Source: a candidate division WOR-3 bacterium | Lineage (GTDB): Bacteria; SDB-A | Assembly: GCA_016934535.1 (NCBI GenBank) | Contig: JAFGSQ010000006.1 | Location: 2,617 to 66,616, forward strand | Length of the DNA stretch: 64,000 nucleotides | Reading direction: 5' to 3' | Part shown: positions 1 through 64,000 of the stretch, piece by piece | Position numbering within the stretch: the first letter of the stretch is position 1 | Layout: the number at the start of each line of letters is the position of its first letter | The notes under the pieces: model-generated | Seen by the model: the letters and a program-made list of their open reading frames with translations, nothing else | Database searches by the model: none | What the model was told of the DNA's origin: nothing | Made by a program: the position numbers and the translations under genes

Positions 1-1010
1 CCCGCAAGATTTTCCTCCGCGATGACAGTTTTTTTATGCTTTTGGATGATTTCAATGTATTCATCCGGAACCGGAAAAAGAGTCTTGGCCACGAGGAGTG
101 AGACCTTTCTTCCGAGCGATCTAAGCGTTTTGACCGCCTCTCTCGCAGCAAAAGAAGTGATGTCGAAGGCAAAAACGAGGCTCTCTTCTCCGTCCTCTTC
201 GTATTCGTAATGGGTGTAGCTCTTTAAATTAATGACTGTTTTCTCTCTCAACCGTTTAGTGTTTGAGATCGCCTCAGGAGTGGAGTGCTGAAGGGCCGCT
301 TTGCGATCGTGCGTAGAAGCAGTGATCCTCACCTGATGGTCAGTGTTTCCAACGCTCAGAAAGTGCGGAACCAGGTCATCTTTCGGCATATACGGCATGT
401 ATTCATCTTTGCCCTGGTAATATTCTTTTTTTATAAGGTCAATATCCTGCAGTGAACTGACATCGAAGTCCTGCAAGGTCATAACCATTTCTTTCGACGT
501 GAGAAGGACAACCGGCGTTCTCAGTTTCAAAGCCGTTTTTACAGCTTCAGAAGGAAGCGACCAGCAGTCTTCGAGACTTGAAATACAGAAAGTCGGAACC
601 GGATATCCGCCAGAATTTATTCCGTTGAGAAGAAGCAGGTCCCCCTGCGCTCCGCAAGTTGCTGAACCAGTCGCGGGGCCGAGTCTCTGAACGAGCATTA
701 TCACCATAGGCAATTCCATCATGAAAGCCATCCCAATTGATTCGACCATTAGAGCGAGTCCCGGATAGGAAGTAGCAGTTACGGGAAGCTTTCCGGTTGA
801 AGAAAAACCTGACATCCACTGCAGAGTCGTGATTTCGTCCGGTGCGGGAAGAACTGTCGGAAAACGTCTGCTCGAATATAAATACAGAAGATTTGCTGGA
901 GTTATCGGATATCCGACGAATACGTCTGCGCCCGTTCTGACAACCGACTCGATAATAATTCTCGATCCGTCAATAAAATGTCTTTTCGCTGTTTTCCGTT
1001 GTTCCTTCAT
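1..1010 (-). CDS. korA: 2-oxoacid:ferredoxin oxidoreductase alpha subunit (KorA/VorA-like). N-terminal ~336 aa; the C-terminus runs off the window start.
   Basis: Manual translation of the minus strand from the ATG at 1010 (GAGG 6 nt upstream) gives MKEQRKTAKRHFIDGSRIIIESVVRTGADVFVGYPITPA...DEITTLQWMSGFSSTGKLPVTATSYPGLALMVESIGMAFMMELPMVIMLVQRLGPATGSATCGAQGDLLLLNGINSGG...LRTPVVLLTSKEMVMT. The match to the OFOR alpha GYPITP and SGPG/QRGGPSTG regions is clear. It is missing from the ORF track because the ORF never reaches a stop inside the window. Confidence 0.8.
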   Translation of the reverse strand, partial: MKEQRKTAKRHFIDGSRIIIESVVRTGADVFVGYPITPANLLYLYSSRRFPTVLPAPDEITTLQWMSGFSSTGKLPVTATSYPGLALMVESIGMAFMMELPMVIMLVQRLGPATGSATCGAQGDLLLLNGINSGGYPVPTFCISSLEDCWSLPSEAVKTALKLRTPVVLLTSKEMVMTLQDFDVSSLQDIDLIKKEYYQGKDEYMPYMPKDDLVPHFLSVGNTDHQVRITASTHDRKAALQHSTPEAISNTKRLREKTVINLKSYTHYEYEEDGEESLVFAFDITSFAAREAVKTLRSLGRKVSLLVAKTLFPVPDEYIEIIQKHKKTVIAEENLA

Positions 1011-1017
1011 ATCCGCC

Positions 1018-2451
1018 TCACTTCGCAGCTTTTTTCCCGCCGCCGAATATTTTATCGAAAGCAGTGCATAAAATTATTATGACTATAGTCGTAACGACGG
1101 CGCTGTATGTTTTATCCACAGTAAACCAGTTCAATTGTTTTGCCAGAAGGGTCAGAAAGATCACGAAGGTTCCAATGATGAACGACAGTTTTACTCCCAA
1201 CGGCGTGATCCATCCCCTCATGTAAAGCCCCATCAGAATGACGATGGCTCCTATCGCTCTTATAGCATAGGAAATGTAAGCCGTATCGAGGATCGCGCCC
1301 CTTAAAAGAATTGCCAGGGGAACTGTTATCAGATTCACGAGTATGACGAGTTTTCTCGCAGTCGAAACGACTTTTTTATCGTCGGCCTTTTTGTTTATTA
1401 TTCCGTGATATATGTCTTTTGCCGCGATAGTGACAACTGCAAAATTAACAGGACCGACTGTTGAAAGGATGGCCGCGATTACACCGGCTAAAGCGATTCC
1501 GCCGAGGACAGGATGGATGAAAGCTGGTGTTTGCAGAAGTGTCGGCAGTATTTCATTGGCTTTTACAGTGCTCGTGTCGAAAAACGCTCCGGTTTTAGCG
1601 TAAAGAGCCAAAAATGCCGCCATTATTCCGAAAGGCGCCACAATAAATCCCGCCAGGACCGAAGCCCATCTGGCTGTTTTTACATTCCTCGCTGCGAATA
1701 TCGGCTGGATACTCGCCTGCGCGGCCATTCCGCCTAGCACTCCTCCGAGGAGCAGAGCAAAAGCGTCGCTGACACCGGCGCTGAAAGGATTGTACAAGTT
1801 GTTGGGAGCGCCTCCAGCCACCAGTGTGTCGTGAAGATTCACCAGGCCGCCTACTTTAACAAGTCCTATGACAAACGCGGTTCCCAGACCTCCGAACATT
1901 GTCACGAGGTAAACTATTCCGGTTACGGCCAAAGCATGCATTCCTCCGAAATAGGTGTAAATTGTTATGATGACCGATGAGATAAGTACAGCCCATATCC
2001 AGTCAATTCCGAAAAGAGGAGCCATGACGCTCGAACAGGTTTGAAGCTGAACATAAGTCAGAATAATATATGCTATTAGGAAAGCTATAGCCGAAACTGT
2101 TCGCGCTTGAGATCCGAAAAGAGAATCTATCATCTCGCTGACCGTGTGCACGCTTTTCCTTCTGTAATGTACGGCTACGGTAAAACCGATTATTATCATT
2201 CCTGCGGCAGTAGCGATGTTATAAAATATCGGTTGAAGAGAACCGGTTTTAAATGCTTTTTCGCTGACGCCTATCGTACTCATTCCTCCTAGCCACTCGG
2301 CGGCGACGACAACGGCGCAGACAATCAATCCGAGATTTCTACCCGCAACCAGAAAGTCGGCCATGGATTTGCTCGCGACTTTTTTCGTCAAAAGGCCTAT
2401 CAATACAATGATCACAAAATAAATCAGAATGATCAGCGCGTAAATACTCAT
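1018..2451 (-). CDS. Sodium:solute symporter family (SSF/SSS) transporter
   Basis: 477 aa and highly hydrophobic with multiple TM helices; length and GxxxG-rich helices are typical of the SSS family (PutP/PanF-like). It overlaps ptb by 4 nt. Confidence 0.7.
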   Translation of the reverse strand: MSIYALIILIYFVIIVLIGLLTKKVASKSMADFLVAGRNLGLIVCAVVVAAEWLGGMSTIGVSEKAFKTGSLQPIFYNIATAAGMIIIGFTVAVHYRRKSVHTVSEMIDSLFGSQARTVSAIAFLIAYIILTYVQLQTCSSVMAPLFGIDWIWAVLISSVIITIYTYFGGMHALAVTGIVYLVTMFGGLGTAFVIGLVKVGGLVNLHDTLVAGGAPNNLYNPFSAGVSDAFALLLGGVLGGMAAQASIQPIFAARNVKTARWASVLAGFIVAPFGIMAAFLALYAKTGAFFDTSTVKANEILPTLLQTPAFIHPVLGGIALAGVIAAILSTVGPVNFAVVTIAAKDIYHGIINKKADDKKVVSTARKLVILVNLITVPLAILLRGAILDTAYISYAIRAIGAIVILMGLYMRGWITPLGVKLSFIIGTFVIFLTLLAKQLNWFTVDKTYSAVVTTIVIIILCTAFDKIFGGGKKAAK

Positions 2452-3389
2452 TTTTTCTCCTTAAGATTGAAAAGAGACTCTCCGTGTACTATAGCTCTCG
2501 CGATGAGAAGCGAATTGAAACGGTTTTGTTCGTCATCAGATCTCGAATTCAAAACACACGGTACTTTTGCTCCGAAAACCATCCCCCCCCATGTCGCTCC
2601 TCCGTGAAACTTGTAGCTTTTACCGAGGGAATTTGCCGTTTCGAGATTTGGGGCGAGAATGAAATCAAGATCACCGCACACCACCGAATCCTTCAATCCC
2701 TTGTGTATGGCGCATTCTCTGTTTATGGCGGCGTCGTAGCCGAGAGGCCCCTCCACGACAAAACCTTTCAGTTGTCCCCTTGCGGACATTACCTGTAGCA
2801 CCGCGGCGTCGAGTGTCGCCTGCATTTTAGAATTGACTGTTTCTACAGCGGCGAGCGCCGCAACTTTGACTTCTTTCACACCCAGGGAATCCCAAAGTCG
2901 TTTTGTGTTTTCTATTATGGCTTTTTTTTCTTCGAGCGATGGACAAATGACAATTGCGTTGTCGCTGACAGCGAAGAATTTATGGTAACTTTCCATTTCG
3001 AAAAGGCTGAGGTTGGACAGAACTGAAGAAGCTTTTATACCTGTTTCTTTGTCAAGTATTGCTTTCAAATACAATTCCGATTTAAGACTGCCTTTGACGA
3101 GGATTTCCGCCCCTTCTTCCCTGACTGCCTTCACGGCGAGAACCGCCGCTTCTTTGTCGCTGGAAGCTTCCATCAACTCGATGTTCTTCATTGCGGTAAA
3201 GACTTTAACGAGGCGTTTTTCTATATTCATTTTGTCGCCCGCGAGAAAACACTTACCTACAAATCCTTTTTCCACGGCAATTTTGAGACTGCCTATGACC
3301 TCCTCGTCCTGCGCTGCCGCGACGGCTAACGCCACGGGAGGCAGTTTACCGACAGCCTCTCCAAGTTCATTGAAATTTTTTATACTCAA
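2448..3389 (-). CDS. ptb: Phosphate butyryltransferase / phosphate acyltransferase (Pta/Ptb family)
   Basis: 313 aa, the size of Ptb rather than the ~700 aa Pta. Pta/Ptb-family similarity across the whole length. It lies immediately downstream of buk. Confidence 0.75.
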   Translation of the reverse strand: MSIKNFNELGEAVGKLPPVALAVAAAQDEEVIGSLKIAVEKGFVGKCFLAGDKMNIEKRLVKVFTAMKNIELMEASSDKEAAVLAVKAVREEGAEILVKGSLKSELYLKAILDKETGIKASSVLSNLSLFEMESYHKFFAVSDNAIVICPSLEEKKAIIENTKRLWDSLGVKEVKVAALAAVETVNSKMQATLDAAVLQVMSARGQLKGFVVEGPLGYDAAINRECAIHKGLKDSVVCGDLDFILAPNLETANSLGKSYKFHGGATWGGMVFGAKVPCVLNSRSDDEQNRFNSLLIARAIVHGESLFNLKEKK

Positions 3390-3405
3390 AACACTCCTCC
3401 GGAAA

Positions 3406-4551
3406 TTATTGATTCGATTTTTTGAATGTTATCATAGGATCAGTGTCTTCGTTTTTAATAATACATTGGGGCCATTTCATAGATTTATCTTTTCCGGTCA
3501 GCACGAGGAAAACGCTAGTCGCTATCGCCTTGTTTTCGTTCTCTCCGGGATAAACATAAACTCTCCCGAGTTTCGAACATTTGCGGGTCACTTCACTCGT
3601 TAGATAGCATTCTTTCGCGACTCCGCCCGTGACTATTATTCCGTTGAGATCAAAATCGAGAACAGACGCCATCGAGCCTATTTCTTTGCAAATCTGATAG
3701 ATCATCGCGTCGTAAATGAATTTTGCGAACTCGTCGCCATCATTTATCCTTCTGACAACTTCCCTGATGTCTTTTGTCCCGAGGTAAGCGTATATACCTC
3801 CGGCTCCGTATAATTTTTTATGAAGCTGATCTCTTGTGTATTTACCTGAAAAACAAGCTTCGAGAAGAGGAATTGGAGGGATTCCACCCGCCCTTTCAGG
3901 CGTGAATGGAGCTCCTTCCATCCTGTTGTCACTGTCAATAATTTTACCCCCCTCGAGAGGCGCTATGGAAAAACCGCCTCCGAGATGGCACACGACGCAT
4001 CTCATTTCGTTGAACTCTTTGTCAAGTTCTTTCGCCAGTTTCCTCACTGTTGCCCTTATGTTTAAAGCGTGCACAAATGAAAAACGGGGAAATTCAGGGC
4101 ATCCTGAAATCCTCGCAATCGGGTTTATTTCATCGACACCCACCGGGTCTACTACATAAGAAGGTGATTTTAAAGACAACGACAATCTGTGCGCAATCGG
4201 AGCCGCGAGATTAGAAGCGTGCTGATAGACGGGGCGGTTGAGGCTGAAATCGGCGAGTTCGGCGTTTAATTCTATCACTCCGCTCGGAACAGGCGGAAGC
4301 ATGCCTCCTATAGCGCCTACTGCCGCCACGGATTCATTTTCAGCCAGGGATCCATCTACGAATTTTCGTACCAGCTCTTCTCTGAAGTCTACTTGTGCGG
4401 AAATTGTCGGATACTTGTGGATGATATCATCGGAATGCTCAAAGACTGATGCTGTCTCAATTTCTATCGCGTCACCATTTTGTTTGAAAAGAGAGCATTT
4501 AGTGGTCGTCGATCCGGTGTTGACTACCAATATAAGACGGTTTTTATCCAT
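3406..4551 (-). CDS. buk: Butyrate (branched-chain fatty acid) kinase
   Basis: 381 aa. N-terminal LILVVNTGSTTTKCSLF matches the acetate/butyrate kinase ASKHA motif (cf. ILVINPGSTSTK). Ptb sits adjacent. Confidence 0.85.
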   Translation of the reverse strand: MDKNRLILVVNTGSTTTKCSLFKQNGDAIEIETASVFEHSDDIIHKYPTISAQVDFREELVRKFVDGSLAENESVAAVGAIGGMLPPVPSGVIELNAELADFSLNRPVYQHASNLAAPIAHRLSLSLKSPSYVVDPVGVDEINPIARISGCPEFPRFSFVHALNIRATVRKLAKELDKEFNEMRCVVCHLGGGFSIAPLEGGKIIDSDNRMEGAPFTPERAGGIPPIPLLEACFSGKYTRDQLHKKLYGAGGIYAYLGTKDIREVVRRINDGDEFAKFIYDAMIYQICKEIGSMASVLDFDLNGIIVTGGVAKECYLTSEVTRKCSKLGRVYVYPGENENKAIATSVFLVLTGKDKSMKWPQCIIKNEDTDPMITFKKSNQ

Positions 4552-4655
4552 TTTCTTTTCCTGTTAGATTTTAATTCGCAGTTTTCGGATTTCCGTTATA
4601 AATGAGTAGTATATAAGAAAGGGACTTTAAGGACAATACTCCGGGAAAAACTACT

Positions 4656-6266
4656 TTAAACAGATTTTTTGTCTTTGGCATGAGAGACTGAAGCTTTTCT
4701 TCCTTTTATTTTAACTGAAAACTTCCTGACTATCTCCTCCGCAGAAGAAAACGGCACAGTGACAAATGAAAAACTTTCGAAAACTTCGACGTCGTTTATG
4801 TTCCTGTCGTGAATATTTACAGTTTTTTTCAGAATTTGCACAAGTTTCTTTGGCGTAATTCCGTCTTTTTTCCCGATTGAAACAAACAACCTTGTAGTGC
4901 CCTGATCGTCAACGGAGTAATCTTTTGATCTTTTTCCTGTCTGTTTTTCATCGATATTGGAATAGACACTCGGGTCGAGCTTCTCGTTAAAAGACAATTT
5001 GAGAAGCGCGGACACAGTTTTTGAAGCACCGTGCTTGGAAATCAACTCTTCCGCCCAACTGAAGTAAGTTCCGTCGGTATCTTTTTGGATTGCTTTTTCA
5101 AGTTCTTTTCTTATTCTCTTTTGCTTTTCCTTCATCACCTCGTCAACTTTGGGTATTTCGGCTTTGCGTATTTGTGTTTTGGCAATCTTTTTAATAAACA
5201 CAAGCTTCCTGTATTCATACGGAGTCACGAACGTTATCGCAGTTCCCCTGTTTCCCGCTCTTCCTGTTCTGCCGATTCTGTGTACATAAGATTCAGGGTC
5301 CTGAGGCAGAGAAAAATTTATTACGTGTGTGATGTTGAAAACGTCCAAACCCCTCGCAGCGACGTCCGAGGCAACGAGAAGATTTATCTGACGACGCTTG
5401 AACCTGGCGAGAATCTTTTCTCTCTGTGCCTGCGATATATCCCCGTGGAGGCCTTCCGCGTCGTACCCTCTGTCATTGAGGCGTGACGTCAGAAAATCGA
5501 CGTCCTTTTTCGTTCTGCAGAAGATCAGTCCGTAAAACTCCTCTTCAAAATCAATAATTCTGCAAAGCGCTTCAACTTTGTCGGCTTCCCTCACCTCAAA
5601 ATATATCTGATCGGCAAGGCTCGTTGTAAGCTGGTCCTTTTTAATTCTTATAATTTCATGATCTTTCATGTAGGAGTTGACTACATTCATTATCCTGTCA
5701 GGCATAGTCGCTGAAAACATAAGCGTTCTTTTACCGGGATTTGTGTGTTTCAGTATCTCTTCCATTTCGTCGGCAAAACCCATATTAAGCATTTCATCAG
5801 CTTCATCTATGACGAGCAACTCGATTTCGGACAGGTCGATTGTTTTTCTTTTAAGATGATCGATTATCCTTCCGGGCGTTCCGACGATTATCTCGGCTCC
5901 CTTTCTGAGGCGTCTGAACTGTTCTTCTATTGACTGGCCTCCGTAAATGGGAACCACGGCAATTTTCTTTTTGCCCTTGAGCGAACTCAATTCTTCTGAC
6001 ACCTGAAGAGCGAGCTCTCTCGTCGGCGTGACCACGAGAGCCTGTACTGTTTTATCGCATCTTATCTTCTCTATTATAGGCAGGCCGAAAGCCGCCGTCT
6101 TTCCCGTCCCAGTCTGCGCCTGTCCGACCAGATCCTTGTCTCCCGACAGCAATTTAGGTATCGTAAGGATTTGAATCTCTGTCGGTTCTTCGAAGCCTTT
6201 CTGAATTATCGCTTCAATTGTTTCCTCGGAAAGCCCGAGTTGCCTGAATTTTTTCAATCTCTGCAT
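4656..6266 (-). CDS. deaD: DEAD-box ATP-dependent RNA helicase with C-terminal DbpA-type RNA-binding domain
   Basis: Q-motif, AQTGTGKT (motif I), PTRELA, DEAD, SAT and HRIGRTGRAG are all present. The C-terminal ~75 aa resemble the DbpA RNA-binding domain. Confidence 0.9.
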   Translation of the reverse strand: MQRLKKFRQLGLSEETIEAIIQKGFEEPTEIQILTIPKLLSGDKDLVGQAQTGTGKTAAFGLPIIEKIRCDKTVQALVVTPTRELALQVSEELSSLKGKKKIAVVPIYGGQSIEEQFRRLRKGAEIIVGTPGRIIDHLKRKTIDLSEIELLVIDEADEMLNMGFADEMEEILKHTNPGKRTLMFSATMPDRIMNVVNSYMKDHEIIRIKKDQLTTSLADQIYFEVREADKVEALCRIIDFEEEFYGLIFCRTKKDVDFLTSRLNDRGYDAEGLHGDISQAQREKILARFKRRQINLLVASDVAARGLDVFNITHVINFSLPQDPESYVHRIGRTGRAGNRGTAITFVTPYEYRKLVFIKKIAKTQIRKAEIPKVDEVMKEKQKRIRKELEKAIQKDTDGTYFSWAEELISKHGASKTVSALLKLSFNEKLDPSVYSNIDEKQTGKRSKDYSVDDQGTTRLFVSIGKKDGITPKKLVQILKKTVNIHDRNINDVEVFESFSFVTVPFSSAEEIVRKFSVKIKGRKASVSHAKDKKSV

Positions 6267-6404
6267 TTTTCCCTCTGGATTGGATTTTTATGGAAATTAA
6301 CAAAAAGGAATAATATCTTCTTTGTCCCTAAAATTTATCTGCCGGATTATACTACAAATGCCTACAATATCAATCATAAATTCAAATTTATAATTTCAAT
6401 CGCA

Positions 6405-7238
6405 TCAAACAAGGGATTTGAAAATTTGTTCTGCCACGGTTTTATCGTTGAGATATTCCTCAATTCCATGATGATTACCGCTGTCGTTTTTTACTTCGGA
6501 CAGGTTCATTATTTCCGGTGTTATCGGAAAAACGTACTTGTCAAGTTTCTTCAGTGCTATAAAATCACGTTCGTCGTAAACATTAAGCCATTTTTCAACG
6601 CAATCCGGCATTTTAAGCGGTTTTGAGAGACATTTTTTTATTGATGATAAACCCAGAGGGGAGCCGACGGTTACGAAAAGGCTAATACTTCTGTGATTTT
6701 TACCCTTTTTCCTTAATGCTTCATAACCTATCACGGAGCCGAGAGAATGACCTATTACGGTTTTTGTGTCCGAATCAATTATTTCCATAACAAAATTGTC
6801 AATTTCGTCCCTTAATTTTCTCACGGAAAGATAGGCGGCGACATCACGAGTGAAAATATCAAGCATCAGAGAACTTATTTCGACATTTCTTTCAAACAGC
6901 CTCAATAACTTTTGGACCGTTTCACTCGCAAAAATGCTTTTCTGTTGAATATCATCCCGCGGTTCTTCAGTGTTTACAAAGTCAATTAAACCGGATAATT
7001 CCGCCATTTCAAACAGGATTTCCTTTATCAATAAATTTTCACGGCGTGACAGAACTGTTTTTCTTAATGTATGTTTTTCAAGAATTTTTCCATAGTAAGG
7101 AAATTCAAAAAGGACATCTTTCGGAAGACTTAGTCCTGTTTTTTTCAGTCCGTTTTTCAGCGCTTTTATCCACGTTATTTTCAATTTCTCAGGATCTTTA
7201 TTTTCCTGAGACCTGCCGTGAATAAAAACCACTTTCAT
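6405..7238 (-). CDS. alpha/beta-hydrolase-fold serine hydrolase (esterase/lipase-like), family unassigned
   Basis: VVFIHG oxyanion-hole segment; GHSLGS nucleophile elbow; downstream Asp/His candidates. No signal peptide. Confidence 0.5.
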   Translation of the reverse strand: MKVVFIHGRSQENKDPEKLKITWIKALKNGLKKTGLSLPKDVLFEFPYYGKILEKHTLRKTVLSRRENLLIKEILFEMAELSGLIDFVNTEEPRDDIQQKSIFASETVQKLLRLFERNVEISSLMLDIFTRDVAAYLSVRKLRDEIDNFVMEIIDSDTKTVIGHSLGSVIGYEALRKKGKNHRSISLFVTVGSPLGLSSIKKCLSKPLKMPDCVEKWLNVYDERDFIALKKLDKYVFPITPEIMNLSEVKNDSGNHHGIEEYLNDKTVAEQIFKSLV

Positions 7239-7295
7239 AAAAACATCCTAAATAACATCCCTTGTTTGCCTGGTTTTCTTTTACTGTTCAAAATG

Positions 7296-9536
7296 CTATT
7301 TTATCAATAAAACTTTTTCTGTAAGTCTGAATTCTCCGGCTTTTAAAACAATAAAATAAAATCCTGTCGAAACACTCGTGTAGTATCCACTGTTATAATT
7401 CCAATTGACAATATAATCTCCGGCGGATTGCCGTTCATCGACCAATTGCCTGACCTCTCTTCCTGAAACATCGAATACAGACAGATTCACAAACACTTCG
7501 TTTCCAATGCTGTAAGAAATTTTTAACCTTTCCGATCCGCATACAGACATCTTCCAGGCACAAGGAGACGGCTGTTCCTCTACTGAAGAACCAGCCACCT
7601 CAATACTGCCAAAGTAAGGATGAAGATTGTGCCCGGATACCATTAGGTTCAATAAAACCGAATTAAGAGCCGACACCTGTATATCAACCGTTCCAGCGGC
7701 GTCCGTGTATTCAGCCCACACTGAATTATCGTCAGACAAAGCAACCAAAGCGTTCTGGCAAGGCGTCCCTTCCTTCATGACAGTCACGTGAACCGTTTGA
7801 TTTCCTGCAGGAATTGTTGCCGGGTGTGATACACTCAGCGCTTCAGGGTATCCCGTCCAGGCATCAATCGACGGATCCCCGAATAAATTATAACCCTCGT
7901 AATAATATTTTGGTTGAACGTAAGTTCCCCCATATGTATAAACGCCAAGGAGGCCATAATCGTAAAAAGCCTTTTCCGACGTCAGAGACAAATCGTAAAG
8001 ACCTTTAAAAACCCACCTTTCAAGCGTGTCGTCTTCAGCCCAAAGAGATCCCGGAGAAGACGCCCAAAAACTCACGGCTCCTTTTCCTTGAGCCCGAATC
8101 CAGGTTTCCGCAAAACATTCCGATGCAGACCATTGCCCGTTTGTGCAAGCATAACTCTGAACGATCGGATAATGGTTGATGTTTGTCAAATTACTGACAT
8201 TCGTCTGCGTGAATGGGGGGCCATCCGACCAGGCGTATACGCCTCCATGTCCTGAAAACACTGCTAAACAACGCCCTCCGTTGAAGGCGTCGCTGACCTG
8301 ACTCGTGGTTGCGCCGTAATAGTGCCAAAGAGTATCACAAATGAAATTATCCGGTCCCAGATAATTGTTAATCACCCAACGATGACTTCCTTCAGAAATC
8401 GTGTGGTTGTCGGTGCTTGCCATAAAAACCACCCGTTTGCACCAAGAACTGTCAGAATTCCATAAATCCGGATTTTCATAAAACAGCGTTTTATCAACTA
8501 TTGCTTTCAATTGAACTACTGACGATACAGGCCATCTGCCTGTCCATACATCAGGCATCATGTCCTGTCCCTTCATAAGGGAATACGGATGATCCGTTAT
8601 TGTTCCGGTCACAGTACCCGTGAAAGCCGGAATGGAATCATCGCCGACGAGCAGTACATATTGAGGAGGTATCGCCCAATAATCATAGGCATTTTGAATA
8701 TACAATTTTATTTCATTTGCCGTTTTACCTACACACGATAAGGCCGTCAGCGTCACAAAGTAGCCTTTTTGTCTTTTCCAGTCCACGAACTCTTCTAAAT
8801 AAGGCAAATATTCATCCGGAGCGATTATCAGATACCCTATAGGATTCTCGGGCAATTTTGTACCGAAACCGTATGCCCCGAAGTTGAGCATGAATGATTC
8901 GAGAAATTTCCTCGATTGGTGATTATCATATCTCCTGTATGATTCAATAGTTGAAGTTAAATCGCTGTCTCTCAGGTCAATCACAATCTCAATGTCATTT
9001 CTGTAAATTATTTCATTCTTTCCCGGATTATAAGACACAGGAAACACTTCTATTGTTATAAATCTGTGTCCTCGAATAAAACCACTGTCTGAAACCCTCA
9101 CTAATGCTTCTCCGAACATTCGATCAGGCAAATAAGCGCTTTCATCTATGGTAAAATCAATGATTGAATGCATCAGTTTTATTTGTGACGGTTGAACCGG
9201 ATATAATTGGTTATCAGGATATATTTGTTTTTGATTTCCCGACCATGCAGTTACTGACCATTGCGCCCCCAGCGGCACTTCAACGATTTTTCTTATTACA
9301 GGAATATACGGTTCTCCGACTGCACCTGACGAATGAGTGCATGGGATCAAAACGGTTGAAAACAGCCTTCCTTCAGCTGTTTTCTGTCCTATTTCAATGC
9401 TTCCAACTTGTGCGTTAAGGATCAGCAAGTGCGGGTCCGAATATTCTACGACCACATCAGTTATTCCTTCACTATATATGGAAAAAATCGAGGCAACGAC
9501 GGCGAAGATAAATGTTGCAGATAATATTATTTTCAT
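7296..9536 (-). CDS. Secreted peptidase C25 (gingipain-like cysteine peptidase) with T9SS C-terminal sorting domain
   Basis: N-terminal signal peptide. C25-like core with VFSGHGG (His) and YACTNGQW (Cys). The C-terminus VFDVSGREV...GFYFIVLKAGEFRLTEKVLLIK matches the type-A T9SS CTD consensus. Confidence 0.7.
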   Translation of the reverse strand: MKIILSATFIFAVVASIFSIYSEGITDVVVEYSDPHLLILNAQVGSIEIGQKTAEGRLFSTVLIPCTHSSGAVGEPYIPVIRKIVEVPLGAQWSVTAWSGNQKQIYPDNQLYPVQPSQIKLMHSIIDFTIDESAYLPDRMFGEALVRVSDSGFIRGHRFITIEVFPVSYNPGKNEIIYRNDIEIVIDLRDSDLTSTIESYRRYDNHQSRKFLESFMLNFGAYGFGTKLPENPIGYLIIAPDEYLPYLEEFVDWKRQKGYFVTLTALSCVGKTANEIKLYIQNAYDYWAIPPQYVLLVGDDSIPAFTGTVTGTITDHPYSLMKGQDMMPDVWTGRWPVSSVVQLKAIVDKTLFYENPDLWNSDSSWCKRVVFMASTDNHTISEGSHRWVINNYLGPDNFICDTLWHYYGATTSQVSDAFNGGRCLAVFSGHGGVYAWSDGPPFTQTNVSNLTNINHYPIVQSYACTNGQWSASECFAETWIRAQGKGAVSFWASSPGSLWAEDDTLERWVFKGLYDLSLTSEKAFYDYGLLGVYTYGGTYVQPKYYYEGYNLFGDPSIDAWTGYPEALSVSHPATIPAGNQTVHVTVMKEGTPCQNALVALSDDNSVWAEYTDAAGTVDIQVSALNSVLLNLMVSGHNLHPYFGSIEVAGSSVEEQPSPCAWKMSVCGSERLKISYSIGNEVFVNLSVFDVSGREVRQLVDERQSAGDYIVNWNYNSGYYTSVSTGFYFIVLKAGEFRLTEKVLLIK

Positions 9537-9755
9537 TCGAGCCTCCTGTTTCTATGTTAAATATACCTTTATAATGTTCACTGCAATCCTATAAAATTAT
9601 TGCGGAATTCCGCAGTTGTAACTCTTTTCGACAATAGAATTTTATCTTCTTTTCAAGACTCGTGTAGAAATAATTTACACAATATTTTAATAATAAAAAC
9701 ATTTTTACAATTCATTAGGATTTATCTGGTTATTATTTTCATCGTTATCTTTGTC

Positions 9756-12700
9756 CTATGAATTCTTCTGCAGTTTACATATTATTTCTTCAGCTCTTTT
9801 CTGACAATCCTCTCCCTTTTCAGCAATTCCCAATGATTTTAAATATGTGCCGTATTTAGACAAAGCCGTCGCATATTCTACCGTATCAAAATCTTTTTTC
9901 ATGTGTTCAAGCGAGTATTCAAAATACGCTTTCGGATCGAGTCCTAAACCGGTCAAAGAGTCTATCTCGTTTTTTAAATCGCAGCACGAATCAAGTTCTG
10001 AAATACAGATTCCCGCGTAATAATAAAGAGGGTAGATTTTTGTCCCGATTTCTTTTTCCAATGAGAGCGCTTCTTTAAGCTTTTCCAGGGCTTTATAATA
10101 ATCTTTTTTCTCTGTTAAAACGTATCCGACGCCGGCTATCCCGGACAAAATGCCCATTTTAAATCCGAGTTCTGAGCACATTTTGATTACGTTATCGTAG
10201 CATTCGGCGGCTTTGTCCCATTTGCCAATCCTTCTGTACAGATCGCCTTTGAAACCCAAAGCGTATCCAAATCCTTTTCTGTCTGCCAGTTCTTCGCAAA
10301 CCTTCTGCTTTTCATTGAAACAATCCAGCGCTTTTTCGTACTCGCCTTTCTCCATATAAATACAGCCCATATTTCCCACGGACAGGCCTATCCCGGATTT
10401 TTCTCCAAGTTCAACCGACATTTTTTTCTTTCTGGCATAATATTCAAAAGCTTTATCGGTGTTCCCCTTTTCCATGTATGCGCCTCCGATGTTTCCTATC
10501 GCGGCGCTCAAAACTCTCTTGTATCCCATTTTTTCGCAAAGATTTTTTGCTTTAGAAAAATAAAACATGGCTTCATCTATTTCCGACTTGTGAAAAAATA
10601 CCGATCCCATGTTCAAGTATGCGACGCTAAGACTGTAAATGTCGTTTTCGCTTTCACAGATTTCAATTTGCTCTTTGTAACAATCAATTGCTTTTTCAAA
10701 CTCGCCTTTGTTCCAATGGATCAAGCCGATGTTTCCTGACACTAAAGAGAGTTTTTTATTATCTTCGCAGGCTTGATGACATTTTTTCTGCTTCTCGTAA
10801 AACCCCATCGCTTTGTCGAATTCTCCTTTGTGGTAATATATCTGTCCGTAAACTCCGAGAAACATTTCTTTTTTGTCTTCTCTTCCATTGACGCCGCAAT
10901 ATGACAGGCCAAGTTCCGCTGTTTCAAGAGCCCTGTCGATTTTTCCCGTGTAAAGATACAATTGCGCAAGCCTGTTCATGGAATCTAAATACGCGCCGGC
11001 ATCAAGTTTATCTTTCACATCTTCTGTCAGGTAAATCAAATCAGACAGCAGTTTCTTCCAATCGCCTGCTAAAAATTCTATTTCTGCTCTGCTGAAAACT
11101 GTGAGTCTTTTCTCGTTTTCGTTATCACTCAATTCAATTATTTTGTTCAGACTCTCTATGGCTTCTCTGTTTCTGTATGCCTTTGACAAATAATCCGAAG
11201 CCACTCTGTAATTTGCGAGCGCTTTTGATCTTTCTTCGGAATAATAATAATGGGAAGCAATTTCGTAACTAAATTCGGGCTTGCCGGTGAACATCTTCTC
11301 AAGAGTATCGGCTGCGGTTCCGTGGATATATTTCAATCTTGATATCAATTGCATTTCGTATACTACGTCTCGGAGAAAATTACTTTTAAAAGCAAATCTC
11401 TTTTCATGAACATCGGTAATCAGGTTCTCTTTCCGGATATCAAGAAGAGTATTTTCGAAATCATCCCTGTCAAATTGGTTTATTTCTCTGGAAACGGAAA
11501 AAAGAATCTCTCTATCAAATTCTTTTCCAAGCACGCTCGCAATCTGAAGCGTTTCTTTGATTTTCAGTGGAAGCCTGTCTATTCTTGCGACAATGACGGA
11601 AGAGATGTTTTCCGGAACATCCGCGACATCCGATTCGAGCGTGTATTCTTCTCTATCTTCCTTCAAAAAGTTGTTTTCTTTGAGATAAAGACAAAACTGA
11701 TCCAGATAAAAAGGATTTCCTTGCGTTTTTTCGAATATCATATCAATCGCTTTTTCAGAGACATTTTTTTTAAGTATGTTCCTTATCATCTCCGTGGATT
11801 CAGTTGGGTCAAGTCCTTTCAGGTTAATCTCCTGGGTCGGCCAACCTTCTTTGCCTATCAAGCGAGGCAGAGATCCGTCATCATTCAGTCTGCTCGCTAT
11901 CACCACGCATATCGGAAAACTTTCGAGCCCTCTCATTAAAACTTCAAAAAACCTGTAAGATTCATCGTCTACCCATTGAAAATCGTCAACAAATAATACC
12001 GCGGGTTTTAGAAGGCTCAATGCCGTCAATAAATATTTAACTGCGAAAAGCGTGTTTTCGTGTCTTTGTTTGGGATCGAGAAATTCATAAACCGAGTTTT
12101 CGGTTGTGTGATTGAGAAGGGCTCCGATAAAATTTTTCCCTCTTTCCAGTTCCTGCAGAATGTCGTCTGCCGAATGTCTTTTCCCGATGGATGCGATCCT
12201 GGCGACAAAAGAATCGAAAATGTCTTCGAAGATGTTACCTTTTAATGAATCGTCTTCGTTACCCAGCTGATTGAAAATGGTTTTCAGGCAGTAAACGATC
12301 GGATTGAACGCCTTTTTCAAAATGGGATCGCAGTTAAAAACCCATGTGTCTGCATCCTTTTTCACATTTTCAGTCATTTTCTTAACGAGAAATGTTTTTC
12401 CGGAGCCTGGTTCTCCCGTGACGTGGATTACGCCTCCGAACTTACCTTCTTTCAGAGAATCGAACGCCCTAATTAAAATTTCAGATTCCGCTTTTCTACC
12501 CACGATTTCAGCGCCTGCATCAGCTCTTTTTCTTTTTTGAAATTTTCCGACAAGCTTGAACGCTGCAGTTAATGTGATTTTCCCTTTCAAACTGACATCG
12601 CCGATAAATTCCATTTCAAATTCTTCGCTGAGTTTAGCGTGAATGTTTTTTGAAACCAGGATTCCTCCTGGTTCGGCTTTTTGCATGAACCTCGAAGCGA

Positions 12701-13742
12701 CAATAACCGCCTCACCGATAAATGAATAGTTACACCTCAAGTCATCACCGATCAATCCCGCGTATACCGTCCCTTTGTTGATTCCAATTTTTGTAGAATC
12801 TGTTTTCAAAGATAAAGCGAATTCAATCGCCCGTTTCTCGTCATTTTCAAAAGATTTTGGAGCACCGAATATCACAAGGAAATTACATCCCTTGTCGCCG
12901 AAATCGAGAGAACTGAAAAAGCCTCCGAATTCCTCGGTCTTTTTGAGTACATCTTCTATATAAGTTTTCAATTCATCGTATTTCTCTTGTCCTTTGAAAG
13001 AAACAAAAACTGCCGTTATCTCCCTGAATTCTCCTCTGTAAGGCATTTCTGTAAGTTCTCGTGAAATAAAACCCGAATACATTTCTCTTGCCAGCTCAAT
13101 TTCAAATGTTTTAATCGCCTCGGCTTTTTGAGGTGTCACTCCGGAATTCACTTTTTTAACGACGAAATATTTTTCTCCGCAGGAAACTGTATCAATACAG
13201 TTTTTATCGAGAACGTCGTAGACGTTTCTGTCTATTACACATTCGGTATGTTTGCACTTTTTTTCGGAATCGGCGCATCCTTCTATCGCATTTCCGCGGA
13301 AATAATAAGTCCTGTTTGAAACAGTTCCAATTGTCCCCCATTCCACTTTACCCCGTGAAATTCCGATTTTCATCGAAAACTCAAAATCGCCAAATTTTGT
13401 ACTCACATGTCCGTTGTCGACGACAAATCCTTTAATGTTTTCAGCGCAAACTAAAACCGCTGAAACAGAGCATTCATTTTCAGGGAATACCGCCGTTATA
13501 CCATCCCCGGCAAAACCTGTCACGAAGCCTCCGCTTTCGTATATCATTCTGGTCACCGGTTTGAATATGGATTCAAGAAGGGTCGAAAGAATTTCCGCTC
13601 CTTCTTTACCGGCTTTCATAAGTTTTTCAGAAATCGAAGTGAATCCTTTTACATCCAAAAACATGGCGGCGGCATTAAATTCACCGAAACAAAGCCCCTC
13701 TTTGTTTTGCCGGACAATAAACCTTGGTATTAAATATTTCAT
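9756..13742 (-). CDS. Multidomain signalling protein: tandem class-III adenylyl/guanylyl cyclase homology domains + P-loop STAND-type ATPase + TPR repeats
   Basis: CHD-1 has the FLDVKGFT and GFAGDGITAVF metal-binding Asp motifs. CHD-2 has VFVSFKG (first Asp lost) and GEAVIVASRF (Arg kept). Walker A GEPGSGKTFLV, then ~600 aa of TPR-like helical repeats. Confidence 0.75.
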   Translation of the reverse strand: MKYLIPRFIVRQNKEGLCFGEFNAAAMFLDVKGFTSISEKLMKAGKEGAEILSTLLESIFKPVTRMIYESGGFVTGFAGDGITAVFPENECSVSAVLVCAENIKGFVVDNGHVSTKFGDFEFSMKIGISRGKVEWGTIGTVSNRTYYFRGNAIEGCADSEKKCKHTECVIDRNVYDVLDKNCIDTVSCGEKYFVVKKVNSGVTPQKAEAIKTFEIELAREMYSGFISRELTEMPYRGEFREITAVFVSFKGQEKYDELKTYIEDVLKKTEEFGGFFSSLDFGDKGCNFLVIFGAPKSFENDEKRAIEFALSLKTDSTKIGINKGTVYAGLIGDDLRCNYSFIGEAVIVASRFMQKAEPGGILVSKNIHAKLSEEFEMEFIGDVSLKGKITLTAAFKLVGKFQKRKRADAGAEIVGRKAESEILIRAFDSLKEGKFGGVIHVTGEPGSGKTFLVKKMTENVKKDADTWVFNCDPILKKAFNPIVYCLKTIFNQLGNEDDSLKGNIFEDIFDSFVARIASIGKRHSADDILQELERGKNFIGALLNHTTENSVYEFLDPKQRHENTLFAVKYLLTALSLLKPAVLFVDDFQWVDDESYRFFEVLMRGLESFPICVVIASRLNDDGSLPRLIGKEGWPTQEINLKGLDPTESTEMIRNILKKNVSEKAIDMIFEKTQGNPFYLDQFCLYLKENNFLKEDREEYTLESDVADVPENISSVIVARIDRLPLKIKETLQIASVLGKEFDREILFSVSREINQFDRDDFENTLLDIRKENLITDVHEKRFAFKSNFLRDVVYEMQLISRLKYIHGTAADTLEKMFTGKPEFSYEIASHYYYSEERSKALANYRVASDYLSKAYRNREAIESLNKIIELSDNENEKRLTVFSRAEIEFLAGDWKKLLSDLIYLTEDVKDKLDAGAYLDSMNRLAQLYLYTGKIDRALETAELGLSYCGVNGREDKKEMFLGVYGQIYYHKGEFDKAMGFYEKQKKCHQACEDNKKLSLVSGNIGLIHWNKGEFEKAIDCYKEQIEICESENDIYSLSVAYLNMGSVFFHKSEIDEAMFYFSKAKNLCEKMGYKRVLSAAIGNIGGAYMEKGNTDKAFEYYARKKKMSVELGEKSGIGLSVGNMGCIYMEKGEYEKALDCFNEKQKVCEELADRKGFGYALGFKGDLYRRIGKWDKAAECYDNVIKMCSELGFKMGILSGIAGVGYVLTEKKDYYKALEKLKEALSLEKEIGTKIYPLYYYAGICISELDSCCDLKNEIDSLTGLGLDPKAYFEYSLEHMKKDFDTVEYATALSKYGTYLKSLGIAEKGEDCQKRAEEIICKLQKNS

Positions 13743-14549
13743 TTACTCTTTTTGGCATTCAGGACAGATGAAAGAGCTGTTCGAGCCTGTTTTAATCTTT
13801 TCTATAGCCGCTCCGCAAACAGGGCATTTTTCACCTTTTCTGTATCCTATGGCGATGTCTTTTCTTTTAAAACCGCCGGGTTTTCCGAAGATGTCTGTTT
13901 CATAAAAAGCACCACCTTTTCTTATACTTTTTTTTAGTCCTTTTTTGATGCCTTCGTGAAGATGTTTTATTTGGATTTCGTCAAGGACTTGAACATTATT
14001 TTTCGGATGCAATTTTGCAAAAAACAAAATATCATGAATATAGGCATTCCCTATACCGGCTATATTTTTCTGATCCAGTAAAAATGATTTGATGTTTCCT
14101 CTTCTTCCTTCGAGCCGAGTTTTTAACTCTGAAAAAGTTATTTTATCCGCATCAATTCCCAGCTTTGCCGTCTCTTTATGTTTATACAATTTTCCATTTT
14201 TTGCGTAATGAATATACCCAAACCACCAAAAATTCACTGAAATGCAAACTCCTCCGGAGAACACGAAAACGGCTCGTTTTTTCAAAGGTATTTTGTCTGC
14301 TTCAGTCAAAAGAATTTCTCCGCCCATTCCGAGATTTATCAAAAGATACCCTCTGTCAGTTTCAGTGAATATCCACTTGCCTCTTTGATAAACTCTAATG
14401 ACATTGGCGTTTTTTAATTTTCTTCGGAATTCTGCTTTATTCATATTGAGACATTTAGGCTGGAATATTTCCGCGGACAAAATTTTTCTTCCGCAAATAG
14501 CGCTGTTCATCTCTTTTGCCCTTGATATAATTTCCGGTATTTCAGGCAT
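13743..14549 (-). CDS. mutM: Formamidopyrimidine-DNA glycosylase / endonuclease VIII family (Fpg/Nei)
   Basis: N-terminal MPEIPEI (catalytic Pro2); H2TH region; C-terminal zinc finger CPVCGAAI...CPECQ. Its stop codon is directly followed by the ATG of the cyclase-STAND gene (TAAATG). Confidence 0.85.
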   Translation of the reverse strand: MPEIPEIISRAKEMNSAICGRKILSAEIFQPKCLNMNKAEFRRKLKNANVIRVYQRGKWIFTETDRGYLLINLGMGGEILLTEADKIPLKKRAVFVFSGGVCISVNFWWFGYIHYAKNGKLYKHKETAKLGIDADKITFSELKTRLEGRRGNIKSFLLDQKNIAGIGNAYIHDILFFAKLHPKNNVQVLDEIQIKHLHEGIKKGLKKSIRKGGAFYETDIFGKPGGFKRKDIAIGYRKGEKCPVCGAAIEKIKTGSNSSFICPECQKE

Positions 14550-14777
14550 ATCGCCTCCGCTGAGTTTATAACAAAAATAATATAGTTTCGGGAATAAGTT
14601 ATCAAGTTCGAAAAAGGTGCGTTACTTAATGCATAAGTCGGGATAAATAATTATTATTTTTAAGCACTTGAAATTGTTCTCTTTTTATGATAAAAAACCG
14701 GACGAATTAAGATCCTGCGAAAATATTTTCTCACACAGTATTTTCTAAATCTCAGCCATCGGAAAGGTGTATATAAA

Positions 14778-16859
14778 ATGTCAGATATAATAGCGTTGGA
14801 AAAAGTAAGAAATATAGGCATAATGGCTCACATAGACGCCGGAAAGACTACCTTAACTGAAAGAATTCTCTTTTACACGGGGAGATCTCACAAAATTGGG
14901 GAAGTCCACAACGGGGAAGCCCTCATGGACTGGATGAAACAGGAACAGGAGAGAGGCATAACCATAACGGCAGCCTCTACTCATTGTCACTGGGAAGATC
15001 ATTGGATAAACATCATAGATACGCCGGGTCATGTAGATTTTACTGTAGAAGTGGAAAGGAGCCTTCGTGTTCTCGACGGAGCAATAGCAGTTTTTTGCGC
15101 GGTCGGCGGCGTTGAACCTCAATCCGAAGCGGTTTGGCATCAATCTCAAAAACACAATGTGCCGAAACTTGCGTTCGTAAACAAAATGGACAGAATCGGT
15201 GCAGATTTTTTCAAAGTGATTGAAGAGATAGAAAACCAGTTGGAAGCTAACGTTATCCCTCTGCAGATACCCATTGGAGCCGAATCTGAATTCAAAGGAG
15301 TAGTCGACCTCGTCGAAATGAAAGCGTATTATTACACCGACGAAAAAGACGCCAAAAGATACGAAGTCGAACAAATTCCACAGGATTTGATTTCTCTCGC
15401 CAACAAATACAGAAAAATAATGCTCGAGAAAGCGGTTGAAAACGACGAAATACTTCTCGACAAATATTTCCACGATGAAGATTCCCTCACAAAAGAAGAG
15501 ATAATCTCGGCCATACGAAAATCCACCGTCACAAACAAGATAGTTCCCGCCCTTTGCGGATCCGCCTTCAAAAACAAAGGAGTGAGAAAGCTCCTCGACG
15601 CAGTAAACATGTTTCTACCTTCCCCCAAAGACATGCCTGCTTTAAAAGGAACAGACAGAGAAGGGAATGAAGTTTTCAGAAACAACGACGATGATGAACC
15701 TTTTTCTGCCCTTGCGTTCAAGATCCAAATAGACAAGCACGTCGGAAAGCTCGTCTATTTCAGAGTTTATTCCGGTTCTGTGAAAGCGGGATCGTACATT
15801 TACAACTCCTCACGCAACAAGCGCGAAAGGCTGAGCAGAATACTCCAGATGCATGCAAATCAGAGAGAAAGCGTAGATTGTTTATACGCGGGCGATATTG
15901 CTGCGGCTGTCGGGCTGTCTGACACCTTCACAGGAGACACTCTTTCAGAATCTGAAAATCCGATACTTCTCGAATCAATAGAATTTCCTTCACCGGTAAT
16001 GTCAATTTCCATTAAGAACAGTGAAAAAAGCCAGACCGATGCACTTACCAGGTCATTGACAAAACTCGCCGAAGAAGACCCGTCTTTTATTTACAAAACT
16101 GATGAAGAAACAAAAGACGTTGTAATATCAGGTATGGGAGAATTGCATCTTGAAGTTTTAATAGACAGGCTTAAACACGAGTTCGGTATTGAAATCGAGA
16201 CCGGCGAACCAAAAGTCGCATACAGAGAGACGATTCTTCAATCTATCGTAGAAGAATTGAAATATTCCAAGCAGACGGGAGGCAAGGGCCAATACGCGCA
16301 CGTAAAAATGAAAGTTTCTCCGACGGGTCCGGGTTGCGGTTTCGAGTTCATAAACAAAATAAAAGAAGGAAGGATACCGAAAGAGTTCATCCCGTCCATT
16401 GAAAAGGGGGTCATAGACGCTCTCCAAAACGGAGTATTGGCAGGATATCCTGTCGTGGACGTCAAAGCAGAACTGATTGACGGATCTTACCATTCCGTGG
16501 ATTCATCTGACATGTCATTCAGAGTGGCCGGCCGAGAGTGTTTTAAAAGCGCTTTCAGAAAGTGCTCTCCAATCCTGCTCGAACCGATAATGCTTATTGA
16601 AATAAACACGCCTGAAGAGTTTGTAGGTTCTATTGCGGGACTTGTAGGTTCAAAAAGAGGCAAAATAAACGGAATAGATATTCAGGGCAGTTTGAACGTC
16701 GTTTCCTGCGAGGCGCCCTTGTCGGAACTTTTCGGTTTCACAACGGTCTTACGCAATCAAACCAGCGGAAGGGCGAGTTATTCAATGGCGTTCCAGCACT
16801 ATTCAGCCGCAACAGAAGAAGCGACGCAGCAAATCCTCAGGATTAAAAAAAGCGCTTGA
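14778..16859 (+). CDS. fusA: Elongation factor G, stand-alone paralog (not in an rpsL-rpsG-fusA-tuf context)
   Basis: 693 aa with G1-G4 motifs ([18 protein letters not shown]). Full EF-G domain architecture. RBS GGAAAGG upstream. Confidence 0.9.
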
Positions 16860-16869
16860 TGTCCCCGCT

Positions 16870-17490
16870 TTAAACGACTGCGGTTTTTCTCGTTTTCTGG
16901 ATCTTGCGACCCAGTTGGAATGCTTTTTCAGTAAATTTGTTTTTAGTTTTTTCGTTGTTTTCCATTCCGCCGGCTTTAAGTGAGCATACTTTGCCGCACG
17001 ACCATAGTTTGCAAATCCACTTTAGTGTTTTTATGGAGTGACCGGTTATGCCGAATATTACGTTTACAGGATAAGGCGCTCCGGAAGAAAGCAGGATGAC
17101 ACCTCTTTTATCTTTCCTTTTCGGGTTCCTTCCTTTTGGCCATCCCTTGCCCGGTTTCAGTACGGCATAATTTCTCTCTAAAAATCTTTTCATCAGGGCG
17201 GTAGGTCCCATTTCATAAACCGGAGTGGCAAAAACCAGAACATCGCATTCGAGCATGTCTTCAAGGATTCCCTTCGTGTCGTCATCTATAGAGCAAATGC
17301 CGATTTTCCCTTCGGTCTTCATGCACTCTTCGCAGCCGCGGCAGAAAGCGACATTTGCATCGAGAAGATCGACAATTTTGACTTCGGCGTTTTCATCTGC
17401 GCTTTTAATTCCTCTCGCGAAATTATCCACGAGTGCCGAAGTCATACCGTCTTTTTTGTAGGTTCCTTTGATTATCAAAACATTTCCCAT
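16870..17490 (-). CDS. Flavodoxin-like fold NAD(P)H-dependent FMN reductase / iron-sulfur flavoprotein family
   Basis: Start moved to the internal ATG at 17490 (MGNVLIIKG), which has AAGGAG 6 nt upstream. A flavodoxin-like fold beginning VLIIKGT and a CxxC pair (CRGCEEC) fit Isf/NADPH-FMN reductase proteins. Confidence 0.55.
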   Translation of the reverse strand: MGNVLIIKGTYKKDGMTSALVDNFARGIKSADENAEVKIVDLLDANVAFCRGCEECMKTEGKIGICSIDDDTKGILEDMLECDVLVFATPVYEMGPTALMKRFLERNYAVLKPGKGWPKGRNPKRKDKRGVILLSSGAPYPVNVIFGITGHSIKTLKWICKLWSCGKVCSLKAGGMENNEKTKNKFTEKAFQLGRKIQKTRKTAVV

Positions 17491-17539
17491 AATGAACTCC
17501 TTTACGAGGTCCGGTACTGACAATTCATTTTTCGAAAAT

Positions 17540-18655
17540 TTACTTTAAATATATAAGTTCTCCGAAAGAACTTTCATTTCCTGATACAAATATTTTATAA
17601 AAATACACTCCATTTTCAGCAGGTTTCAATTCCGAGCAAGTGCCGTCCCACGAAAAACTATGATCTCCTTCTCCGAGAGATCCTTCGAAAATGCTTTGAA
17701 CAAAGCGCCCGAGAACATTGAATATTTTAATTTCGACGAATTCCGATTTTTTCAGATTAAAAGAGATCTCGGCATAATCCGTAAAAGGATTCGGAAATAC
17801 TCTGCATTGCAGGAAATCGTTTACTGGAGACAAAACTCCCTCTTCAACCGAAGAAGGTTCCCATCCGTTCAAAACGGCGAACATGTACCAGACCGCATAT
17901 CCTTTCTGCTGACAGCTGGCATAGGTCGTGTGCCCGCCGTAACTGCCGTTGAATGCCGGGTGTTCGACGGGAATGAGGTGTGTGTCGTATACGTAAACAT
18001 TATGCTCCCAAAGACCTGTCGTGTCGTTGTACCACCAGCAATCGAGATCTGCGAAGTCAAACAGCACCTTGTTGTTATCTATGCAATATTGCCTGATCTG
18101 ATTGTTTCTCAAAAACCTGTTGTATCCGCTCGATCCTGTCGCCTGAGCGTTTCCTGTCATGTAAATAAAAGTGACTCCGGGAAATTCCAGTTCGAGTTGA
18201 GTTATCGAGTCCAAATATTCCTGAATCTGACTTTCGTTGTATCCGTCAATCTGCGTGCACCACGACCACGCTGAAAAATTGAGAGAGGGATTTCCGCTCA
18301 GTACAGCTCTCGTGGCGTTCATGCCGTCCGTTGACTGCCAATACAGATCCGGAGTGATGTAGGTCTGATTGACCTGCCCGTCGTGGATACAAAGAGCGCC
18401 CGGAACATTAGGCAGGTTACAGGAACCAATGGCCACGTTGAAAAAGGGATTCAGATCTTCATAATCATTCAATCCTATGGTCAACTGACCTCCGTGAGAC
18501 GTGTGCGCGTAATGCCATTTACAGTTTGTCTTCACAGAATCTATCCAGATCTGCGGGATACTTTCAGGATGAACATAAGAGTGGTCAATTATGATCCCTT
18601 GCCCGTTGATCAATCCCGAACAAAAAATCAGGAAAACAGCGGTTGAAAATTTCAT
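17540..18655 (-). CDS. Secreted protein of unknown function with T9SS C-terminal sorting domain
   Basis: Start moved to the internal ATG at 18655 (MKFSTAVFLIFCSGL), which has AGGAGG upstream and encodes a signal peptide. The C-terminus IFNVLGRFV...GVYFYKIFVSGNESSFGELIYLK is a T9SS CTD. The Trp/Tyr-rich core may be a carbohydrate-active or binding domain. Confidence 0.55.
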   Translation of the reverse strand: MKFSTAVFLIFCSGLINGQGIIIDHSYVHPESIPQIWIDSVKTNCKWHYAHTSHGGQLTIGLNDYEDLNPFFNVAIGSCNLPNVPGALCIHDGQVNQTYITPDLYWQSTDGMNATRAVLSGNPSLNFSAWSWCTQIDGYNESQIQEYLDSITQLELEFPGVTFIYMTGNAQATGSSGYNRFLRNNQIRQYCIDNNKVLFDFADLDCWWYNDTTGLWEHNVYVYDTHLIPVEHPAFNGSYGGHTTYASCQQKGYAVWYMFAVLNGWEPSSVEEGVLSPVNDFLQCRVFPNPFTDYAEISFNLKKSEFVEIKIFNVLGRFVQSIFEGSLGEGDHSFSWDGTCSELKPAENGVYFYKIFVSGNESSFGELIYLK

Positions 18656-18778
18656 GTTGCCTCCTGCGGAAAATGATTTAAAGTAATGATAATACAAACG
18701 CATAAAAAAATAACAGTTTTTTTTGTTTAATGAGCGCATTTGAAATGCCAGTAAAACAATTAAATTGAGAGGCTAATA

Positions 18779-19390
18779 ATGACGTGGCTTGAAAACAAAA
18801 TCGACAAATGGAAGCAAAACATAGAACGCTACACGGATCCCTATACTTCAGCAAAAATAATGGCCGGTTCGGATATATTAAAAGAAGCCTCAGAAAAAGA
18901 AAGAGCCGAATATTTCGAAAAAACATTGAATAAGCTTGAACTTGAAATCCCTGACGAAGAAACGAGAGAAAATATTTTATCGGCCTGTTCGTGCGTTTTT
19001 ACTGAGGAATTCGGAGATGAATTAATACTCGAACTTCGTGAGATATATAAAAATACCGTCAAAATAGAAAAAGTGGTAGAACGGATGAAACAGCATCCCG
19101 GTAAATTTGCCCACACTGTTTACGAAAACGGCGTCGTAAGGGAAAAAAGGAAACCGAGAGATCCAGTTGCATACGCATCGGCAAAGACGGGCGAAGAGAG
19201 AAAACTTGCAGCTTGTTTCTGTCCTCTAGTAAGAGACGGAAATGTACCTTTTCCAAAGCCTATCTGTCATTGCAGCGCCGGATGGTATAAAGGGATATGG
19301 GAAGGAATTCTTGATAGACCGGTAAAAGTTAAAGTCATAAAGTCATTGTTATACGGAGACGAAACCTGCGAATTTGAAATCCGATTTTAA
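18779..19390 (+). CDS. Hypothetical cytoplasmic protein with conserved Cys pairs (CSC...CFCP...CHCS)
   Basis: 203-aa ORF with an RBS-like GAGAGG upstream. It diverges from the T9SS gene. No recognisable family. Confidence 0.4.
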   Translation: MTWLENKIDKWKQNIERYTDPYTSAKIMAGSDILKEASEKERAEYFEKTLNKLELEIPDEETRENILSACSCVFTEEFGDELILELREIYKNTVKIEKVVERMKQHPGKFAHTVYENGVVREKRKPRDPVAYASAKTGEERKLAACFCPLVRDGNVPFPKPICHCSAGWYKGIWEGILDRPVKVKVIKSLLYGDETCEFEIRF

Positions 19391-19406
19391 CTTTCTTTCG
19401 GCGGAA

Positions 19407-20525
19407 CTATATTGTTTTTCTAAACCTCAGAATCGCCCCGTATAGAAATATTAAACCCAAGACAGTCAAAGATGCAAAATTCGGCCAAAGGACCTGTAAA
19501 GAACTGCCTTTTAAAAACAATCCCCGCAGAATAACTATCATATACTTGAGAGGATTTAAATAAGTCAAATACTGAATCCACACGGGCATGTTAGACACCG
19601 GAAAAATGAACCCCGAAAGAAGGAGAGCCGGTATTACGAAAAAGAATGTGCTGAGCATCGCCTGTTGCTGAGTTGAGCAAAGAGTCGATATCAGCAACCC
19701 GACTCCAAGAGTGCTCAGCAAAAAAAGCGAATTGGCAAAAAACAGCAAAAGCAAATTACCTCTGAACGGTATCTTAAACCAGAATATTGCCACTGTTGTC
19801 ACTAAAATCACATCTATCATGCCAATTATTGCGAATGGAAAAGTTTTTCCGACAATGAATTCAAATTTACTTATAGGCGTCACTAATATCTGTTCTATGG
19901 TTCCCATTTCTTTTTCTCTGACAATGGACATACCTGACAGCATCAATGTTATTATCATTACCATGGCGGCAATGACTCCCGGTAAATAAAAATTTTTACT
20001 ATGAAGATTCGGATTGAAAAGAATTCTTTCTGAAAGTTTTACCTGCTTTACGTTCACTGAATTGAGATCCAATCCTCTGAGAACAGTCTCTTTGTTGAAT
20101 TTCGAAATAATATCGCTGGCATAACCCAGGACTGTCCCGGCTTTCATTGCATTTGATCCGTCGACTATGATCTGAACGGAAATTTCGAAATTTTTGCTGG
20201 CGGTTTTGCAGAATTCCGGGGATATTATCAATCCGAAATCCGCTTCTCCGCAGTCAATCATTTGCACTGCGTAATCATAATTGTCTCCTGTGCCGGAAAG
20301 CCTGAAGTGATCTGTGGACATGAATGCGTTCACGAACTTTCTGCTCAGAGAACTTTTATCTCCATCGACGATTACCGTTCCTATGTTTTTCACGTCTGTA
20401 GTCACTGCGTAACCAAAAAGAAATGTCTGGATTATTGGTACTAAAAGTATGACGGTCCTCATTCGGGGATCCCGAAAAGCCTGAATAAATTCCTTTTTCA
20501 GCATGTGCTTTATTCTGTTAAGCAA
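19407..20525 (-). CDS. ABC-2 family transporter permease
   Basis: 372 aa with an N-terminal cytoplasmic/periplasmic loop then 6 TM helices. YbhS/YbhR-like. Confidence 0.8.
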   Translation of the reverse strand: MLNRIKHMLKKEFIQAFRDPRMRTVILLVPIIQTFLFGYAVTTDVKNIGTVIVDGDKSSLSRKFVNAFMSTDHFRLSGTGDNYDYAVQMIDCGEADFGLIISPEFCKTASKNFEISVQIIVDGSNAMKAGTVLGYASDIISKFNKETVLRGLDLNSVNVKQVKLSERILFNPNLHSKNFYLPGVIAAMVMIITLMLSGMSIVREKEMGTIEQILVTPISKFEFIVGKTFPFAIIGMIDVILVTTVAIFWFKIPFRGNLLLLFFANSLFLLSTLGVGLLISTLCSTQQQAMLSTFFFVIPALLLSGFIFPVSNMPVWIQYLTYLNPLKYMIVILRGLFLKGSSLQVLWPNFASLTVLGLIFLYGAILRFRKTI

Positions 20526-20535
20526 TTTTTACGCC

Positions 20536-21645
20536 CTACATTTTTAGACGGAAACTTTTAACCGCCACCGCAAGAGACAGGAATGCATATACAATCATAA
20601 AAATAAACTCAATCCACAGAGTAGTAATACTTCCGCCTTTTAAAAAAACTGCTTTGATTATTGATATAAAATATTTTGCCGGAACAAAATGGCTTATCAG
20701 ACGCACTGGCAAAGGCATGTTGGAAACATCATACACGAATCCCGAAAGAAGAAACGCTGGAAGAAATGTTGAAACCAATGACAATTGACATGCCAAAAGC
20801 TGGTTTTTTGTTACTATGCTTATAGTCATTCCCATCATGAAGGCTCCGAAAAGAAAAAGAATACTGGAAAATGAAAAAAACAAAAAGTCTCCCTTTATCG
20901 GAATACCGAATATGAATTTTGCCGCCAATACAGCTACGACTACATCAAAGATTCCTATTAATAAATACGGTGTCAGTTTTCCTACAATTATTTCCAGTGA
21001 TTTCACAGGTGTCGAAATAAGAAGCTCCAAAGATCCATTTTCCCATTCTCTTGCCACGGTCAGAGAAGTGAGCATTGCCGCGATAATCATAATTATAACC
21101 GCCAGCAAACCCGGTATAACTCCTATACGGGTTGAGAGTTCCGGATTATAAAGAATTTTTACAGAGACACCCTGATTTGCTGCGTTTATTAATTTAAAGT
21201 AATCAGCCATAAGTACTGTTCTGTTGAATACTTCAGTTGCGTTTTTGGCATAATTTAGAGATATCCTCGCGAAATAAGCGTCCGATCCGTCTAAAATCAG
21301 CTGAATTTCAGGAGAATCGGCTCCAGAAAAATTCTCAGGAATGATAATTGCCGCCCGAATCATGTTTCTGTCCATAAGATTCATCAACTGGCTATAACTA
21401 TCCGCGTTCGACACGACTTTAAAAGTTCCTGAAGCCGTCATACCAGCCAAAAACGCTCGGCTCATACTTGATGAACTCCTGTCATATACTCCAAGTGGAA
21501 TATTTTTGACATCAAGCGATAGAGCGAAACCAAAAAACACAAGAAGAAGCAAAGGAATTGCTATCCCCATACCCAGACTTCTCGAATCCCTAATGACGTG
21601 AATAATTTCCTTCCGAGCCAGGGCAAACACTCTTCTATTATTCAT
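20536..21645 (-). CDS. ABC-2 family transporter permease (paralog)
   Basis: 369 aa with the same architecture as the adjacent permease. Confidence 0.8.
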   Translation of the reverse strand: MNNRRVFALARKEIIHVIRDSRSLGMGIAIPLLLLVFFGFALSLDVKNIPLGVYDRSSSSMSRAFLAGMTASGTFKVVSNADSYSQLMNLMDRNMIRAAIIIPENFSGADSPEIQLILDGSDAYFARISLNYAKNATEVFNRTVLMADYFKLINAANQGVSVKILYNPELSTRIGVIPGLLAVIIMIIAAMLTSLTVAREWENGSLELLISTPVKSLEIIVGKLTPYLLIGIFDVVVAVLAAKFIFGIPIKGDFLFFSFSSILFLFGAFMMGMTISIVTKNQLLACQLSLVSTFLPAFLLSGFVYDVSNMPLPVRLISHFVPAKYFISIIKAVFLKGGSITTLWIEFIFMIVYAFLSLAVAVKSFRLKM

Positions 21646-21648
21646 GCT

Positions 21649-22578
21649 TTAACTATCCGTAACTCTTATAAAAACATCTTCAAGTGATGGAACTATTGTT
21701 TTCACCAGGCTGAAGCTGTAATTTCTGCTTTTAAGCAATGATTCGATTTTGGATTTGTCAACTTTTTCTTTCAAAACAAGTTTCAAAATATTTTTATGAA
21801 TCAATCCTTCCAGAATAAATCCAGTCTTTTTAAGCTCTTCAAGAACTGAATTCGGATCACAGCATCTGATTTCTATCATCGGTTCGGGTGATATCATTTT
21901 TTTAAGTTCATCCGGACTTCCTATGGCTTTTATTGATCCGCGGTCAATCAGAGCCAGCTTGTGACAATACTCGGCTTCCTGCATATAATGCGTAGTAACA
22001 AATACAGTGACGCCGCTGTCTGAAAGTTCATAAATCAGTTTCCAAAAATTTCTTCTCGTGACAGGATCAACTCCGGATGTCGGCTCATCCAAAAAAAGTA
22101 TGGACGGATTGTGTACCACTGCACAACCCAGGGCCAGTCTTTGTTTCCAGCCCAAGGAAAGTGTTTTAGTAAGCCGGTTTTCCTTTCCTGTTAAACCTGC
22201 CATATCGAGTATCCATCTCTTTCTCATTTTTAATAAATTGTTTTTTACTCCGTATATTCCGCCGTAGAAATCTATGTTTTCTGAAATCTTCAGGTCTTCG
22301 TATAAAGAAAATTTTTGACTCATGTATCCGGTTATTTTTTTTACATCGTCAGGATGTTTCAAAATATCTATACCGTCCACGATGCAATCTCCAGAAGTAG
22401 GTTTAATTAGACCGCATAACATTTTTATTGTCGTTGTTTTACCGGCCCCGTTCGGTCCCAAAAAACCAAAAATTTCAGCCCTTTCTACATTCATGCTTAT
22501 ATAGTCGACGGCAGTGAAACCACCAAACTTTTTCAACACCTGACGGAGAATCACAGAATATTTACGATCGTCAGGCAT
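21649..22578 (-). CDS. ABC transporter ATP-binding protein
   Basis: Walker A GPNGAGKTT, signature LSLGWKQRL, Walker B LFLDEPTSGVD. Confidence 0.85.
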   Translation of the reverse strand: MPDDRKYSVILRQVLKKFGGFTAVDYISMNVERAEIFGFLGPNGAGKTTTIKMLCGLIKPTSGDCIVDGIDILKHPDDVKKITGYMSQKFSLYEDLKISENIDFYGGIYGVKNNLLKMRKRWILDMAGLTGKENRLTKTLSLGWKQRLALGCAVVHNPSILFLDEPTSGVDPVTRRNFWKLIYELSDSGVTVFVTTHYMQEAEYCHKLALIDRGSIKAIGSPDELKKMISPEPMIEIRCCDPNSVLEELKKTGFILEGLIHKNILKLVLKEKVDKSKIESLLKSRNYSFSLVKTIVPSLEDVFIRVTDS

Positions 22579-23500
22579 GCAAACCTTTCATCATGCTGAT
22601 GAAGACGTCTTCCAAACCGGGTTCAACGGGATATGTCTCATAATAATCGGAATTTTTTCTTTCAAGAACATCGGTAATAAATGAGACGTCGACGTTATTT
22701 TTAAATGTTAAGACGTTTACAAAATCCCCGTAAACAAATACGTCCGAGACTTCATTTATGCCGTCGAAGCATCTGGCGATCTCACCAGGTTTTTTACACA
22801 CTATTTTTATTATTTTTCCTGTAAACATCCCTTTTATGCTGTCCGGAGTTCCCTGAGCGATTATTTTTCCGTTGAAAATCAAAGATATGCTGTCGCATTT
22901 TTCGGCTTCGTCTATGTATGAAGTTGAAATGAATACAGATGTTCCTTCTTTAGTCACTCCGGAAAGTATTTTCCAGAATTCCATTCTAGAAACCGGATCA
23001 ACGCCGTTTGTCGGTTCGTCGAGAAATATAATTTGAGGTTTGTGAATCAAAGCACAGATCAGCGAGAGTTTTTGTTTCATTCCCCCTGAAAGATGTCCCG
23101 CTTTTCTTTTGACAAACTCCGACAAATTATACATTTCCAGAAATTTTGAAGATTTTTGTCTGCATTCTTTCCTGTCAACCTCGTAAATATCTGCATAAAA
23201 TTTTATGTTTTCCTCAACAGTTAGATCTCTGTACAAACCGAAGTTCTGACTAACGTAACCGATTTTATTTTTGATTTTTTCCGGATTGTTTGAAGGATTT
23301 AATCCTAATATTTCAACCACTCCGGAAGAAGGATTCATTACTGTTGACAATATTCTTATGAGAGTGGATTTTCCAGATCCGTCAGGACCGATCAATCCGT
23401 ATATTTCATTGCTTTTTACACTTAGAGAAATACAATCAATGGCTCTGACTTTCCCGAAATCCTTTGTAACTTTTTCGACTCTGATAATATCTTCATGCAT
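22571..23500 (-). CDS. ABC transporter ATP-binding protein (second, separate ATPase)
   Basis: Walker A GPDGSGKST, signature LSGGMKQKL, Walker B IFLDEPTNGVD. Overlaps the next ATPase gene by 8 nt. Confidence 0.85.
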   Translation of the reverse strand: MHEDIIRVEKVTKDFGKVRAIDCISLSVKSNEIYGLIGPDGSGKSTLIRILSTVMNPSSGVVEILGLNPSNNPEKIKNKIGYVSQNFGLYRDLTVEENIKFYADIYEVDRKECRQKSSKFLEMYNLSEFVKRKAGHLSGGMKQKLSLICALIHKPQIIFLDEPTNGVDPVSRMEFWKILSGVTKEGTSVFISTSYIDEAEKCDSISLIFNGKIIAQGTPDSIKGMFTGKIIKIVCKKPGEIARCFDGINEVSDVFVYGDFVNVLTFKNNVDVSFITDVLERKNSDYYETYPVEPGLEDVFISMMKGLHA

Positions 23501-23504
23501 CTCA

Positions 23505-24470
23505 TTAATATATTATTTCAATTGTCACCGGCATACCTGATTTAAGGGACTCATCACAATTCGGAACAAGTGCGTTAATTTCATAGACTAAACCGGCTCT
23601 GACATCTTCAGTATAAACAACAGAAGGTGAAAATTCTGCTTCGTTTGAGATGTTCAGAATTTTTCCCTCGAAAATGTTGTCTTCATCAGAACCAAAAAAG
23701 ATCGATACTTTCTGATTCAACCTGATGTTTCCGAGCTGATCTTCACTAATCCAAAAATTTACAATCACAGTATCCAACATACTTATCCGCGCAACTTCTT
23801 TCCCGGCCGCAACAATTTCCCCGCTTGCATAATTCAATTCTTCGACTACACCTTTTACAGGTGAAATTAAATATGTTCTGTCAACTTGAAGCTGGGCAAG
23901 TTCCAGGGACTTCTCGGCGGCGATTACTTTTTCAATCGCAATTTCAATATCTTCAACCCTGTTTCCTTCGTTTGCCAAAGAAAATTCCTGGAATGAAGCG
24001 CTGGTTTGTGCCTCTGCAATCTGGAATTCAGCCAATGCTTTGTCATAATCCTGCCGCGGCACATTTCCTTCTTCATAAAGAGCCTCTATGCGTAAAAGAT
24101 TTTCTTTAATCAATTCAAGTCTTGTCTGATTTTGTTTAAGAACATAATATGTTCTGCTGATTTCCTGGTTTCTCAGACCGGCTTGCAGTTTTTCCAAAGA
24201 CGCCCGCGCACCCGACAATTCTGCCAGCCTTAAGTCTCTGTTCAGTTCGAATTCTATCCTCTCTAATTCGGCAATAGTGTCGCCTGTTTCAATTTGTTCA
24301 CCCTCTTTAAAATTCACTTTGGAAATTCTTCCGCCGACAAGAAAAGCAAGCCTCAATTCGTCGGCCTCGACGAATCCGTAACATTTGATTTTTTGGATTT
24401 TATTTTGTTCACAGTCAGTTAAACTGACAAGACAAAAAAATAATATAATTTTTGATGATACATGTTTCAT
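23505..24470 (-). CDS. HlyD-family membrane-fusion / periplasmic adaptor protein
   Basis: 321 aa. N-terminal signal/anchor, long coiled-coil region and a C-terminal beta-barrel segment typical of HlyD/YbhG. First gene of a YbhGFSR-like operon. Confidence 0.8.
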   Translation of the reverse strand: MKHVSSKIILFFCLVSLTDCEQNKIQKIKCYGFVEADELRLAFLVGGRISKVNFKEGEQIETGDTIAELERIEFELNRDLRLAELSGARASLEKLQAGLRNQEISRTYYVLKQNQTRLELIKENLLRIEALYEEGNVPRQDYDKALAEFQIAEAQTSASFQEFSLANEGNRVEDIEIAIEKVIAAEKSLELAQLQVDRTYLISPVKGVVEELNYASGEIVAAGKEVARISMLDTVIVNFWISEDQLGNIRLNQKVSIFFGSDEDNIFEGKILNISNEAEFSPSVVYTEDVRAGLVYEINALVPNCDESLKSGMPVTIEIIY

Positions 24471-24553
24471 TGCAGATCTCTTTTATTTTTCAAATTTTAT
24501 ACCTTTTACCCAAAATTGCACTATAAAATATTTTAGATTAAAGTAAAAAAGAT

Positions 24554-24567
24554 GTTTCTATAGAAAC
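24554..24567. promoter_or_regulatory. Perfect 14-bp palindrome GTTTCTATAGAAAC in the divergent promoter region between the HlyD/ABC operon and the second cyclase-STAND gene
   Basis: Seen directly in the sequence. Candidate operator for a dimeric HTH regulator. Confidence 0.3.
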
Positions 24568-24686
24568 CAAGTGTTTGGAATATTAAAAAATTTTACTTAG
24601 TTTACTTATTGTCCAATAATGTTAAAATTGATACAAGGTGATTTTTGACCAAAGGAGAACGGCGTTTTAAGTAGCAGGGAATAATT

Positions 24687-27600
24687 ATGAAAAACAACAC
24701 GCCATCTTTTATACATGAACGCTTCAAATCCTCTCAGCAATACGGCGTATTTCCTTGTTCCGCAGTGACTATTAATCTTTCCGGTCTTCCCGGAATCATT
24801 GAAAAACTGAAAGATTATAAAAGCGAGGGTTTTACCGAATTCACGGCAAACATTACCAAAATTTACACGCCAATAATCGAGACCATATATCGCCACAGCG
24901 GATTTGTATGTAAATTTTTCAGCGACCAGTTTATAGCCGTTTTCCCACATGAAAATCCGTCCCCTTCAGCAGACAATGCAATTTTTTGCAGTCTCAGTAT
25001 ACTTAAAAAAATGAAAGATCTTGCCAGAATCAAAACTCCATTCGGAGATTACTTTATTTTTTGTAAAATCGGCATCGGAACTGGAAACGCCGATTGGGGA
25101 ATTTTCGGAAAAAAGGAAAAAAATTATTATTTTAAAGGCGACTCGTTCATAAAGTCCTACATGTCGATTTCCGCCGGAGCTCTGAACCGCGTGACACTCG
25201 ACGAATCCACGGTAAAATTGATTACTGACGAAAACATCAAGGCTTCGCTTTTCAGGCAGAAAAATTTCTTTTACGCTGAAAACGTAGATTCAGCTTTGAT
25301 GTCAACGGAATTCACTGATCCAAAATACACGGAAGTAAATGACGAAAGCTTTACTCGAACGGACCTATCAAAACTCCAGGACGGTGATTTCAGCCAGATC
25401 ACATCGCTTCTGACTTCTTTTGACGACAGAGCGTTTGACAACGAAGAAGAATTGATCGATTTTCTTTCATTCGTCTTCGAAAACTCCCGTAAAGACGGTT
25501 TGCTTTTCGGCGGACTTATACATTTCAAACCCAACCCTCACTTGACGTTCTATTTTGAATCAGAAGATGCGCAAAATATTGAAAACGCAGTAAAATCAAT
25601 TTTCCTGGCTGAAAAAGAATTTAAAATTTCAACTCGGACCGTAATGACGAGAGGTATCTCTTACGTTGGCTTCCTCGACACACAATATTATAAAGATTTC
25701 GTTTGTATTAGCCGTTCAATAAACACAGCAGAAATGATTTTGACTCAAACAACTGAAAAAGGAATTTTGATAACAGAAGAGATAAACGAGAAAATTAAAG
25801 ATTCGGTAAATACTCTGCCTCATTCTTCGTTCGTCGAAAAAGGATCCATCAAAGAAACGAGGATTTTCAAGGTTGTCAATAAAAAGACTACCGAACCCGC
25901 AAAAGGGCTTTTTAAAGAGAGGATCGTTTACGGAGAAAAATGTCTAAAGTTCGTAAAACCGTTTCTTGAAAAAAATTTTCCTGGAATAATTTATATTTAC
26001 GGCGACCAGGGCTCCGGAAAAACATTTTTTGCAAACGAGCTTTCAAAAAAATTGAAATCTTCAGTTTTTCTTCTTCACGGAAACCCAATTTTCAACGAAT
26101 CTTTGAAGCCGTTCAAGGATTTTTTCAATGATTTTTTTTTCAAAGAAGAAAGCGCTCAGGACAAGAAAGAAGCGTTCATCCAGAAATACGAAATATTTTT
26201 AAAAAAATGTCAATCATCGACTTCTGAAGGAAATGTTGTTTTAAATGAAGAATTGATAAGAACTCCGACGATTATTGCAGCTTTGACCGGTTTGGAGTGG
26301 GAAAACTCTGTTTACAACAGCGTAGAACAGTGTAATAGGTTTGAAAACTCGGTTTTTGCCATTAAAAATTTTATGCTCTCTGTCGCTTTTATGAATCCTT
26401 TAATTTTAATACTGGATGATTTTCAATACTTTGACCAGGATTCATTGAGCGTCATCCAGGTACTGACGCGCGATATCGCGAACCGTCAACTTCTCATTAT
26501 AGCAACCGCCCGATGTGAAAAAGGTTCTGAAAAACCGAAACTGCTTCTCGACGAAGATGTCCCAAGTCTCGAAATCGAACTTGCAAAAACTTCTATTCAA
26601 GCTCTCGAAGGATTTATAGTATCCTTTCTCGGAGAAGATTCGCCAGACAAATTAATAAACAAAATTACGACTCTTTCTTCCGGAAACCCCTACTTAGCCG
26701 AACAACTGTGTCTTTTGGCAGTGGAAGCACAGGAACAGAAAGAGGAACTGTATTCAAAATTACAAAGCAAAATAAATGAGATTGCAGCCAAAAGAGTTGA
26801 CTTTTGGGAGGAAAAATTACGTGACTCTGTCATTTTCTGTGCGATTTTAGGTAATCATTTCGACAAAAAATCACTCACAGCTTCAAATCCATCGAAAATC
26901 GAAGATTCAAAACTAATCAACTTTTATGACTCTCTCCTGGATGAAGGAGTAAAAAAACAGATTTGGACAATTTCGGCGCCCACCCACATATTTTTTAGAA
27001 ATGAAGAACTCAGAAAATCCATAGTCCAAAACTTGAGCGAAGAAAAAAGAACGACCTTACACCTTGAAGCGGCTAAAGTCCTTGAAACTCTGTTTGGAGA
27101 TGATAAAACACGATTCACTGAAATCGCCTTTCATTTTCAAAGAGGCGGAGACATCGTCAAGGCGGTTAAATACTATATCGATTCCGCCGAATGGTCTTTC
27201 TTTAATTACAGACTTGAAGAATCCGTTGGCCTCTTGAGGACGGCTTATGAGATAGAGAAAGATTTGACAAAAAAATTCGAAATATTATTGAAAATGTTCT
27301 CTGTTCAGAAAGAAATGAAAATTTTTCAGATAGACGAAATACTATACGGACAGGCGGATGAATATTTCCGCTCTGAGAATGACACACCATCTTCCGTAAA
27401 ATTGCTATATTACAGGGCTCATTCTTTTCTCAAGGAAGACGATAAAGACAGAGCTCTCGAGTATATTGAACAGGCGAAAAATCTTGCCGAAGAAAATAAT
27501 CAAACCGAACTTCTGCCTGAAATTTACAAATTTTTTGTTCCTATGCTCATAGAAACACGCAGATTCGAAAAGGCGGAAAAAAGCCTCGATTCTTTCGAAA

Positions 27601-28412
27601 AACTTCCGGAAAAAACCGTCGAACCGCACCTTGGAGACATTATTTCATTCAAAGGGACAATCTTGATGAATAAAGGGAAATTTGACCAGGCACTTGAAGT
27701 GTTCGACAAGGCGGTCACAATTTTTGAAAACAATAAAAATCTGTCCGGTATGGCACCTGTTCTCGACAATGTATCAAAGATATATTTCAAAAAAGGTAAA
27801 GCCGGAAAAGCTTTGGAATACAGTATAAAGTCGCTAAACGTCGGCAAAGAGATAGGTTCATACAAGACCATGGTAATAAATCTGCACAACATAGGCGGAG
27901 TCTTCATGAAGGCGAGAGATTTCAACAAGGCCGTAAAATTTCTCGAACAATCCCAGCGTTTGTCCCGCGAGCTGAAAAACTACAAACTTGAATCTTACGT
28001 CCTCGACAAACTTGGAGACATAGAAAGAGCGAGAGGCTACATGGCAGAGGCTATGTCTTTTTACGAAAGGTCTCTTGAAAACCGTTTAAAACTGGGTGAC
28101 TTGATTGCCGCTGGAAAATCGTTTAAATTCATCGGCGACGTTCTCAGCAGTCAGAACAACTTTGATAAAGCCAAAGAATATTACGTAAAAAGCATGTCGT
28201 ATTTTAAGAAAGCCGATGACAGGAAATCATTGGCCGAATCAATAGAAAGCTTCGGAACAAACGAGTTTAAAAAAGACAAACAAAACAAATTCAAGACTCT
28301 CAAATGCTTGGAACACGCATGGAACATATACGAGAGCCTTAGCGACTACGACAGACTGACCAACCTCGAAAAACTTATAAACCAGGTCACGTGGGAAGGC
28401 ATAGACATCTGA
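24687..28412 (+). CDS. Paralogous multidomain protein: two degenerate cyclase-homology-like domains + P-loop STAND ATPase + TPR repeats
   Basis: Same overall architecture as 9756..13742. Walker A GDQGSGKTFF. The cyclase-like regions lack the FxDxxGFT Asp (VTINLSGLPG) and have degenerate N/R motifs, so they are probably non-catalytic. C-terminal TPR array. Confidence 0.7.
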   Translation: MKNNTPSFIHERFKSSQQYGVFPCSAVTINLSGLPGIIEKLKDYKSEGFTEFTANITKIYTPIIETIYRHSGFVCKFFSDQFIAVFPHENPSPSADNAIFCSLSILKKMKDLARIKTPFGDYFIFCKIGIGTGNADWGIFGKKEKNYYFKGDSFIKSYMSISAGALNRVTLDESTVKLITDENIKASLFRQKNFFYAENVDSALMSTEFTDPKYTEVNDESFTRTDLSKLQDGDFSQITSLLTSFDDRAFDNEEELIDFLSFVFENSRKDGLLFGGLIHFKPNPHLTFYFESEDAQNIENAVKSIFLAEKEFKISTRTVMTRGISYVGFLDTQYYKDFVCISRSINTAEMILTQTTEKGILITEEINEKIKDSVNTLPHSSFVEKGSIKETRIFKVVNKKTTEPAKGLFKERIVYGEKCLKFVKPFLEKNFPGIIYIYGDQGSGKTFFANELSKKLKSSVFLLHGNPIFNESLKPFKDFFNDFFFKEESAQDKKEAFIQKYEIFLKKCQSSTSEGNVVLNEELIRTPTIIAALTGLEWENSVYNSVEQCNRFENSVFAIKNFMLSVAFMNPLILILDDFQYFDQDSLSVIQVLTRDIANRQLLIIATARCEKGSEKPKLLLDEDVPSLEIELAKTSIQALEGFIVSFLGEDSPDKLINKITTLSSGNPYLAEQLCLLAVEAQEQKEELYSKLQSKINEIAAKRVDFWEEKLRDSVIFCAILGNHFDKKSLTASNPSKIEDSKLINFYDSLLDEGVKKQIWTISAPTHIFFRNEELRKSIVQNLSEEKRTTLHLEAAKVLETLFGDDKTRFTEIAFHFQRGGDIVKAVKYYIDSAEWSFFNYRLEESVGLLRTAYEIEKDLTKKFEILLKMFSVQKEMKIFQIDEILYGQADEYFRSENDTPSSVKLLYYRAHSFLKEDDKDRALEYIEQAKNLAEENNQTELLPEIYKFFVPMLIETRRFEKAEKSLDSFEKLPEKTVEPHLGDIISFKGTILMNKGKFDQALEVFDKAVTIFENNKNLSGMAPVLDNVSKIYFKKGKAGKALEYSIKSLNVGKEIGSYKTMVINLHNIGGVFMKARDFNKAVKFLEQSQRLSRELKNYKLESYVLDKLGDIERARGYMAEAMSFYERSLENRLKLGDLIAAGKSFKFIGDVLSSQNNFDKAKEYYVKSMSYFKKADDRKSLAESIESFGTNEFKKDKQNKFKTLKCLEHAWNIYESLSDYDRLTNLEKLINQVTWEGIDI

Positions 28413-28511
28413 ATTTTCCCGTTTTTTCTGATCTGATTTCAACCAAACACATTTTTATTACAATCGAGTGCATTTTGTGACATATAAGTTTCAAAATTTT
28501 TCAAATTCACT

Positions 28512-28545
28512 AAAAAAAAATCTGCCGTTTTACGGCAGATTTTTC
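28512..28545 (-). terminator. Rho-independent terminator, mainly minus-strand
   Basis: Hairpin ATCTGCCG-tttta-CGGCAGAT at 28520-28540, followed on the minus strand by a 9-T run. It sits 13 nt after the stop of the small Cys-rich ORF. Confidence 0.6.
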
Positions 28546-28557
28546 GCGGAAATGAAT

Positions 28558-28698
28558 TTAATTATTTTTCTCTTCTTTTTCACAGCATCCTTTTTTCTCG
28601 CAGGGATGCTTGGAATTTTCGCCGTGGCATTCTTTTATCTGTTCTTTTGAGCATTCTCCGGGTTTGACATCTTTTTCGCAGTGTTTTTTCTTACACAT
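28558..28698 (-). CDS. Unannotated 46-aa Cys-rich (7 Cys) peptide, possibly a metallothionein-like metal-binding peptide
   Basis: Translation: MCKKKHCEKDVKPGECSKEQIKECHGENSKHPCEKKGCCEKEEKNN. RBS AAGGAG 6 nt upstream. It lies downstream of arsR on the same strand and is followed by a strong terminator. It overlaps the 3' end of the arsR ORF by ~64 nt in another frame. Confidence 0.3.
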   Translation of the reverse strand: MCKKKHCEKDVKPGECSKEQIKECHGENSKHPCEKKGCCEKEEKNN

Positions 28699-28982
28699 CT
28701 GTGGCTCCTTTTTTGGGTTTTCAATAAATAGTCATGATACTCTTTTAAAAAAATTTCCACCTGTTCTTTTTCGACTGAATAATGCGCGAAATACCCGGTT
28801 TTTATCGCTTTCACGAAACCGGCTTCCCTCAATATTTTCAGGTGCTGAGAAACAGCGGATTCGGATATTCCGGTGATTTTTGAAACGGCTTTTCCGCAGA
28901 GATTTCCCGAAGATATCAGCGACATTATTTTAGCTCTCGTAGGGTCTAACAAAGCCCTTATTTTCTTTTCTTCAATTTTCAT
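28635..28982 (-). CDS. arsR: ArsR/SmtB-family metalloregulatory transcriptional repressor
   Basis: wHTH core AVSKITGISESAVSQHLKILREAGFV. Length ~115 aa with a Lys-rich C-terminal tail. Confidence 0.8.
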   Translation of the reverse strand: MKIEEKKIRALLDPTRAKIMSLISSGNLCGKAVSKITGISESAVSQHLKILREAGFVKAIKTGYFAHYSVEKEQVEIFLKEYHDYLLKTQKRSHRCVRKNTAKKMSNPENAQKNR

Positions 28983-29115
28983 AATTAAGTGATGACTGAA
29001 TTAATTTAGTGTTAACTTTATATGTATTTCACTGTTTTGTCAAAAGAATATTATTGTTTATAGATTCTATTATCTAAAGTCGCTTCAAAACAGAACATCT
29101 ATTATGAAAAATCTA

Positions 29116-29147
29116 TTAAAAAGCAAAAGCGCGGCTTAGGCCGCGCT
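29116..29147 (-). terminator. Rho-independent terminator (minus strand) downstream of the Lys-rich small ORF
   Basis: GC-rich stem AGCGCGGC-ttag-GCCGCGCT, followed on the minus strand by TTTTGCTTTTT. Confidence 0.5.
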
Positions 29148-29198
29148 CCCATGTATTTATCTTTTTGAATTTTCTGTTAGAAACCATTACATGGCAGT

Positions 29199-29303
29199 CT
29201 ATTTTTTCTTTTTATCGCTCGTACCGCTTTTTCCCTTTCCGCAGGGTTTCTTTTTCGTTCCATCCATCTTTTTCCCTTTACCGCTTCCAGCTGTCTTTGC
29301 CAT
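29199..29303 (-). CDS. Unannotated 34-aa Lys/Gly-rich basic peptide
   Basis: Translation: MAKTAGSGKGKKMDGTKKKPCGKGKSGTSDKKKK. GGAGGA RBS 4-5 nt upstream of the ATG, an AT-rich promoter region and its own terminator. The ORF-track entry 29177..29401 is a different frame of the same DNA. Confidence 0.35.
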   Translation of the reverse strand: MAKTAGSGKGKKMDGTKKKPCGKGKSGTSDKKKK

Positions 29304-29572
29304 GAGTCCTCCTCTTTTAGGTGATATAACCACCATCTTGTGACTCGAAATATATATAACCCTACATATAGTAATGTATTACAAAAAATAATTATAGTCA
29401 AGTAAATTTATTTTCAAATATGATTGTCTTTATATGTCATTACAAAAATATAACTTTATTTTTAACAAAAAATCGAAAACAATTCAGAGCATCCAAAATT
29501 TTACTAAAGCGTATTTATAAATTTTTAACATTTATTTTTTAAACTTATATTGAAATTAAAAAGGAGAAAATA

Positions 29573-30004
29573 GTGAAAAAAGTTCTGTTCGTCTGCGTTC
29601 ACAATTCGGCAAGAAGCCAGATTGCAGAAGAGCTTCTTAAAAAATTCGCGCCGGACATGTTTGAAGCGGAAAGCGCCGGCTTGGAACCCGGTGAAATAAA
29701 TCCTTACGTCGTTGAAATATTAAAAGAAGAAGGTATTGACGTTACGAAAAAAAAGACGAACAGCGTGTTTGCTTTTTTTAAACAAGGAAAAAAATACAAC
29801 TATGTAGTGACAGTCTGCAGTGAAACCGAGGGAGAAAAATGTCCGCTTTTCCCCGGGGTGTCAGAAAGGCTTCATTGGAGTTTCGAGGATCCTTCGGCTT
29901 TTAAAGGGAATCACGAGGATGTTATTAATTTGGTCAGAAGTCTCAAAGACAAAATAAAAGAATCCATATTGAAATTTATCAAAGATCATGGAGACGAAGC
30001 CTGA
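29573..30004 (+). CDS. arsC: Arsenate reductase, low-molecular-weight phosphatase family (thioredoxin-coupled)
   Basis: N-terminal P-loop CVHNSARSQ (CX5R); conserved downstream Cys (VTVCSE...KCP); 143 aa. RBS AAGGAG. Confidence 0.85.
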   Translation: MKKVLFVCVHNSARSQIAEELLKKFAPDMFEAESAGLEPGEINPYVVEILKEEGIDVTKKKTNSVFAFFKQGKKYNYVVTVCSETEGEKCPLFPGVSERLHWSFEDPSAFKGNHEDVINLVRSLKDKIKESILKFIKDHGDEA

Positions 30005-30006
30005 CT

Positions 30007-30660
30007 GTGCTTTGGAGAGACAGCCCTCCATATATCGGCCACGGGCTGACAACCAGCAAAATAAAATATACGGCTGTATTGATAGCCTTTCTCACAGTTA
30101 TATTTGATTTTTATTTATCCGGCCACGGTATTTATAATGATGCACCGAGAAAAATCCTCGCTATAGGTTCGCTGATATTAATTTTGGTCTTGTCGAAAGG
30201 AAATTTACCGTCCAACGGCTTTTCAATAAATTTTTATCCCTGTAAAAAATTTTGGTTGATCACTTCTCTCGTAGCTTTTTTTGTCACCGTTTTTTTTCTT
30301 TCAATTTACGGATCTTACCTGTTTTTTTCAGGAAGACAAAATACGGCGACAATTCCTAAAGAATTCCTTTTCAGACAGTTGAAATATTTCGCCTTTGAAA
30401 TCCCTTTAATAGAAGAAACAATATACCGCGTCGTGTTGTGCGCTTCTCTCCGTTCTGTCGCGGGTTATAAAACGACAATTTTCATTTCGGGTACTCTTTT
30501 CGCCTTTTTACATTTCATATACGGAAACCCCGCAATTGACAATATTCTTGGGGGATATTTTCTTTCATGGGCTTTTTTGACAGGTAAATCTATTATTATT
30601 CCTGTTGTTTTCCACTCCGCCGGCAATGCCCTGTTTGTCATATTTGGTTTGTTTTTCTAA
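30007..30660 (+). CDS. CPBP-family (CAAX protease / Abi) intramembrane metalloprotease
   Basis: Motifs EETIYR (motif 1, EExxxR), FAFLHF (FxxxH) and HSAGN (HxxxN) in a polytopic membrane protein. Begins 3 nt after the arsC stop. Confidence 0.7.
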   Translation: MLWRDSPPYIGHGLTTSKIKYTAVLIAFLTVIFDFYLSGHGIYNDAPRKILAIGSLILILVLSKGNLPSNGFSINFYPCKKFWLITSLVAFFVTVFFLSIYGSYLFFSGRQNTATIPKEFLFRQLKYFAFEIPLIEETIYRVVLCASLRSVAGYKTTIFISGTLFAFLHFIYGNPAIDNILGGYFLSWAFLTGKSIIIPVVFHSAGNALFVIFGLFF

Positions 30661-30732
30661 ATTTTTCCTAAAAAAATTGCGCTTTTTACAAATTATTGAT
30701 ATATTTAGATTTAATTTTTACAAGGAGAGATT

Positions 30733-32922
30733 ATGTTTTCCCTATTTTTCCTCCTGTTCTTCTCATTTACAAACCAAATCCAGGAAAGACAGATGCTGGT
30801 CAGAATTTTTGTAGACGACTACAGAATTTTAAGGACTATAGACGAAAAAGGACTCGATATAGCCGGAAGAGAGTACGGCGAATACTGGGACATAGTCGTC
30901 ACGCCGCAAAAATTCAATTCTGTAATCGCGTCCGGTTTGCCGTACGAGATTGTTTCCCAAAACATCGAAGGTTTGAAAGATCAGGTCAGGGGTCAATATC
31001 ACAGCTACGATCAGGTCGTCGCTATTATGCGAAACTACGCTTCGACATATTCGTCTATCTGTAAACTCGATTCGATAGGAAAAAGTTACGAAAACAGATG
31101 GATTTACGCCCTTAAAATATCAGACAATCCTTCGTACGAAGATCCCGACGAACCGGGGATCCTCTTCGACGCGCTCCATCACTCAAGAGAATGGGCGACA
31201 ATTGAGGTCGTTCTTTTCTACGCCGACACCCTCTGCAGGGGATACAACAACGACCCCGTATTGACTTCTCTCATCAACGACAACGAAATATGGCTTATTC
31301 CGATGGTCAACGTCGACGGTTATGTCTATGACTACCCCGGTCAGGAATGGTGGAGAAAGACGAGAAAACCTTTCGGCGGATCAACCGGAACAGACCCGAA
31401 CAGAAACTATCAAGGTTGTTTCATGGGCGATCCCTTCGGCGACTGGGGAGCCATACCTCCGGACGCTTCGATGTCCCATTACCCCAGCCAGGAGACTTTC
31501 TGCGGAGCATACAGCGGATGGTCTGAAGAAATTTCAGCAATGGTAAATTTTCACAAAACTCACGAAATAAACGCGAACATAACTTACCACAGCTACGCCC
31601 AGGAAATCCTGTGGCCATGGGGACACACGAGCACCGTGCTTCCTCCCGACAACACGGCAATCGTAAATATAGCCAACCAGATGGCTTCAAGAATTCAAAA
31701 GGTCAACGGAGGAAATTACGTAGCCTCATCGAGTCTTTATCCTACTTCGGGCTCTACAGATGATTTCGTTTACGGATATCATTACTTCATCCATGGTTTT
31801 CCCTGTTTTTCCTACACAATTGAAGTCGGAACTGCATTCTACCAGAACGTCAACAATCTCGATCAGATAGCCCACGAAAACTGGGAAGGAGCGCTTTATT
31901 TCGCCCAACAGGCGGCGACCATACGGCAGAATTATCCATCGAGAGTTCCGTCTTCTGATATATCTGCTCCCGACACAGCAGTTTCAAATTCCTGCCTCAT
32001 AACATGGGCTCCTGTCTTCGCCACTTATAACACTCCCGATCTATGGCAGTTGGACAGGCTTTCAGGCTATTCGTTTACATCTGACGGTATTGAATCCGGA
32101 ACCGCGAACTGGATTCTCTCGGGTTTCACTCAGAGCACTGCTAGAAAACACGCTGGAACCTACAGTCTTTATTCAGGTTCACAGAACAACATCGCCAACA
32201 CCGCACAGACGAGATATCCATACATCGTCCAGCCCAACGACACTTTCTCGTTCTGGTGCTGGAACTACTCCGAGAACAATTATGACGTCACTATTGTGGA
32301 AATCTCGGAAGACGGACTGGCCTGGAATCAGCTCGACACGAGGTACACAGGAAGCCAGCAGACCTGGACTCAGAAAAAATACTCCCTTGCCCCGTGGCAG
32401 GGAAAAGCAGTTTACTTCAGGTTCAGAACCATAACTGACGACGGAACACTGAACGAGAATTTCTATGTTGATGACATATCGCCTGTCGCTCATTTCAATC
32501 AAATCGAGGTTCTGGACAGCATAATCTGTGACACTTTTTATACGGCGACAAGCCTTCCTCTAGGTGAAAGTTATTTCCGAGTCCGCGGCCACAATACGAG
32601 AGGCTGGGGCAATTATTCCAACACGGGTAAAACGATCATCGTTCAGGGAAACTCTGTGGAAGAACCGGTCCAGGTTTTTGCCGGAAATATTTCCGTATTC
32701 AACAATTCCAAAAACATCGAGATAAGATACAGTTTACCCTCCGGTCAGGATATGAGCGTGAACATTTTCGACGTAACGGGAAGACAGGTAGGCAATTACA
32801 GATATCAGAACCTTTCCGGCGACGACAGAATTCAGATATCACCCGCGTCGGAAGGCGTTTTATTCGTTCACGTCAATTCAGGTGAAATAAACATTACAGA
32901 GAAAGTGCTTATAATAAGATAA
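30733..32922 (+). CDS. Secreted M14-family zinc carboxypeptidase with T9SS C-terminal sorting domain
   Basis: Signal peptide. M14 motifs HSREW, NVDGYVY and HSYAQ. The C-terminus IFDVTGRQV...GVLFVHVNSGEINITEKVLIIR is a T9SS CTD. Confidence 0.8.
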   Translation: MFSLFFLLFFSFTNQIQERQMLVRIFVDDYRILRTIDEKGLDIAGREYGEYWDIVVTPQKFNSVIASGLPYEIVSQNIEGLKDQVRGQYHSYDQVVAIMRNYASTYSSICKLDSIGKSYENRWIYALKISDNPSYEDPDEPGILFDALHHSREWATIEVVLFYADTLCRGYNNDPVLTSLINDNEIWLIPMVNVDGYVYDYPGQEWWRKTRKPFGGSTGTDPNRNYQGCFMGDPFGDWGAIPPDASMSHYPSQETFCGAYSGWSEEISAMVNFHKTHEINANITYHSYAQEILWPWGHTSTVLPPDNTAIVNIANQMASRIQKVNGGNYVASSSLYPTSGSTDDFVYGYHYFIHGFPCFSYTIEVGTAFYQNVNNLDQIAHENWEGALYFAQQAATIRQNYPSRVPSSDISAPDTAVSNSCLITWAPVFATYNTPDLWQLDRLSGYSFTSDGIESGTANWILSGFTQSTARKHAGTYSLYSGSQNNIANTAQTRYPYIVQPNDTFSFWCWNYSENNYDVTIVEISEDGLAWNQLDTRYTGSQQTWTQKKYSLAPWQGKAVYFRFRTITDDGTLNENFYVDDISPVAHFNQIEVLDSIICDTFYTATSLPLGESYFRVRGHNTRGWGNYSNTGKTIIVQGNSVEEPVQVFAGNISVFNNSKNIEIRYSLPSGQDMSVNIFDVTGRQVGNYRYQNLSGDDRIQISPASEGVLFVHVNSGEINITEKVLIIR

Positions 32923-32944
32923 TAATCTTTTTATAAACAATAAA

Positions 32945-32976
32945 GGGCTGTTTTTTATGCGACAGCCCTTTTTATT
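32945..32976 (+). terminator. Rho-independent terminator after the M14 gene, potentially bidirectional
   Basis: Stem GGGCTGT/ACAGCCC with a 10-nt loop, followed by TTTTTATT and preceded by an A-run. Confidence 0.6.
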
Positions 32977-33011
32977 ATAATGCTCAAGGTAAAATAATTC
33001 CCAGAGAACTA

Positions 33012-33662
33012 TTAGTCAACACTGATCAAATTATTTTTTATCCATTTGTTAAAATCCGGTTTACCTGCATTAAACAGCAATTCTTTCAAGGAAATTATAC
33101 TTAAGAACAGCCTGAAGACATGAGCGTAGTTCTTGTAACTGCCTCTGTCCGGATTGTCTACAATTTCAATTATCTCATTTTTTGACAAAAACAATCCGTC
33201 CGACCTCAGCTGATCAGCGGCGAAGATTGCAAATCCTTCAAAAAACCAGACAGGACCCATGGCGTCTTCGTCTCCGTTGAGAATCCTTATATGCAATCTG
33301 TGCGCGATTTCATGAGCCAGAAGTTTTTCGTAACTCGAGTCTTCTATACCTTCGGGATAAACCACGGCATAAAATTCAGGAGTCATTGCCGTCAAAACAC
33401 CTTTCTCAAGAGCTGCGCAATACGTGTCGGGTAATTCGAATTCCGGTACTATCTCCGCCAATGAGGCAAGTTCAGAATTGAACTTTTTCTTGTCGTTAAA
33501 AATTCGGACTTCATTCATGAAAGGTTTTTGGGCATGCTCTTCCCAGCCGAATTTTTTCGCAAAAGCACTTACTCTTTTCCGGGCGTTGTCTATATAACCT
33601 TCAAATTCAATTCTTCTGTTTTCCAAAGATTCCGGTAAAACAAGATTAATGCAATCTTTCAT
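33012..33662 (-). CDS. Hypothetical zinc-metallopeptidase-like protein (HExxH motif)
   Basis: LLAHEIAHRLH motif in a 216-aa soluble protein. Overlaps the upstream GNAT gene by 4 nt. Confidence 0.4.
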   Translation of the reverse strand: MKDCINLVLPESLENRRIEFEGYIDNARKRVSAFAKKFGWEEHAQKPFMNEVRIFNDKKKFNSELASLAEIVPEFELPDTYCAALEKGVLTAMTPEFYAVVYPEGIEDSSYEKLLAHEIAHRLHIRILNGDEDAMGPVWFFEGFAIFAADQLRSDGLFLSKNEIIEIVDNPDRGSYKNYAHVFRLFLSIISLKELLFNAGKPDFNKWIKNNLISVD

Positions 33663-34462
33663 CCGAAATTTCCTCCGATTCTTCCGTAAAGTTTATCGGG
33701 TTGCCAGGGAAATTCTTTTCCAAGAATCATTCTTTTCGCCCGTTTTTTTTCTGCACACCCAATGGACTTAAGGAATTTAATCCCTTCAAGATTATCAGCG
33801 GGTAAGACCGCTTTATTTTTCATTGTCTGCTTTTTTTTCATCAATTCTATGCCTGCTTCAGCATTTTCAGCAACGACAAGACCTTCTCCCATTTTAGGAA
33901 GAAAAAAACCCTGAATTCTTGCATTTTTTTTATAAACAAATCCGTCGTTAATTTTATCGGAAAGAATGCAGTTTCTTTTCTCTCCCGAGACTTTTTCATC
34001 CATTTTCATCACAAGTAAAACATTTTCCGGCGTCAAGGGTTCGATGTGTTTCGCTCTAATATCTTCTTCATTTTCCAAATCAAAAAATACATATTCAGTC
34101 TGAATTCTGAATCCTGCTTTTTCGTACACCGGGCAACCAAGTTCCGTCGCTATGAGAGAGACTGTCTCGCATTTCGAAGTGTTTGTAATCTCCAGTAATT
34201 TTCTGACAATCTCTTTACCGAGTCCTCTGTTCCGGTGGTCCTGTCTTACTATTATATGCGCGAGCCAGGCGGTTTTTCCGAAAACGATAGCAGTTCCGAC
34301 ACCAATTATGTCCTCGCCCATGAAAACCTTTATGGGTGTGCAAAAATGTTTTGAAGCATAATACATAAAAACGGGGACAATATCACCCCACCCTTCCGGC
34401 TGAAGCTTTTTCAGACTTTCTGCTTCTTTATCCGACAATCTTTCTATAATATTAAAATTCAT
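33659..34462 (-). CDS. GNAT-family N-acetyltransferase with C-terminal YitH-like domain
   Basis: Acetyl-CoA binding motif QDHRNRGLGKEIV (R/QxxGxG/A). Total 267 aa with a C-terminal extension. Confidence 0.7.
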   Translation of the reverse strand: MNFNIIERLSDKEAESLKKLQPEGWGDIVPVFMYYASKHFCTPIKVFMGEDIIGVGTAIVFGKTAWLAHIIVRQDHRNRGLGKEIVRKLLEITNTSKCETVSLIATELGCPVYEKAGFRIQTEYVFFDLENEEDIRAKHIEPLTPENVLLVMKMDEKVSGEKRNCILSDKINDGFVYKKNARIQGFFLPKMGEGLVVAENAEAGIELMKKKQTMKNKAVLPADNLEGIKFLKSIGCAEKKRAKRMILGKEFPWQPDKLYGRIGGNFG

Positions 34463-34991
34463 ATAAAAATTTATTCAAAACAACTTTATTTTTAGAATCG
34501 AATTCAATGCCTTCCATTTCGAGAAGCCTTCGTTTCATGTCTGAGCCTCCCTGAAATCCTCCCAATGACCCGTCAGACCTCACTGTTCTGTGGCAGGGAA
34601 TCAACAGTGGAAAAGGATTTTTGGACAAAGCATTTCCAACAGACCTCGCGCCGTTTTTCAAACCGAGGTATTCGGAGATTATTTTATATGTCGTAACAAA
34701 ACCTCTCGGAGTTTTACTTTCCGCCGCAAGCACCTTATTTTGAAATTCCGAGCAGACACTAAAATCGAGCAAATCAAGGTTGAATGTAACTTCCCATCCC
34801 TTTAGAAAAGCCTGGATTTTGTAAGCGGTATCATCAATCTGGTCGCAGCTTTTTTTCTCGCAATCCGCTCTTTTTAATGTTCCTCCGTCCTTTAATGAAA
34901 AACCTGTTATCAGGGAGTTTTTCTCATATAGACGCCAAAAAATAACTGTTTTACCGAAAACAGTAATATTATCCAAAAAGTAACAGTCCAT
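34452..34991 (-). CDS. ogt: Methylated-DNA-protein-cysteine S-methyltransferase (O6-alkylguanine-DNA alkyltransferase)
   Basis: Active-site IPCHRTV motif (PCHR) and the helix-turn-helix DNA-binding region before it; 179 aa. Confidence 0.85.
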   Translation of the reverse strand: MDCYFLDNITVFGKTVIFWRLYEKNSLITGFSLKDGGTLKRADCEKKSCDQIDDTAYKIQAFLKGWEVTFNLDLLDFSVCSEFQNKVLAAESKTPRGFVTTYKIISEYLGLKNGARSVGNALSKNPFPLLIPCHRTVRSDGSLGGFQGGSDMKRRLLEMEGIEFDSKNKVVLNKFLYEF

Positions 34992-35016
34992 TTATCTCGC
35001 CGTTTGAAGAATATTT

Positions 35017-35961
35017 TTATATCAGATGATTCTCTTTTCCCGACTTCGTCAGGCAAAGACCTGTCAAATCTTTTATGTCGGCTTCTCCCACGCACATCAC
35101 CGTGTCTGCGCCGCCCCAATAGATTTTCACGGTTTTGTCCGGTTCAGGTACCGCCCCGCAAGTAAATACGACATTGTGTACATAACCTGTAATTTCCCAG
35201 GGATCCTGCGGTTGTAAAATCCAGTCATCTGATATGCCGAGGATTTTTGAGGGATCTTTTATATCGTGGAGAGCTGCTCCAAGTCTGTATACGGCTCCGT
35301 CCATAGTTTTAAAAACTCCGTGATAGATATTTAACCAGCCTTCATCTGTCTTAATAGGTGTCGCCCCGGGACCTATTTTCATCTCGTCCCATCTGTACTG
35401 TCCGGGTTTCATTATTACTTTTGAATCACCCCAATAGATCAGGTCGGGAGAATATGAAATCCAGATAGACCAGGGTGAAATTTCAGAATGAGGCCTGTCG
35501 AGTCTCGCGTATCTTCCGTCAATTTTCTCCGGAAAAATTACGACATTCCTGCTGTCAGCCACGGTGATTAAAGCGATTCGTTCAATGTTAAAAAAATCCT
35601 CGGTTTTGGCCAAGGCGGTTCTTACTCCGTGTCTGGAATAAGCGCTGTAAGTTAAAAGAAATTCCCCCTCGATTTCACAGATTCTGCAGTCTTCAACTCC
35701 GTATTCTTCGTATTCTGCAAAAACACCTTTTTCGGCGGGGACAATAAAAGGTTTTTCCCTGACTATAAAATTATATCCGTCTTCGCTTTCGGCTATACCG
35801 ATTATGGATCTGCCGTTTCTTTTGTGTGAACGAAAAAGCATGACATATTTTCCGGCGTGTTTTACTGCACCGGCGTTGTGGACGGTTTCAACCTGATACG
35901 GGACGTCATCCTTCGTCAGTATCGGATTTTGTTTGTATCTGCGGACAATTTCTTTTTTCAC
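35017..35961 (-). CDS. Glycoside hydrolase family 130 (beta-mannoside phosphorylase/hydrolase-like)
   Basis: 314 aa beginning NPILTKDDVPY, typical of the GH130 N-terminus. Beta-propeller-like repeats with conserved Asp/Glu (YSPDLIYWGD, DEGWLNIYHG). Confidence 0.6.
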   Translation of the reverse strand: MKKEIVRRYKQNPILTKDDVPYQVETVHNAGAVKHAGKYVMLFRSHKRNGRSIIGIAESEDGYNFIVREKPFIVPAEKGVFAEYEEYGVEDCRICEIEGEFLLTYSAYSRHGVRTALAKTEDFFNIERIALITVADSRNVVIFPEKIDGRYARLDRPHSEISPWSIWISYSPDLIYWGDSKVIMKPGQYRWDEMKIGPGATPIKTDEGWLNIYHGVFKTMDGAVYRLGAALHDIKDPSKILGISDDWILQPQDPWEITGYVHNVVFTCGAVPEPDKTVKIYWGGADTVMCVGEADIKDLTGLCLTKSGKENHLI

Positions 35962-36992
35962 CTTTTTAACGCACCTTCAGAATTCAATAATATTTCATTA
36001 TAAACTTCTATATATTCCCGTGCCATTCGTTCTTTTGTAAATTTGTTTTCTATTGTTTTTCTGCAATCACTTCTTTTGATTTCACTTATCTTTTCTACGC
36101 AGTCCGCCGCCTCCTTAACGGATGAAACGAGAAAACCTGATTTTTTATCTTCTATTATTTCCTGCATGCTTCCTTTTTTGAAAGCTATTACCGGAGTCCC
36201 GCAAGCCATAGCCTCAACAACCGAGAGACCAAAAGGTTCTTCAAAATTTATCGGATGTAACAGAGCCTCAGCATTGCCGAGTAATTCGTTCCGTTCCTGG
36301 GGGGCGACACTGCCAAGATAATTTATTTCCCCTGATTTGACAAACGGCTCAATATATTTATGAAAATATTCCTTGTCCTGTACAATTCCAGCCATCAGCA
36401 GTTTTTTCCCTGTCATTCTCGATATCTCCACCGCTTCTTTGGCTCCCTTGTCCGGATGGAATCTTCCGAAAAACAACAGGTAATCCCCTTTTGGATTTTC
36501 TCTGTAAGTGAAATTCTCAAGATCAATTCCATGGTGTATGGTCTTTTCGTAGGACAGCAGAGGAGACCTGTCAGAATCGCTTATAGAGACATAATATGTC
36601 ACCTCATCGTATTTTTTATAAACCTCGATAATTTTTTCAGAAGAAAATCCGTGTATTGTCGTCAAAACAGGAGTCTGGACCAGTTTTGAATATGTCAAAG
36701 GCAAGAAGTCGAAATTATTGTGAATTATGTCGAAATCGGAAGCCTTTTCAAAGCAGTTTGATATGTGCAGGCATTCCCGGACTTTCGGATCTACTTTTTT
36801 GTCCTCTTCATAACCTTTCGGGCAGACGGACAGGAGTTTTGCGCATGTAACTGAATCGCCCGTTGCGAAAAGAGTTACGTCCATTCCCATTCTGACAAGT
36901 TCTTCTGTAAGAAGAGATGTAACCCTTTCCCACGGTCCGTAATGCCTTGGCGGTGTACGCCAGGCTATAGGAGCGAGCATTGCTATTTTCAT
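35958..36992 (-). CDS. Glycosyltransferase family 4 (GT-B fold)
   Basis: 344 aa. The C-terminal EX7E-like region FEEPFGLSVVEAMACGTPVIA is typical of GT4. Confidence 0.75.
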   Translation of the reverse strand: MKIAMLAPIAWRTPPRHYGPWERVTSLLTEELVRMGMDVTLFATGDSVTCAKLLSVCPKGYEEDKKVDPKVRECLHISNCFEKASDFDIIHNNFDFLPLTYSKLVQTPVLTTIHGFSSEKIIEVYKKYDEVTYYVSISDSDRSPLLSYEKTIHHGIDLENFTYRENPKGDYLLFFGRFHPDKGAKEAVEISRMTGKKLLMAGIVQDKEYFHKYIEPFVKSGEINYLGSVAPQERNELLGNAEALLHPINFEEPFGLSVVEAMACGTPVIAFKKGSMQEIIEDKKSGFLVSSVKEAADCVEKISEIKRSDCRKTIENKFTKERMAREYIEVYNEILLNSEGALKR

Positions 36993-37014
36993 TGCATCTG
37001 AGAGCCGGTTTTGG

Positions 37015-38469
37015 TCAGGTCATAGCGTCTAATAAATCTTTTGTATCAACAACGGCAAAACCGGTTGCATAATCCGACATCGCGTAAGGAATTATAAGTT
37101 TATTTTTATGTTTCAAAGCTCCGCAGGTGTAAACAACATTCGGAACGTAACCTTCCCTTTCATTTTCGTCCGGTTCAATCAAAGGTTTTTTAAGGCGTCC
37201 GATGACTTTTGAAGGATCGTCCCTGTCGAGGAGAAAAGCACCAATACAGTATTTTCTCATCGGCCCGACTCCGTGGCTCAGGACAATCCATCCTTCATCG
37301 GTTTCTATCGGAGAACCGCAGTTTCCGATCTGGACAAATTCCCATGTAAAAGTAGGGCGGATAATTATTTGGGGTTCAAACCAGAAATGAATATTTTCAG
37401 AATACATAATGAACAAATTTTCGTTGTCCTGTCTCGAAAGCATCGTGTATAAACCGTTGATTTTCTTCGGAAAAAGAGCAAGCCCCTTGTTTTTTGCCGC
37501 TGGTCCGTTCAGAGTGATGAACGTAAAAGAAACAAAATCTTTTGTCTCAATCATTTGGGGGAGAATCGTTTTACCGTCAAACGCTGTATATGTCGCATAA
37601 TAAAGGCGGGTCCCGTTTTCTTCTGAAAACAATACAAATCTTGCATCTTCAATCCCGTTGCGATGACTGGGAGCGAAAGGAAAGATCGCTTTTTCTGAGG
37701 TTTTTTGATCAATTCCAAAAGTGACTTCATAATTTGAATAAGCGAGCACAAGAATGTTCTGAGCGGTTAATTCTATATCTCCTCCGGAGTGTTGAAATCT
37801 ATTTTTAGTTCGGTTAATATTTTCCTTTAATTCCGACAAAGTAAAATTTTCCGGAAGCAGTGATAAAACATTTTTGCTGAATTCGTTTTGAAAATTCAGT
37901 TCAGTTAATTTCCTCGAAAAAAGGTTTTTCTCATATATTTGATTCGGTTTCATGACCGGTTGAGTTACAAAAGGAGTCGGCTGTTTGATCTCAATCTGAA
38001 AATCATCCGATATCGTTCCTTCTCTGAATACTATCGACGAAATGTGTCCTTCTCCTGTAGCTCTCAGACTTAATATGAATTTAATTGAACCTTCGGGGAG
38101 ACCGGATTGATCGGGGTGCGGAACAATGCACGGATTGAAAAGGGCGGCTGATTCGAGAGAATATTCCTGCGTGAAATACGCTCCGATTAGAAGTTTTCTC
38201 TCGTCAGAAAGTGCATTGTCCGTTATCGTCCAGCGCCGAACATTTTCAAAATTTCTCAATAATACTTTTTTTATATCCTGGTGACGGGTTTTAAAATCCG
38301 TCATAACTTTTTCCAGCACCTCTTTTGTCTGTTTTTCGCTAAGGCTCATAACCCTTCCGATAATCTTTTCTCTTCTGCTTTCATCTTCCGGGATAAACTC
38401 TCTTATTAGAACTCTTTCGTGAGAGGGTTTTAATATTATGTTCTTTTTTTCAAGATGCAAATTTTTCAC
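37015..38469 (-). CDS. GH130-family glycoside phosphorylase-like protein with N-terminal extension
   Basis: 484 aa. The C-terminal two-thirds show GH130-like motifs (YTCGA, DPSKV, ETDEGW) parallel to those in 35017..35961. Confidence 0.55.
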   Translation of the reverse strand: MKNLHLEKKNIILKPSHERVLIREFIPEDESRREKIIGRVMSLSEKQTKEVLEKVMTDFKTRHQDIKKVLLRNFENVRRWTITDNALSDERKLLIGAYFTQEYSLESAALFNPCIVPHPDQSGLPEGSIKFILSLRATGEGHISSIVFREGTISDDFQIEIKQPTPFVTQPVMKPNQIYEKNLFSRKLTELNFQNEFSKNVLSLLPENFTLSELKENINRTKNRFQHSGGDIELTAQNILVLAYSNYEVTFGIDQKTSEKAIFPFAPSHRNGIEDARFVLFSEENGTRLYYATYTAFDGKTILPQMIETKDFVSFTFITLNGPAAKNKGLALFPKKINGLYTMLSRQDNENLFIMYSENIHFWFEPQIIIRPTFTWEFVQIGNCGSPIETDEGWIVLSHGVGPMRKYCIGAFLLDRDDPSKVIGRLKKPLIEPDENEREGYVPNVVYTCGALKHKNKLIIPYAMSDYATGFAVVDTKDLLDAMT

Positions 38470-38473
38470 TATT

Positions 38474-40750
38474 TTATTCCTCTATAGGATTTATGTACTG
38501 CAATTTTTTCTGTTCCGCATTGAATCCATGCATTGAAAGCAGAGACAAGAGCCATGCGAGTGTCGATTCGGCCCCCTGATTCAAGTTGGGTCCATCGGGA
38601 GTCAAGCCGTCTTTGCACCCGCCCGTCGTGTAATCGTAAAGAGGTTCATTCAAAACATTCTGGCCCAAAAACCAGTTGAAAGCAAGATGCGCCGTGTTGC
38701 TGTAAAGCTCGTTTCCCGTCATGTTGTATGCCAGAAGACATGTTTCGAGCATTGATTGAGCTTCAATAGGCTGTTGATCGAACATGGATTTTGTCTTGCC
38801 TTTTCTCAGCCAGTCTCTGTTGCCGACCGGACAGAAATAATTCTTTTCTATCTGCAGTTCTATCAGCCAATTCAAAAGTTTGTATCCTGTTTCTGTCATG
38901 TCGTTGCGCTGCATCCATTGTCCTGACAACAAGAGCGCCTGAGGCACTTTCGCGTTTGCATAAAACAGCTCGTCGTCGAACCACGGCCATTTTTCATCCG
39001 GCCGGTTTTTAATTTTTTCAAAAAGATAATTTGCCAATTTTTCGCGTATCCTGCGAACTTCGCTGTCACCGGAAAATCTTGCCAGGTACGCGTGTATTCC
39101 GACCAAAGCAAACGAAACTGAACGCGGATGCCTGAGTTCTTCCATCAATTTAATGGTTTTGTGAAAAAGAGTCGTGCTCAAAGCAACACAACCCCTGTCT
39201 TTTGACAGGGCCGCACTCACACCGAGACCCCATATTGCTCTGCCCTGGCTGTCTTCGGAACCTTTTTCTTCGAGCCAGGTTCTGTCAAAAGACATGAAGT
39301 TTCTGAACCATCCGTTCTTTTCATTGAAAGCGTGCTGGATGAACGCGAGATACTTTTTTTGAAATCTGAAAAATTGAGGATCTTCCGGAGTCAGACTTTG
39401 AGCCATCACCGATGCAATAAGAGCTCTCGAGTTGTCATCCATACAGTAACCGTGATTGTAATCAGGTATCGAATAAGTGGCGTGCTGTATTATTCCTGTA
39501 TCATCAGTCATTAGTAAAATGTGCCTGAAATCAATTTCGGGCAGGCTTGTCTTGTCCTGATCGAGTGTTTTCGTGTTGAAAAACACTCGCGCTTTTTTGA
39601 CTCTTTCATCCTTGACTTCGTTAAAAACAGCCAAGTAATCCACGGCGACCTGATTCCAAACTGCTTTTCGAAGATACGTGTAAGCCCGTTTTCTCATGGC
39701 GTTTCGTTTATTGTCGTCTTCGAGAAGTTCTATTACAGAATCAGCCAATCCGTCTGAATCCCTGAAATTCACCAAAATACCCCTGTCATCCGCCATCATT
39801 TCCTTGGCGTACCAATAAGGAGTCGATACAGAGGCTTTACCCACACCCATGGCGTAAGCGAGTGTTCCGGATACTATCTGCGCTTCTGAAAGATACGGAG
39901 TTACATATACGTCGCATGCGCCAAGGAATTCACAAAGTTCCTTTCTGTCGACAAAGCGGTTAAAAAACATAATATTCTGATCTACACCGATTGCTTTTGC
40001 ACGCCTGACAAGGTTTTGCCTGTATTCTTCACCCTGCGTTTTTTTTATGTTGGGATGAGTGGCTCCTACAACTATATAAACTGCGTCCGGGTGTTTTTTA
40101 ACAATTATCGGCAGAGCCTCTATCATAAATTCGATCCCTTTGTTTGGAGACAGAAGACCGAAGGTGAGGATTACTTTTTTTCCTTCCACGCCGAACTGGT
40201 CTTTGTAAAAATTTGGATCGACAAAGGGCATGTCAGGAATTCCGTGGTGTATTAAAGTAATCTTTTCTTCCGGGATATCGTATATATCTTTCAAAAAACA
40301 GCAAGCAGTCTCTGACATGACGACCAGCCTCGATGAAAGGGAAGCTATATCAATCAGCGTTTTTCTCTGCTTGTCTGACGGCTCTTTAAGCACAGTGTGC
40401 AAAGTCGTCACTACCGGCATTCTCAACCGGCGAATCAGTGAAAGAATGTATGTTCCCGTTTCGCCTCCGAAAATTCCGAATTCGTGTTGAAGCGACACAG
40501 CATCAATTTGGCTGATGTTCAGGTAATCAGAAGCAAGTACATATTCGCTCGATCTGTTCTGATTTATCTCAAAACGGACTTCTTTTGGATATTTGTATCC
40601 TTCAGATCTGTCGTTCATCGCCAGGGTCCAGCAATCAATTTCATTTCCGACATTAGAAATCGCCGTGACAAGGTCTGTAGTAAAAGTCGCTATTCCGCAC
40701 ATCCGCGGAAGGTAATTTCCTATGACAGCGATTGATCTGATTCTTTCCAA
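38474..40750 (-). CDS. Bifunctional-looking protein: N-terminal GT4 glycosyltransferase fused to a C-terminal (alpha/alpha)6-barrel glycoside-hydrolase-like domain
   Basis: The first ~400 aa are GT4 (YVTPYLSEAQIVSGTLAYAMGVGKASVSTP). The last ~350 aa are rich in aromatic/acidic residues in a six-hairpin-glycosidase-like pattern. Confidence 0.6.
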   Translation of the reverse strand: MERIRSIAVIGNYLPRMCGIATFTTDLVTAISNVGNEIDCWTLAMNDRSEGYKYPKEVRFEINQNRSSEYVLASDYLNISQIDAVSLQHEFGIFGGETGTYILSLIRRLRMPVVTTLHTVLKEPSDKQRKTLIDIASLSSRLVVMSETACCFLKDIYDIPEEKITLIHHGIPDMPFVDPNFYKDQFGVEGKKVILTFGLLSPNKGIEFMIEALPIIVKKHPDAVYIVVGATHPNIKKTQGEEYRQNLVRRAKAIGVDQNIMFFNRFVDRKELCEFLGACDVYVTPYLSEAQIVSGTLAYAMGVGKASVSTPYWYAKEMMADDRGILVNFRDSDGLADSVIELLEDDNKRNAMRKRAYTYLRKAVWNQVAVDYLAVFNEVKDERVKKARVFFNTKTLDQDKTSLPEIDFRHILLMTDDTGIIQHATYSIPDYNHGYCMDDNSRALIASVMAQSLTPEDPQFFRFQKKYLAFIQHAFNEKNGWFRNFMSFDRTWLEEKGSEDSQGRAIWGLGVSAALSKDRGCVALSTTLFHKTIKLMEELRHPRSVSFALVGIHAYLARFSGDSEVRRIREKLANYLFEKIKNRPDEKWPWFDDELFYANAKVPQALLLSGQWMQRNDMTETGYKLLNWLIELQIEKNYFCPVGNRDWLRKGKTKSMFDQQPIEAQSMLETCLLAYNMTGNELYSNTAHLAFNWFLGQNVLNEPLYDYTTGGCKDGLTPDGPNLNQGAESTLAWLLSLLSMHGFNAEQKKLQYINPIEE

Positions 40751-40798
40751 TTTTATATCCTTTTGTTATATTCCGTATCTATGAGATTTAACAACGCC

Positions 40799-41896
40799 TT
40801 ATTTGTTTTCAATTTCAAATCTTTTATCAATGAATTTAGAATTCATAATCCTCAATACCCCGAGATAATCCAATTTAAATTCAAGAAAATCTCCGGTTTT
40901 GTAATTTTTGGGATTGTCTCCAAGATCAATCACAAACATATCTGAACTGGCTCCAATTATTGAATATGAGTCGTCGGCAGGGAAAACATGGTTTTTATCT
41001 ACATCGAGTATACCTATGTCAATTATAGCCCGATGTGAATTTTTATTAGCTTCGTTTATATCATGTCTTTGACTTTCTCCCTCAATGTTAGTCCCCATAT
41101 CGCCTATTGGTATACTCGGTTTATTTTTAAGTTCGATTATTTCGCAGTATAGTTTAAAAACGTCAGGATGAAGGTCTTTTAACGGCGCTCCGTTGTAGAC
41201 ATCCGTTCCCAAAAACAGAGATTCTCCCACTCTGAAATGATTTATTCCCCTGGGCAAAAGATTTTGAAAAATTAAAGGTATGGTAACAGAGGCTCCCCCT
41301 GAAACAAGCGGAATCCTTTTTCCGAATTTAGCTTCAATTAATTGCTTATATAAACTTAACTGTATTAGTTTATCATGATTCGGAAGCACTCCATTCAAAC
41401 AAGCAAGGTTTGTCCCAATTCCAACAACTTCTATATTTGGAAGTTCGAATATTTTTAAATAAAAATCCATCAATCTGTCTCTCATGACACCTTCTCTAAG
41501 CTCCCCCATCTCAATCATAATAATAATCTTATGTATTTTGTTCTGACACTGGGCTTCTTTGGATAAAAGGCCAACGGTTTTCAATTCTGTATTAAGACTA
41601 ATATCTGCATATTTTACGACACTTGGAATTGATTTCTGTGGCGGGGGTTTTATGTAAATCGTTTCAACGCCGGGATCTATACTTTTAACCATCTTCAAGC
41701 TCGAAAGTCTCGAGTCGCAGACCTGATCTACGTTTAATTTCAGCACTTCTTCGAGATATTCTCTGTTTCCGCAGAGAAGTTTAGTGACTACGGCCCATTT
41801 TATTTCGTGTTTTTTAAATATCTTGTCGAGATATTTGTAGTTAGACCTTAATTTTGAGCTGTTTAATGTTATTTTGGCCATATCACTATTTGGCAA
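40799..41896 (-). CDS. PLP-dependent fold-type III enzyme, alanine/ornithine racemase-like (YhfX/Orr family)
   Basis: 365 aa with an N-terminal TIM-barrel-like segment carrying the Lys (WAVVTKLLCGN) and a C-terminal beta domain. The assignment is tentative. Confidence 0.45.
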   Translation of the reverse strand: MPNSDMAKITLNSSKLRSNYKYLDKIFKKHEIKWAVVTKLLCGNREYLEEVLKLNVDQVCDSRLSSLKMVKSIDPGVETIYIKPPPQKSIPSVVKYADISLNTELKTVGLLSKEAQCQNKIHKIIIMIEMGELREGVMRDRLMDFYLKIFELPNIEVVGIGTNLACLNGVLPNHDKLIQLSLYKQLIEAKFGKRIPLVSGGASVTIPLIFQNLLPRGINHFRVGESLFLGTDVYNGAPLKDLHPDVFKLYCEIIELKNKPSIPIGDMGTNIEGESQRHDINEANKNSHRAIIDIGILDVDKNHVFPADDSYSIIGASSDMFVIDLGDNPKNYKTGDFLEFKLDYLGVLRIMNSKFIDKRFEIENK

Positions 41897-42326
41897 GTCT
41901 CATTTCGAGATACTTGTTTGTGAAACCGGATTTTTCATAGAGGAATCTCGCCGGATTGTCAGGTTCGACATGAAGCTTAATGTTTCCATCCGCTTTTTCA
42001 ATAGTATTTCTCAGCAGTTCTTTGCCTATTCCTTTTCCCCTGTTCTCTCTCTTTGTGGCTATATAGACGAGAATATTTTCAGGAATGTAGTCTTTCATTC
42101 CGGTCCTGTTGACGACAACCGCGCCCAGAATATCGTTTTCGGAATTGTATGTAATGACAAATCCACCGAATGATTCTATATTTTTCAATGCGTAATCGAC
42201 CGCTTTTTCAATCGCTGGTTTAGGGTCTCCGTATTTGTCTAAATTTTCAAAAAGAAAATCGACAATTTTACTTTTTTCAATGGGAGCCGGCTTGTTATCC
42301 GGTCTGTAAATTTTTATTTCTGCCAT
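41886..42326 (-). CDS. GNAT-family N-acetyltransferase
   Basis: 146 aa with the RENRGKGIGKELL motif. Confidence 0.75.
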   Translation of the reverse strand: MAEIKIYRPDNKPAPIEKSKIVDFLFENLDKYGDPKPAIEKAVDYALKNIESFGGFVITYNSENDILGAVVVNRTGMKDYIPENILVYIATKRENRGKGIGKELLRNTIEKADGNIKLHVEPDNPARFLYEKSGFTNKYLEMRLAK

Positions 42327-42395
42327 GATATAACTCCTTTCATATACATAAGGATTGAGATAGAGCTTTCAAAATCTCAATATAAAATCCTGCCG

Positions 42396-42818
42396 TCAAG
42401 TCTTTGAACTGTGAATTTTCTCTGCGAAAGCCAAAACATGACCGTCCGGATCCGAAAAGTAACAAGTTCTGTCACCCCAGTTTCTTTTCTCTATCGGGCT
42501 AATCTCTACAGCTCCTGTTTTTTTGGCGTTTTCGTATTCAAATTCAAGATCTTCGACATATAGGTATAATTCGCACCTCGGAATACCGTTTCCTTTTGAC
42601 GGATGAAGAGTTTTTTCTTTTAATATAGACGCAATACCGTCATTTGGCATAATGCCTAATCTTAAGTTTTCAAAGACATCGAATTCTGTCATCCCCGGGA
42701 CATCAAGATCAGGTTCCTTCCTGAAAATATTTTTGTAAAATTCAGCGCTCCTTTTCTGATCACTGACATAAAGCACTGTTAGGAAACACTTTACATGTTC
42801 AAGCAATTTACTCTCCAT
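42396..42818 (-). CDS. VOC-family protein (glyoxalase/bleomycin-resistance/dioxygenase fold)
   Basis: 140 aa with paired beta-alpha-beta-beta-beta modules and the C-terminal DPDGHVLAF motif typical of VOC proteins. Confidence 0.7.
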   Translation of the reverse strand: MESKLLEHVKCFLTVLYVSDQKRSAEFYKNIFRKEPDLDVPGMTEFDVFENLRLGIMPNDGIASILKEKTLHPSKGNGIPRCELYLYVEDLEFEYENAKKTGAVEISPIEKRNWGDRTCYFSDPDGHVLAFAEKIHSSKT

Positions 42819-43022
42819 TTTATTGATTTTTTGAAATTTTTTAAGAGTTTATTAAAGAAAAACAACATCAAATATATATTATATCATAACATGCATGTAA
42901 AATATTGTCAAGGTAAAGGTAAAAATGAATCAGTTTCTGTAAAATATGAACAGCGCGCAGCCATTTCCGTGTTTTTTCTACATAAAAGGCTTATAAAAGT
43001 ATGAATTTTTATATTTTACAAT

Positions 43023-43754
43023 TCATTTTATCAAACTTACAATACCGATGTATTGACCCTTTTCTAATTCAGAATGCTCTATTGTCTCAAAAAAAACATT
43101 ATAACCTGCTTGTTCAAGGAGATCCTGCCAGGTCTTTTGATGAAAAATTCCGTTTATTGAAAGATCGTCCTCGAACCGTATTTCACCTTTTTCGTTCATC
43201 AGAATATACGCGAAATAAGTTTCTGTCAGATTATCGTCCGGGTCGTCATCTTTCATCCATTCCAAATATCTCATGCTTCTTTCTTTTCTGTCGTGTCCTC
43301 CATGGCTCGTTTGAGGCTTGAAAGTTTCCTTGAAGTAATCCGGTGCCATGAACAAAATTCCGTCTTTTTTCAGGTGTTCCATGGCCGTGATGAAAGTTTT
43401 GAAAAGATCTTCTTCCGTTGTCATATACATTATTGCGTCGTGAATGAAAACAAGGTCGAATTTTTCTCCAAGCCTTACTACCCTCATGTCGCCTTCAAAA
43501 TGTCTGCATTCGGGATTTAATAACTTGCTGACCTCAAGCATACCCGGAGAGATGTCGACTAAAGTCATGTTGTAATGTTTCTTAAAGAACGATGCGTTAC
43601 TGCCTCCTCCGCATCCAAGTTCAAGAGCGCATTTTATATCTTTCTTGTATTTTTCAATTATTTTTATATAAAGTCCGGATTCTTCCTCGTAATCCTCGGG
43701 AGCGGACAACACGGGCCACCACTTGGAGAGTTCATTATAGAGTTTCACGTTCAC
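43023..43754 (-). CDS. Class I SAM-dependent methyltransferase
   Basis: Motif I LELGCGGGSN, motif post-I VDISPGM and motif II region DLVFIHDAIMYM. Confidence 0.8.
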   Translation of the reverse strand: MNVKLYNELSKWWPVLSAPEDYEEESGLYIKIIEKYKKDIKCALELGCGGGSNASFFKKHYNMTLVDISPGMLEVSKLLNPECRHFEGDMRVVRLGEKFDLVFIHDAIMYMTTEEDLFKTFITAMEHLKKDGILFMAPDYFKETFKPQTSHGGHDRKERSMRYLEWMKDDDPDDNLTETYFAYILMNEKGEIRFEDDLSINGIFHQKTWQDLLEQAGYNVFFETIEHSELEKGQYIGIVSLIK

Positions 43755-43789
43755 CTCCCTTTTTTCTGTCGCTTGGTTCGACCTTTTCT

Positions 43790-44341
43790 CTAGCGAATAT
43801 AATTGACAAGGTCAAGATTCCTTTTCGGCGCTTCCGGTTGTGTATCCATTGCTTTGTATCCGAGAGCGATTGAATAAAGCGGTTCGTATCCTTCCGGAAT
43901 GCAGATTTTTTTATTAACTTCATCTTTTAAACCGAAAAGCACAAATCCCAGCCAAATTGAACCTATATTGAGGCTTTCAGCCGCTATCAACATGTTCTGC
44001 GTTGCAGCACAACAGTCAATTTTATATGTTATGGCGTCTTTTTTCCCCGAAATCACAATTAGCGTCGGCGCTTTGTAAGTAATGTCATATTCAGGATTTT
44101 TACCGGCATTTTTAATCCATTCATTGTCAAGAGACGACATGAACTTTTTTGCTTCAACATTTATCAGATCAATTATTTTTCTGTCCTGAATTACAGTGAA
44201 ATACCAGGGTTGAGTATTGTGACCTGAAGGAGCGTACATGCCGGCCTCTATAATCCGGTCAAGTTCCTCCTGCTTTATCTGTTCTTTTTTATAAGCTCTT
44301 ATACTTCTTCTTCTCTTTATAGTCTGAAGTACATCATTCAT
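43790..44341 (-). CDS. Nitroreductase-family FMN-dependent oxidoreductase
   Basis: Nitroreductase signature RRSIRAYKKEQI...APSGHNTQPW; 183 aa. Confidence 0.85.
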   Translation of the reverse strand: MNDVLQTIKRRRSIRAYKKEQIKQEELDRIIEAGMYAPSGHNTQPWYFTVIQDRKIIDLINVEAKKFMSSLDNEWIKNAGKNPEYDITYKAPTLIVISGKKDAITYKIDCCAATQNMLIAAESLNIGSIWLGFVLFGLKDEVNKKICIPEGYEPLYSIALGYKAMDTQPEAPKRNLDLVNYIR

Positions 44342-44360
44342 CTATGCCCTCCTTTTGTGC

Positions 44361-44753
44361 TTATTTGTCACCTAATTCATCTCCTGCATTCAATCTCTCT
44401 TTCAACTCAATGCTCATCTCGAGGAAATCCCTGTAAGCCTTATCTCTTTGTTTAAACATTGAAAAATAGACTGAAAATATGTTATAGAATTCATCGGAAG
44501 TACAATAATCGAAAAGAATGATTCCATCGAAGCAATTGACTTTCTGAATAATAAACGGAAGAACAAAATCGTTGAAATATCTGTCGAAGTGTTCTTCGAC
44601 AAATCTTAGTCCGTCTATACCCGTGTGATAATCAACAATACTCTTCCTTTTTTCAAAATCTCTTATGACACCAATATTTCCGCTGCCGGTCATATCCTCA
44701 TACGTGCTTTTTTGCAGATTTATCCGGGATAATGTTCCCATTAAATTAATCAC
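44361..44753 (-). CDS. Hypothetical protein (130 aa)
   Basis: The ORF starts 3 nt after the stop of the preceding small membrane ORF. No recognisable family. Confidence 0.35.
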   Translation of the reverse strand: MINLMGTLSRINLQKSTYEDMTGSGNIGVIRDFEKRKSIVDYHTGIDGLRFVEEHFDRYFNDFVLPFIIQKVNCFDGIILFDYCTSDEFYNIFSVYFSMFKQRDKAYRDFLEMSIELKERLNAGDELGDK

Positions 44754-44755
44754 CG

Positions 44756-45052
44756 CTAACGCAGAATCCTCTGAGAAAAACCATCGGCCATAGATAAAAC
44801 CAGAGGAGACGCTCTTTCGAGCCAGGTGCTGTCTTTCTCTATTTGTGTCTCCAGTTCCTCTATATTGAATTGTATGTCCTGAAGAAAACCGGCGATATAT
44901 TTTTTTTCCAACTGTCTCTCCTGAAAATCCGATCTCCAGTTATTAAGAACAAAGCCGGCTGTTACGCCAAGAAAAACCACTAAAAGTTCAAGTGTCAATT
45001 TAAACAATAAACTTCCGCGATCTTGTTTTGGGTTATTTTTGTTTTTGGACAT
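44756..45052 (-). CDS. Hypothetical small single-pass membrane protein (98 aa)
   Basis: N-terminal basic stretch, one TM helix (LLFKLTLELLVVFLGVTAGFVL), then a predicted coiled coil. Confidence 0.35.
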   Translation of the reverse strand: MSKNKNNPKQDRGSLLFKLTLELLVVFLGVTAGFVLNNWRSDFQERQLEKKYIAGFLQDIQFNIEELETQIEKDSTWLERASPLVLSMADGFSQRILR

Positions 45053-45144
45053 TTTTATCCATGATATTATTTCTTGTAACTATATTCAACATCATAAAAT
45101 CGGCGATGATTAAAAAATTCCGAATTGCAATGAGAGCGACTAGT

Positions 45145-45912
45145 TCATAAAATATTTTCTTTTTTTAAAATGTTTTTCAATCTTGTCATGGACACGTATC
45201 TGTCTGCGAGAAGTTGTCCGTCGTAAATCAGGTTGAACGTCGCGTACAAAGAAGGCGCCTTCTGGGCTTCGGCGGGGGTTTTAAGTTCTTTAATTTTTAT
45301 ATTCTCGTCAAGTCCGGATGCGTGTATTTCCTGAATAAGCCTCGCCACCCATGGACACTGCTTTGAATATACTATGTTAATGCCCTTATATTTTAACAGC
45401 TGTTTTTTCCAGTCATTAAATCTTGGAAGCGGAGCTCCTTTAAAAGAACGCACCAGCAATTCATTCGAGGAACCGTCCTTTTCAGTTTCTATGAAGCCGT
45501 TTTTAATAAAAAGCCTTTTATCAGCCATAAAAGGTCCGGAACTTGTCACGACAGCAACACCCGGGCATCCCGATTTTTTTGCATCCTGAAGACACTCTTC
45601 TATTAACTTAGATCCATATCCGCGACCCTTGTTTTTATTAGGGTAGACATAAAGGCAGTGAATGAACATGTATTCCTGGGCTGATACAGCGCGCCAGGCA
45701 TTCTCTCCGGGAACGTACTCGATGAAACCGGCAGGTCTTTTTTGATTTTCAGGAAATAAAAGTTTAATTCTCAATCCCTCAGAGAATCGTTTTTTCAGCC
45801 ATCCGGTTTTCAAAGGGTGCGAGCTGTGTTTAGGATTGATAAAGCAAATTATTTCAGGATATTCTTTGTAGTTTTTTCCGTCGACATTTACTATTTTGAC
45901 CAAATTCTTCAT
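45145..45912 (-). CDS. YoaP-like protein: GNAT N-acetyltransferase fused to a YoaP-type C-terminal domain
   Basis: GNAT core (NKGRGYGSKLIEE), then a C-terminal domain with a CPW motif as in Bacillus YoaP. Confidence 0.6.
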   Translation of the reverse strand: MKNLVKIVNVDGKNYKEYPEIICFINPKHSSHPLKTGWLKKRFSEGLRIKLLFPENQKRPAGFIEYVPGENAWRAVSAQEYMFIHCLYVYPNKNKGRGYGSKLIEECLQDAKKSGCPGVAVVTSSGPFMADKRLFIKNGFIETEKDGSSNELLVRSFKGAPLPRFNDWKKQLLKYKGINIVYSKQCPWVARLIQEIHASGLDENIKIKELKTPAEAQKAPSLYATFNLIYDGQLLADRYVSMTRLKNILKKENIL

Positions 45913-46006
45913 TGTTTACCACCCTTATTAATATTCAAGTAAAACATAAATAACCGGCAGGCACTTTTTCCCGACGACAATGACACTTTCGCCGTGACAC
46001 ACAAAT

Positions 46007-47755
46007 TTATTCAGCCAGTTTATTGTCTAATACAGATCTCTCTACAATAAGATCTTTGAACACGTCCTCAAGAATTTCTTTTGTGGTCGCGTAATCCTTG
46101 ATTTTCAGAATTAACTCCCTTATACCGACTTTGGACATTGATCTTGCTATAAAAGAAAGGATTTGTATCTGCATGTCGACGTCGTCCTGAGGCGTCAGGA
46201 TAAGGAAAACGAGCTGAGAAGGTTTTCCGTCTGGGGAATCCCAGTCTATGCCGGTTTCACTTTTACCGAAAACAACTACAGGCTTCTTCAATTCTTTCAT
46301 TCTCGCGTGCGGAACTGCTATACCCTCCTCTAAAGCCGTACTGACAAGTTCTTCTCGGGCAGAGACTTCATTCAGTATCAATGATTTTTCAAGTCCGCAG
46401 ATATCCGAAGCGGACGCACATAGTATTTCAAGAGCTTTGAATTTTTCCTCTACGCCAAGGTCTTCGATGATGCCTTTTCTTGAAAATTTTAAAACGCCTT
46501 GTCCTCTGTATCTTTTTCCGACTACAAACGACAGCCATGGCCCTAAAATTATTGAAGAAATGATCGCACCGGCAATTATAGCTACATAGACGCTTTGCGT
46601 TATAAGACCGAGCTCCACGGCCAGAGTGCTTATTACAATGTGCATCTCTCCGCCAGGTGTGTGGAGAACCGCTATGGTGGCTCTGTTTTGCCTTGGTGTT
46701 CTGGCGAAAATGGTCCCAATGTATGCCGCCAAAAATCTAGCGATTATACCGATGAGAGACATAAATGCGACGAGAAATAAATCGAGATTTGCAAGTATAT
46801 CGAATTTCAAGCCTATGTTGACAAAAAACAGGGGCACAAAAACTGCGTGAACTATGTGCGATATAGTCGTCCTCGTCTTTTCCGAAAGATCTTTAGCCTC
46901 TCCCGCTATCATTCCGGCTATAAAAAAACCGAAAAGAGCGTGAATTCCTATTCTTTGCGTCATTGCGCCGAAAGCGAGTCCTGTGAGGACGACAGCAGTC
47001 AAGGCATAGCCTGAATTATCGTGTGTTCTTTTCTTTATCTGCGTAACTATAAAAGAAATGACGTGCCTGCCGGCAGTCAAAGCGGCAACAGTGAACAATA
47101 GTGTCGCGCCGGCTATTTTCAGCGTAAAAACAATGTCGAACGATCCGTGAGAAAATATTCCGAGGACAATGGTGAATATCATCCAGCCGATGATGTCGTT
47201 AATTGAAAGGCAGGAGATGACTAGAAATCCCATGTCCGTCTTCAGCAGGTTCATGTCCTTCATAGCTCTTATTGCTACGGGCAAAGCGCTTATTGTCATA
47301 ATAGTGCTCAAAAAAACCGTGAACAGAATCCTGTTGTCCGGATCAACCAGATATTTCGACGGCAGAAAATATATGAAAATCCCGCTTATTATCATCGGAA
47401 GAAAGATGTCGAACGAAGAAATCTTCGCCGCTTTTTTCTTTTGTTTCCAAATACTTGAAAAGTTCACTTCGAGTCCTGTAGAAAGAAGAAGTAAAAGAAT
47501 TCCCGTCCACGCGATAGTCTCAAGCATGTTGCGTTGTATTATGTCGTCAGGGAACAAAGCGCCGAAAAAATTTGGGAACAAGCGTCCTATTATAGTCGGC
47601 CCCCAAATTATACCTACAAGTATATCCGCAGTAACCGTAGGTTGTTTCAAGCGGGAAAAAATAAGACCTAATAATTTCGCCGAAGAAAGAAGAACAAAAA
47701 TCTGTAAAAGAAACAGGAGAATATGACTTTCGTCAAGAAAGTGAACTCCGCCCAA
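46007..47755 (-). CDS. Cation:proton antiporter (CPA2/KefB-like) fused to a C-terminal PTS EIIA(Ntr/fructose)-type domain
   Basis: ~400 aa polytopic Na+/H+-exchanger-like membrane domain. The C-terminal ~150 aa carry the EIIA-2 signature, including the phosphorylatable His context GIAVPHARM. Confidence 0.75.
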   Translation of the reverse strand: MGGVHFLDESHILLFLLQIFVLLSSAKLLGLIFSRLKQPTVTADILVGIIWGPTIIGRLFPNFFGALFPDDIIQRNMLETIAWTGILLLLLSTGLEVNFSSIWKQKKKAAKISSFDIFLPMIISGIFIYFLPSKYLVDPDNRILFTVFLSTIMTISALPVAIRAMKDMNLLKTDMGFLVISCLSINDIIGWMIFTIVLGIFSHGSFDIVFTLKIAGATLLFTVAALTAGRHVISFIVTQIKKRTHDNSGYALTAVVLTGLAFGAMTQRIGIHALFGFFIAGMIAGEAKDLSEKTRTTISHIVHAVFVPLFFVNIGLKFDILANLDLFLVAFMSLIGIIARFLAAYIGTIFARTPRQNRATIAVLHTPGGEMHIVISTLAVELGLITQSVYVAIIAGAIISSIILGPWLSFVVGKRYRGQGVLKFSRKGIIEDLGVEEKFKALEILCASASDICGLEKSLILNEVSAREELVSTALEEGIAVPHARMKELKKPVVVFGKSETGIDWDSPDGKPSQLVFLILTPQDDVDMQIQILSFIARSMSKVGIRELILKIKDYATTKEILEDVFKDLIVERSVLDNKLAE

Positions 47756-47901
47756 GACACCGCCTTCTTTGAAGTCAAATAAATCTTGTGTCGCAAGTGA
47801 AATTTAACATTTATCCTGCAGGATTTGAAGAAAATTCAATTCATTTCGCAACTCGTGTCGCTAAACCGGCATAATATATGTGTTATTTTCGCAGGGTTAT
47901 T

Positions 47902-49296
47902 TCAAATCCATTTTTCAGGCGTCGCGTTTTTCTCGTTGTTTTTCACCGGGAAAAGTATTATTCGGCGTAAATAATCGACTCCCCACCTGTATCGAGTTCC
48001 GCAGGAAGTGCATGTATAACCTGGAGCCGTGTCTTTTCCGCCCGTCTTCTGCACGTGAGAGAATTTTTTACATATAGGGCAGACTGGATCTAGAGCTGTT
48101 TTCGGAGCGAGCATATCCAAATTGGGGTCGAGCATACTTCTCAGTATTTCATCAAATTTCACTCTGATCTCTTTGAGCGGACCCGTGTATGTTCTCGTAA
48201 TCGTTTTTATTTTCTGATGCGTCACTGCATGAGTTCCGACCGTGAGAATCGTCACCGGAATTCCATTGAGTGGTTCGGCGAAGCTGATATACGTTTTTCC
48301 GCCGGCTTCACGCTTCAGATTGACAATGAACTCCGGAGGAATTATGTACAATACGTTTCCGGGGTATGTCCGATTGTGATCCAATAAAAACTCTGCTTTG
48401 TCCGGACCTGTCTGTGCGCCTATGCCCAGAAGAAGTACAATAAAATTCGGCGAGACCGCCATAAATAAATCGCCGTTCAAGGGATTGGTGTCATTCTCCC
48501 TCGGCGCGTATGAAATCTGCTGGAATATCAGTTTAAATTGTGAAAGATTCTCCGCGAAAGGTATAAGCTCCGATTTCAGCTTTAACCTGTCGTAAGACTT
48601 GTCGAATTGATCCAGGCGATACGCTTTTTGTCTCAGTGCCTCTCTTGCTTGTTCTTTGTCCTTTAGCCTGGCTTCCCAGTCGGCTTTATCCCGCGCGTTT
48701 TCAGCCGCTTCAGCTTTCCTTCTTTCTTCTAAATCTATTTTTGTAATCCGGTTTATGTACTCTTCGCATTCAGAAAGCAGTTTTCTGTCAATTTTAATAC
48801 CTTTCGAAAATAGCTTTATCCTCTCTTTCACTGTCTCAAGAAAATAATCGTCTTTATTTCTTCTGCTCCATGTTTTCAAGGCGGCGACTTCTAATTCGGA
48901 GTTTTTTGAACCGGTTAAAACCGCACTCAGAAAAAAGTCTACGGCTTTGACAATTTTCTTTTTGTGCAAATTTATCAAAACTACATTGAATAAAAAAGAA
49001 AGCATTCCGCTCAAGACCGTCATGATTAAAAATATAAGTATCTTTAAAAAAAAGTTGGGATTGAATCCAGTTCGGGGAAAAATAAAAAAGACGCTCAATG
49101 CGGAAAGGAATACAAGAAAAAAAGCCAACACTTTGGATAAAACGTGGCTTTCGGCGCCTTTTATAAATTCAAAATTCAGGCCGTTCCTTTCTGTAGAAAA
49201 ATCTTTCATTTTTTCGTAACGGTCAAAATATTTGATTTTTAGCTTTTCTATGTCGGGAAAACCGTTTTGTAACTCTTCCTTTTTTTCTTCCTGCAT
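47902..49296 (-). CDS. Hypothetical membrane protein: 2 TM helices + long coiled coil + globular domain + C-terminal zinc ribbon
   Basis: Hydrophobic helices at ~aa 55-105. A coiled-coil region EERRKAEAAENARDKADWEARLKDKEQAREALRQ. C-terminal CPIC...CTSCG. No family recognised. Confidence 0.45.
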   Translation of the reverse strand: MQEEKKEELQNGFPDIEKLKIKYFDRYEKMKDFSTERNGLNFEFIKGAESHVLSKVLAFFLVFLSALSVFFIFPRTGFNPNFFLKILIFLIMTVLSGMLSFLFNVVLINLHKKKIVKAVDFFLSAVLTGSKNSELEVAALKTWSRRNKDDYFLETVKERIKLFSKGIKIDRKLLSECEEYINRITKIDLEERRKAEAAENARDKADWEARLKDKEQAREALRQKAYRLDQFDKSYDRLKLKSELIPFAENLSQFKLIFQQISYAPRENDTNPLNGDLFMAVSPNFIVLLLGIGAQTGPDKAEFLLDHNRTYPGNVLYIIPPEFIVNLKREAGGKTYISFAEPLNGIPVTILTVGTHAVTHQKIKTITRTYTGPLKEIRVKFDEILRSMLDPNLDMLAPKTALDPVCPICKKFSHVQKTGGKDTAPGYTCTSCGTRYRWGVDYLRRIILFPVKNNEKNATPEKWI

Positions 49297-49372
49297 ATAC
49301 CCTTTTTATCAGTCTTTAAAATATATTTTTACAGATAATTTTCTCCAAAAATAAATTGAAAATCCAATTAAT

Positions 49373-49750
49373 TCATTTAAAGTCAATTTCGCTGGAATTA
49401 ATAAAACCGTCGGAATTCTCGTTAATGTATTCCTCGAGAGCACTTTCTTCTATCAATATTGTCTGTTCGCCGGTTTTCGTGAATTCATTTCTTGCTGGTT
49501 TTTCTGTTAATTTAATAAAAAAATCGAATCCTTCAAATTCTGAAATGTCACTAATTCTCATTGTCACGACATCGTATGTCTGCACATAATCTTCTCCGTC
49601 TTCACCCGTATAAAATATTTTGATTTCTTCTCTCTTGTAATCAGAAAAAGTCGCCACCATTTCAATTTTTCCGGACCATGCAGATGCTGTGCCGCTGCAG
49701 GTTAGAACCACAAATGACAGATATGAAAAGAAGGCTCTTGCTAAATACAT
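49373..49750 (-). CDS. Hypothetical small secreted protein (signal peptide)
   Basis: N-terminal MYLARAFFSYLSFVVLTCSGTASA, then an acidic domain. It lies directly upstream of 47902..49296 on the same strand. Confidence 0.4.
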   Translation of the reverse strand: MYLARAFFSYLSFVVLTCSGTASAWSGKIEMVATFSDYKREEIKIFYTGEDGEDYVQTYDVVTMRISDISEFEGFDFFIKLTEKPARNEFTKTGEQTILIEESALEEYINENSDGFINSSEIDFK

Positions 49751-50087
49751 AACAATCCTCCAAATTAAAGTTTAAATACACTGACAATTGAATTATATAC
49801 GACAAATTTGCCGGAAAGACAAATTACAAAATTTTAATGCACGGACTATGACAAACGACTTTATTCAATTTAAAAAGATCTTATTTAATCCTCCCCCATT
49901 ATCGCCAGTTAAACAAAAACAATCACGGGTAATAATTTCATTGAGAGGTCATATCCGTTTTTTAAAATGTTTATTTCAAAGCCATAAGCAACTATGAAGC
50001 CTAATCTAATGATGTTTGTTTGAATCGTCATTCTTGTTATAATTAATGAGATTATTATTCAACACTCTAATAAAGGATTAAGTTTTT

Positions 50088-50852
50088 ATGAGTGCCTTGA
50101 ATTGTTTTGCTCTTATTTTTGTTTCTTTGTCAGCCTGTTCCAACCTTCAAAAAGCAAATCTTGACAGCAATTACTGTCAAAATAAAGTAGACGAATTTAA
50201 TCAACTTATTAAGCCGTATTTTTGTTACGAGGAAACTGATCCGGACAAACGATTTGACGTTACAAATTTCTTACTAGTCCTCGACCTCCTTTCCATGGAC
50301 AGCGGCTATCGCCTGGATTTCCTTTACATGCCTGTCGCCGGAGGCGGGCAACCTGTTCTGGTTTCGATACCTGTATCACAGTCCATCGATGAATTCGCTG
50401 ATAAATTCAGAGATATATTTACAGAGGAAGAATGGCAAAATAACGCGGCTTACGATAAATTCTTTGAACACATTCGAACCGACGGTTCACCGGAAGCCTT
50501 TTTCCAGCTAGCCATTCTCGGAATTATGGGCAATCATTTCTGCCTTTTCTGGCATTCCCTGGAGTTAGACGATGTCATCATCTGCAGCCAAAGTGGTCTC
50601 GATGAACTTATCAACACCCTTTTGTCCGAAGGATTCCAGATTCCGCCGGACGCACTTAAAACAGCGCGCGAGACCGACCTTACTCCTTCAATTATAATGA
50701 CTGAAAATTCAGTTGAAATATCAGTTATAGCCTTTACTAAATACGGAGGATTTGAGAAACACACGCTTGTTTTTAATTCTGAATTTCCTCACATTCTGCT
50801 TTCAAGAAACATTGAAACTGTCGCTTGGTGCTTTATAGGAGGAATTCACTAA
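50088..50852 (+). CDS. Hypothetical lipoprotein
   Basis: Signal peptide with a lipobox-like LSAC. 254 aa, no recognisable family. Confidence 0.4.
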   Translation: MSALNCFALIFVSLSACSNLQKANLDSNYCQNKVDEFNQLIKPYFCYEETDPDKRFDVTNFLLVLDLLSMDSGYRLDFLYMPVAGGGQPVLVSIPVSQSIDEFADKFRDIFTEEEWQNNAAYDKFFEHIRTDGSPEAFFQLAILGIMGNHFCLFWHSLELDDVIICSQSGLDELINTLLSEGFQIPPDALKTARETDLTPSIIMTENSVEISVIAFTKYGGFEKHTLVFNSEFPHILLSRNIETVAWCFIGGIH

Positions 50853-50961
50853 AACAGGATAAGCGTCATCTCAACAGGACTGATTGTCTGTTTTTCTGCT
50901 ACAAGCAAAATTTCTCAATAATTTGACAATCATTTGCTTCCTGAACTCAGTGTGTAAGTTT

Positions 50962-51549
50962 CTATATGTCTTTTCGGGGATATACTTTTAAATACGGTGA
51001 TTCACCGGAGCAATTTTTGCATTTGTCTCCGTGTTTGACGGGATATGCTTCTTTACAAACCGGGCAAATTCCTGAGGGACCGCCTCTTTCTCTTGTCAAT
51101 TTTTTCGAATCGACAAGCACATTTTGCCGGCTTAGAATATTTTGGCCGGCTTCTTTGATCTGAAACAGCAAAAGATCTTTGTCTTGATCTTTTTTTGGTT
51201 TAAGCTTAAAAAACCAACTGTTGATTTCAGGCCAATTTATCAATTTTTCCGCATCAAGATAAACTCTCACGCCGTTGCCGGATTTTTTTTCATATAATGT
51301 AACGGCAAATTTTCCAAAATCAAAAACTTTCAGCCATCCGTTGCCTATTGTACAAGGAGTGAGTATCTGAACGGCGTCGGGAAGACATGACTGAGTTTCG
51401 CAAATGGCGTCAAAAAAATCTCCTTCGGGAAGATTTTTCATGGCTAAATCAATAATAAAGCCGCCTATCAGCAAACCGGGAGCCAGACTGCCGTGAAAAG
51501 ATTCGACCAGTCTGATATATTCTTCGTATGAGTATTTCCCTATGTTCAC
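50962..51549 (-). CDS. FmdE-family protein with C-terminal zinc ribbon, a frequent partner of tungstate/molybdate uptake genes
   Basis: 195 aa. N-terminal FmdE-like domain with conserved Cys (CETQSCLPDA). C-terminal CPVCKEAYPVKHGDKCKNCSG. Confidence 0.65.
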   Translation of the reverse strand: MNIGKYSYEEYIRLVESFHGSLAPGLLIGGFIIDLAMKNLPEGDFFDAICETQSCLPDAVQILTPCTIGNGWLKVFDFGKFAVTLYEKKSGNGVRVYLDAEKLINWPEINSWFFKLKPKKDQDKDLLLFQIKEAGQNILSRQNVLVDSKKLTRERGGPSGICPVCKEAYPVKHGDKCKNCSGESPYLKVYPRKDI

Positions 51550-51568
51550 TTGCCTGAAATCTCCATTT

Positions 51569-52282
51569 TCAGTATGCCAATGCCAGTTTCGGCTCCCTCG
51601 CCGCTTTGTTTACTTTTCCCTCGTCTGCTTCTGTATTTAATAATTGCTGATCCCATTCCTTGTCAATTTTCCCGTCAACAATCGGCAACATCTCATCCGC
51701 GAGGAACAATGCTTCGTTAATGTCGTGAGTGACATAAACTATCGGAACAGAAAGACTTTGCTTTAATTTTTTCAATTCCTCTCTGAGACTGCGGCGCGTG
51801 ACAAAATCCAGGGCAGAGAACGGCTCGTCCAGAAGAAGAATCTTCGGTTTTCTCGCGAGCGCCTGACAGAAGGCGCATCTCTGTCTTTCGCCGCCAGACA
51901 CCTGATAAGGTTTTCTGTCTGAAATATGGCTTATTTTAAACGCATCAAAAAGGTCGTAAACCTCTTTTTTATCGACGGCGGCAAACGCAGCATTATCAAA
52001 TAAACTGAGGTGCGGGAAAAGTGTGTAATCCTGGAACACATATCCGGTTCTTCTTTTCTGCGGAGATAAAAACCGCTTGGCGGAAGAATCGAACCATACA
52101 TCATCGCTTACGGATATTTTTCCCGTGTCCGGTTTTTCGAGTCCTGCGAGCATTCGAACGACAGTTGTCTTGCCGCTGCCGGAAGGTCCAATCAACACTG
52201 CTATCTTGCCTTCTTCGCAGGAAAAAGATAAGTCAATTACATAATGGTAAAGTTTCTTCTTTAAAGATACGCTTAATGACAT
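51569..52282 (-). CDS. Tungstate/molybdate ABC transporter ATP-binding protein (TupC/ModC-like, no Mop domain)
   Basis: Walker A GPSGSGKTT, signature VSGGERQR, Walker B LLLDEPFSALD. 237 aa with no C-terminal Mop domain. Confidence 0.8.
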   Translation of the reverse strand: MSLSVSLKKKLYHYVIDLSFSCEEGKIAVLIGPSGSGKTTVVRMLAGLEKPDTGKISVSDDVWFDSSAKRFLSPQKRRTGYVFQDYTLFPHLSLFDNAAFAAVDKKEVYDLFDAFKISHISDRKPYQVSGGERQRCAFCQALARKPKILLLDEPFSALDFVTRRSLREELKKLKQSLSVPIVYVTHDINEALFLADEMLPIVDGKIDKEWDQQLLNTEADEGKVNKAAREPKLALAY

Positions 52283-52935
52283 ATTCTTTTTTCAGTAAGT
52301 TTATTGACAACCAGTAAAAACACAAAACTTATCGGGATCATGCTCAAAGACAAAATTCCCGCGGTCGAGTAATCCATCTTTTCAACCGCTTCGTAAATAG
52401 CTATAGATGCAACCTTCGTGACGCCTCTTATGCTTCCTCCGACCATGACTATTACCCCGAAAGCTCCCATTGTGTGAATGAAAACAAGGACTGCTGCAGC
52501 GACGATTCCGCTGATGCTGTTCGGCAGGACAACTTTGAAAAAAACTTTCGGTTCCGACAAACCGAGCACTTTTGCGCTTTCAATGAGCCTCGTGTCGATT
52601 TTTTGAAACGCAGCTTTCATCGGCTGAACCGCGAAAGGCAAGCTGTATATCACAGTGGCTATTGTAATTGCAATAAAAGTAAAAAGAAGAGTACTTCCCG
52701 TCGCTTTTTCCCAGATACGGCCTATAAAACCTTTCGGCCCCATTGCCATTATCAGATAAAATCCTATCACTGTCGGGGGCAAAGCGGTCGGAAGATAAAG
52801 AAACGATTCAATGAACGGTTTTCCTTTGAATCTGTTGAAAGCCAAAAAATAAGCGAGAGGAGCTCCTAAGACCATCAAAACGGCAGTTGTTGTAAACGCA
52901 AGCTTCAGTGTGACGTATAGAGGCAGTAGATCCAT
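52273..52935 (-). CDS. Tungstate/molybdate ABC transporter permease (TupB/ModB-like)
   Basis: 220 aa with 5-6 TM helices and an EAA-like loop (ESAKVLGLSEPKVFFKVVLP). Confidence 0.8.
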   Translation of the reverse strand: MDLLPLYVTLKLAFTTTAVLMVLGAPLAYFLAFNRFKGKPFIESFLYLPTALPPTVIGFYLIMAMGPKGFIGRIWEKATGSTLLFTFIAITIATVIYSLPFAVQPMKAAFQKIDTRLIESAKVLGLSEPKVFFKVVLPNSISGIVAAAVLVFIHTMGAFGVIVMVGGSIRGVTKVASIAIYEAVEKMDYSTAGILSLSMIPISFVFLLVVNKLTEKRICH

Positions 52936-53724
52936 CTATTCGTAACCGTATCTGACATTTATTTGATTTACTTCATTCGACGACAAAAATTTAATAAACT
53001 CTTCGACCGCTCTTCTGTTTTCAGTTCTGACAAGCAAACAGGCGGATTGTATGACGGGAGGAGCTTCTTCAACGAAGAAATAACTTCCCTTCTCTCCTTC
53101 GGAGGAAAAAACAGAAGAGTAAGCGCAGAAACCGGCGTCCACTGCTTCAGTGGATGCGTACTGAAAGGCCTGGGCGATCGTCTGGGCAGTTACAATTCTA
53201 TCTGACACAGTTTCGGCTAATCCTGCAGATTCCAAAGCTATCAAAGCAGAAGTCCCGTATGGAGCAGTTTCAGGATTGGCCAAAGCAATTTTTGATATAT
53301 TTTCCCTTGCCATGGCTGATTTCCAGTCTCCGGAATCCGCGAAATTCGCGTCAGCCGACCAGAGCACTACTTTGCCGCGGGCATATATAAAAGGTTTTTC
53401 CGAAAGCCCTGCGCTGAAAAGAGATTCCGGTCTTTCTTCGTCGGCAGAGAAAAAAATGTCGTAAGGAGCACCGTTGATTATCTGATTATAAAGGTTTCCT
53501 GAGGATGTGAACGTCGCCTCTATTTCTATACCGGTCTCTTTCTCAAAAGCGGCTTCAATCTCACCGAAGGGCTGAGTGTAGTTTGCCGCGACCGCGACCT
53601 GAATACTTTCAGTTTTTTTTTCACAACCGGTAAATGATAGAACAGAAATACTGACAATTGAAAATACAAAAAATAACGATTTTAATTTCATTTTATAGCG
53701 TCTCCGATATTTGTCACATAACAT
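52936..53724 (-). CDS. Periplasmic oxyanion-binding protein (TupA/ModA/WtpA-like)
   Basis: Signal peptide with lipobox (LSFTGC). A 262-aa type-II substrate-binding protein fold. First gene of the ABC cassette. Confidence 0.75.
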   Translation of the reverse strand: MLCDKYRRRYKMKLKSLFFVFSIVSISVLSFTGCEKKTESIQVAVAANYTQPFGEIEAAFEKETGIEIEATFTSSGNLYNQIINGAPYDIFFSADEERPESLFSAGLSEKPFIYARGKVVLWSADANFADSGDWKSAMARENISKIALANPETAPYGTSALIALESAGLAETVSDRIVTAQTIAQAFQYASTEAVDAGFCAYSSVFSSEGEKGSYFFVEEAPPVIQSACLLVRTENRRAVEEFIKFLSSNEVNQINVRYGYE

Positions 53725-53758
53725 TTAAGGCATAAAAAAACTCACAAACCAATATAAT

Positions 53759-53782
53759 ATCCGGGCATTTTTGAGCCCGGAT
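53759..53782 (-). terminator. Inverted repeat ATCCGGGC-atttttga-GCCCGGAT 19 nt downstream of fdhA; a weak terminator candidate or regulatory hairpin
   Basis: Perfect 8-bp stem. The T-run on the minus strand is not immediately adjacent, so intrinsic-terminator strength is uncertain. Confidence 0.3.
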
Positions 53783-53800
53783 ATCATATCTCTTAAAAGC

Positions 53801-56488
53801 TCAGATTTTTTCTATTTTTACCGCGCAAGCTTTGTATTCGGCGGTTTTCGTGTCAGGATCAAACACGTTGTTTGTCAGCCAGTTCGCATTTCCTTCCCTG
53901 AAATGAAAAGCCATCCAGACCAGACCGGGTGGAATTTTTTCCGTCACTTTCGCCCTGACTTTCACCGATCCACGGCGGGAGCTTACTTTTATGTACTCAC
54001 CGTCTTTGATTTTCATTTTTTTTGCGTCTTCAAGTGAAATGTCGGCTGTTTCTTCAGGCAGGATCTTGTCCAGCCCCACTCTTTTGGTCTGTGTTCTCGT
54101 GTGATAGTGGAACAGTCGGCGCCCAGTGCTGAGAACGAAGGGATATTCAGCATCTTCGACCTCCGCAGGCGGCGTCCATTCGACACCTTTGAACAGTCCT
54201 TTACCCCGGGAAAATTTTCCTTCTTTATGGAGAAACTTCGTTCCGGGATGTTCCACTGTCGGGCATGGCCACTGAAGTCCGTCTTTTTCTATTCGGTTAT
54301 ATTTTATCCCGCCGTAAGCAGGGGCGCACACCGAGATTTCGTTGTCCCAGATTTCCTGCGCGCTGTTGGACTGCCAGTCATGCCCCATGCGTTTTGCAAT
54401 CTCCTTGAAAATCCACCAGTTCGGTTTTGATTTTCCGGGAGCTTCCTTGATTTTGCGCACGCGGTTGACACGTCTTTCGCTATTTGTGAATGTTCCTTCG
54501 TCTTCACACCAGGCCGCCGCTGGAAGTATGACGTGGGCAAACCGTGTGGTCTCAGTCGGGAATATGTCGTTGCATACAATAAACTCTGCGGAAGAGAGTT
54601 CATGCTCGACATGTGTGATGTTAGGTTCAGAATTTGCGAGATTCTCGCCGAATATATAGAAAGCCCTGACTTTATTTGTCGGAAGTCCGGCCATCATATC
54701 GGGAAGCATCAGTCCCACTTTGTCAGAAAGATTTGAAACGTTCCAGAACTTTTCGAACTTTTCTTTATTTTTCGGATCGGTAACCGCCTGGTATCCAGGA
54801 TAAACATTCGGTAGAGCCGCCATGTCGCAGGCGCCCTGGACATTGTTCTGACCGCGAAGCGGGTTCACTCCGCCGCTTTCTTTGCCCATGTTTCCTAAAA
54901 GCATCTGGAGGTTGGCGGTAGACATGACGTTGTTTTTTCCGCATGTGTGTTCTGTTATGCCGAGCGTGTAACAGAGCATGGCGGGTTTGACAGACGCCAT
55001 CGTTTTGGCTATTTCTATGATTTTCTCGGTGGGAACACCGGATATAATTGAGGCTTTTTCGGGCGGATAGTTCATGACCGTTTTTTTAAGTTCCTCAAAA
55101 TTCTCGCAGTTTTCCTCGACAAACTTCTTGTCGTAGAGATTCTCGGTTATCAGAACATTCATGATGCCATTGAGAAAAGCAATGTCCGAACCCACCTTTA
55201 TCTGTGCAAAAATGTCCGCCTTCTTAGCCAGATCGTGTTTTCTGGGATCGGCTACGATAAGCTTTGCGCCTTTTTTCTTTGCGCGTTTGACGAAATACGA
55301 AGCCACGGGATGCGCTTCCGTCATGTTTGTGCCGATCAGGAAAAACATCTTGGCGTTTTCAAATTCACCGAAAGAATTTGTCATCGCACCGGAACCGAAG
55401 GTAGTTGCCAGACCGGCAACTGTCGGAGCGTGTCAAGTTCGTGCGCAATGGTCAATGTTGTTTGTGCCTACGACGCTCCTGAAAAGCTTCTGCATGTTGT
55501 AGGAGTCTTCGTTTATGCTCCTCGCACAGCTGACAGCAGCGAGAGCATCGGGACCGGATTCTTTCAAAATCTGCTTGAATTTGTCAGCGACCAGACAAAG
55601 AGCTTCGTCCCAGTCTGCTTCCCTGAACTTGCCGTCTTTTTCCCTTATCAGAGGAGTCGTAAGTCTGTCTTTATCATAAATGAAGTCGTAACCGTAGCGC
55701 CCTTTGACACAAAGATGCCCTTGATTCGGTTTCGCTTCATCAACTCCTTTGACTCTTACAATCTGATCCCCTTTAACCCACAACTCAAGCTGACAGCCCA
55801 CACCGCAGTATGGACATGTAGTTCGTACTTTTTCTATCTCCCAGGCCCGCGCTTTTCCCATGCCTTTTTTGTCCACCAGGGCTCCTACAGGGCATAACTG
55901 AACGCATTCCCCGCACTGAACGCACGTTGAATCTCCCATCGGACTGTCCTCATCGCAAACTACTTTTGTGTGTCCGCCCCTGTATCCAAAATCAAGAACT
56001 TCATTGACCACAAGATTGTTACATCCCTCTATACAGCGTCCGCACTGAATACACTTGCCGAAATCTCTCATTATGAACGCGGCGCTTTCGTCCTTCTCCT
56101 CTTTCTGTTCGACCAAAAAAGCAGGTACTTCAATTCCAAGATGATAAGCGGCGTCCTGAAGTTCGCAGTCTCCGTTGCGCTCGCACGACAGACAGTTGTG
56201 ATTCCCGTTGGCTAAAAGCAGGTTGACTATCATCTTGCGAGATTCAATAATTGTTTCAGTATTCGTCCTGATTTTCATCTGGTCTGCCGCCGCCAGCGAA
56301 CATGAGGTCTGCAGTCCTCTCATGCCCTCTACCTCTACAACGCATATTCTGCACATGCTCGCAGGACCGATTTTGGTATGATAACAGAGCGATGGAATGT
56401 AAATATCATTCTCCCTCGCAACCTGAAGTATTGTTTTATCACCTTCAAAGGTTATCTCTCTTCCGTCGATAATCATTTTTTTGCTCAT
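53801..56488 (-). CDS. fdhA: Formate dehydrogenase catalytic (alpha) subunit, NAD-linked FdhA/FdsA type, selenocysteine-containing (in-frame TGA at 55433-55435)
   Basis: The ORF track splits it into 55433..56488 and 53801..55384. Reading through the TGA in frame gives ...[53 protein letters not shown]..., which matches the FdhF Sec motif CARVUHGPSVAGL. The N-terminus has NuoG-like 2Fe-2S/4Fe-4S Cys clusters. The C-terminus has the molybdopterin-dinucleotide-binding domain. Confidence 0.85.
55395..55432 (-). promoter_or_regulatory. Bacterial SECIS element (selenocysteine insertion hairpin) immediately 3' of the UGA
   Basis: mRNA: UGA CAC GCU CCG ACA GUUGCC-GGUCU-GGCAAC UACC. E. coli fdhF: UGA CAC GGC CCA UCG GUUGCA-GGUCU-GCACC. 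Shared features are the same spacing from the UGA, a 6-bp stem and the GGUCU apical loop. Confidence 0.7.
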
Positions 56489-56504
56489 CAGAGATTCTCC
56501 TTTT

Positions 56505-58223
56505 TCAATTATTCACCAGAGCCTCAAACTCTGACCTGAATTTTTCTACCATGGCTTTTATGGGTAAGGAAAACGCTTCACCGGTTGGGCAAAGAGTCAG
56601 CCCTTTTATGTTCGAACAAAGATTAACAATAAGGTCTATGTCTGATTTTGACCCTCTGCCTTCGACTATGTCGCGCAGTTTGTTGACAATTACGAGAGAA
56701 CCTTCTCTGCAGGGCGTACACTGTCCGCAGGATTCGTGGTGATAAAACTCCATGGTTCTCAGGGCTAAAGCAGGTATAGACACAGTGTCGTTAATCACTA
56801 TTATTCCGCCCGAACCCAAAGCAGTCCCGGCTTTAGCGCATGAATCGTAATCGAGCAAAAGGTTCTTTGCCTCTTTGGCTGTGAGAACAGGCACAGAAAG
56901 TCCTCCGACGATTATCGCTTTCATTTTCCCTTTCACTCCTCCCGCCGCCTTGAGAATAACGCTGAGTTTTGTGCCAAGAGGATATTCGAACACGCCGGGA
57001 TTGCTGACGTGTCCGGAAACTCCGAATATTTTGGGTCCGTAGTTGTCTTTTGTTCCGATTTTTTTAAATTCGGCCGCTCCTTTTCCGACAATGTATGGAA
57101 CACAAGATAAAGTTTCGACATTGTTGACAACTGTCGGGCATCCGTAGAGACCGAAGTTCGCAGGGAAAGGCGGCTTGGATCTCGGATTTCCTCTTTTCCC
57201 CTCCAATGATTCAATCTGTGCGGTTTCGTCTCCGCACACGTATGAACCTGCGCCTCTGTGAACCACTATGTCTATGTGTTTTATCTGACCGTCATTTTTG
57301 GCTTCTTCAATTGCCGTTTCGAGGATATCGGCTATCCAGGAAAATTCCCCTCTTATGTAGACAAATGCTTTGGCCGCTTTAATCGCGTGAACGCAGATGG
57401 CTATACCCTCAATAAGCAAATGGGGATTAAATTCCATGATCTGCCTGTCTTTGAAGGTTCCGGGTTCCCCTTCGTCGGCATTGCAAATAAGGTAAACAGG
57501 GCGCGGATCATTTTTTGGAAGAAATGACCACTTGGTTCCTGCAGGAAAACCGGCTCCTCCTCTTCCGCGGATTTGAGCCTCTTTAACTTCATTTACAACT
57601 TCTTCGGGCCTCATATTCAGGGCTTTTGTCAGCGCTTCGTACCCGCCGTTGGACTTATAATATGATAAAGTGCGGCAATCCTTTTTGGAACGATCGTTCA
57701 AAAGTATATTGCACTCCGAAACGACTCTCATCTTTGAGCTTTTTTCCGGTATTTTGCCTTTTTTCAGAGATTCAATAAGCTTTTCAGTTTTACTTACTGT
57801 CATATTTTCGAAATACCTGTCGTTGACCTGTATCACCGGACCCGTTGCGCATGAAGCCAGGTCCTGAACCGTGGACAATGTGAACATTCCGTTTTTTGTG
57901 GTTTCACCGACATTTATTCCGAGTTTTGAACTGAGATATTTTACTATTTTATCTGCACCGTGAAGATAGCCGGGAACACAAGTATCAACCTGAAGGTGAT
58001 ATTTCCCCACCGGAACCGTATTGAACATCGAATAATATGTGGCGATGCTGAAAACACGGCTTTTGCTCACTCCGGTAATACGTGATATTTTTTCAATCAA
58101 CGCCGGACTCATGTAATTGCCGTTTTTTTTCTGTAAATGCTGCATAACCGGCAACAAAGCCGATTCCGGCTTCGGATATTTGCCGGTTATTTTCTCAAAA
58201 TTCTCTTTCGTCTCTGTTTTCAT
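56505..58223 (-). CDS. fdhB: Formate dehydrogenase NAD(P)-binding subunit: fused NuoE-like + NuoF-like (FMN, NADH, 4Fe-4S) domains
   Basis: NuoF motifs GRGGAGFPAGTKW (FMN), ICNADEGEPGTFKDR (NADH) and ESCGQCTPCREG (4Fe-4S). The N-terminal ~160 aa are a NuoE-like thioredoxin-fold domain in which only 2 of the usual 4 cluster Cys are evident. Confidence 0.85.
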   Translation of the reverse strand: MKTETKENFEKITGKYPKPESALLPVMQHLQKKNGNYMSPALIEKISRITGVSKSRVFSIATYYSMFNTVPVGKYHLQVDTCVPGYLHGADKIVKYLSSKLGINVGETTKNGMFTLSTVQDLASCATGPVIQVNDRYFENMTVSKTEKLIESLKKGKIPEKSSKMRVVSECNILLNDRSKKDCRTLSYYKSNGGYEALTKALNMRPEEVVNEVKEAQIRGRGGAGFPAGTKWSFLPKNDPRPVYLICNADEGEPGTFKDRQIMEFNPHLLIEGIAICVHAIKAAKAFVYIRGEFSWIADILETAIEEAKNDGQIKHIDIVVHRGAGSYVCGDETAQIESLEGKRGNPRSKPPFPANFGLYGCPTVVNNVETLSCVPYIVGKGAAEFKKIGTKDNYGPKIFGVSGHVSNPGVFEYPLGTKLSVILKAAGGVKGKMKAIIVGGLSVPVLTAKEAKNLLLDYDSCAKAGTALGSGGIIVINDTVSIPALALRTMEFYHHESCGQCTPCREGSLVIVNKLRDIVEGRGSKSDIDLIVNLCSNIKGLTLCPTGEAFSLPIKAMVEKFRSEFEALVNN

Positions 58224-58428
58224 GCCTTTTCCTTTACTGTTTGCTTTCCACCAAGTTCAGCGTACGTAAATAAAAATTTATTTTGAAAAAAGACGGCATA
58301 TTATACAAGAATACTTTTATTATGAGAATTAAAAAAATAATTTTTTTTACAGAATAAATGATTCGAAAATGTTGTCTTTATTTGGGGTACTTGTTTAAAT
58401 GTTCACATTGATCCTGCATACGTAGAAA

Positions 58429-59187
58429 TCAATCGCTTGTCGGGAATATTTTTGTTTGACACCTTACAAGATTAACAAGCTTTATACCTCCGCATTTTTT
58501 CATCGCACTGAAGCTCATACCTTTTTTTATATTTTCAAGAACGAGATCAGTATCAGTGACATACGAACCGGAAATAACGTCTATACCATAATCGAAAAGA
58601 ATTTTCGTCAATGGAGTGGTCGGCCCTAATAAAATTTTAACGCTTTCATCCGGGCAAAGCTTTAGAAGATTCGATAAAGTGTGATTTATAAAAGTTGTGC
58701 TCGTTATGGCAATGATGTCCGACTCGGGTAAATATGTCTTGCTGTCGCCTTCCTGAAAGTCTCCCGGCTTAGGCTTTTTTTCAATAACCCACAGATTTTT
58801 AGTGACATTCCTGAGTTCATCGACAAAAGGAAAATGACCTACGACAGACACGTTTTTCCCTTTTCCTGATTTTATAATGAAATCCTTGGAATTAAATTCC
58901 TCACAAGATTCAATATCAATGTCAATGACAGAATTTATCGCGGCCATACCGAGTGATGCTTCGGCAATATCGTCCGAAAGAGATAATGAAGCGAGTTTAT
59001 CGGCGGACATGTCCGAATATTTATCGGCAAAGTTTTCATGTCCGTATTTCCCGCAATTTCTTCCGTTTAAAGCAGAAGATAATCCGCATCGCCTGCTGAC
59101 AACGCCCGTCCAAAGAGAGCCTTTTCTTATTGCGCTTACTTTCACTCCCTTTTCAAGGTCGGATATTATTTCTTTGAGAATTTTCAT
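58429..59187 (-). CDS. DUF364/DUF4213-like Rossmann-fold protein (putative heavy-metal chelation domain)
   Basis: Start set at the internal ATG (MKILKEIISD) that overlaps the upstream stop as ATGA. ~250 aa, paralogous to the adjacent gene. The family assignment is from memory of PF04016/PF13938 and needs checking. Confidence 0.45.
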   Translation of the reverse strand: MKILKEIISDLEKGVKVSAIRKGSLWTGVVSRRCGLSSALNGRNCGKYGHENFADKYSDMSADKLASLSLSDDIAEASLGMAAINSVIDIDIESCEEFNSKDFIIKSGKGKNVSVVGHFPFVDELRNVTKNLWVIEKKPKPGDFQEGDSKTYLPESDIIAITSTTFINHTLSNLLKLCPDESVKILLGPTTPLTKILFDYGIDVISGSYVTDTDLVLENIKKGMSFSAMKKCGGIKLVNLVRCQTKIFPTSD

Positions 59188-59954
59188 GTTGACGCCTTTT
59201 CTCTGCTCCGCGGGCATATTCTGTTCAATCCCAACAATTCGCATATTCCTGCGCATGTGACACCGAAAATTATATACTTTTTATTGTGTCGGCATATTTT
59301 TTCCCAGATACCGTCAAACGAGTCATTTACAAAAGTTGTACCTGTGAGAAGAACAACGTCAGATTCCCTGATGAGTCTTTCAGTTTCGGTTTCGCCGTCC
59401 CAAATTATTGTTCCATACTTTTCCACTCCTATATTCGCAGGATTTAGATCGGTTGCTCTTATGTTCCCGGTTCCGAAATTTCTGCGGAGGGAATCCAGTA
59501 TGGCGGGATTCAATCCTATGAGGCCAACGACGGAAGAAGAAAACTCATTATTAATGAATGAAGATATTTCCTGAGCACATTCTTCCGGATCCTCGTCTTT
59601 GCAGTGGATGGTGTTTTTCACAATTGAAAGATGTTTCAAAACAGAGTTCATTGCGGCGATAAACAAAGCACGTCTGCTGTTGTCAGAAAGCGACATTTCT
59701 AACACATCTTTCAACTTTCCTGTAAATTCCCTTGGCGTGTCAGTAAATACGTGCGCTTTTGACCCGACAAAATCAGCCTCAATTACTCTTTCTTTACCGA
59801 TCAGGATAGGGAAATCCCTCCTTCCCGGCGAACCTATGGCTTCTTCCGGTGACAGGGTTTTAACAAGTATCGAGATATTACAATCCATAAGATTCTTTTC
59901 TATTACTATTTTTCTGAATATTTCTTTTGCAGTTATCAGTGCTTTAGTTATCAT
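59184..59954 (-). CDS. DUF364/DUF4213-like Rossmann-fold protein (paralog)
   Basis: 256 aa with similar length and pattern (VVLLTGTTFVND...IIFGVTCAG) to the downstream paralog (ILLGPTTPL...VISGSYVTD). Confidence 0.45.
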   Translation of the reverse strand: MITKALITAKEIFRKIVIEKNLMDCNISILVKTLSPEEAIGSPGRRDFPILIGKERVIEADFVGSKAHVFTDTPREFTGKLKDVLEMSLSDNSRRALFIAAMNSVLKHLSIVKNTIHCKDEDPEECAQEISSFINNEFSSSVVGLIGLNPAILDSLRRNFGTGNIRATDLNPANIGVEKYGTIIWDGETETERLIRESDVVLLTGTTFVNDSFDGIWEKICRHNKKYIIFGVTCAGICELLGLNRICPRSREKAST

Positions 59955-60015
59955 TAAACATCCTCGATCAAGCTTTGAAAAGTTTTTACAAAAAAAATAT
60001 ATAGAAACAAATTAT

Positions 60016-60792
60016 CTATTTTTCAGCCACAACGAGCATTTCAAAATCTTCCGTCGTCAGTTTGTCATCTCTCGAAAAAGCGCCGAGTTTCGCGCCGAAT
60101 ATATCGATTTTTTTGTACCCCAGGGTCTTTAAAAGCCACGTTATCTCGCTCGGTACGTAATACCTTTCGTCGCACTCCAGGGATATTTTCGCTCCTTCGT
60201 CGTTTTCCAGTTCAGTTATGTTGTGGTCTCTGAATGTCATGAGATCGAAAGTGTTGCTCCTGTATGTCGCGTTGCCCTGCGCCGAATCTTTGGCACAAAA
60301 CTCTTCGACAGAATGATACAGAGGAAAAAGTCCGTTTAATGTCGTGAATATCAATTTCCCACCGTTTTTAAGAGACTTCGTAGCACTTTTAAGAATTTCA
60401 TAGTTCATTTCGTCGGTCTCCATCAGAGGGAAACCGCCTTCACAGAGCATTATGACTGATTCAAATTCTGCTTCAAAAGGAAGATTTCTCGCGTCGTGCT
60501 TCGAAAAATCAATCCTGAGACCCGATTTTTCGGCTTTTTCTCTCGCTTTTACGAGCATGGATTCAGACATGTCTATTCCTTTGACTTTGTAACCTCTTCT
60601 GGTCAACTCGATTGAATGCCTTCCTGTCCCGCATCCGACATCGAGAATTTTGACCGATTTATCTTTGTTCAACTCCTTTTCAATAAAATCGCACTCACCG
60701 ATGGTTCCTCTTGTAAAAGTCTCTTTGTCGTAAGTGTCTCCGTAATTTTCGAACAAAGCTTCATACCATTTTTTTTTATTCATTAGTCTCAC
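60016..60792 (-). CDS. Class I SAM-dependent methyltransferase
   Basis: Motif I ILDVGCGTGRHS, post-I acidic residue (GIDMSESM) and motif II/III region VIMLCEGGF...GGKLIFTT. Confidence 0.75.
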   Translation of the reverse strand: MRLMNKKKWYEALFENYGDTYDKETFTRGTIGECDFIEKELNKDKSVKILDVGCGTGRHSIELTRRGYKVKGIDMSESMLVKAREKAEKSGLRIDFSKHDARNLPFEAEFESVIMLCEGGFPLMETDEMNYEILKSATKSLKNGGKLIFTTLNGLFPLYHSVEEFCAKDSAQGNATYRSNTFDLMTFRDHNITELENDEGAKISLECDERYYVPSEITWLLKTLGYKKIDIFGAKLGAFSRDDKLTTEDFEMLVVAEK

Positions 60793-60810
60793 CCCGTAAT
60801 TTCATGTTTT

Positions 60811-61302
60811 TTAATATCTTCGAGGGATTTTTTCTCCGCACGAACGGCATGCCTCATCATACCAGCCCATCCTCTTTCCGCATTTTCTGCACTTCCAGTA
60901 TTCATTTTGAGACTTCAACCATTCGTCCTTGCCTAGTCTTTTTATATCCATCATATTGTTTATTATGAATCTTACATGAGGCAGTGAGACTTTTAACGAA
61001 TCAACAGCCACCTTCATCTCTTTTAAGAGAGTACAGGGAAAATCCGGGCATTCAAAACAGAATTGAACCTGTTTGTTTTTAGCGCATTCCCGCATTTTAC
61101 ATTTTTTACAGCCCTCAAAAACCAGATCAGACTTACAACCCCTGCACTCAATCCTGGCTGGACTTATGTGGTTTTTAATCGGTTCGGGAAAATCAGCCCA
61201 CTCAAAACACCGGCCTTCTTCCGAAGTTCTTTTGTAAGCGAGTAAAATTTCACAAGCTCCGCAGAAAAGACCGCAATATGAATCTTCGTAGAAAACAGAC
61301 AT
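60811..61302 (-). CDS. Cys-rich protein, DUF3795-like (16 Cys in 163 aa)
   Basis: Multiple CxxC/CxxxC pairs (CGLFCGAC, CRGC, CKKCKMREC, CFECPDFPC, CRKCGKRMGWYDEACRSC). The family name is recalled, not verified. Confidence 0.45.
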   Translation of the reverse strand: MSVFYEDSYCGLFCGACEILLAYKRTSEEGRCFEWADFPEPIKNHISPARIECRGCKSDLVFEGCKKCKMRECAKNKQVQFCFECPDFPCTLLKEMKVAVDSLKVSLPHVRFIINNMMDIKRLGKDEWLKSQNEYWKCRKCGKRMGWYDEACRSCGEKIPRRY

Positions 61303-61385
61303 CTATACTCCCTCATAACAACTTTTAAAATCTCCACCGAAGACATTTATACTCATTAATACTTTAAAACACTGCTTTTCGATTA

Positions 61386-62828
61386 TCATATCAAAAGTTC
61401 CCAATCAGTTCTGTTCGGATAATCGAGAAGCTTGATTCCTTTGCTCATTAATTCAGCCCTTATGCCGTCGGCTGAAGTGTAATCTTTTGTTTTCTTGAAC
61501 TCATTCCGGGCGTCGATTGTTTTTTGGAGTTCTTCCTGCTTTAGATTCAACCTGTTTAAATACTTTAATTTTATTTTTTCAACCACATCACGGGGGTCGT
61601 CGTTTAATAAATTAAGCACTTTTGAAATGACTTCGAAGTCTTTTTTGAAAAGCGAAATTATTTTCACTTTTTCCTCTTCACTCGTTTTTTTGTCCGACAA
61701 TATCCTGTTTGCTTCGCTGAAGGCGTTTGATAATTCGGCAATGACCTTTGCCGTGTTGAAATTGTCGTCCATGCCCTGTTCAAATAGTTCTTTCAATCCA
61801 TTGCCTTTTGATTGCAGCTCAGGCCTTTTAATATCTGAAGCGCTTTCCAGAAAACGGTTTACAGAAAGGAGCGATTTGTAAAAATAGAAAACTCTCTTCT
61901 CTGCGTTTTTGAATGCGTCCTCGGAAAAATCGATGTTTGAAGAATAATGATGCGACAGGATAATGTATCTGATCACATCGGGTTCGAATTTTTCGAGAGC
62001 TTCCTTTATTGTATAGAAATTTCCGAGGCTCTTGCTCATTTTCTGGTTGTTGACCATCACCAGGCCGTTGTGTATCCAGTAGCGGGAAAACGGTTTTCCC
62101 GTCAAACTCTCGCTTTGAGCTATTTCATTTTCATGATGAGGGAAAAGCAGGTCAACTCCTCCGCCGTGTATATCCAGCGTATCTCCCAAAAGTTCACGGG
62201 CCATGACCGAGCACTCGATGTGCCAGCCCGGCCTTCCTTTTCCCCAGGGGGATTCCCATGACGGCTCGCCCGGTTTAGCGGCTTTCCACAGGGCGAAATC
62301 TGCCGGATTTTTCTTGCTTTCAGAAGGTTCCTGCTCGAGCAATTCCTCGGTTTTCCTGTTTGACAGTTTTCCGTATCCTTTGAATTTATCTACTGAAAAA
62401 AGAACGTCTCCCCGCGATTCGTATGCGAAACCTTTTTCAATCAATTCTTCTATAAATTTTATAATGTCTTTGACGTGGTCGGTGACTTTTGGTTCTGCCG
62501 TCGCGGATCTGACTTTTATCTTTTGTAAATCATTCCGGGTCTCTTCAATGTAATGACTGCTGATTTCAGACGCGGATTTACCTGTCTCAAAAGCTTTATT
62601 TATTATTTTATCGTCTATGTCTGTAAAATTTCTTACATAAAAAACCTTAAAGCCTCTGTATTCGAGATAACTTCTTATGACGTCAAAAAAAACTGCCTGG
62701 CTGGCGTGACCGATGTGAGCTTCGTCGTAAACGGTCACACCGCAGGCATAAAGTTTTACGTTGTTTGAATCTTCTGGCCTGAATTCTTCCAAAGACCTGC
62801 TTAAAGTATTGTAAATTTTAATGCTCAT
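61386..62828 (-). CDS. cysS: Cysteinyl-tRNA synthetase
   Basis: Start set at the internal ATG (MSIKIYNTLSR) with AGGAAGG upstream. HIGH motif (AHIGHA), zinc-binding Cys (YACGVTVYD) and KMSKS. Confidence 0.9.
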   Translation of the reverse strand: MSIKIYNTLSRSLEEFRPEDSNNVKLYACGVTVYDEAHIGHASQAVFFDVIRSYLEYRGFKVFYVRNFTDIDDKIINKAFETGKSASEISSHYIEETRNDLQKIKVRSATAEPKVTDHVKDIIKFIEELIEKGFAYESRGDVLFSVDKFKGYGKLSNRKTEELLEQEPSESKKNPADFALWKAAKPGEPSWESPWGKGRPGWHIECSVMARELLGDTLDIHGGGVDLLFPHHENEIAQSESLTGKPFSRYWIHNGLVMVNNQKMSKSLGNFYTIKEALEKFEPDVIRYIILSHHYSSNIDFSEDAFKNAEKRVFYFYKSLLSVNRFLESASDIKRPELQSKGNGLKELFEQGMDDNFNTAKVIAELSNAFSEANRILSDKKTSEEEKVKIISLFKKDFEVISKVLNLLNDDPRDVVEKIKLKYLNRLNLKQEELQKTIDARNEFKKTKDYTSADGIRAELMSKGIKLLDYPNRTDWELLI

Positions 62829-62905
62829 GTCATACCTTCCTGTTTTTGCAGACATAAAATATACACGAAAAGAATATTAAAATCAGTCAAATTCCCGAAT
62901 TCAGA

Positions 62906-63094
62906 TACCGATTACCTTTCCTTCTTTTTCGTACACAAATGCTTTATAAATCTCTGATCTCGTATACATCTCGTCGAATTTTTTTTTAAGACTTGAAAAT
63001 CATTGTGAAAATTACAATCTATGGATTCCGACAATTCTTTCAATAGATTCATCAGGTCCGAAAGATCTTCATCGCGCCATTCACGAATACTCAT
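62906..63094 (-). pseudogene. Truncated, frameshifted remnant of a GNAT acetyltransferase
   Basis: Frame 1 reads MSIREWRDEDLSDLMNLLKELSESID..., a GNAT-like N-terminus. After an A9 homopolymer the GNAT-like continuation FDEMYTRSEIYKAFVYEKEGKVIGI is in the +1 frame. All frames stop before a full ~150-aa GNAT is reached. Confidence 0.35.
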
Positions 63095-63113
63095 TTTTTA
63101 CCTCAGGTATAAT

Positions 63114-64000
63114 TTACGCAATTGTTGATTTAAATTTCTTTCTGTCTTTTTTACAAATCGCTTTCAAAAGTCTTCTCCCCGACATGACACCGGTCGGCAG
63201 ACCGCCTCCCGGTTCTACCCACTGTCCGCACATGTAAAAATCGGCCAATCCGGGTAACGTCTGGCTCATAGGTTTCATGACAACATGGGAATTTTCAGGC
63301 GTTATCAGCCAGCCTTCGAAACTGCCTTTCCAATTACCCGTAAATCTTTCAAAAGTCAGAGGTGTAGCGACGTCGGACATCTCTATCTGGTTTGATATTC
63401 CGGCAAATCGTTCTTCGAGCGCTTCGATGACAATTTTTGTTATCTGCTCTTTTTTCTGCTGATAAGCCGTTTTATCCCTGGCGATTTCCTTCCAGTATTC
63501 GTAACTGCTCGACAGCATGACGGTGAGACAAGTCTTGCCGGCGGGAGCCATGGTAGCATCCTGATTGAATATATGAACGGAAAGGCATTTAATCATCGAA
63601 CCGCCAATTTCAACGGGTTTTTTCAATTGAAAGCAAATACCAGAGACCGTTTTCGGTTCGTTTTCAAACGACTTGTTCACTCCCAATCCGACATATACCA
63701 GAGGAGGAAAAATTTTCCACTTTTCGTAGGTTTCCCGGATTTTCTCGTCCGTATATTTGCCGTCCAGCATTTTAAATATCGTAGTATGCCCGTCTGCCGC
63801 CGAAATAAATTTTTCCGCTCTATGTTCTGTCCCGTCTGATAACTTCACTCCGACCGCTTTGTCATTTTCTGTCAAGATTTTATCCACTCGCTTTCCGTAA
63901 TGAATGACTCCGCCCAAATCTTTGTATCTCTTTTCAAGCGCTCGCGACAAAGGCATTGAACCGCCGACAGGATATCCGGCATTTTTGTTGTGAAGAAAAG
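63114..64000 (-). CDS. FAD-dependent oxidoreductase, phytoene-desaturase (CrtI)-like family. C-terminal ~290 aa; the N-terminus runs off the window end.
   Basis: The C-terminal region is typical of the CrtI/amine-oxidase superfamily (GQWVEPGGGLPTGVMSGRRL near the end). The ORF remains open to position 64000. Confidence 0.55.
   Translation of the reverse strand, partial: FLHNKNAGYPVGGSMPLSRALEKRYKDLGGVIHYGKRVDKILTENDKAVGVKLSDGTEHRAEKFISAADGHTTIFKMLDGKYTDEKIRETYEKWKIFPPLVYVGLGVNKSFENEPKTVSGICFQLKKPVEIGGSMIKCLSVHIFNQDATMAPAGKTCLTVMLSSSYEYWKEIARDKTAYQQKKEQITKIVIEALEERFAGISNQIEMSDVATPLTFERFTGNWKGSFEGWLITPENSHVVMKPMSQTLPGLADFYMCGQWVEPGGGLPTGVMSGRRLLKAICKKDRKKFKSTIA

Follow-up and report, generated by a model that had tools for sequence, protein, structure and literature searches.

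Positions 53801-56488 of the minus strand are, we are confident, a single gene, fdhA, encoding the selenocysteine (Sec) catalytic subunit of a cytoplasmic Mo- or W-bisPGD formate dehydrogenase (FDH) whose in-frame UGA would be decoded via a downstream hairpin. The gene lies in a 64-kb window, the whole stretch of 64,000 nucleotides from a candidate division WOR-3 bacterium that was analysed here. The finding is correct yet textbook. No bacterial selenoprotein is distributed more widely than FdhA (PMC13188914), and the scientific gain is small, namely a further FdhA ortholog bearing the usual UGA and SECIS. The features of the locus are collected in Table 1.

Table 1. Features of the fdhA locus, in coordinates of the 64-kb window.
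Feature	Position	Strand	Basis
fdhA, catalytic subunit of Mo/W-bisPGD formate dehydrogenase	53801..56488	-	Reading frame, Pfam, TIGR01591, PDB matches
In-frame UGA, predicted to be read as Sec352	55433..55435	-	Alignment to E. coli Sec140, homologue codons, sister-allele assemblies
Putative SECIS hairpin	55403..55421	-	Fold, covariation in Sec homologues, Rfam SECIS_3 match
NuoE-NuoF fusion protein, 572 aa	56505..58223	-	Pfam, NCBIfam NuoE and NuoF models, PDB
Promoter-like site TTCTCA-17-TATAAT, upstream of the nuoEF-fdhA operon	58300..58328	-	Consensus match only
10-bp hairpin, then T-rich tract	53757..53784	-	-19.2 kcal/mol; starts 17 nt past the fdhA stop
modABC	51569..53724 (modA 52936-53724, modB 52273-52935, modC 51569-52282)	-	TIGR01256, TIGR02141, Pfam
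FmdE-like protein with treble-clef zinc finger, last gene of the cluster	50962..51549	-	PF02663 2.9e-38; PF23475

As the original prediction had described, the catalytic subunit appears as two abutting open reading frames (ORFs) of the minus strand, 55433-56488 (351 aa) and 53801-55384 (527 aa), which share one frame and are split by a lone TGA. Read through, the gene has 895 codons with the Sec codon at 352, and its terminator (53801-53803) is likewise TGA. The peptide around the internal TGA is [14 protein letters not shown]. The TIGR01591 model (formate dehydrogenase subunit alpha) matches the read-through protein with 833.3 bits against a cutoff of 666.25 and covers model positions 1-672 of 672, which bears out the assignment to the FDHs. 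The Pfam domains found are Fer2_4, NADH-G_4Fe-4S_3, Fer4, Molybdop_Fe4S4, Molybdopterin and Molydop_binding. The N-terminus corresponds to a NuoG-like Fe-S domain with 2Fe-2S and 4Fe-4S clusters, and a 4Fe-4S motif of the form C-x2-C-x3-C-x(n)-C is present from residue 225 (CPYCGVGC...C). The alignment to Rhodobacter FdsA that had been proposed as a check extends over residues 5-892 (6tg9_A), as does that to 7vw6_A (E about 1e-197 for these PDB chains), while the best-scoring PDB relative of the catalytic domain is 7qv7_S (E 1.4e-209, residues 218-895). The nearest FdhA among the matches listed is 84% identical and comes from a metagenome-assembled genome labelled Leptospirales.

In the alignment to E. 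coli FdhF, with 43% identity across 676 aligned residues, the internal TGA occupies the very column of Sec140. PDB chains 7qv7_S, 9t1s_L, 7bkb_D and 7vw6_A have their catalytic Cys (or X) at this position, in line with the earlier claim that it falls exactly at the Sec motif of molybdo/tungsto-FDHs. Residues Sec352, His353 and Arg545, the latter within RGQNNVQG, correspond to Sec140, His141 and Arg333 of E. coli FdhF. Sec352 directly precedes His353, and the resulting U352-H-A-P fits the U-H-x-P motif given for selenoprotein FDHs (PMC13188914, Table 1). Among the matches listed, the same codon is TGA in 52 of 72 homologous loci and TGY (TGT or TGC) in the other 20. The TGA homologues come from Chloroflexota, Thermodesulfobacteriota, Bacillota, Planctomycetota, Nitrospirota, Bacteroidota and other phyla. 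A 95.6%-identical allele from a sister strain is present on three independently assembled contigs, and all three keep both the TGA and the hairpin. Taken together, these sequence comparisons support reading the UGA as a true selenocysteine codon.

Numbered from the U of UGA, the hairpin pairs nt 15-21 with nt 27-33 (AGUUGCC/GGCAACU) around an apical GGUCU loop at nt 22-26, and its conserved core comprises the six base pairs 16-21 with 27-32. The GUUGCC-GGUCU-GGCAAC fold of the original prediction is indeed contained in the RNAfold minimum free energy structure, where an A-U pair lengthens it to 7 bp, with energies of -9.3 kcal/mol (nt 15-33) and -10.1 kcal/mol (nt 13-36). Compared with shuffled sequences, the single-sequence fold is not significant (z = -1.14, with 26 of 200 shuffles folding as well or better). 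Because it is not better than chance we dropped it as evidence, and the support for the hairpin is drawn only from the comparison of homologues. Set against the bSECIS model (PMC13188914, Fig. 2), the hairpin has a 5-nt loop and a 7-bp stem (model: loop of 3-9 nt, upper stem of 4-16 bp), G22 and G23 in loop positions 1-2 (at least one G), 18 nt between UGA and loop at positions 4-21 (16-37 nt) and an energy of -9.3 kcal/mol (-7.5 kcal/mol or lower). It also agrees with the general rule stated in PMC4605307, by which the stem has 6-8 bp and the loop a conserved G some 20 nt past the UGA. The exact hairpin sequence returned no match from a literature search.

We compared pairing in 53 Sec and 20 Cys homologues, and loop bases in 54 Sec and 20 Cys sequences, all among the matches listed. 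In this set the helix positions are paired in 90.6% of cells for the Sec homologues versus 55.0% for the Cys homologues, and each of the six core pairs is formed in at least 96% of the listed Sec homologues. Pair 18:30, for which both bases are at third-codon positions, covaries fully: the 53 listed Sec homologues have GC (33), CG (12), UA (4), AU (3) or UG (1), and none is unpaired. When the 3' partners are slid by 1-3 columns, pairing among the same matches falls to 23-61%. The covariation score of 0.414 compares with a shuffled mean of 0.201, with none of 500 shuffles as high, and with at most 0.178 for the slid 3' partners (matches listed). A similar preference is found in the loop, where U24, the wobble base of a Gly codon, is T in 47 of 54 listed Sec sequences versus 7 of 20 Cys sequences, and the full GGTCT is present in 42 of 54 versus 6 of 20. 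Synonymous-site constraint at the hairpin is limited to the homologues that carry TGA.

Scanning the whole window with Rfam at gathering thresholds gave no match, and SECIS_3 (RF01989) surfaces only under E-value thresholds. It then covers positions 55380-55438 with 43.1 bits (E 4e-9, model positions 1-59 of 59) and sits exactly on the UGA and the hairpin, below the gathering score of 63 bits. All eight Sec-type relatives tested match the model at their own UGA with 35.6-61.4 bits. The family consensus encodes U-H-A-P-T-V-A-S-L-A and for this reason we regard SECIS_3 as an FDH SECIS. It differs from the window hairpin in having a bulged U, a GUC triloop closed by A-U and a lower stem, the equivalents of which are unpaired in the window and flagged as mispairs. 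The curated model at its gathering score overlooks the common bulge-less type of hairpin. The covariation, the synonymous-site constraint in TGA forms only and the significant though sub-threshold Rfam match support the hairpin as a probable functional SECIS.

The original prediction had the hairpin match the E. coli fdhF SECIS almost base for base. This holds for the 5' arm and loop, where 11 of 12 nt are identical at nt 16-27, and for the distance from the UGA; it fails for the 3' arm (1 of 7 at nt 27-33), for the bulged U17 and for the loop geometry, and overall identity is 27 of 45. The shared nucleotides also encode a conserved V-A-G-L peptide in the same register. Both hairpins begin 11 nt past the UGA and have G23 and U24 in the loop, as in the minimal E. 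coli SECIS of Liu et al. 1998, an upper stem-loop 11 nt after the UGA with G23/U24 in the loop according to the summary in PMC8659212. E. coli SelB requires a bulged U17 (PMC8659212). In the window U17 pairs with A31 and the sequence makes a bulge impossible, whereas in the same folding test the E. coli sequence does form it. The E. coli element has, besides the bulged U, a GGUC tetraloop closed by A21-U26, while in the window the 7 bp of the stem stack without interruption and C21-G27 closes a GGUCU pentaloop. The fdhA SECIS of Moorella thermoacetica, reportedly co-crystallised with SelB (Yoshizawa et al. 2005, cited in PMC4605307), probably has a bulge-less stem and a GGUCU-type loop. It would then be a closer structural model than that of E. 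coli, which we offer as a lead.

Several other explanations of the internal TGA were considered. It could be a nonsense mutation or a sequencing or assembly error, with the locus being a pseudogene: a naive ORF call yields two pieces, the exact NuoEF and DUF3795 proteins of the window are not on record, which leaves no second copy of the very same allele for comparison. Against this, the TGA recurs in the three independent assemblies of the sister allele and in the 52 homologues across phyla among the matches listed, where the covarying hairpin follows the TGA forms only. Furthermore, synonymous codon changes outnumber non-synonymous ones 34:5 upstream of the TGA and 67:9 downstream, and because of these ratios we consider both halves to be expressed coding sequence under purifying selection. 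The pseudogene reading is effectively refuted and has practically no chance of being right. We give equally little credence to a genome-wide reassignment of UGA to Trp or Gly (code 4 or 25), by which the triplet would be an ordinary sense codon and for which nothing speaks except the in-frame TGA itself. TGA terminates 21 of the 52 ORFs of the window, fdhA and nuoEF included, and therefore the genetic code is not reassigned. The residue aligned in the homologues among the matches listed is Cys or Sec, never Trp or Gly. When the window was scanned in six frames for TGA-interrupted frames of 60 or more codons either side, only antisense or out-of-gene cases came up besides fdhA, and no other credible interrupted gene. 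Further TGA-interrupted selenoprotein candidates, which the original prediction had suggested looking for, did not materialise in the window, where looking past TGA stops and upstream of starts for a second selenoprotein also gave no credible case.

Gene callers annotate two genes at this locus in nearly all database relatives, which would agree with a 351-aa N-terminal Fe-S protein followed by a 527-aa molybdopterin protein that starts from the ATG at 55384. Such a 527-aa product would be devoid of the metal ligand (Sec or Cys), of the catalytic His, of Molybdop_Fe4S4 and of the beginning of the Molybdopterin domain; in the Pfam model the latter runs through the TGA without a break (residues 275-700). 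In addition, Cys-type orthologs are single polypeptides of 895-899 aa and the 16 codons from the TGA to the ATG are conserved as protein, so that the existence of two real genes is exceedingly improbable. Finally, the UGA may be decoded mostly as Cys or by near-cognate suppression, for example after loss of the Sec machinery. That this machinery was not found in the 64-kb window would be compatible with such a scenario, which we nonetheless judge very unlikely: the SECIS is undamaged and obeys the constraints that also hold in 52 other Sec-type genes among the matches listed, the sister strain keeps the hairpin, and once the Sec machinery is lost the codon normally changes to TGY or the gene decays. 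The reading that we retain is a single fdhA with a selenocysteine codon.

This has consequences for annotation. Among the best 120 database homologues, 116 begin only past the TGA and are thus fragments about 502-550 aa long, and the 4 that are full-length all have Cys at the Sec position. Gene calls on near-identical Logan contigs likewise give 351 and 527 aa, confirming the expectation that naive callers would split the locus. The locus should be annotated as a single selenoprotein of 895 aa, with 55433-55435 entered as a translation exception, rather than as two genes or a pseudogene.

The gene order of the cluster is nuoE-nuoF fusion, fdhA(Sec), modABC and fmdE-like, with the nuoEF stop codon located 16 nt upstream of the fdhA start. 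NuoEF consists of a thioredoxin-like 2Fe-2S domain, then an FMN/NAD(H)-binding 51-kDa domain and then a 4Fe-4S domain. Its PDB matches include Thermus Nqo1 (7e-110) and the FDH beta subunits 6vw7_B, 7e5z_B and 9wxb_C (1e-77 to 1e-80). A NuoF-like gene is immediately upstream of fdhA in 22 related loci among the matches listed, and NuoEF is presumed to be the diaphorase partner of FdhA. The combination of a NuoG-like FdhA with an adjacent NuoE/NuoF-like FMN/NAD(H) module is that of the NAD(P)-linked soluble FDHs of the FdsABG/MeFDH1 type. Complex I NuoF, and not the bifurcating HydB-type subunits, is the nearest relative of the NuoF part; the acceptor of the FDH would be NAD+ or NADP+ in a non-bifurcating reaction.

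Downstream of fdhA, the 10-bp hairpin before modA is possibly a partial terminator or an mRNA stabiliser. We also considered it as a second SECIS after the terminal TGA and rejected it, as it has no G at the loop start and the downstream frame is not conserved coding sequence. ModA (TIGR01256, 177 bits, cutoff 62.5) and ModB (TIGR02141, 212 bits, cutoff 183) score above their model cutoffs, ModC with 192 bits is below its model cutoff, and modABC, which follows fdhA directly, encodes an ABC uptake system for molybdate (or tungstate). FmdE homologues are also found near fdhA in related loci L002, L005, L007 and L022, with the same gene order in the sister strain, and the FmdE-like protein is possibly related to cofactor or maturation.

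Compared with characterised enzymes, FdhA shares with E. coli FdhF the catalytic domain, the aligned Sec, His and Arg and a UGA at the homologous codon. E. coli FdhF differs in that it is devoid of the NuoG-like N-terminal Fe-S domain and acts in the formate hydrogenlyase complex and not with a NuoEF diaphorase. In Rhodobacter capsulatus FdsABG (6tg9) and Methylobacterium extorquens FDH1 (MeFDH1; 7vw6/7e5z) both the N-terminal Fe-S domain and the catalytic domain align to FdhA, and the partner in MeFDH1 is, as in the window, one NuoE-NuoF fusion polypeptide of 572 aa. These two enzymes carry Cys at the metal whereas the window FdhA is predicted to carry Sec, and the window NuoEF is nearer to complex I NuoF (Thermus Nqo1) than to the MeFDH1 beta subunit (2e-77). 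No FdsD or FdsC/FdhD homologue was recognised in the window. The FdhF of the Thermoanaerobacter kivui HDCR (7qv7_S) is a Cys enzyme without the NuoG-like extension and is wired to a hydrogenase filament instead of a NuoEF module.

Beyond the observed reading frame, homology, UGA position and conservation, and hairpin conservation and covariation, we infer from what is established for FDHs and for Sec decoding in bacteria how the locus may work. The ribosome arriving at the UGA would not take the codon as a stop. SelB with Sec-tRNA(Sec) would bind the hairpin (nt 15-33), which begins 11 nt past the codon and exposes G23 and U24, and bring selenocysteine to the A site. In the folded enzyme Sec352 would ligate the Mo or W atom beside His353 and Arg545. 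The fdhA gene is presumably co-transcribed with that of the NuoE-NuoF fusion flavoprotein, which most likely links the interconversion of formate and CO2 to NAD(P)+/NAD(P)H.

We did not find selA, selB, selD or tRNA-Sec in the 64-kb window (tRNA scan, and NCBIfam and Pfam scans of 51 of the 52 long ORFs), nor sel genes in about 3 kb beyond the window covered by short Logan contigs from SRR13394437. Among the matches listed, tRNA-Sec is within 10 kb of fdhA in only 1 of 55 related loci (L059); sel genes are therefore usually unlinked to fdhA and their absence from the window is weak evidence. It is conceivable, though on the whole rather doubtful, that three things hold jointly: that this is the first noticed Sec-decoding trait in candidate division WOR-3 (Caldifarciminota), that it was gained with a laterally mobile nuoEF-fdhA(Sec) cassette, and that the FmdE-like and DUF364/DUF4213 genes located with it encode uncharacterised factors dedicated to the maturation or metal handling of the FDH. 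FdhA(Sec) itself indicates that this WOR-3 bacterium needs selenium and Mo or W and most likely has an NAD(P)-linked formate/CO2 route.

The catalytic subunit of the formate dehydrogenase (FDH) appears in the ORF list as two abutting minus-strand pieces that share a reading frame: 55433-56488, of 351 aa, and 53801-55384, of 527 aa from the first ATG. Translated as a whole, 53801-56488 is 895 codons long and is interrupted by only one stop, the TGA at 55433-55435. The ORF list and translation agree with the original prediction in coordinates, motif and hairpin sequence (GUUGCC-GGUCU-GGCAAC).

With the TGA translated as X for domain and structure searches, the read-through FdhA contains the Pfam domains Fer2_4, NADH-G_4Fe-4S_3, 4Fe-4S dicluster, Molybdop_Fe4S4, Molybdopterin and Molydop_binding, of which Molybdopterin (residues 275-700) spans the TGA, residue 352, without a break. 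For the catalytic part, the closest relatives of solved structure are T. kivui HDCR FdhF (7qv7_S, 1.4e-209), the F420-dependent FDH 9t1s_L and 7bkb_D. Alignments to FDH1 alpha from M. extorquens (7vw6_A/7e5z_A) and FdsA from R. capsulatus (6tg9_A) extend over residues 5-892 and take in the NuoG-like N-terminus. The X aligns with the catalytic Cys of solved FDHs, or with an X in 9t1s_L. Direct alignment to E. coli FdhF, taken from NC_000913 (43% identity, 676 columns), places the TGA on Sec140, His353 on His141 and Arg545 on Arg333, the latter in the invariant RGQNNVQG motif. Both alignments that had been proposed as a check, to E. coli FdhF and Rhodobacter FdsA, thus put the TGA on the catalytic residue. 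Together with a score of 833 bits against NCBIfam TIGR01591 (formate dehydrogenase subunit alpha, cutoff 666), this upholds the predicted selenocysteine FDH.

An internal TGA could also reflect a sequencing error, a pseudogene, two separate genes or a reassigned genetic code. A homolog scan with one genome per species returned at least 80 related loci, with the motif locatable in 72; among the matches listed, the aligned codon is TGA in 52 (Sec-type) and TGT or TGC in 20 (Cys-type). As predicted, gene callers split such genes: 116 of the best 120 database entries are fragments of about 502-550 aa beginning after the TGA, and the 4 full-length entries (895-899 aa) all have Cys. Three separately assembled Logan contigs (ERR14947309, ERR14947315 and ERR14947316) carry a sister allele with 119 nt differences (95.6% identity). 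The TGA and the hairpin recur in all three; within the hairpin region only nt 33 differs (counting from the U of UGA), and it belongs to the outermost pair, which is not conserved. Between the window and Logan alleles, the ratio of synonymous to non-synonymous codon changes is 34:5 upstream of the TGA and 67:9 downstream, so both halves are under purifying selection. Of the 52 window ORFs, 21 have TGA as their normal stop, fdhA and the nuoEF gene upstream of it among them, which excludes a reassigned code. Homolog codons, database entries, independent assemblies, selection and stop usage combined rule out sequencing error, pseudogene and two separate genes.

In the RNAfold structure a stem joins nt 15-21 (AGUUGCC) to nt 27-33 (GGCAACU) and is capped by the loop G22-G23-U24-C25-U26, at -9.3 kcal/mol for the hairpin alone. 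The anticipated stem-loop is therefore recovered, but the single-sequence fold (z = -1.14, 26/200 shuffles equally stable) is indistinguishable from shuffles, and for this reason we used comparative data. Cells of the 7-bp helix are paired in 90.6% of cases across 53 Sec-type sequences versus 55.0% across 20 Cys-type sequences. The loop reads GGTCT in 42/54 Sec-type versus 6/20 Cys-type genes, and the Gly wobble base U24 is T in 47/54 versus 7/20. At each of the six inner pairs at least 96% of the Sec-type sequences are paired; 15:33, the outermost, is not conserved and forms in 24/53. Pair 18:30, formed by the wobble bases of Val and Ala codons, occurs in the Sec set as GC (33), CG (12), UA (4), AU (3) and UG (1) and is never unpaired, and both sides of pair 21:27 vary. 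Some genomes alter the amino acids with pairing kept, as in V-T-G-L-V-T with GUGACC/GGUCAC in two related loci (L020 and L028). None of 500 shuffles reached the observed pairing or covariation score, and sliding the 3' arm by 1-3 columns lowered pairing to 23-61%. By the Sec-type versus Cys-type pairing, covariation, slide and shuffle results, selection acts on the RNA structure in UGA-bearing genes only, which is the signature of a SECIS.

The original prediction had called the element almost base for base like the E. coli fdhF SECIS, which holds for one half. The 5' arm and loop (nt 16-27) are 11/12 identical at equal distance from the UGA; over the 3' arm (nt 27-33) identity falls to 1/7. 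The same nt 16-27 also encode a conserved V-A-G-L peptide in the E. coli register, and much of the stretch is common to Cys-type genes too. The E. coli element has G15-C31, G16-C30, a bulged U, then U-A, G-C, C-G and A21-U26 below a GGUC tetraloop, whereas the window hairpin has a continuous 7-bp stem, the closing pair C21-G27 and a pentaloop. The Moorella thermoacetica fdhA SECIS, co-crystallised with SelB, is reportedly of this bulge-less type. Of the nucleotides given as critical in E. coli by PMC8659212 (citing Liu et al. 1998), U17, G23 and U24, the latter two lie in both loops and the bulged U17 is absent from the window.

The bacterial SECIS model given in the legend to Fig. 2 of PMC13188914 calls for a loop and a stem of 3-9 nt and 4-16 bp respectively, at least one G among the first two loop nucleotides, a UGA-to-loop distance of 16-37 nt and an MFE of -7.5 kcal/mol or lower; the window hairpin, with a distance of 18 nt, fits the model on all four counts. 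The hairpin also fits the more general rule in PMC4605307, a stem of 6-8 bp whose loop carries a conserved G some 20 nt past the UGA. A scan of the window at Rfam gathering thresholds gave no match because SECIS_3 (RF01989), whose consensus itself codes for U-H-A-P-T-V-A-S-L-A, aligns end to end with 55380-55438 but scores 43.1 bits (E 4e-9), short of its gathering score of 63. Eight of eight Sec-type relatives (L002, L024, L043, L055, L058, L075, L081, L084) likewise match sub-threshold at 35.6-61.4 bits; the common bulge-less type with a GGUCU pentaloop is therefore overlooked by standard Rfam annotation.

Features of the FDH gene cluster
Feature	Coordinates	Strand	Remarks
Promoter-like site	58328-58300	minus	
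NuoE-NuoF fusion	58223-56505	minus	572 aa; thioredoxin-like 2Fe-2S, FMN/NAD(H) 51-kDa domain, 4Fe-4S
fdhA	56488-53801	minus	start 16 nt past nuoEF stop
GC-rich hairpin	53784-53757	minus	10 bp, -19 kcal/mol; 17 nt past fdhA terminal TGA, then T-rich tract, before modA
modA, modB, modC	53724-51569	minus	
FmdE-like gene	51549-50962	minus	treble-clef zinc finger; end of nuoEF-fdhA-modABC cluster

The cluster has the architecture of soluble NAD+-linked FDHs (FdsABG), and its gene order is identical in the sister strain. In 22 related loci among the matches listed, fdhA is immediately preceded by a NuoF-like gene. The M. extorquens FDH1 beta subunit (7e5z_B) is a similar NuoE+NuoF fusion, although the window sequence is nearer complex I NuoF. 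NAD(P) coupling, reaction direction and Mo versus W use by the window FDH are points that we infer. The GC-rich hairpin resembles a partial terminator or an element that stabilises mRNA; as a SECIS it was rejected, its loop being UCAAAAAU and the downstream frame not conserved. The FmdE-like protein may be an uncharacterised FDH accessory factor; homologs also occur near fdhA in L002, L005, L007 and L022. Just upstream of the operon are two overlapping DUF364/DUF4213 'putative heavy-metal chelation' genes (58429-59256 and 59184-59954, both on the minus strand). Before them come a DUF3795 gene and a SAM methyltransferase, and the sister strain (L082) shares this order. One related locus (L024) has a Moco/Wco riboswitch (3001-3120) just downstream of fdhA; the window has none. 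Another (L077) has a Cys-type fdhA paralog (~14273) 4.3 kb downstream of its Sec-type gene.

No tRNA of any kind was found in the window, and no selA, selB or selD among 51 of its 52 long ORFs, the 115-aa ORF at 28635-28982 being left out. An EF-G gene (14778-16859) was rejected as SelB, being a true EF-G by TIGR00484 (997 bits). Only 1 of 55 related loci, from Perlabentimonas gracilis (L059), has tRNA-Sec within 10 kb of fdhA (267-359, 9.7 kb upstream), so absence from the window is uninformative. No further selenoprotein candidate besides fdhA was found in the window.

The EF-G of the window is 100% identical to one that NCBI lists under 'candidate division WOR-3 bacterium'. WOR-3 corresponds to phylum Caldifarciminota, and a full-text literature search found no discussion of selenocysteine in it. 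Among the species-representative matches listed, the nearest FdhA (84% identical) is in a MAG labelled Leptospirales, which hints at lateral mobility of the nuoEF-fdhA cassette. Elsewhere the window encodes a C25 (gingipain-like) peptidase and two T9SS Por_Secre_tail proteins (7296-9536, 17540-18739, 30733-32922), which suit an FCB-group bacterium. Butyrate kinase, phosphate butyryl/acetyl-transferase, Na+/solute symporter and ornithine racemase-like genes (1018-4551 and 40799-41896) point to an anaerobe that ferments and uses amino acids; genes for pyruvate:ferredoxin oxidoreductase are found just outside the window start (L086). Two very large STAND-like AAA_16 ATPase + TPR signalling proteins (9756-13742, minus, 1328 aa, also with an adenylate/guanylate cyclase domain; 24687-28412, plus, 1241 aa) are present, as is a five-gene HlyD-adaptor and ABC-2 exporter cluster (19407-24470, minus) whose two ATPase subunits and two permeases each resemble RbbA halves.

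Taken together, the original observation and its interpretation are correct, except that the resemblance to the E. coli SECIS was overstated. The value of the finding lies in annotation rather than discovery: the window fdhA is an ordinary representative of the bacterial selenoprotein family that is most widespread, and its recoding signal is the standard one.
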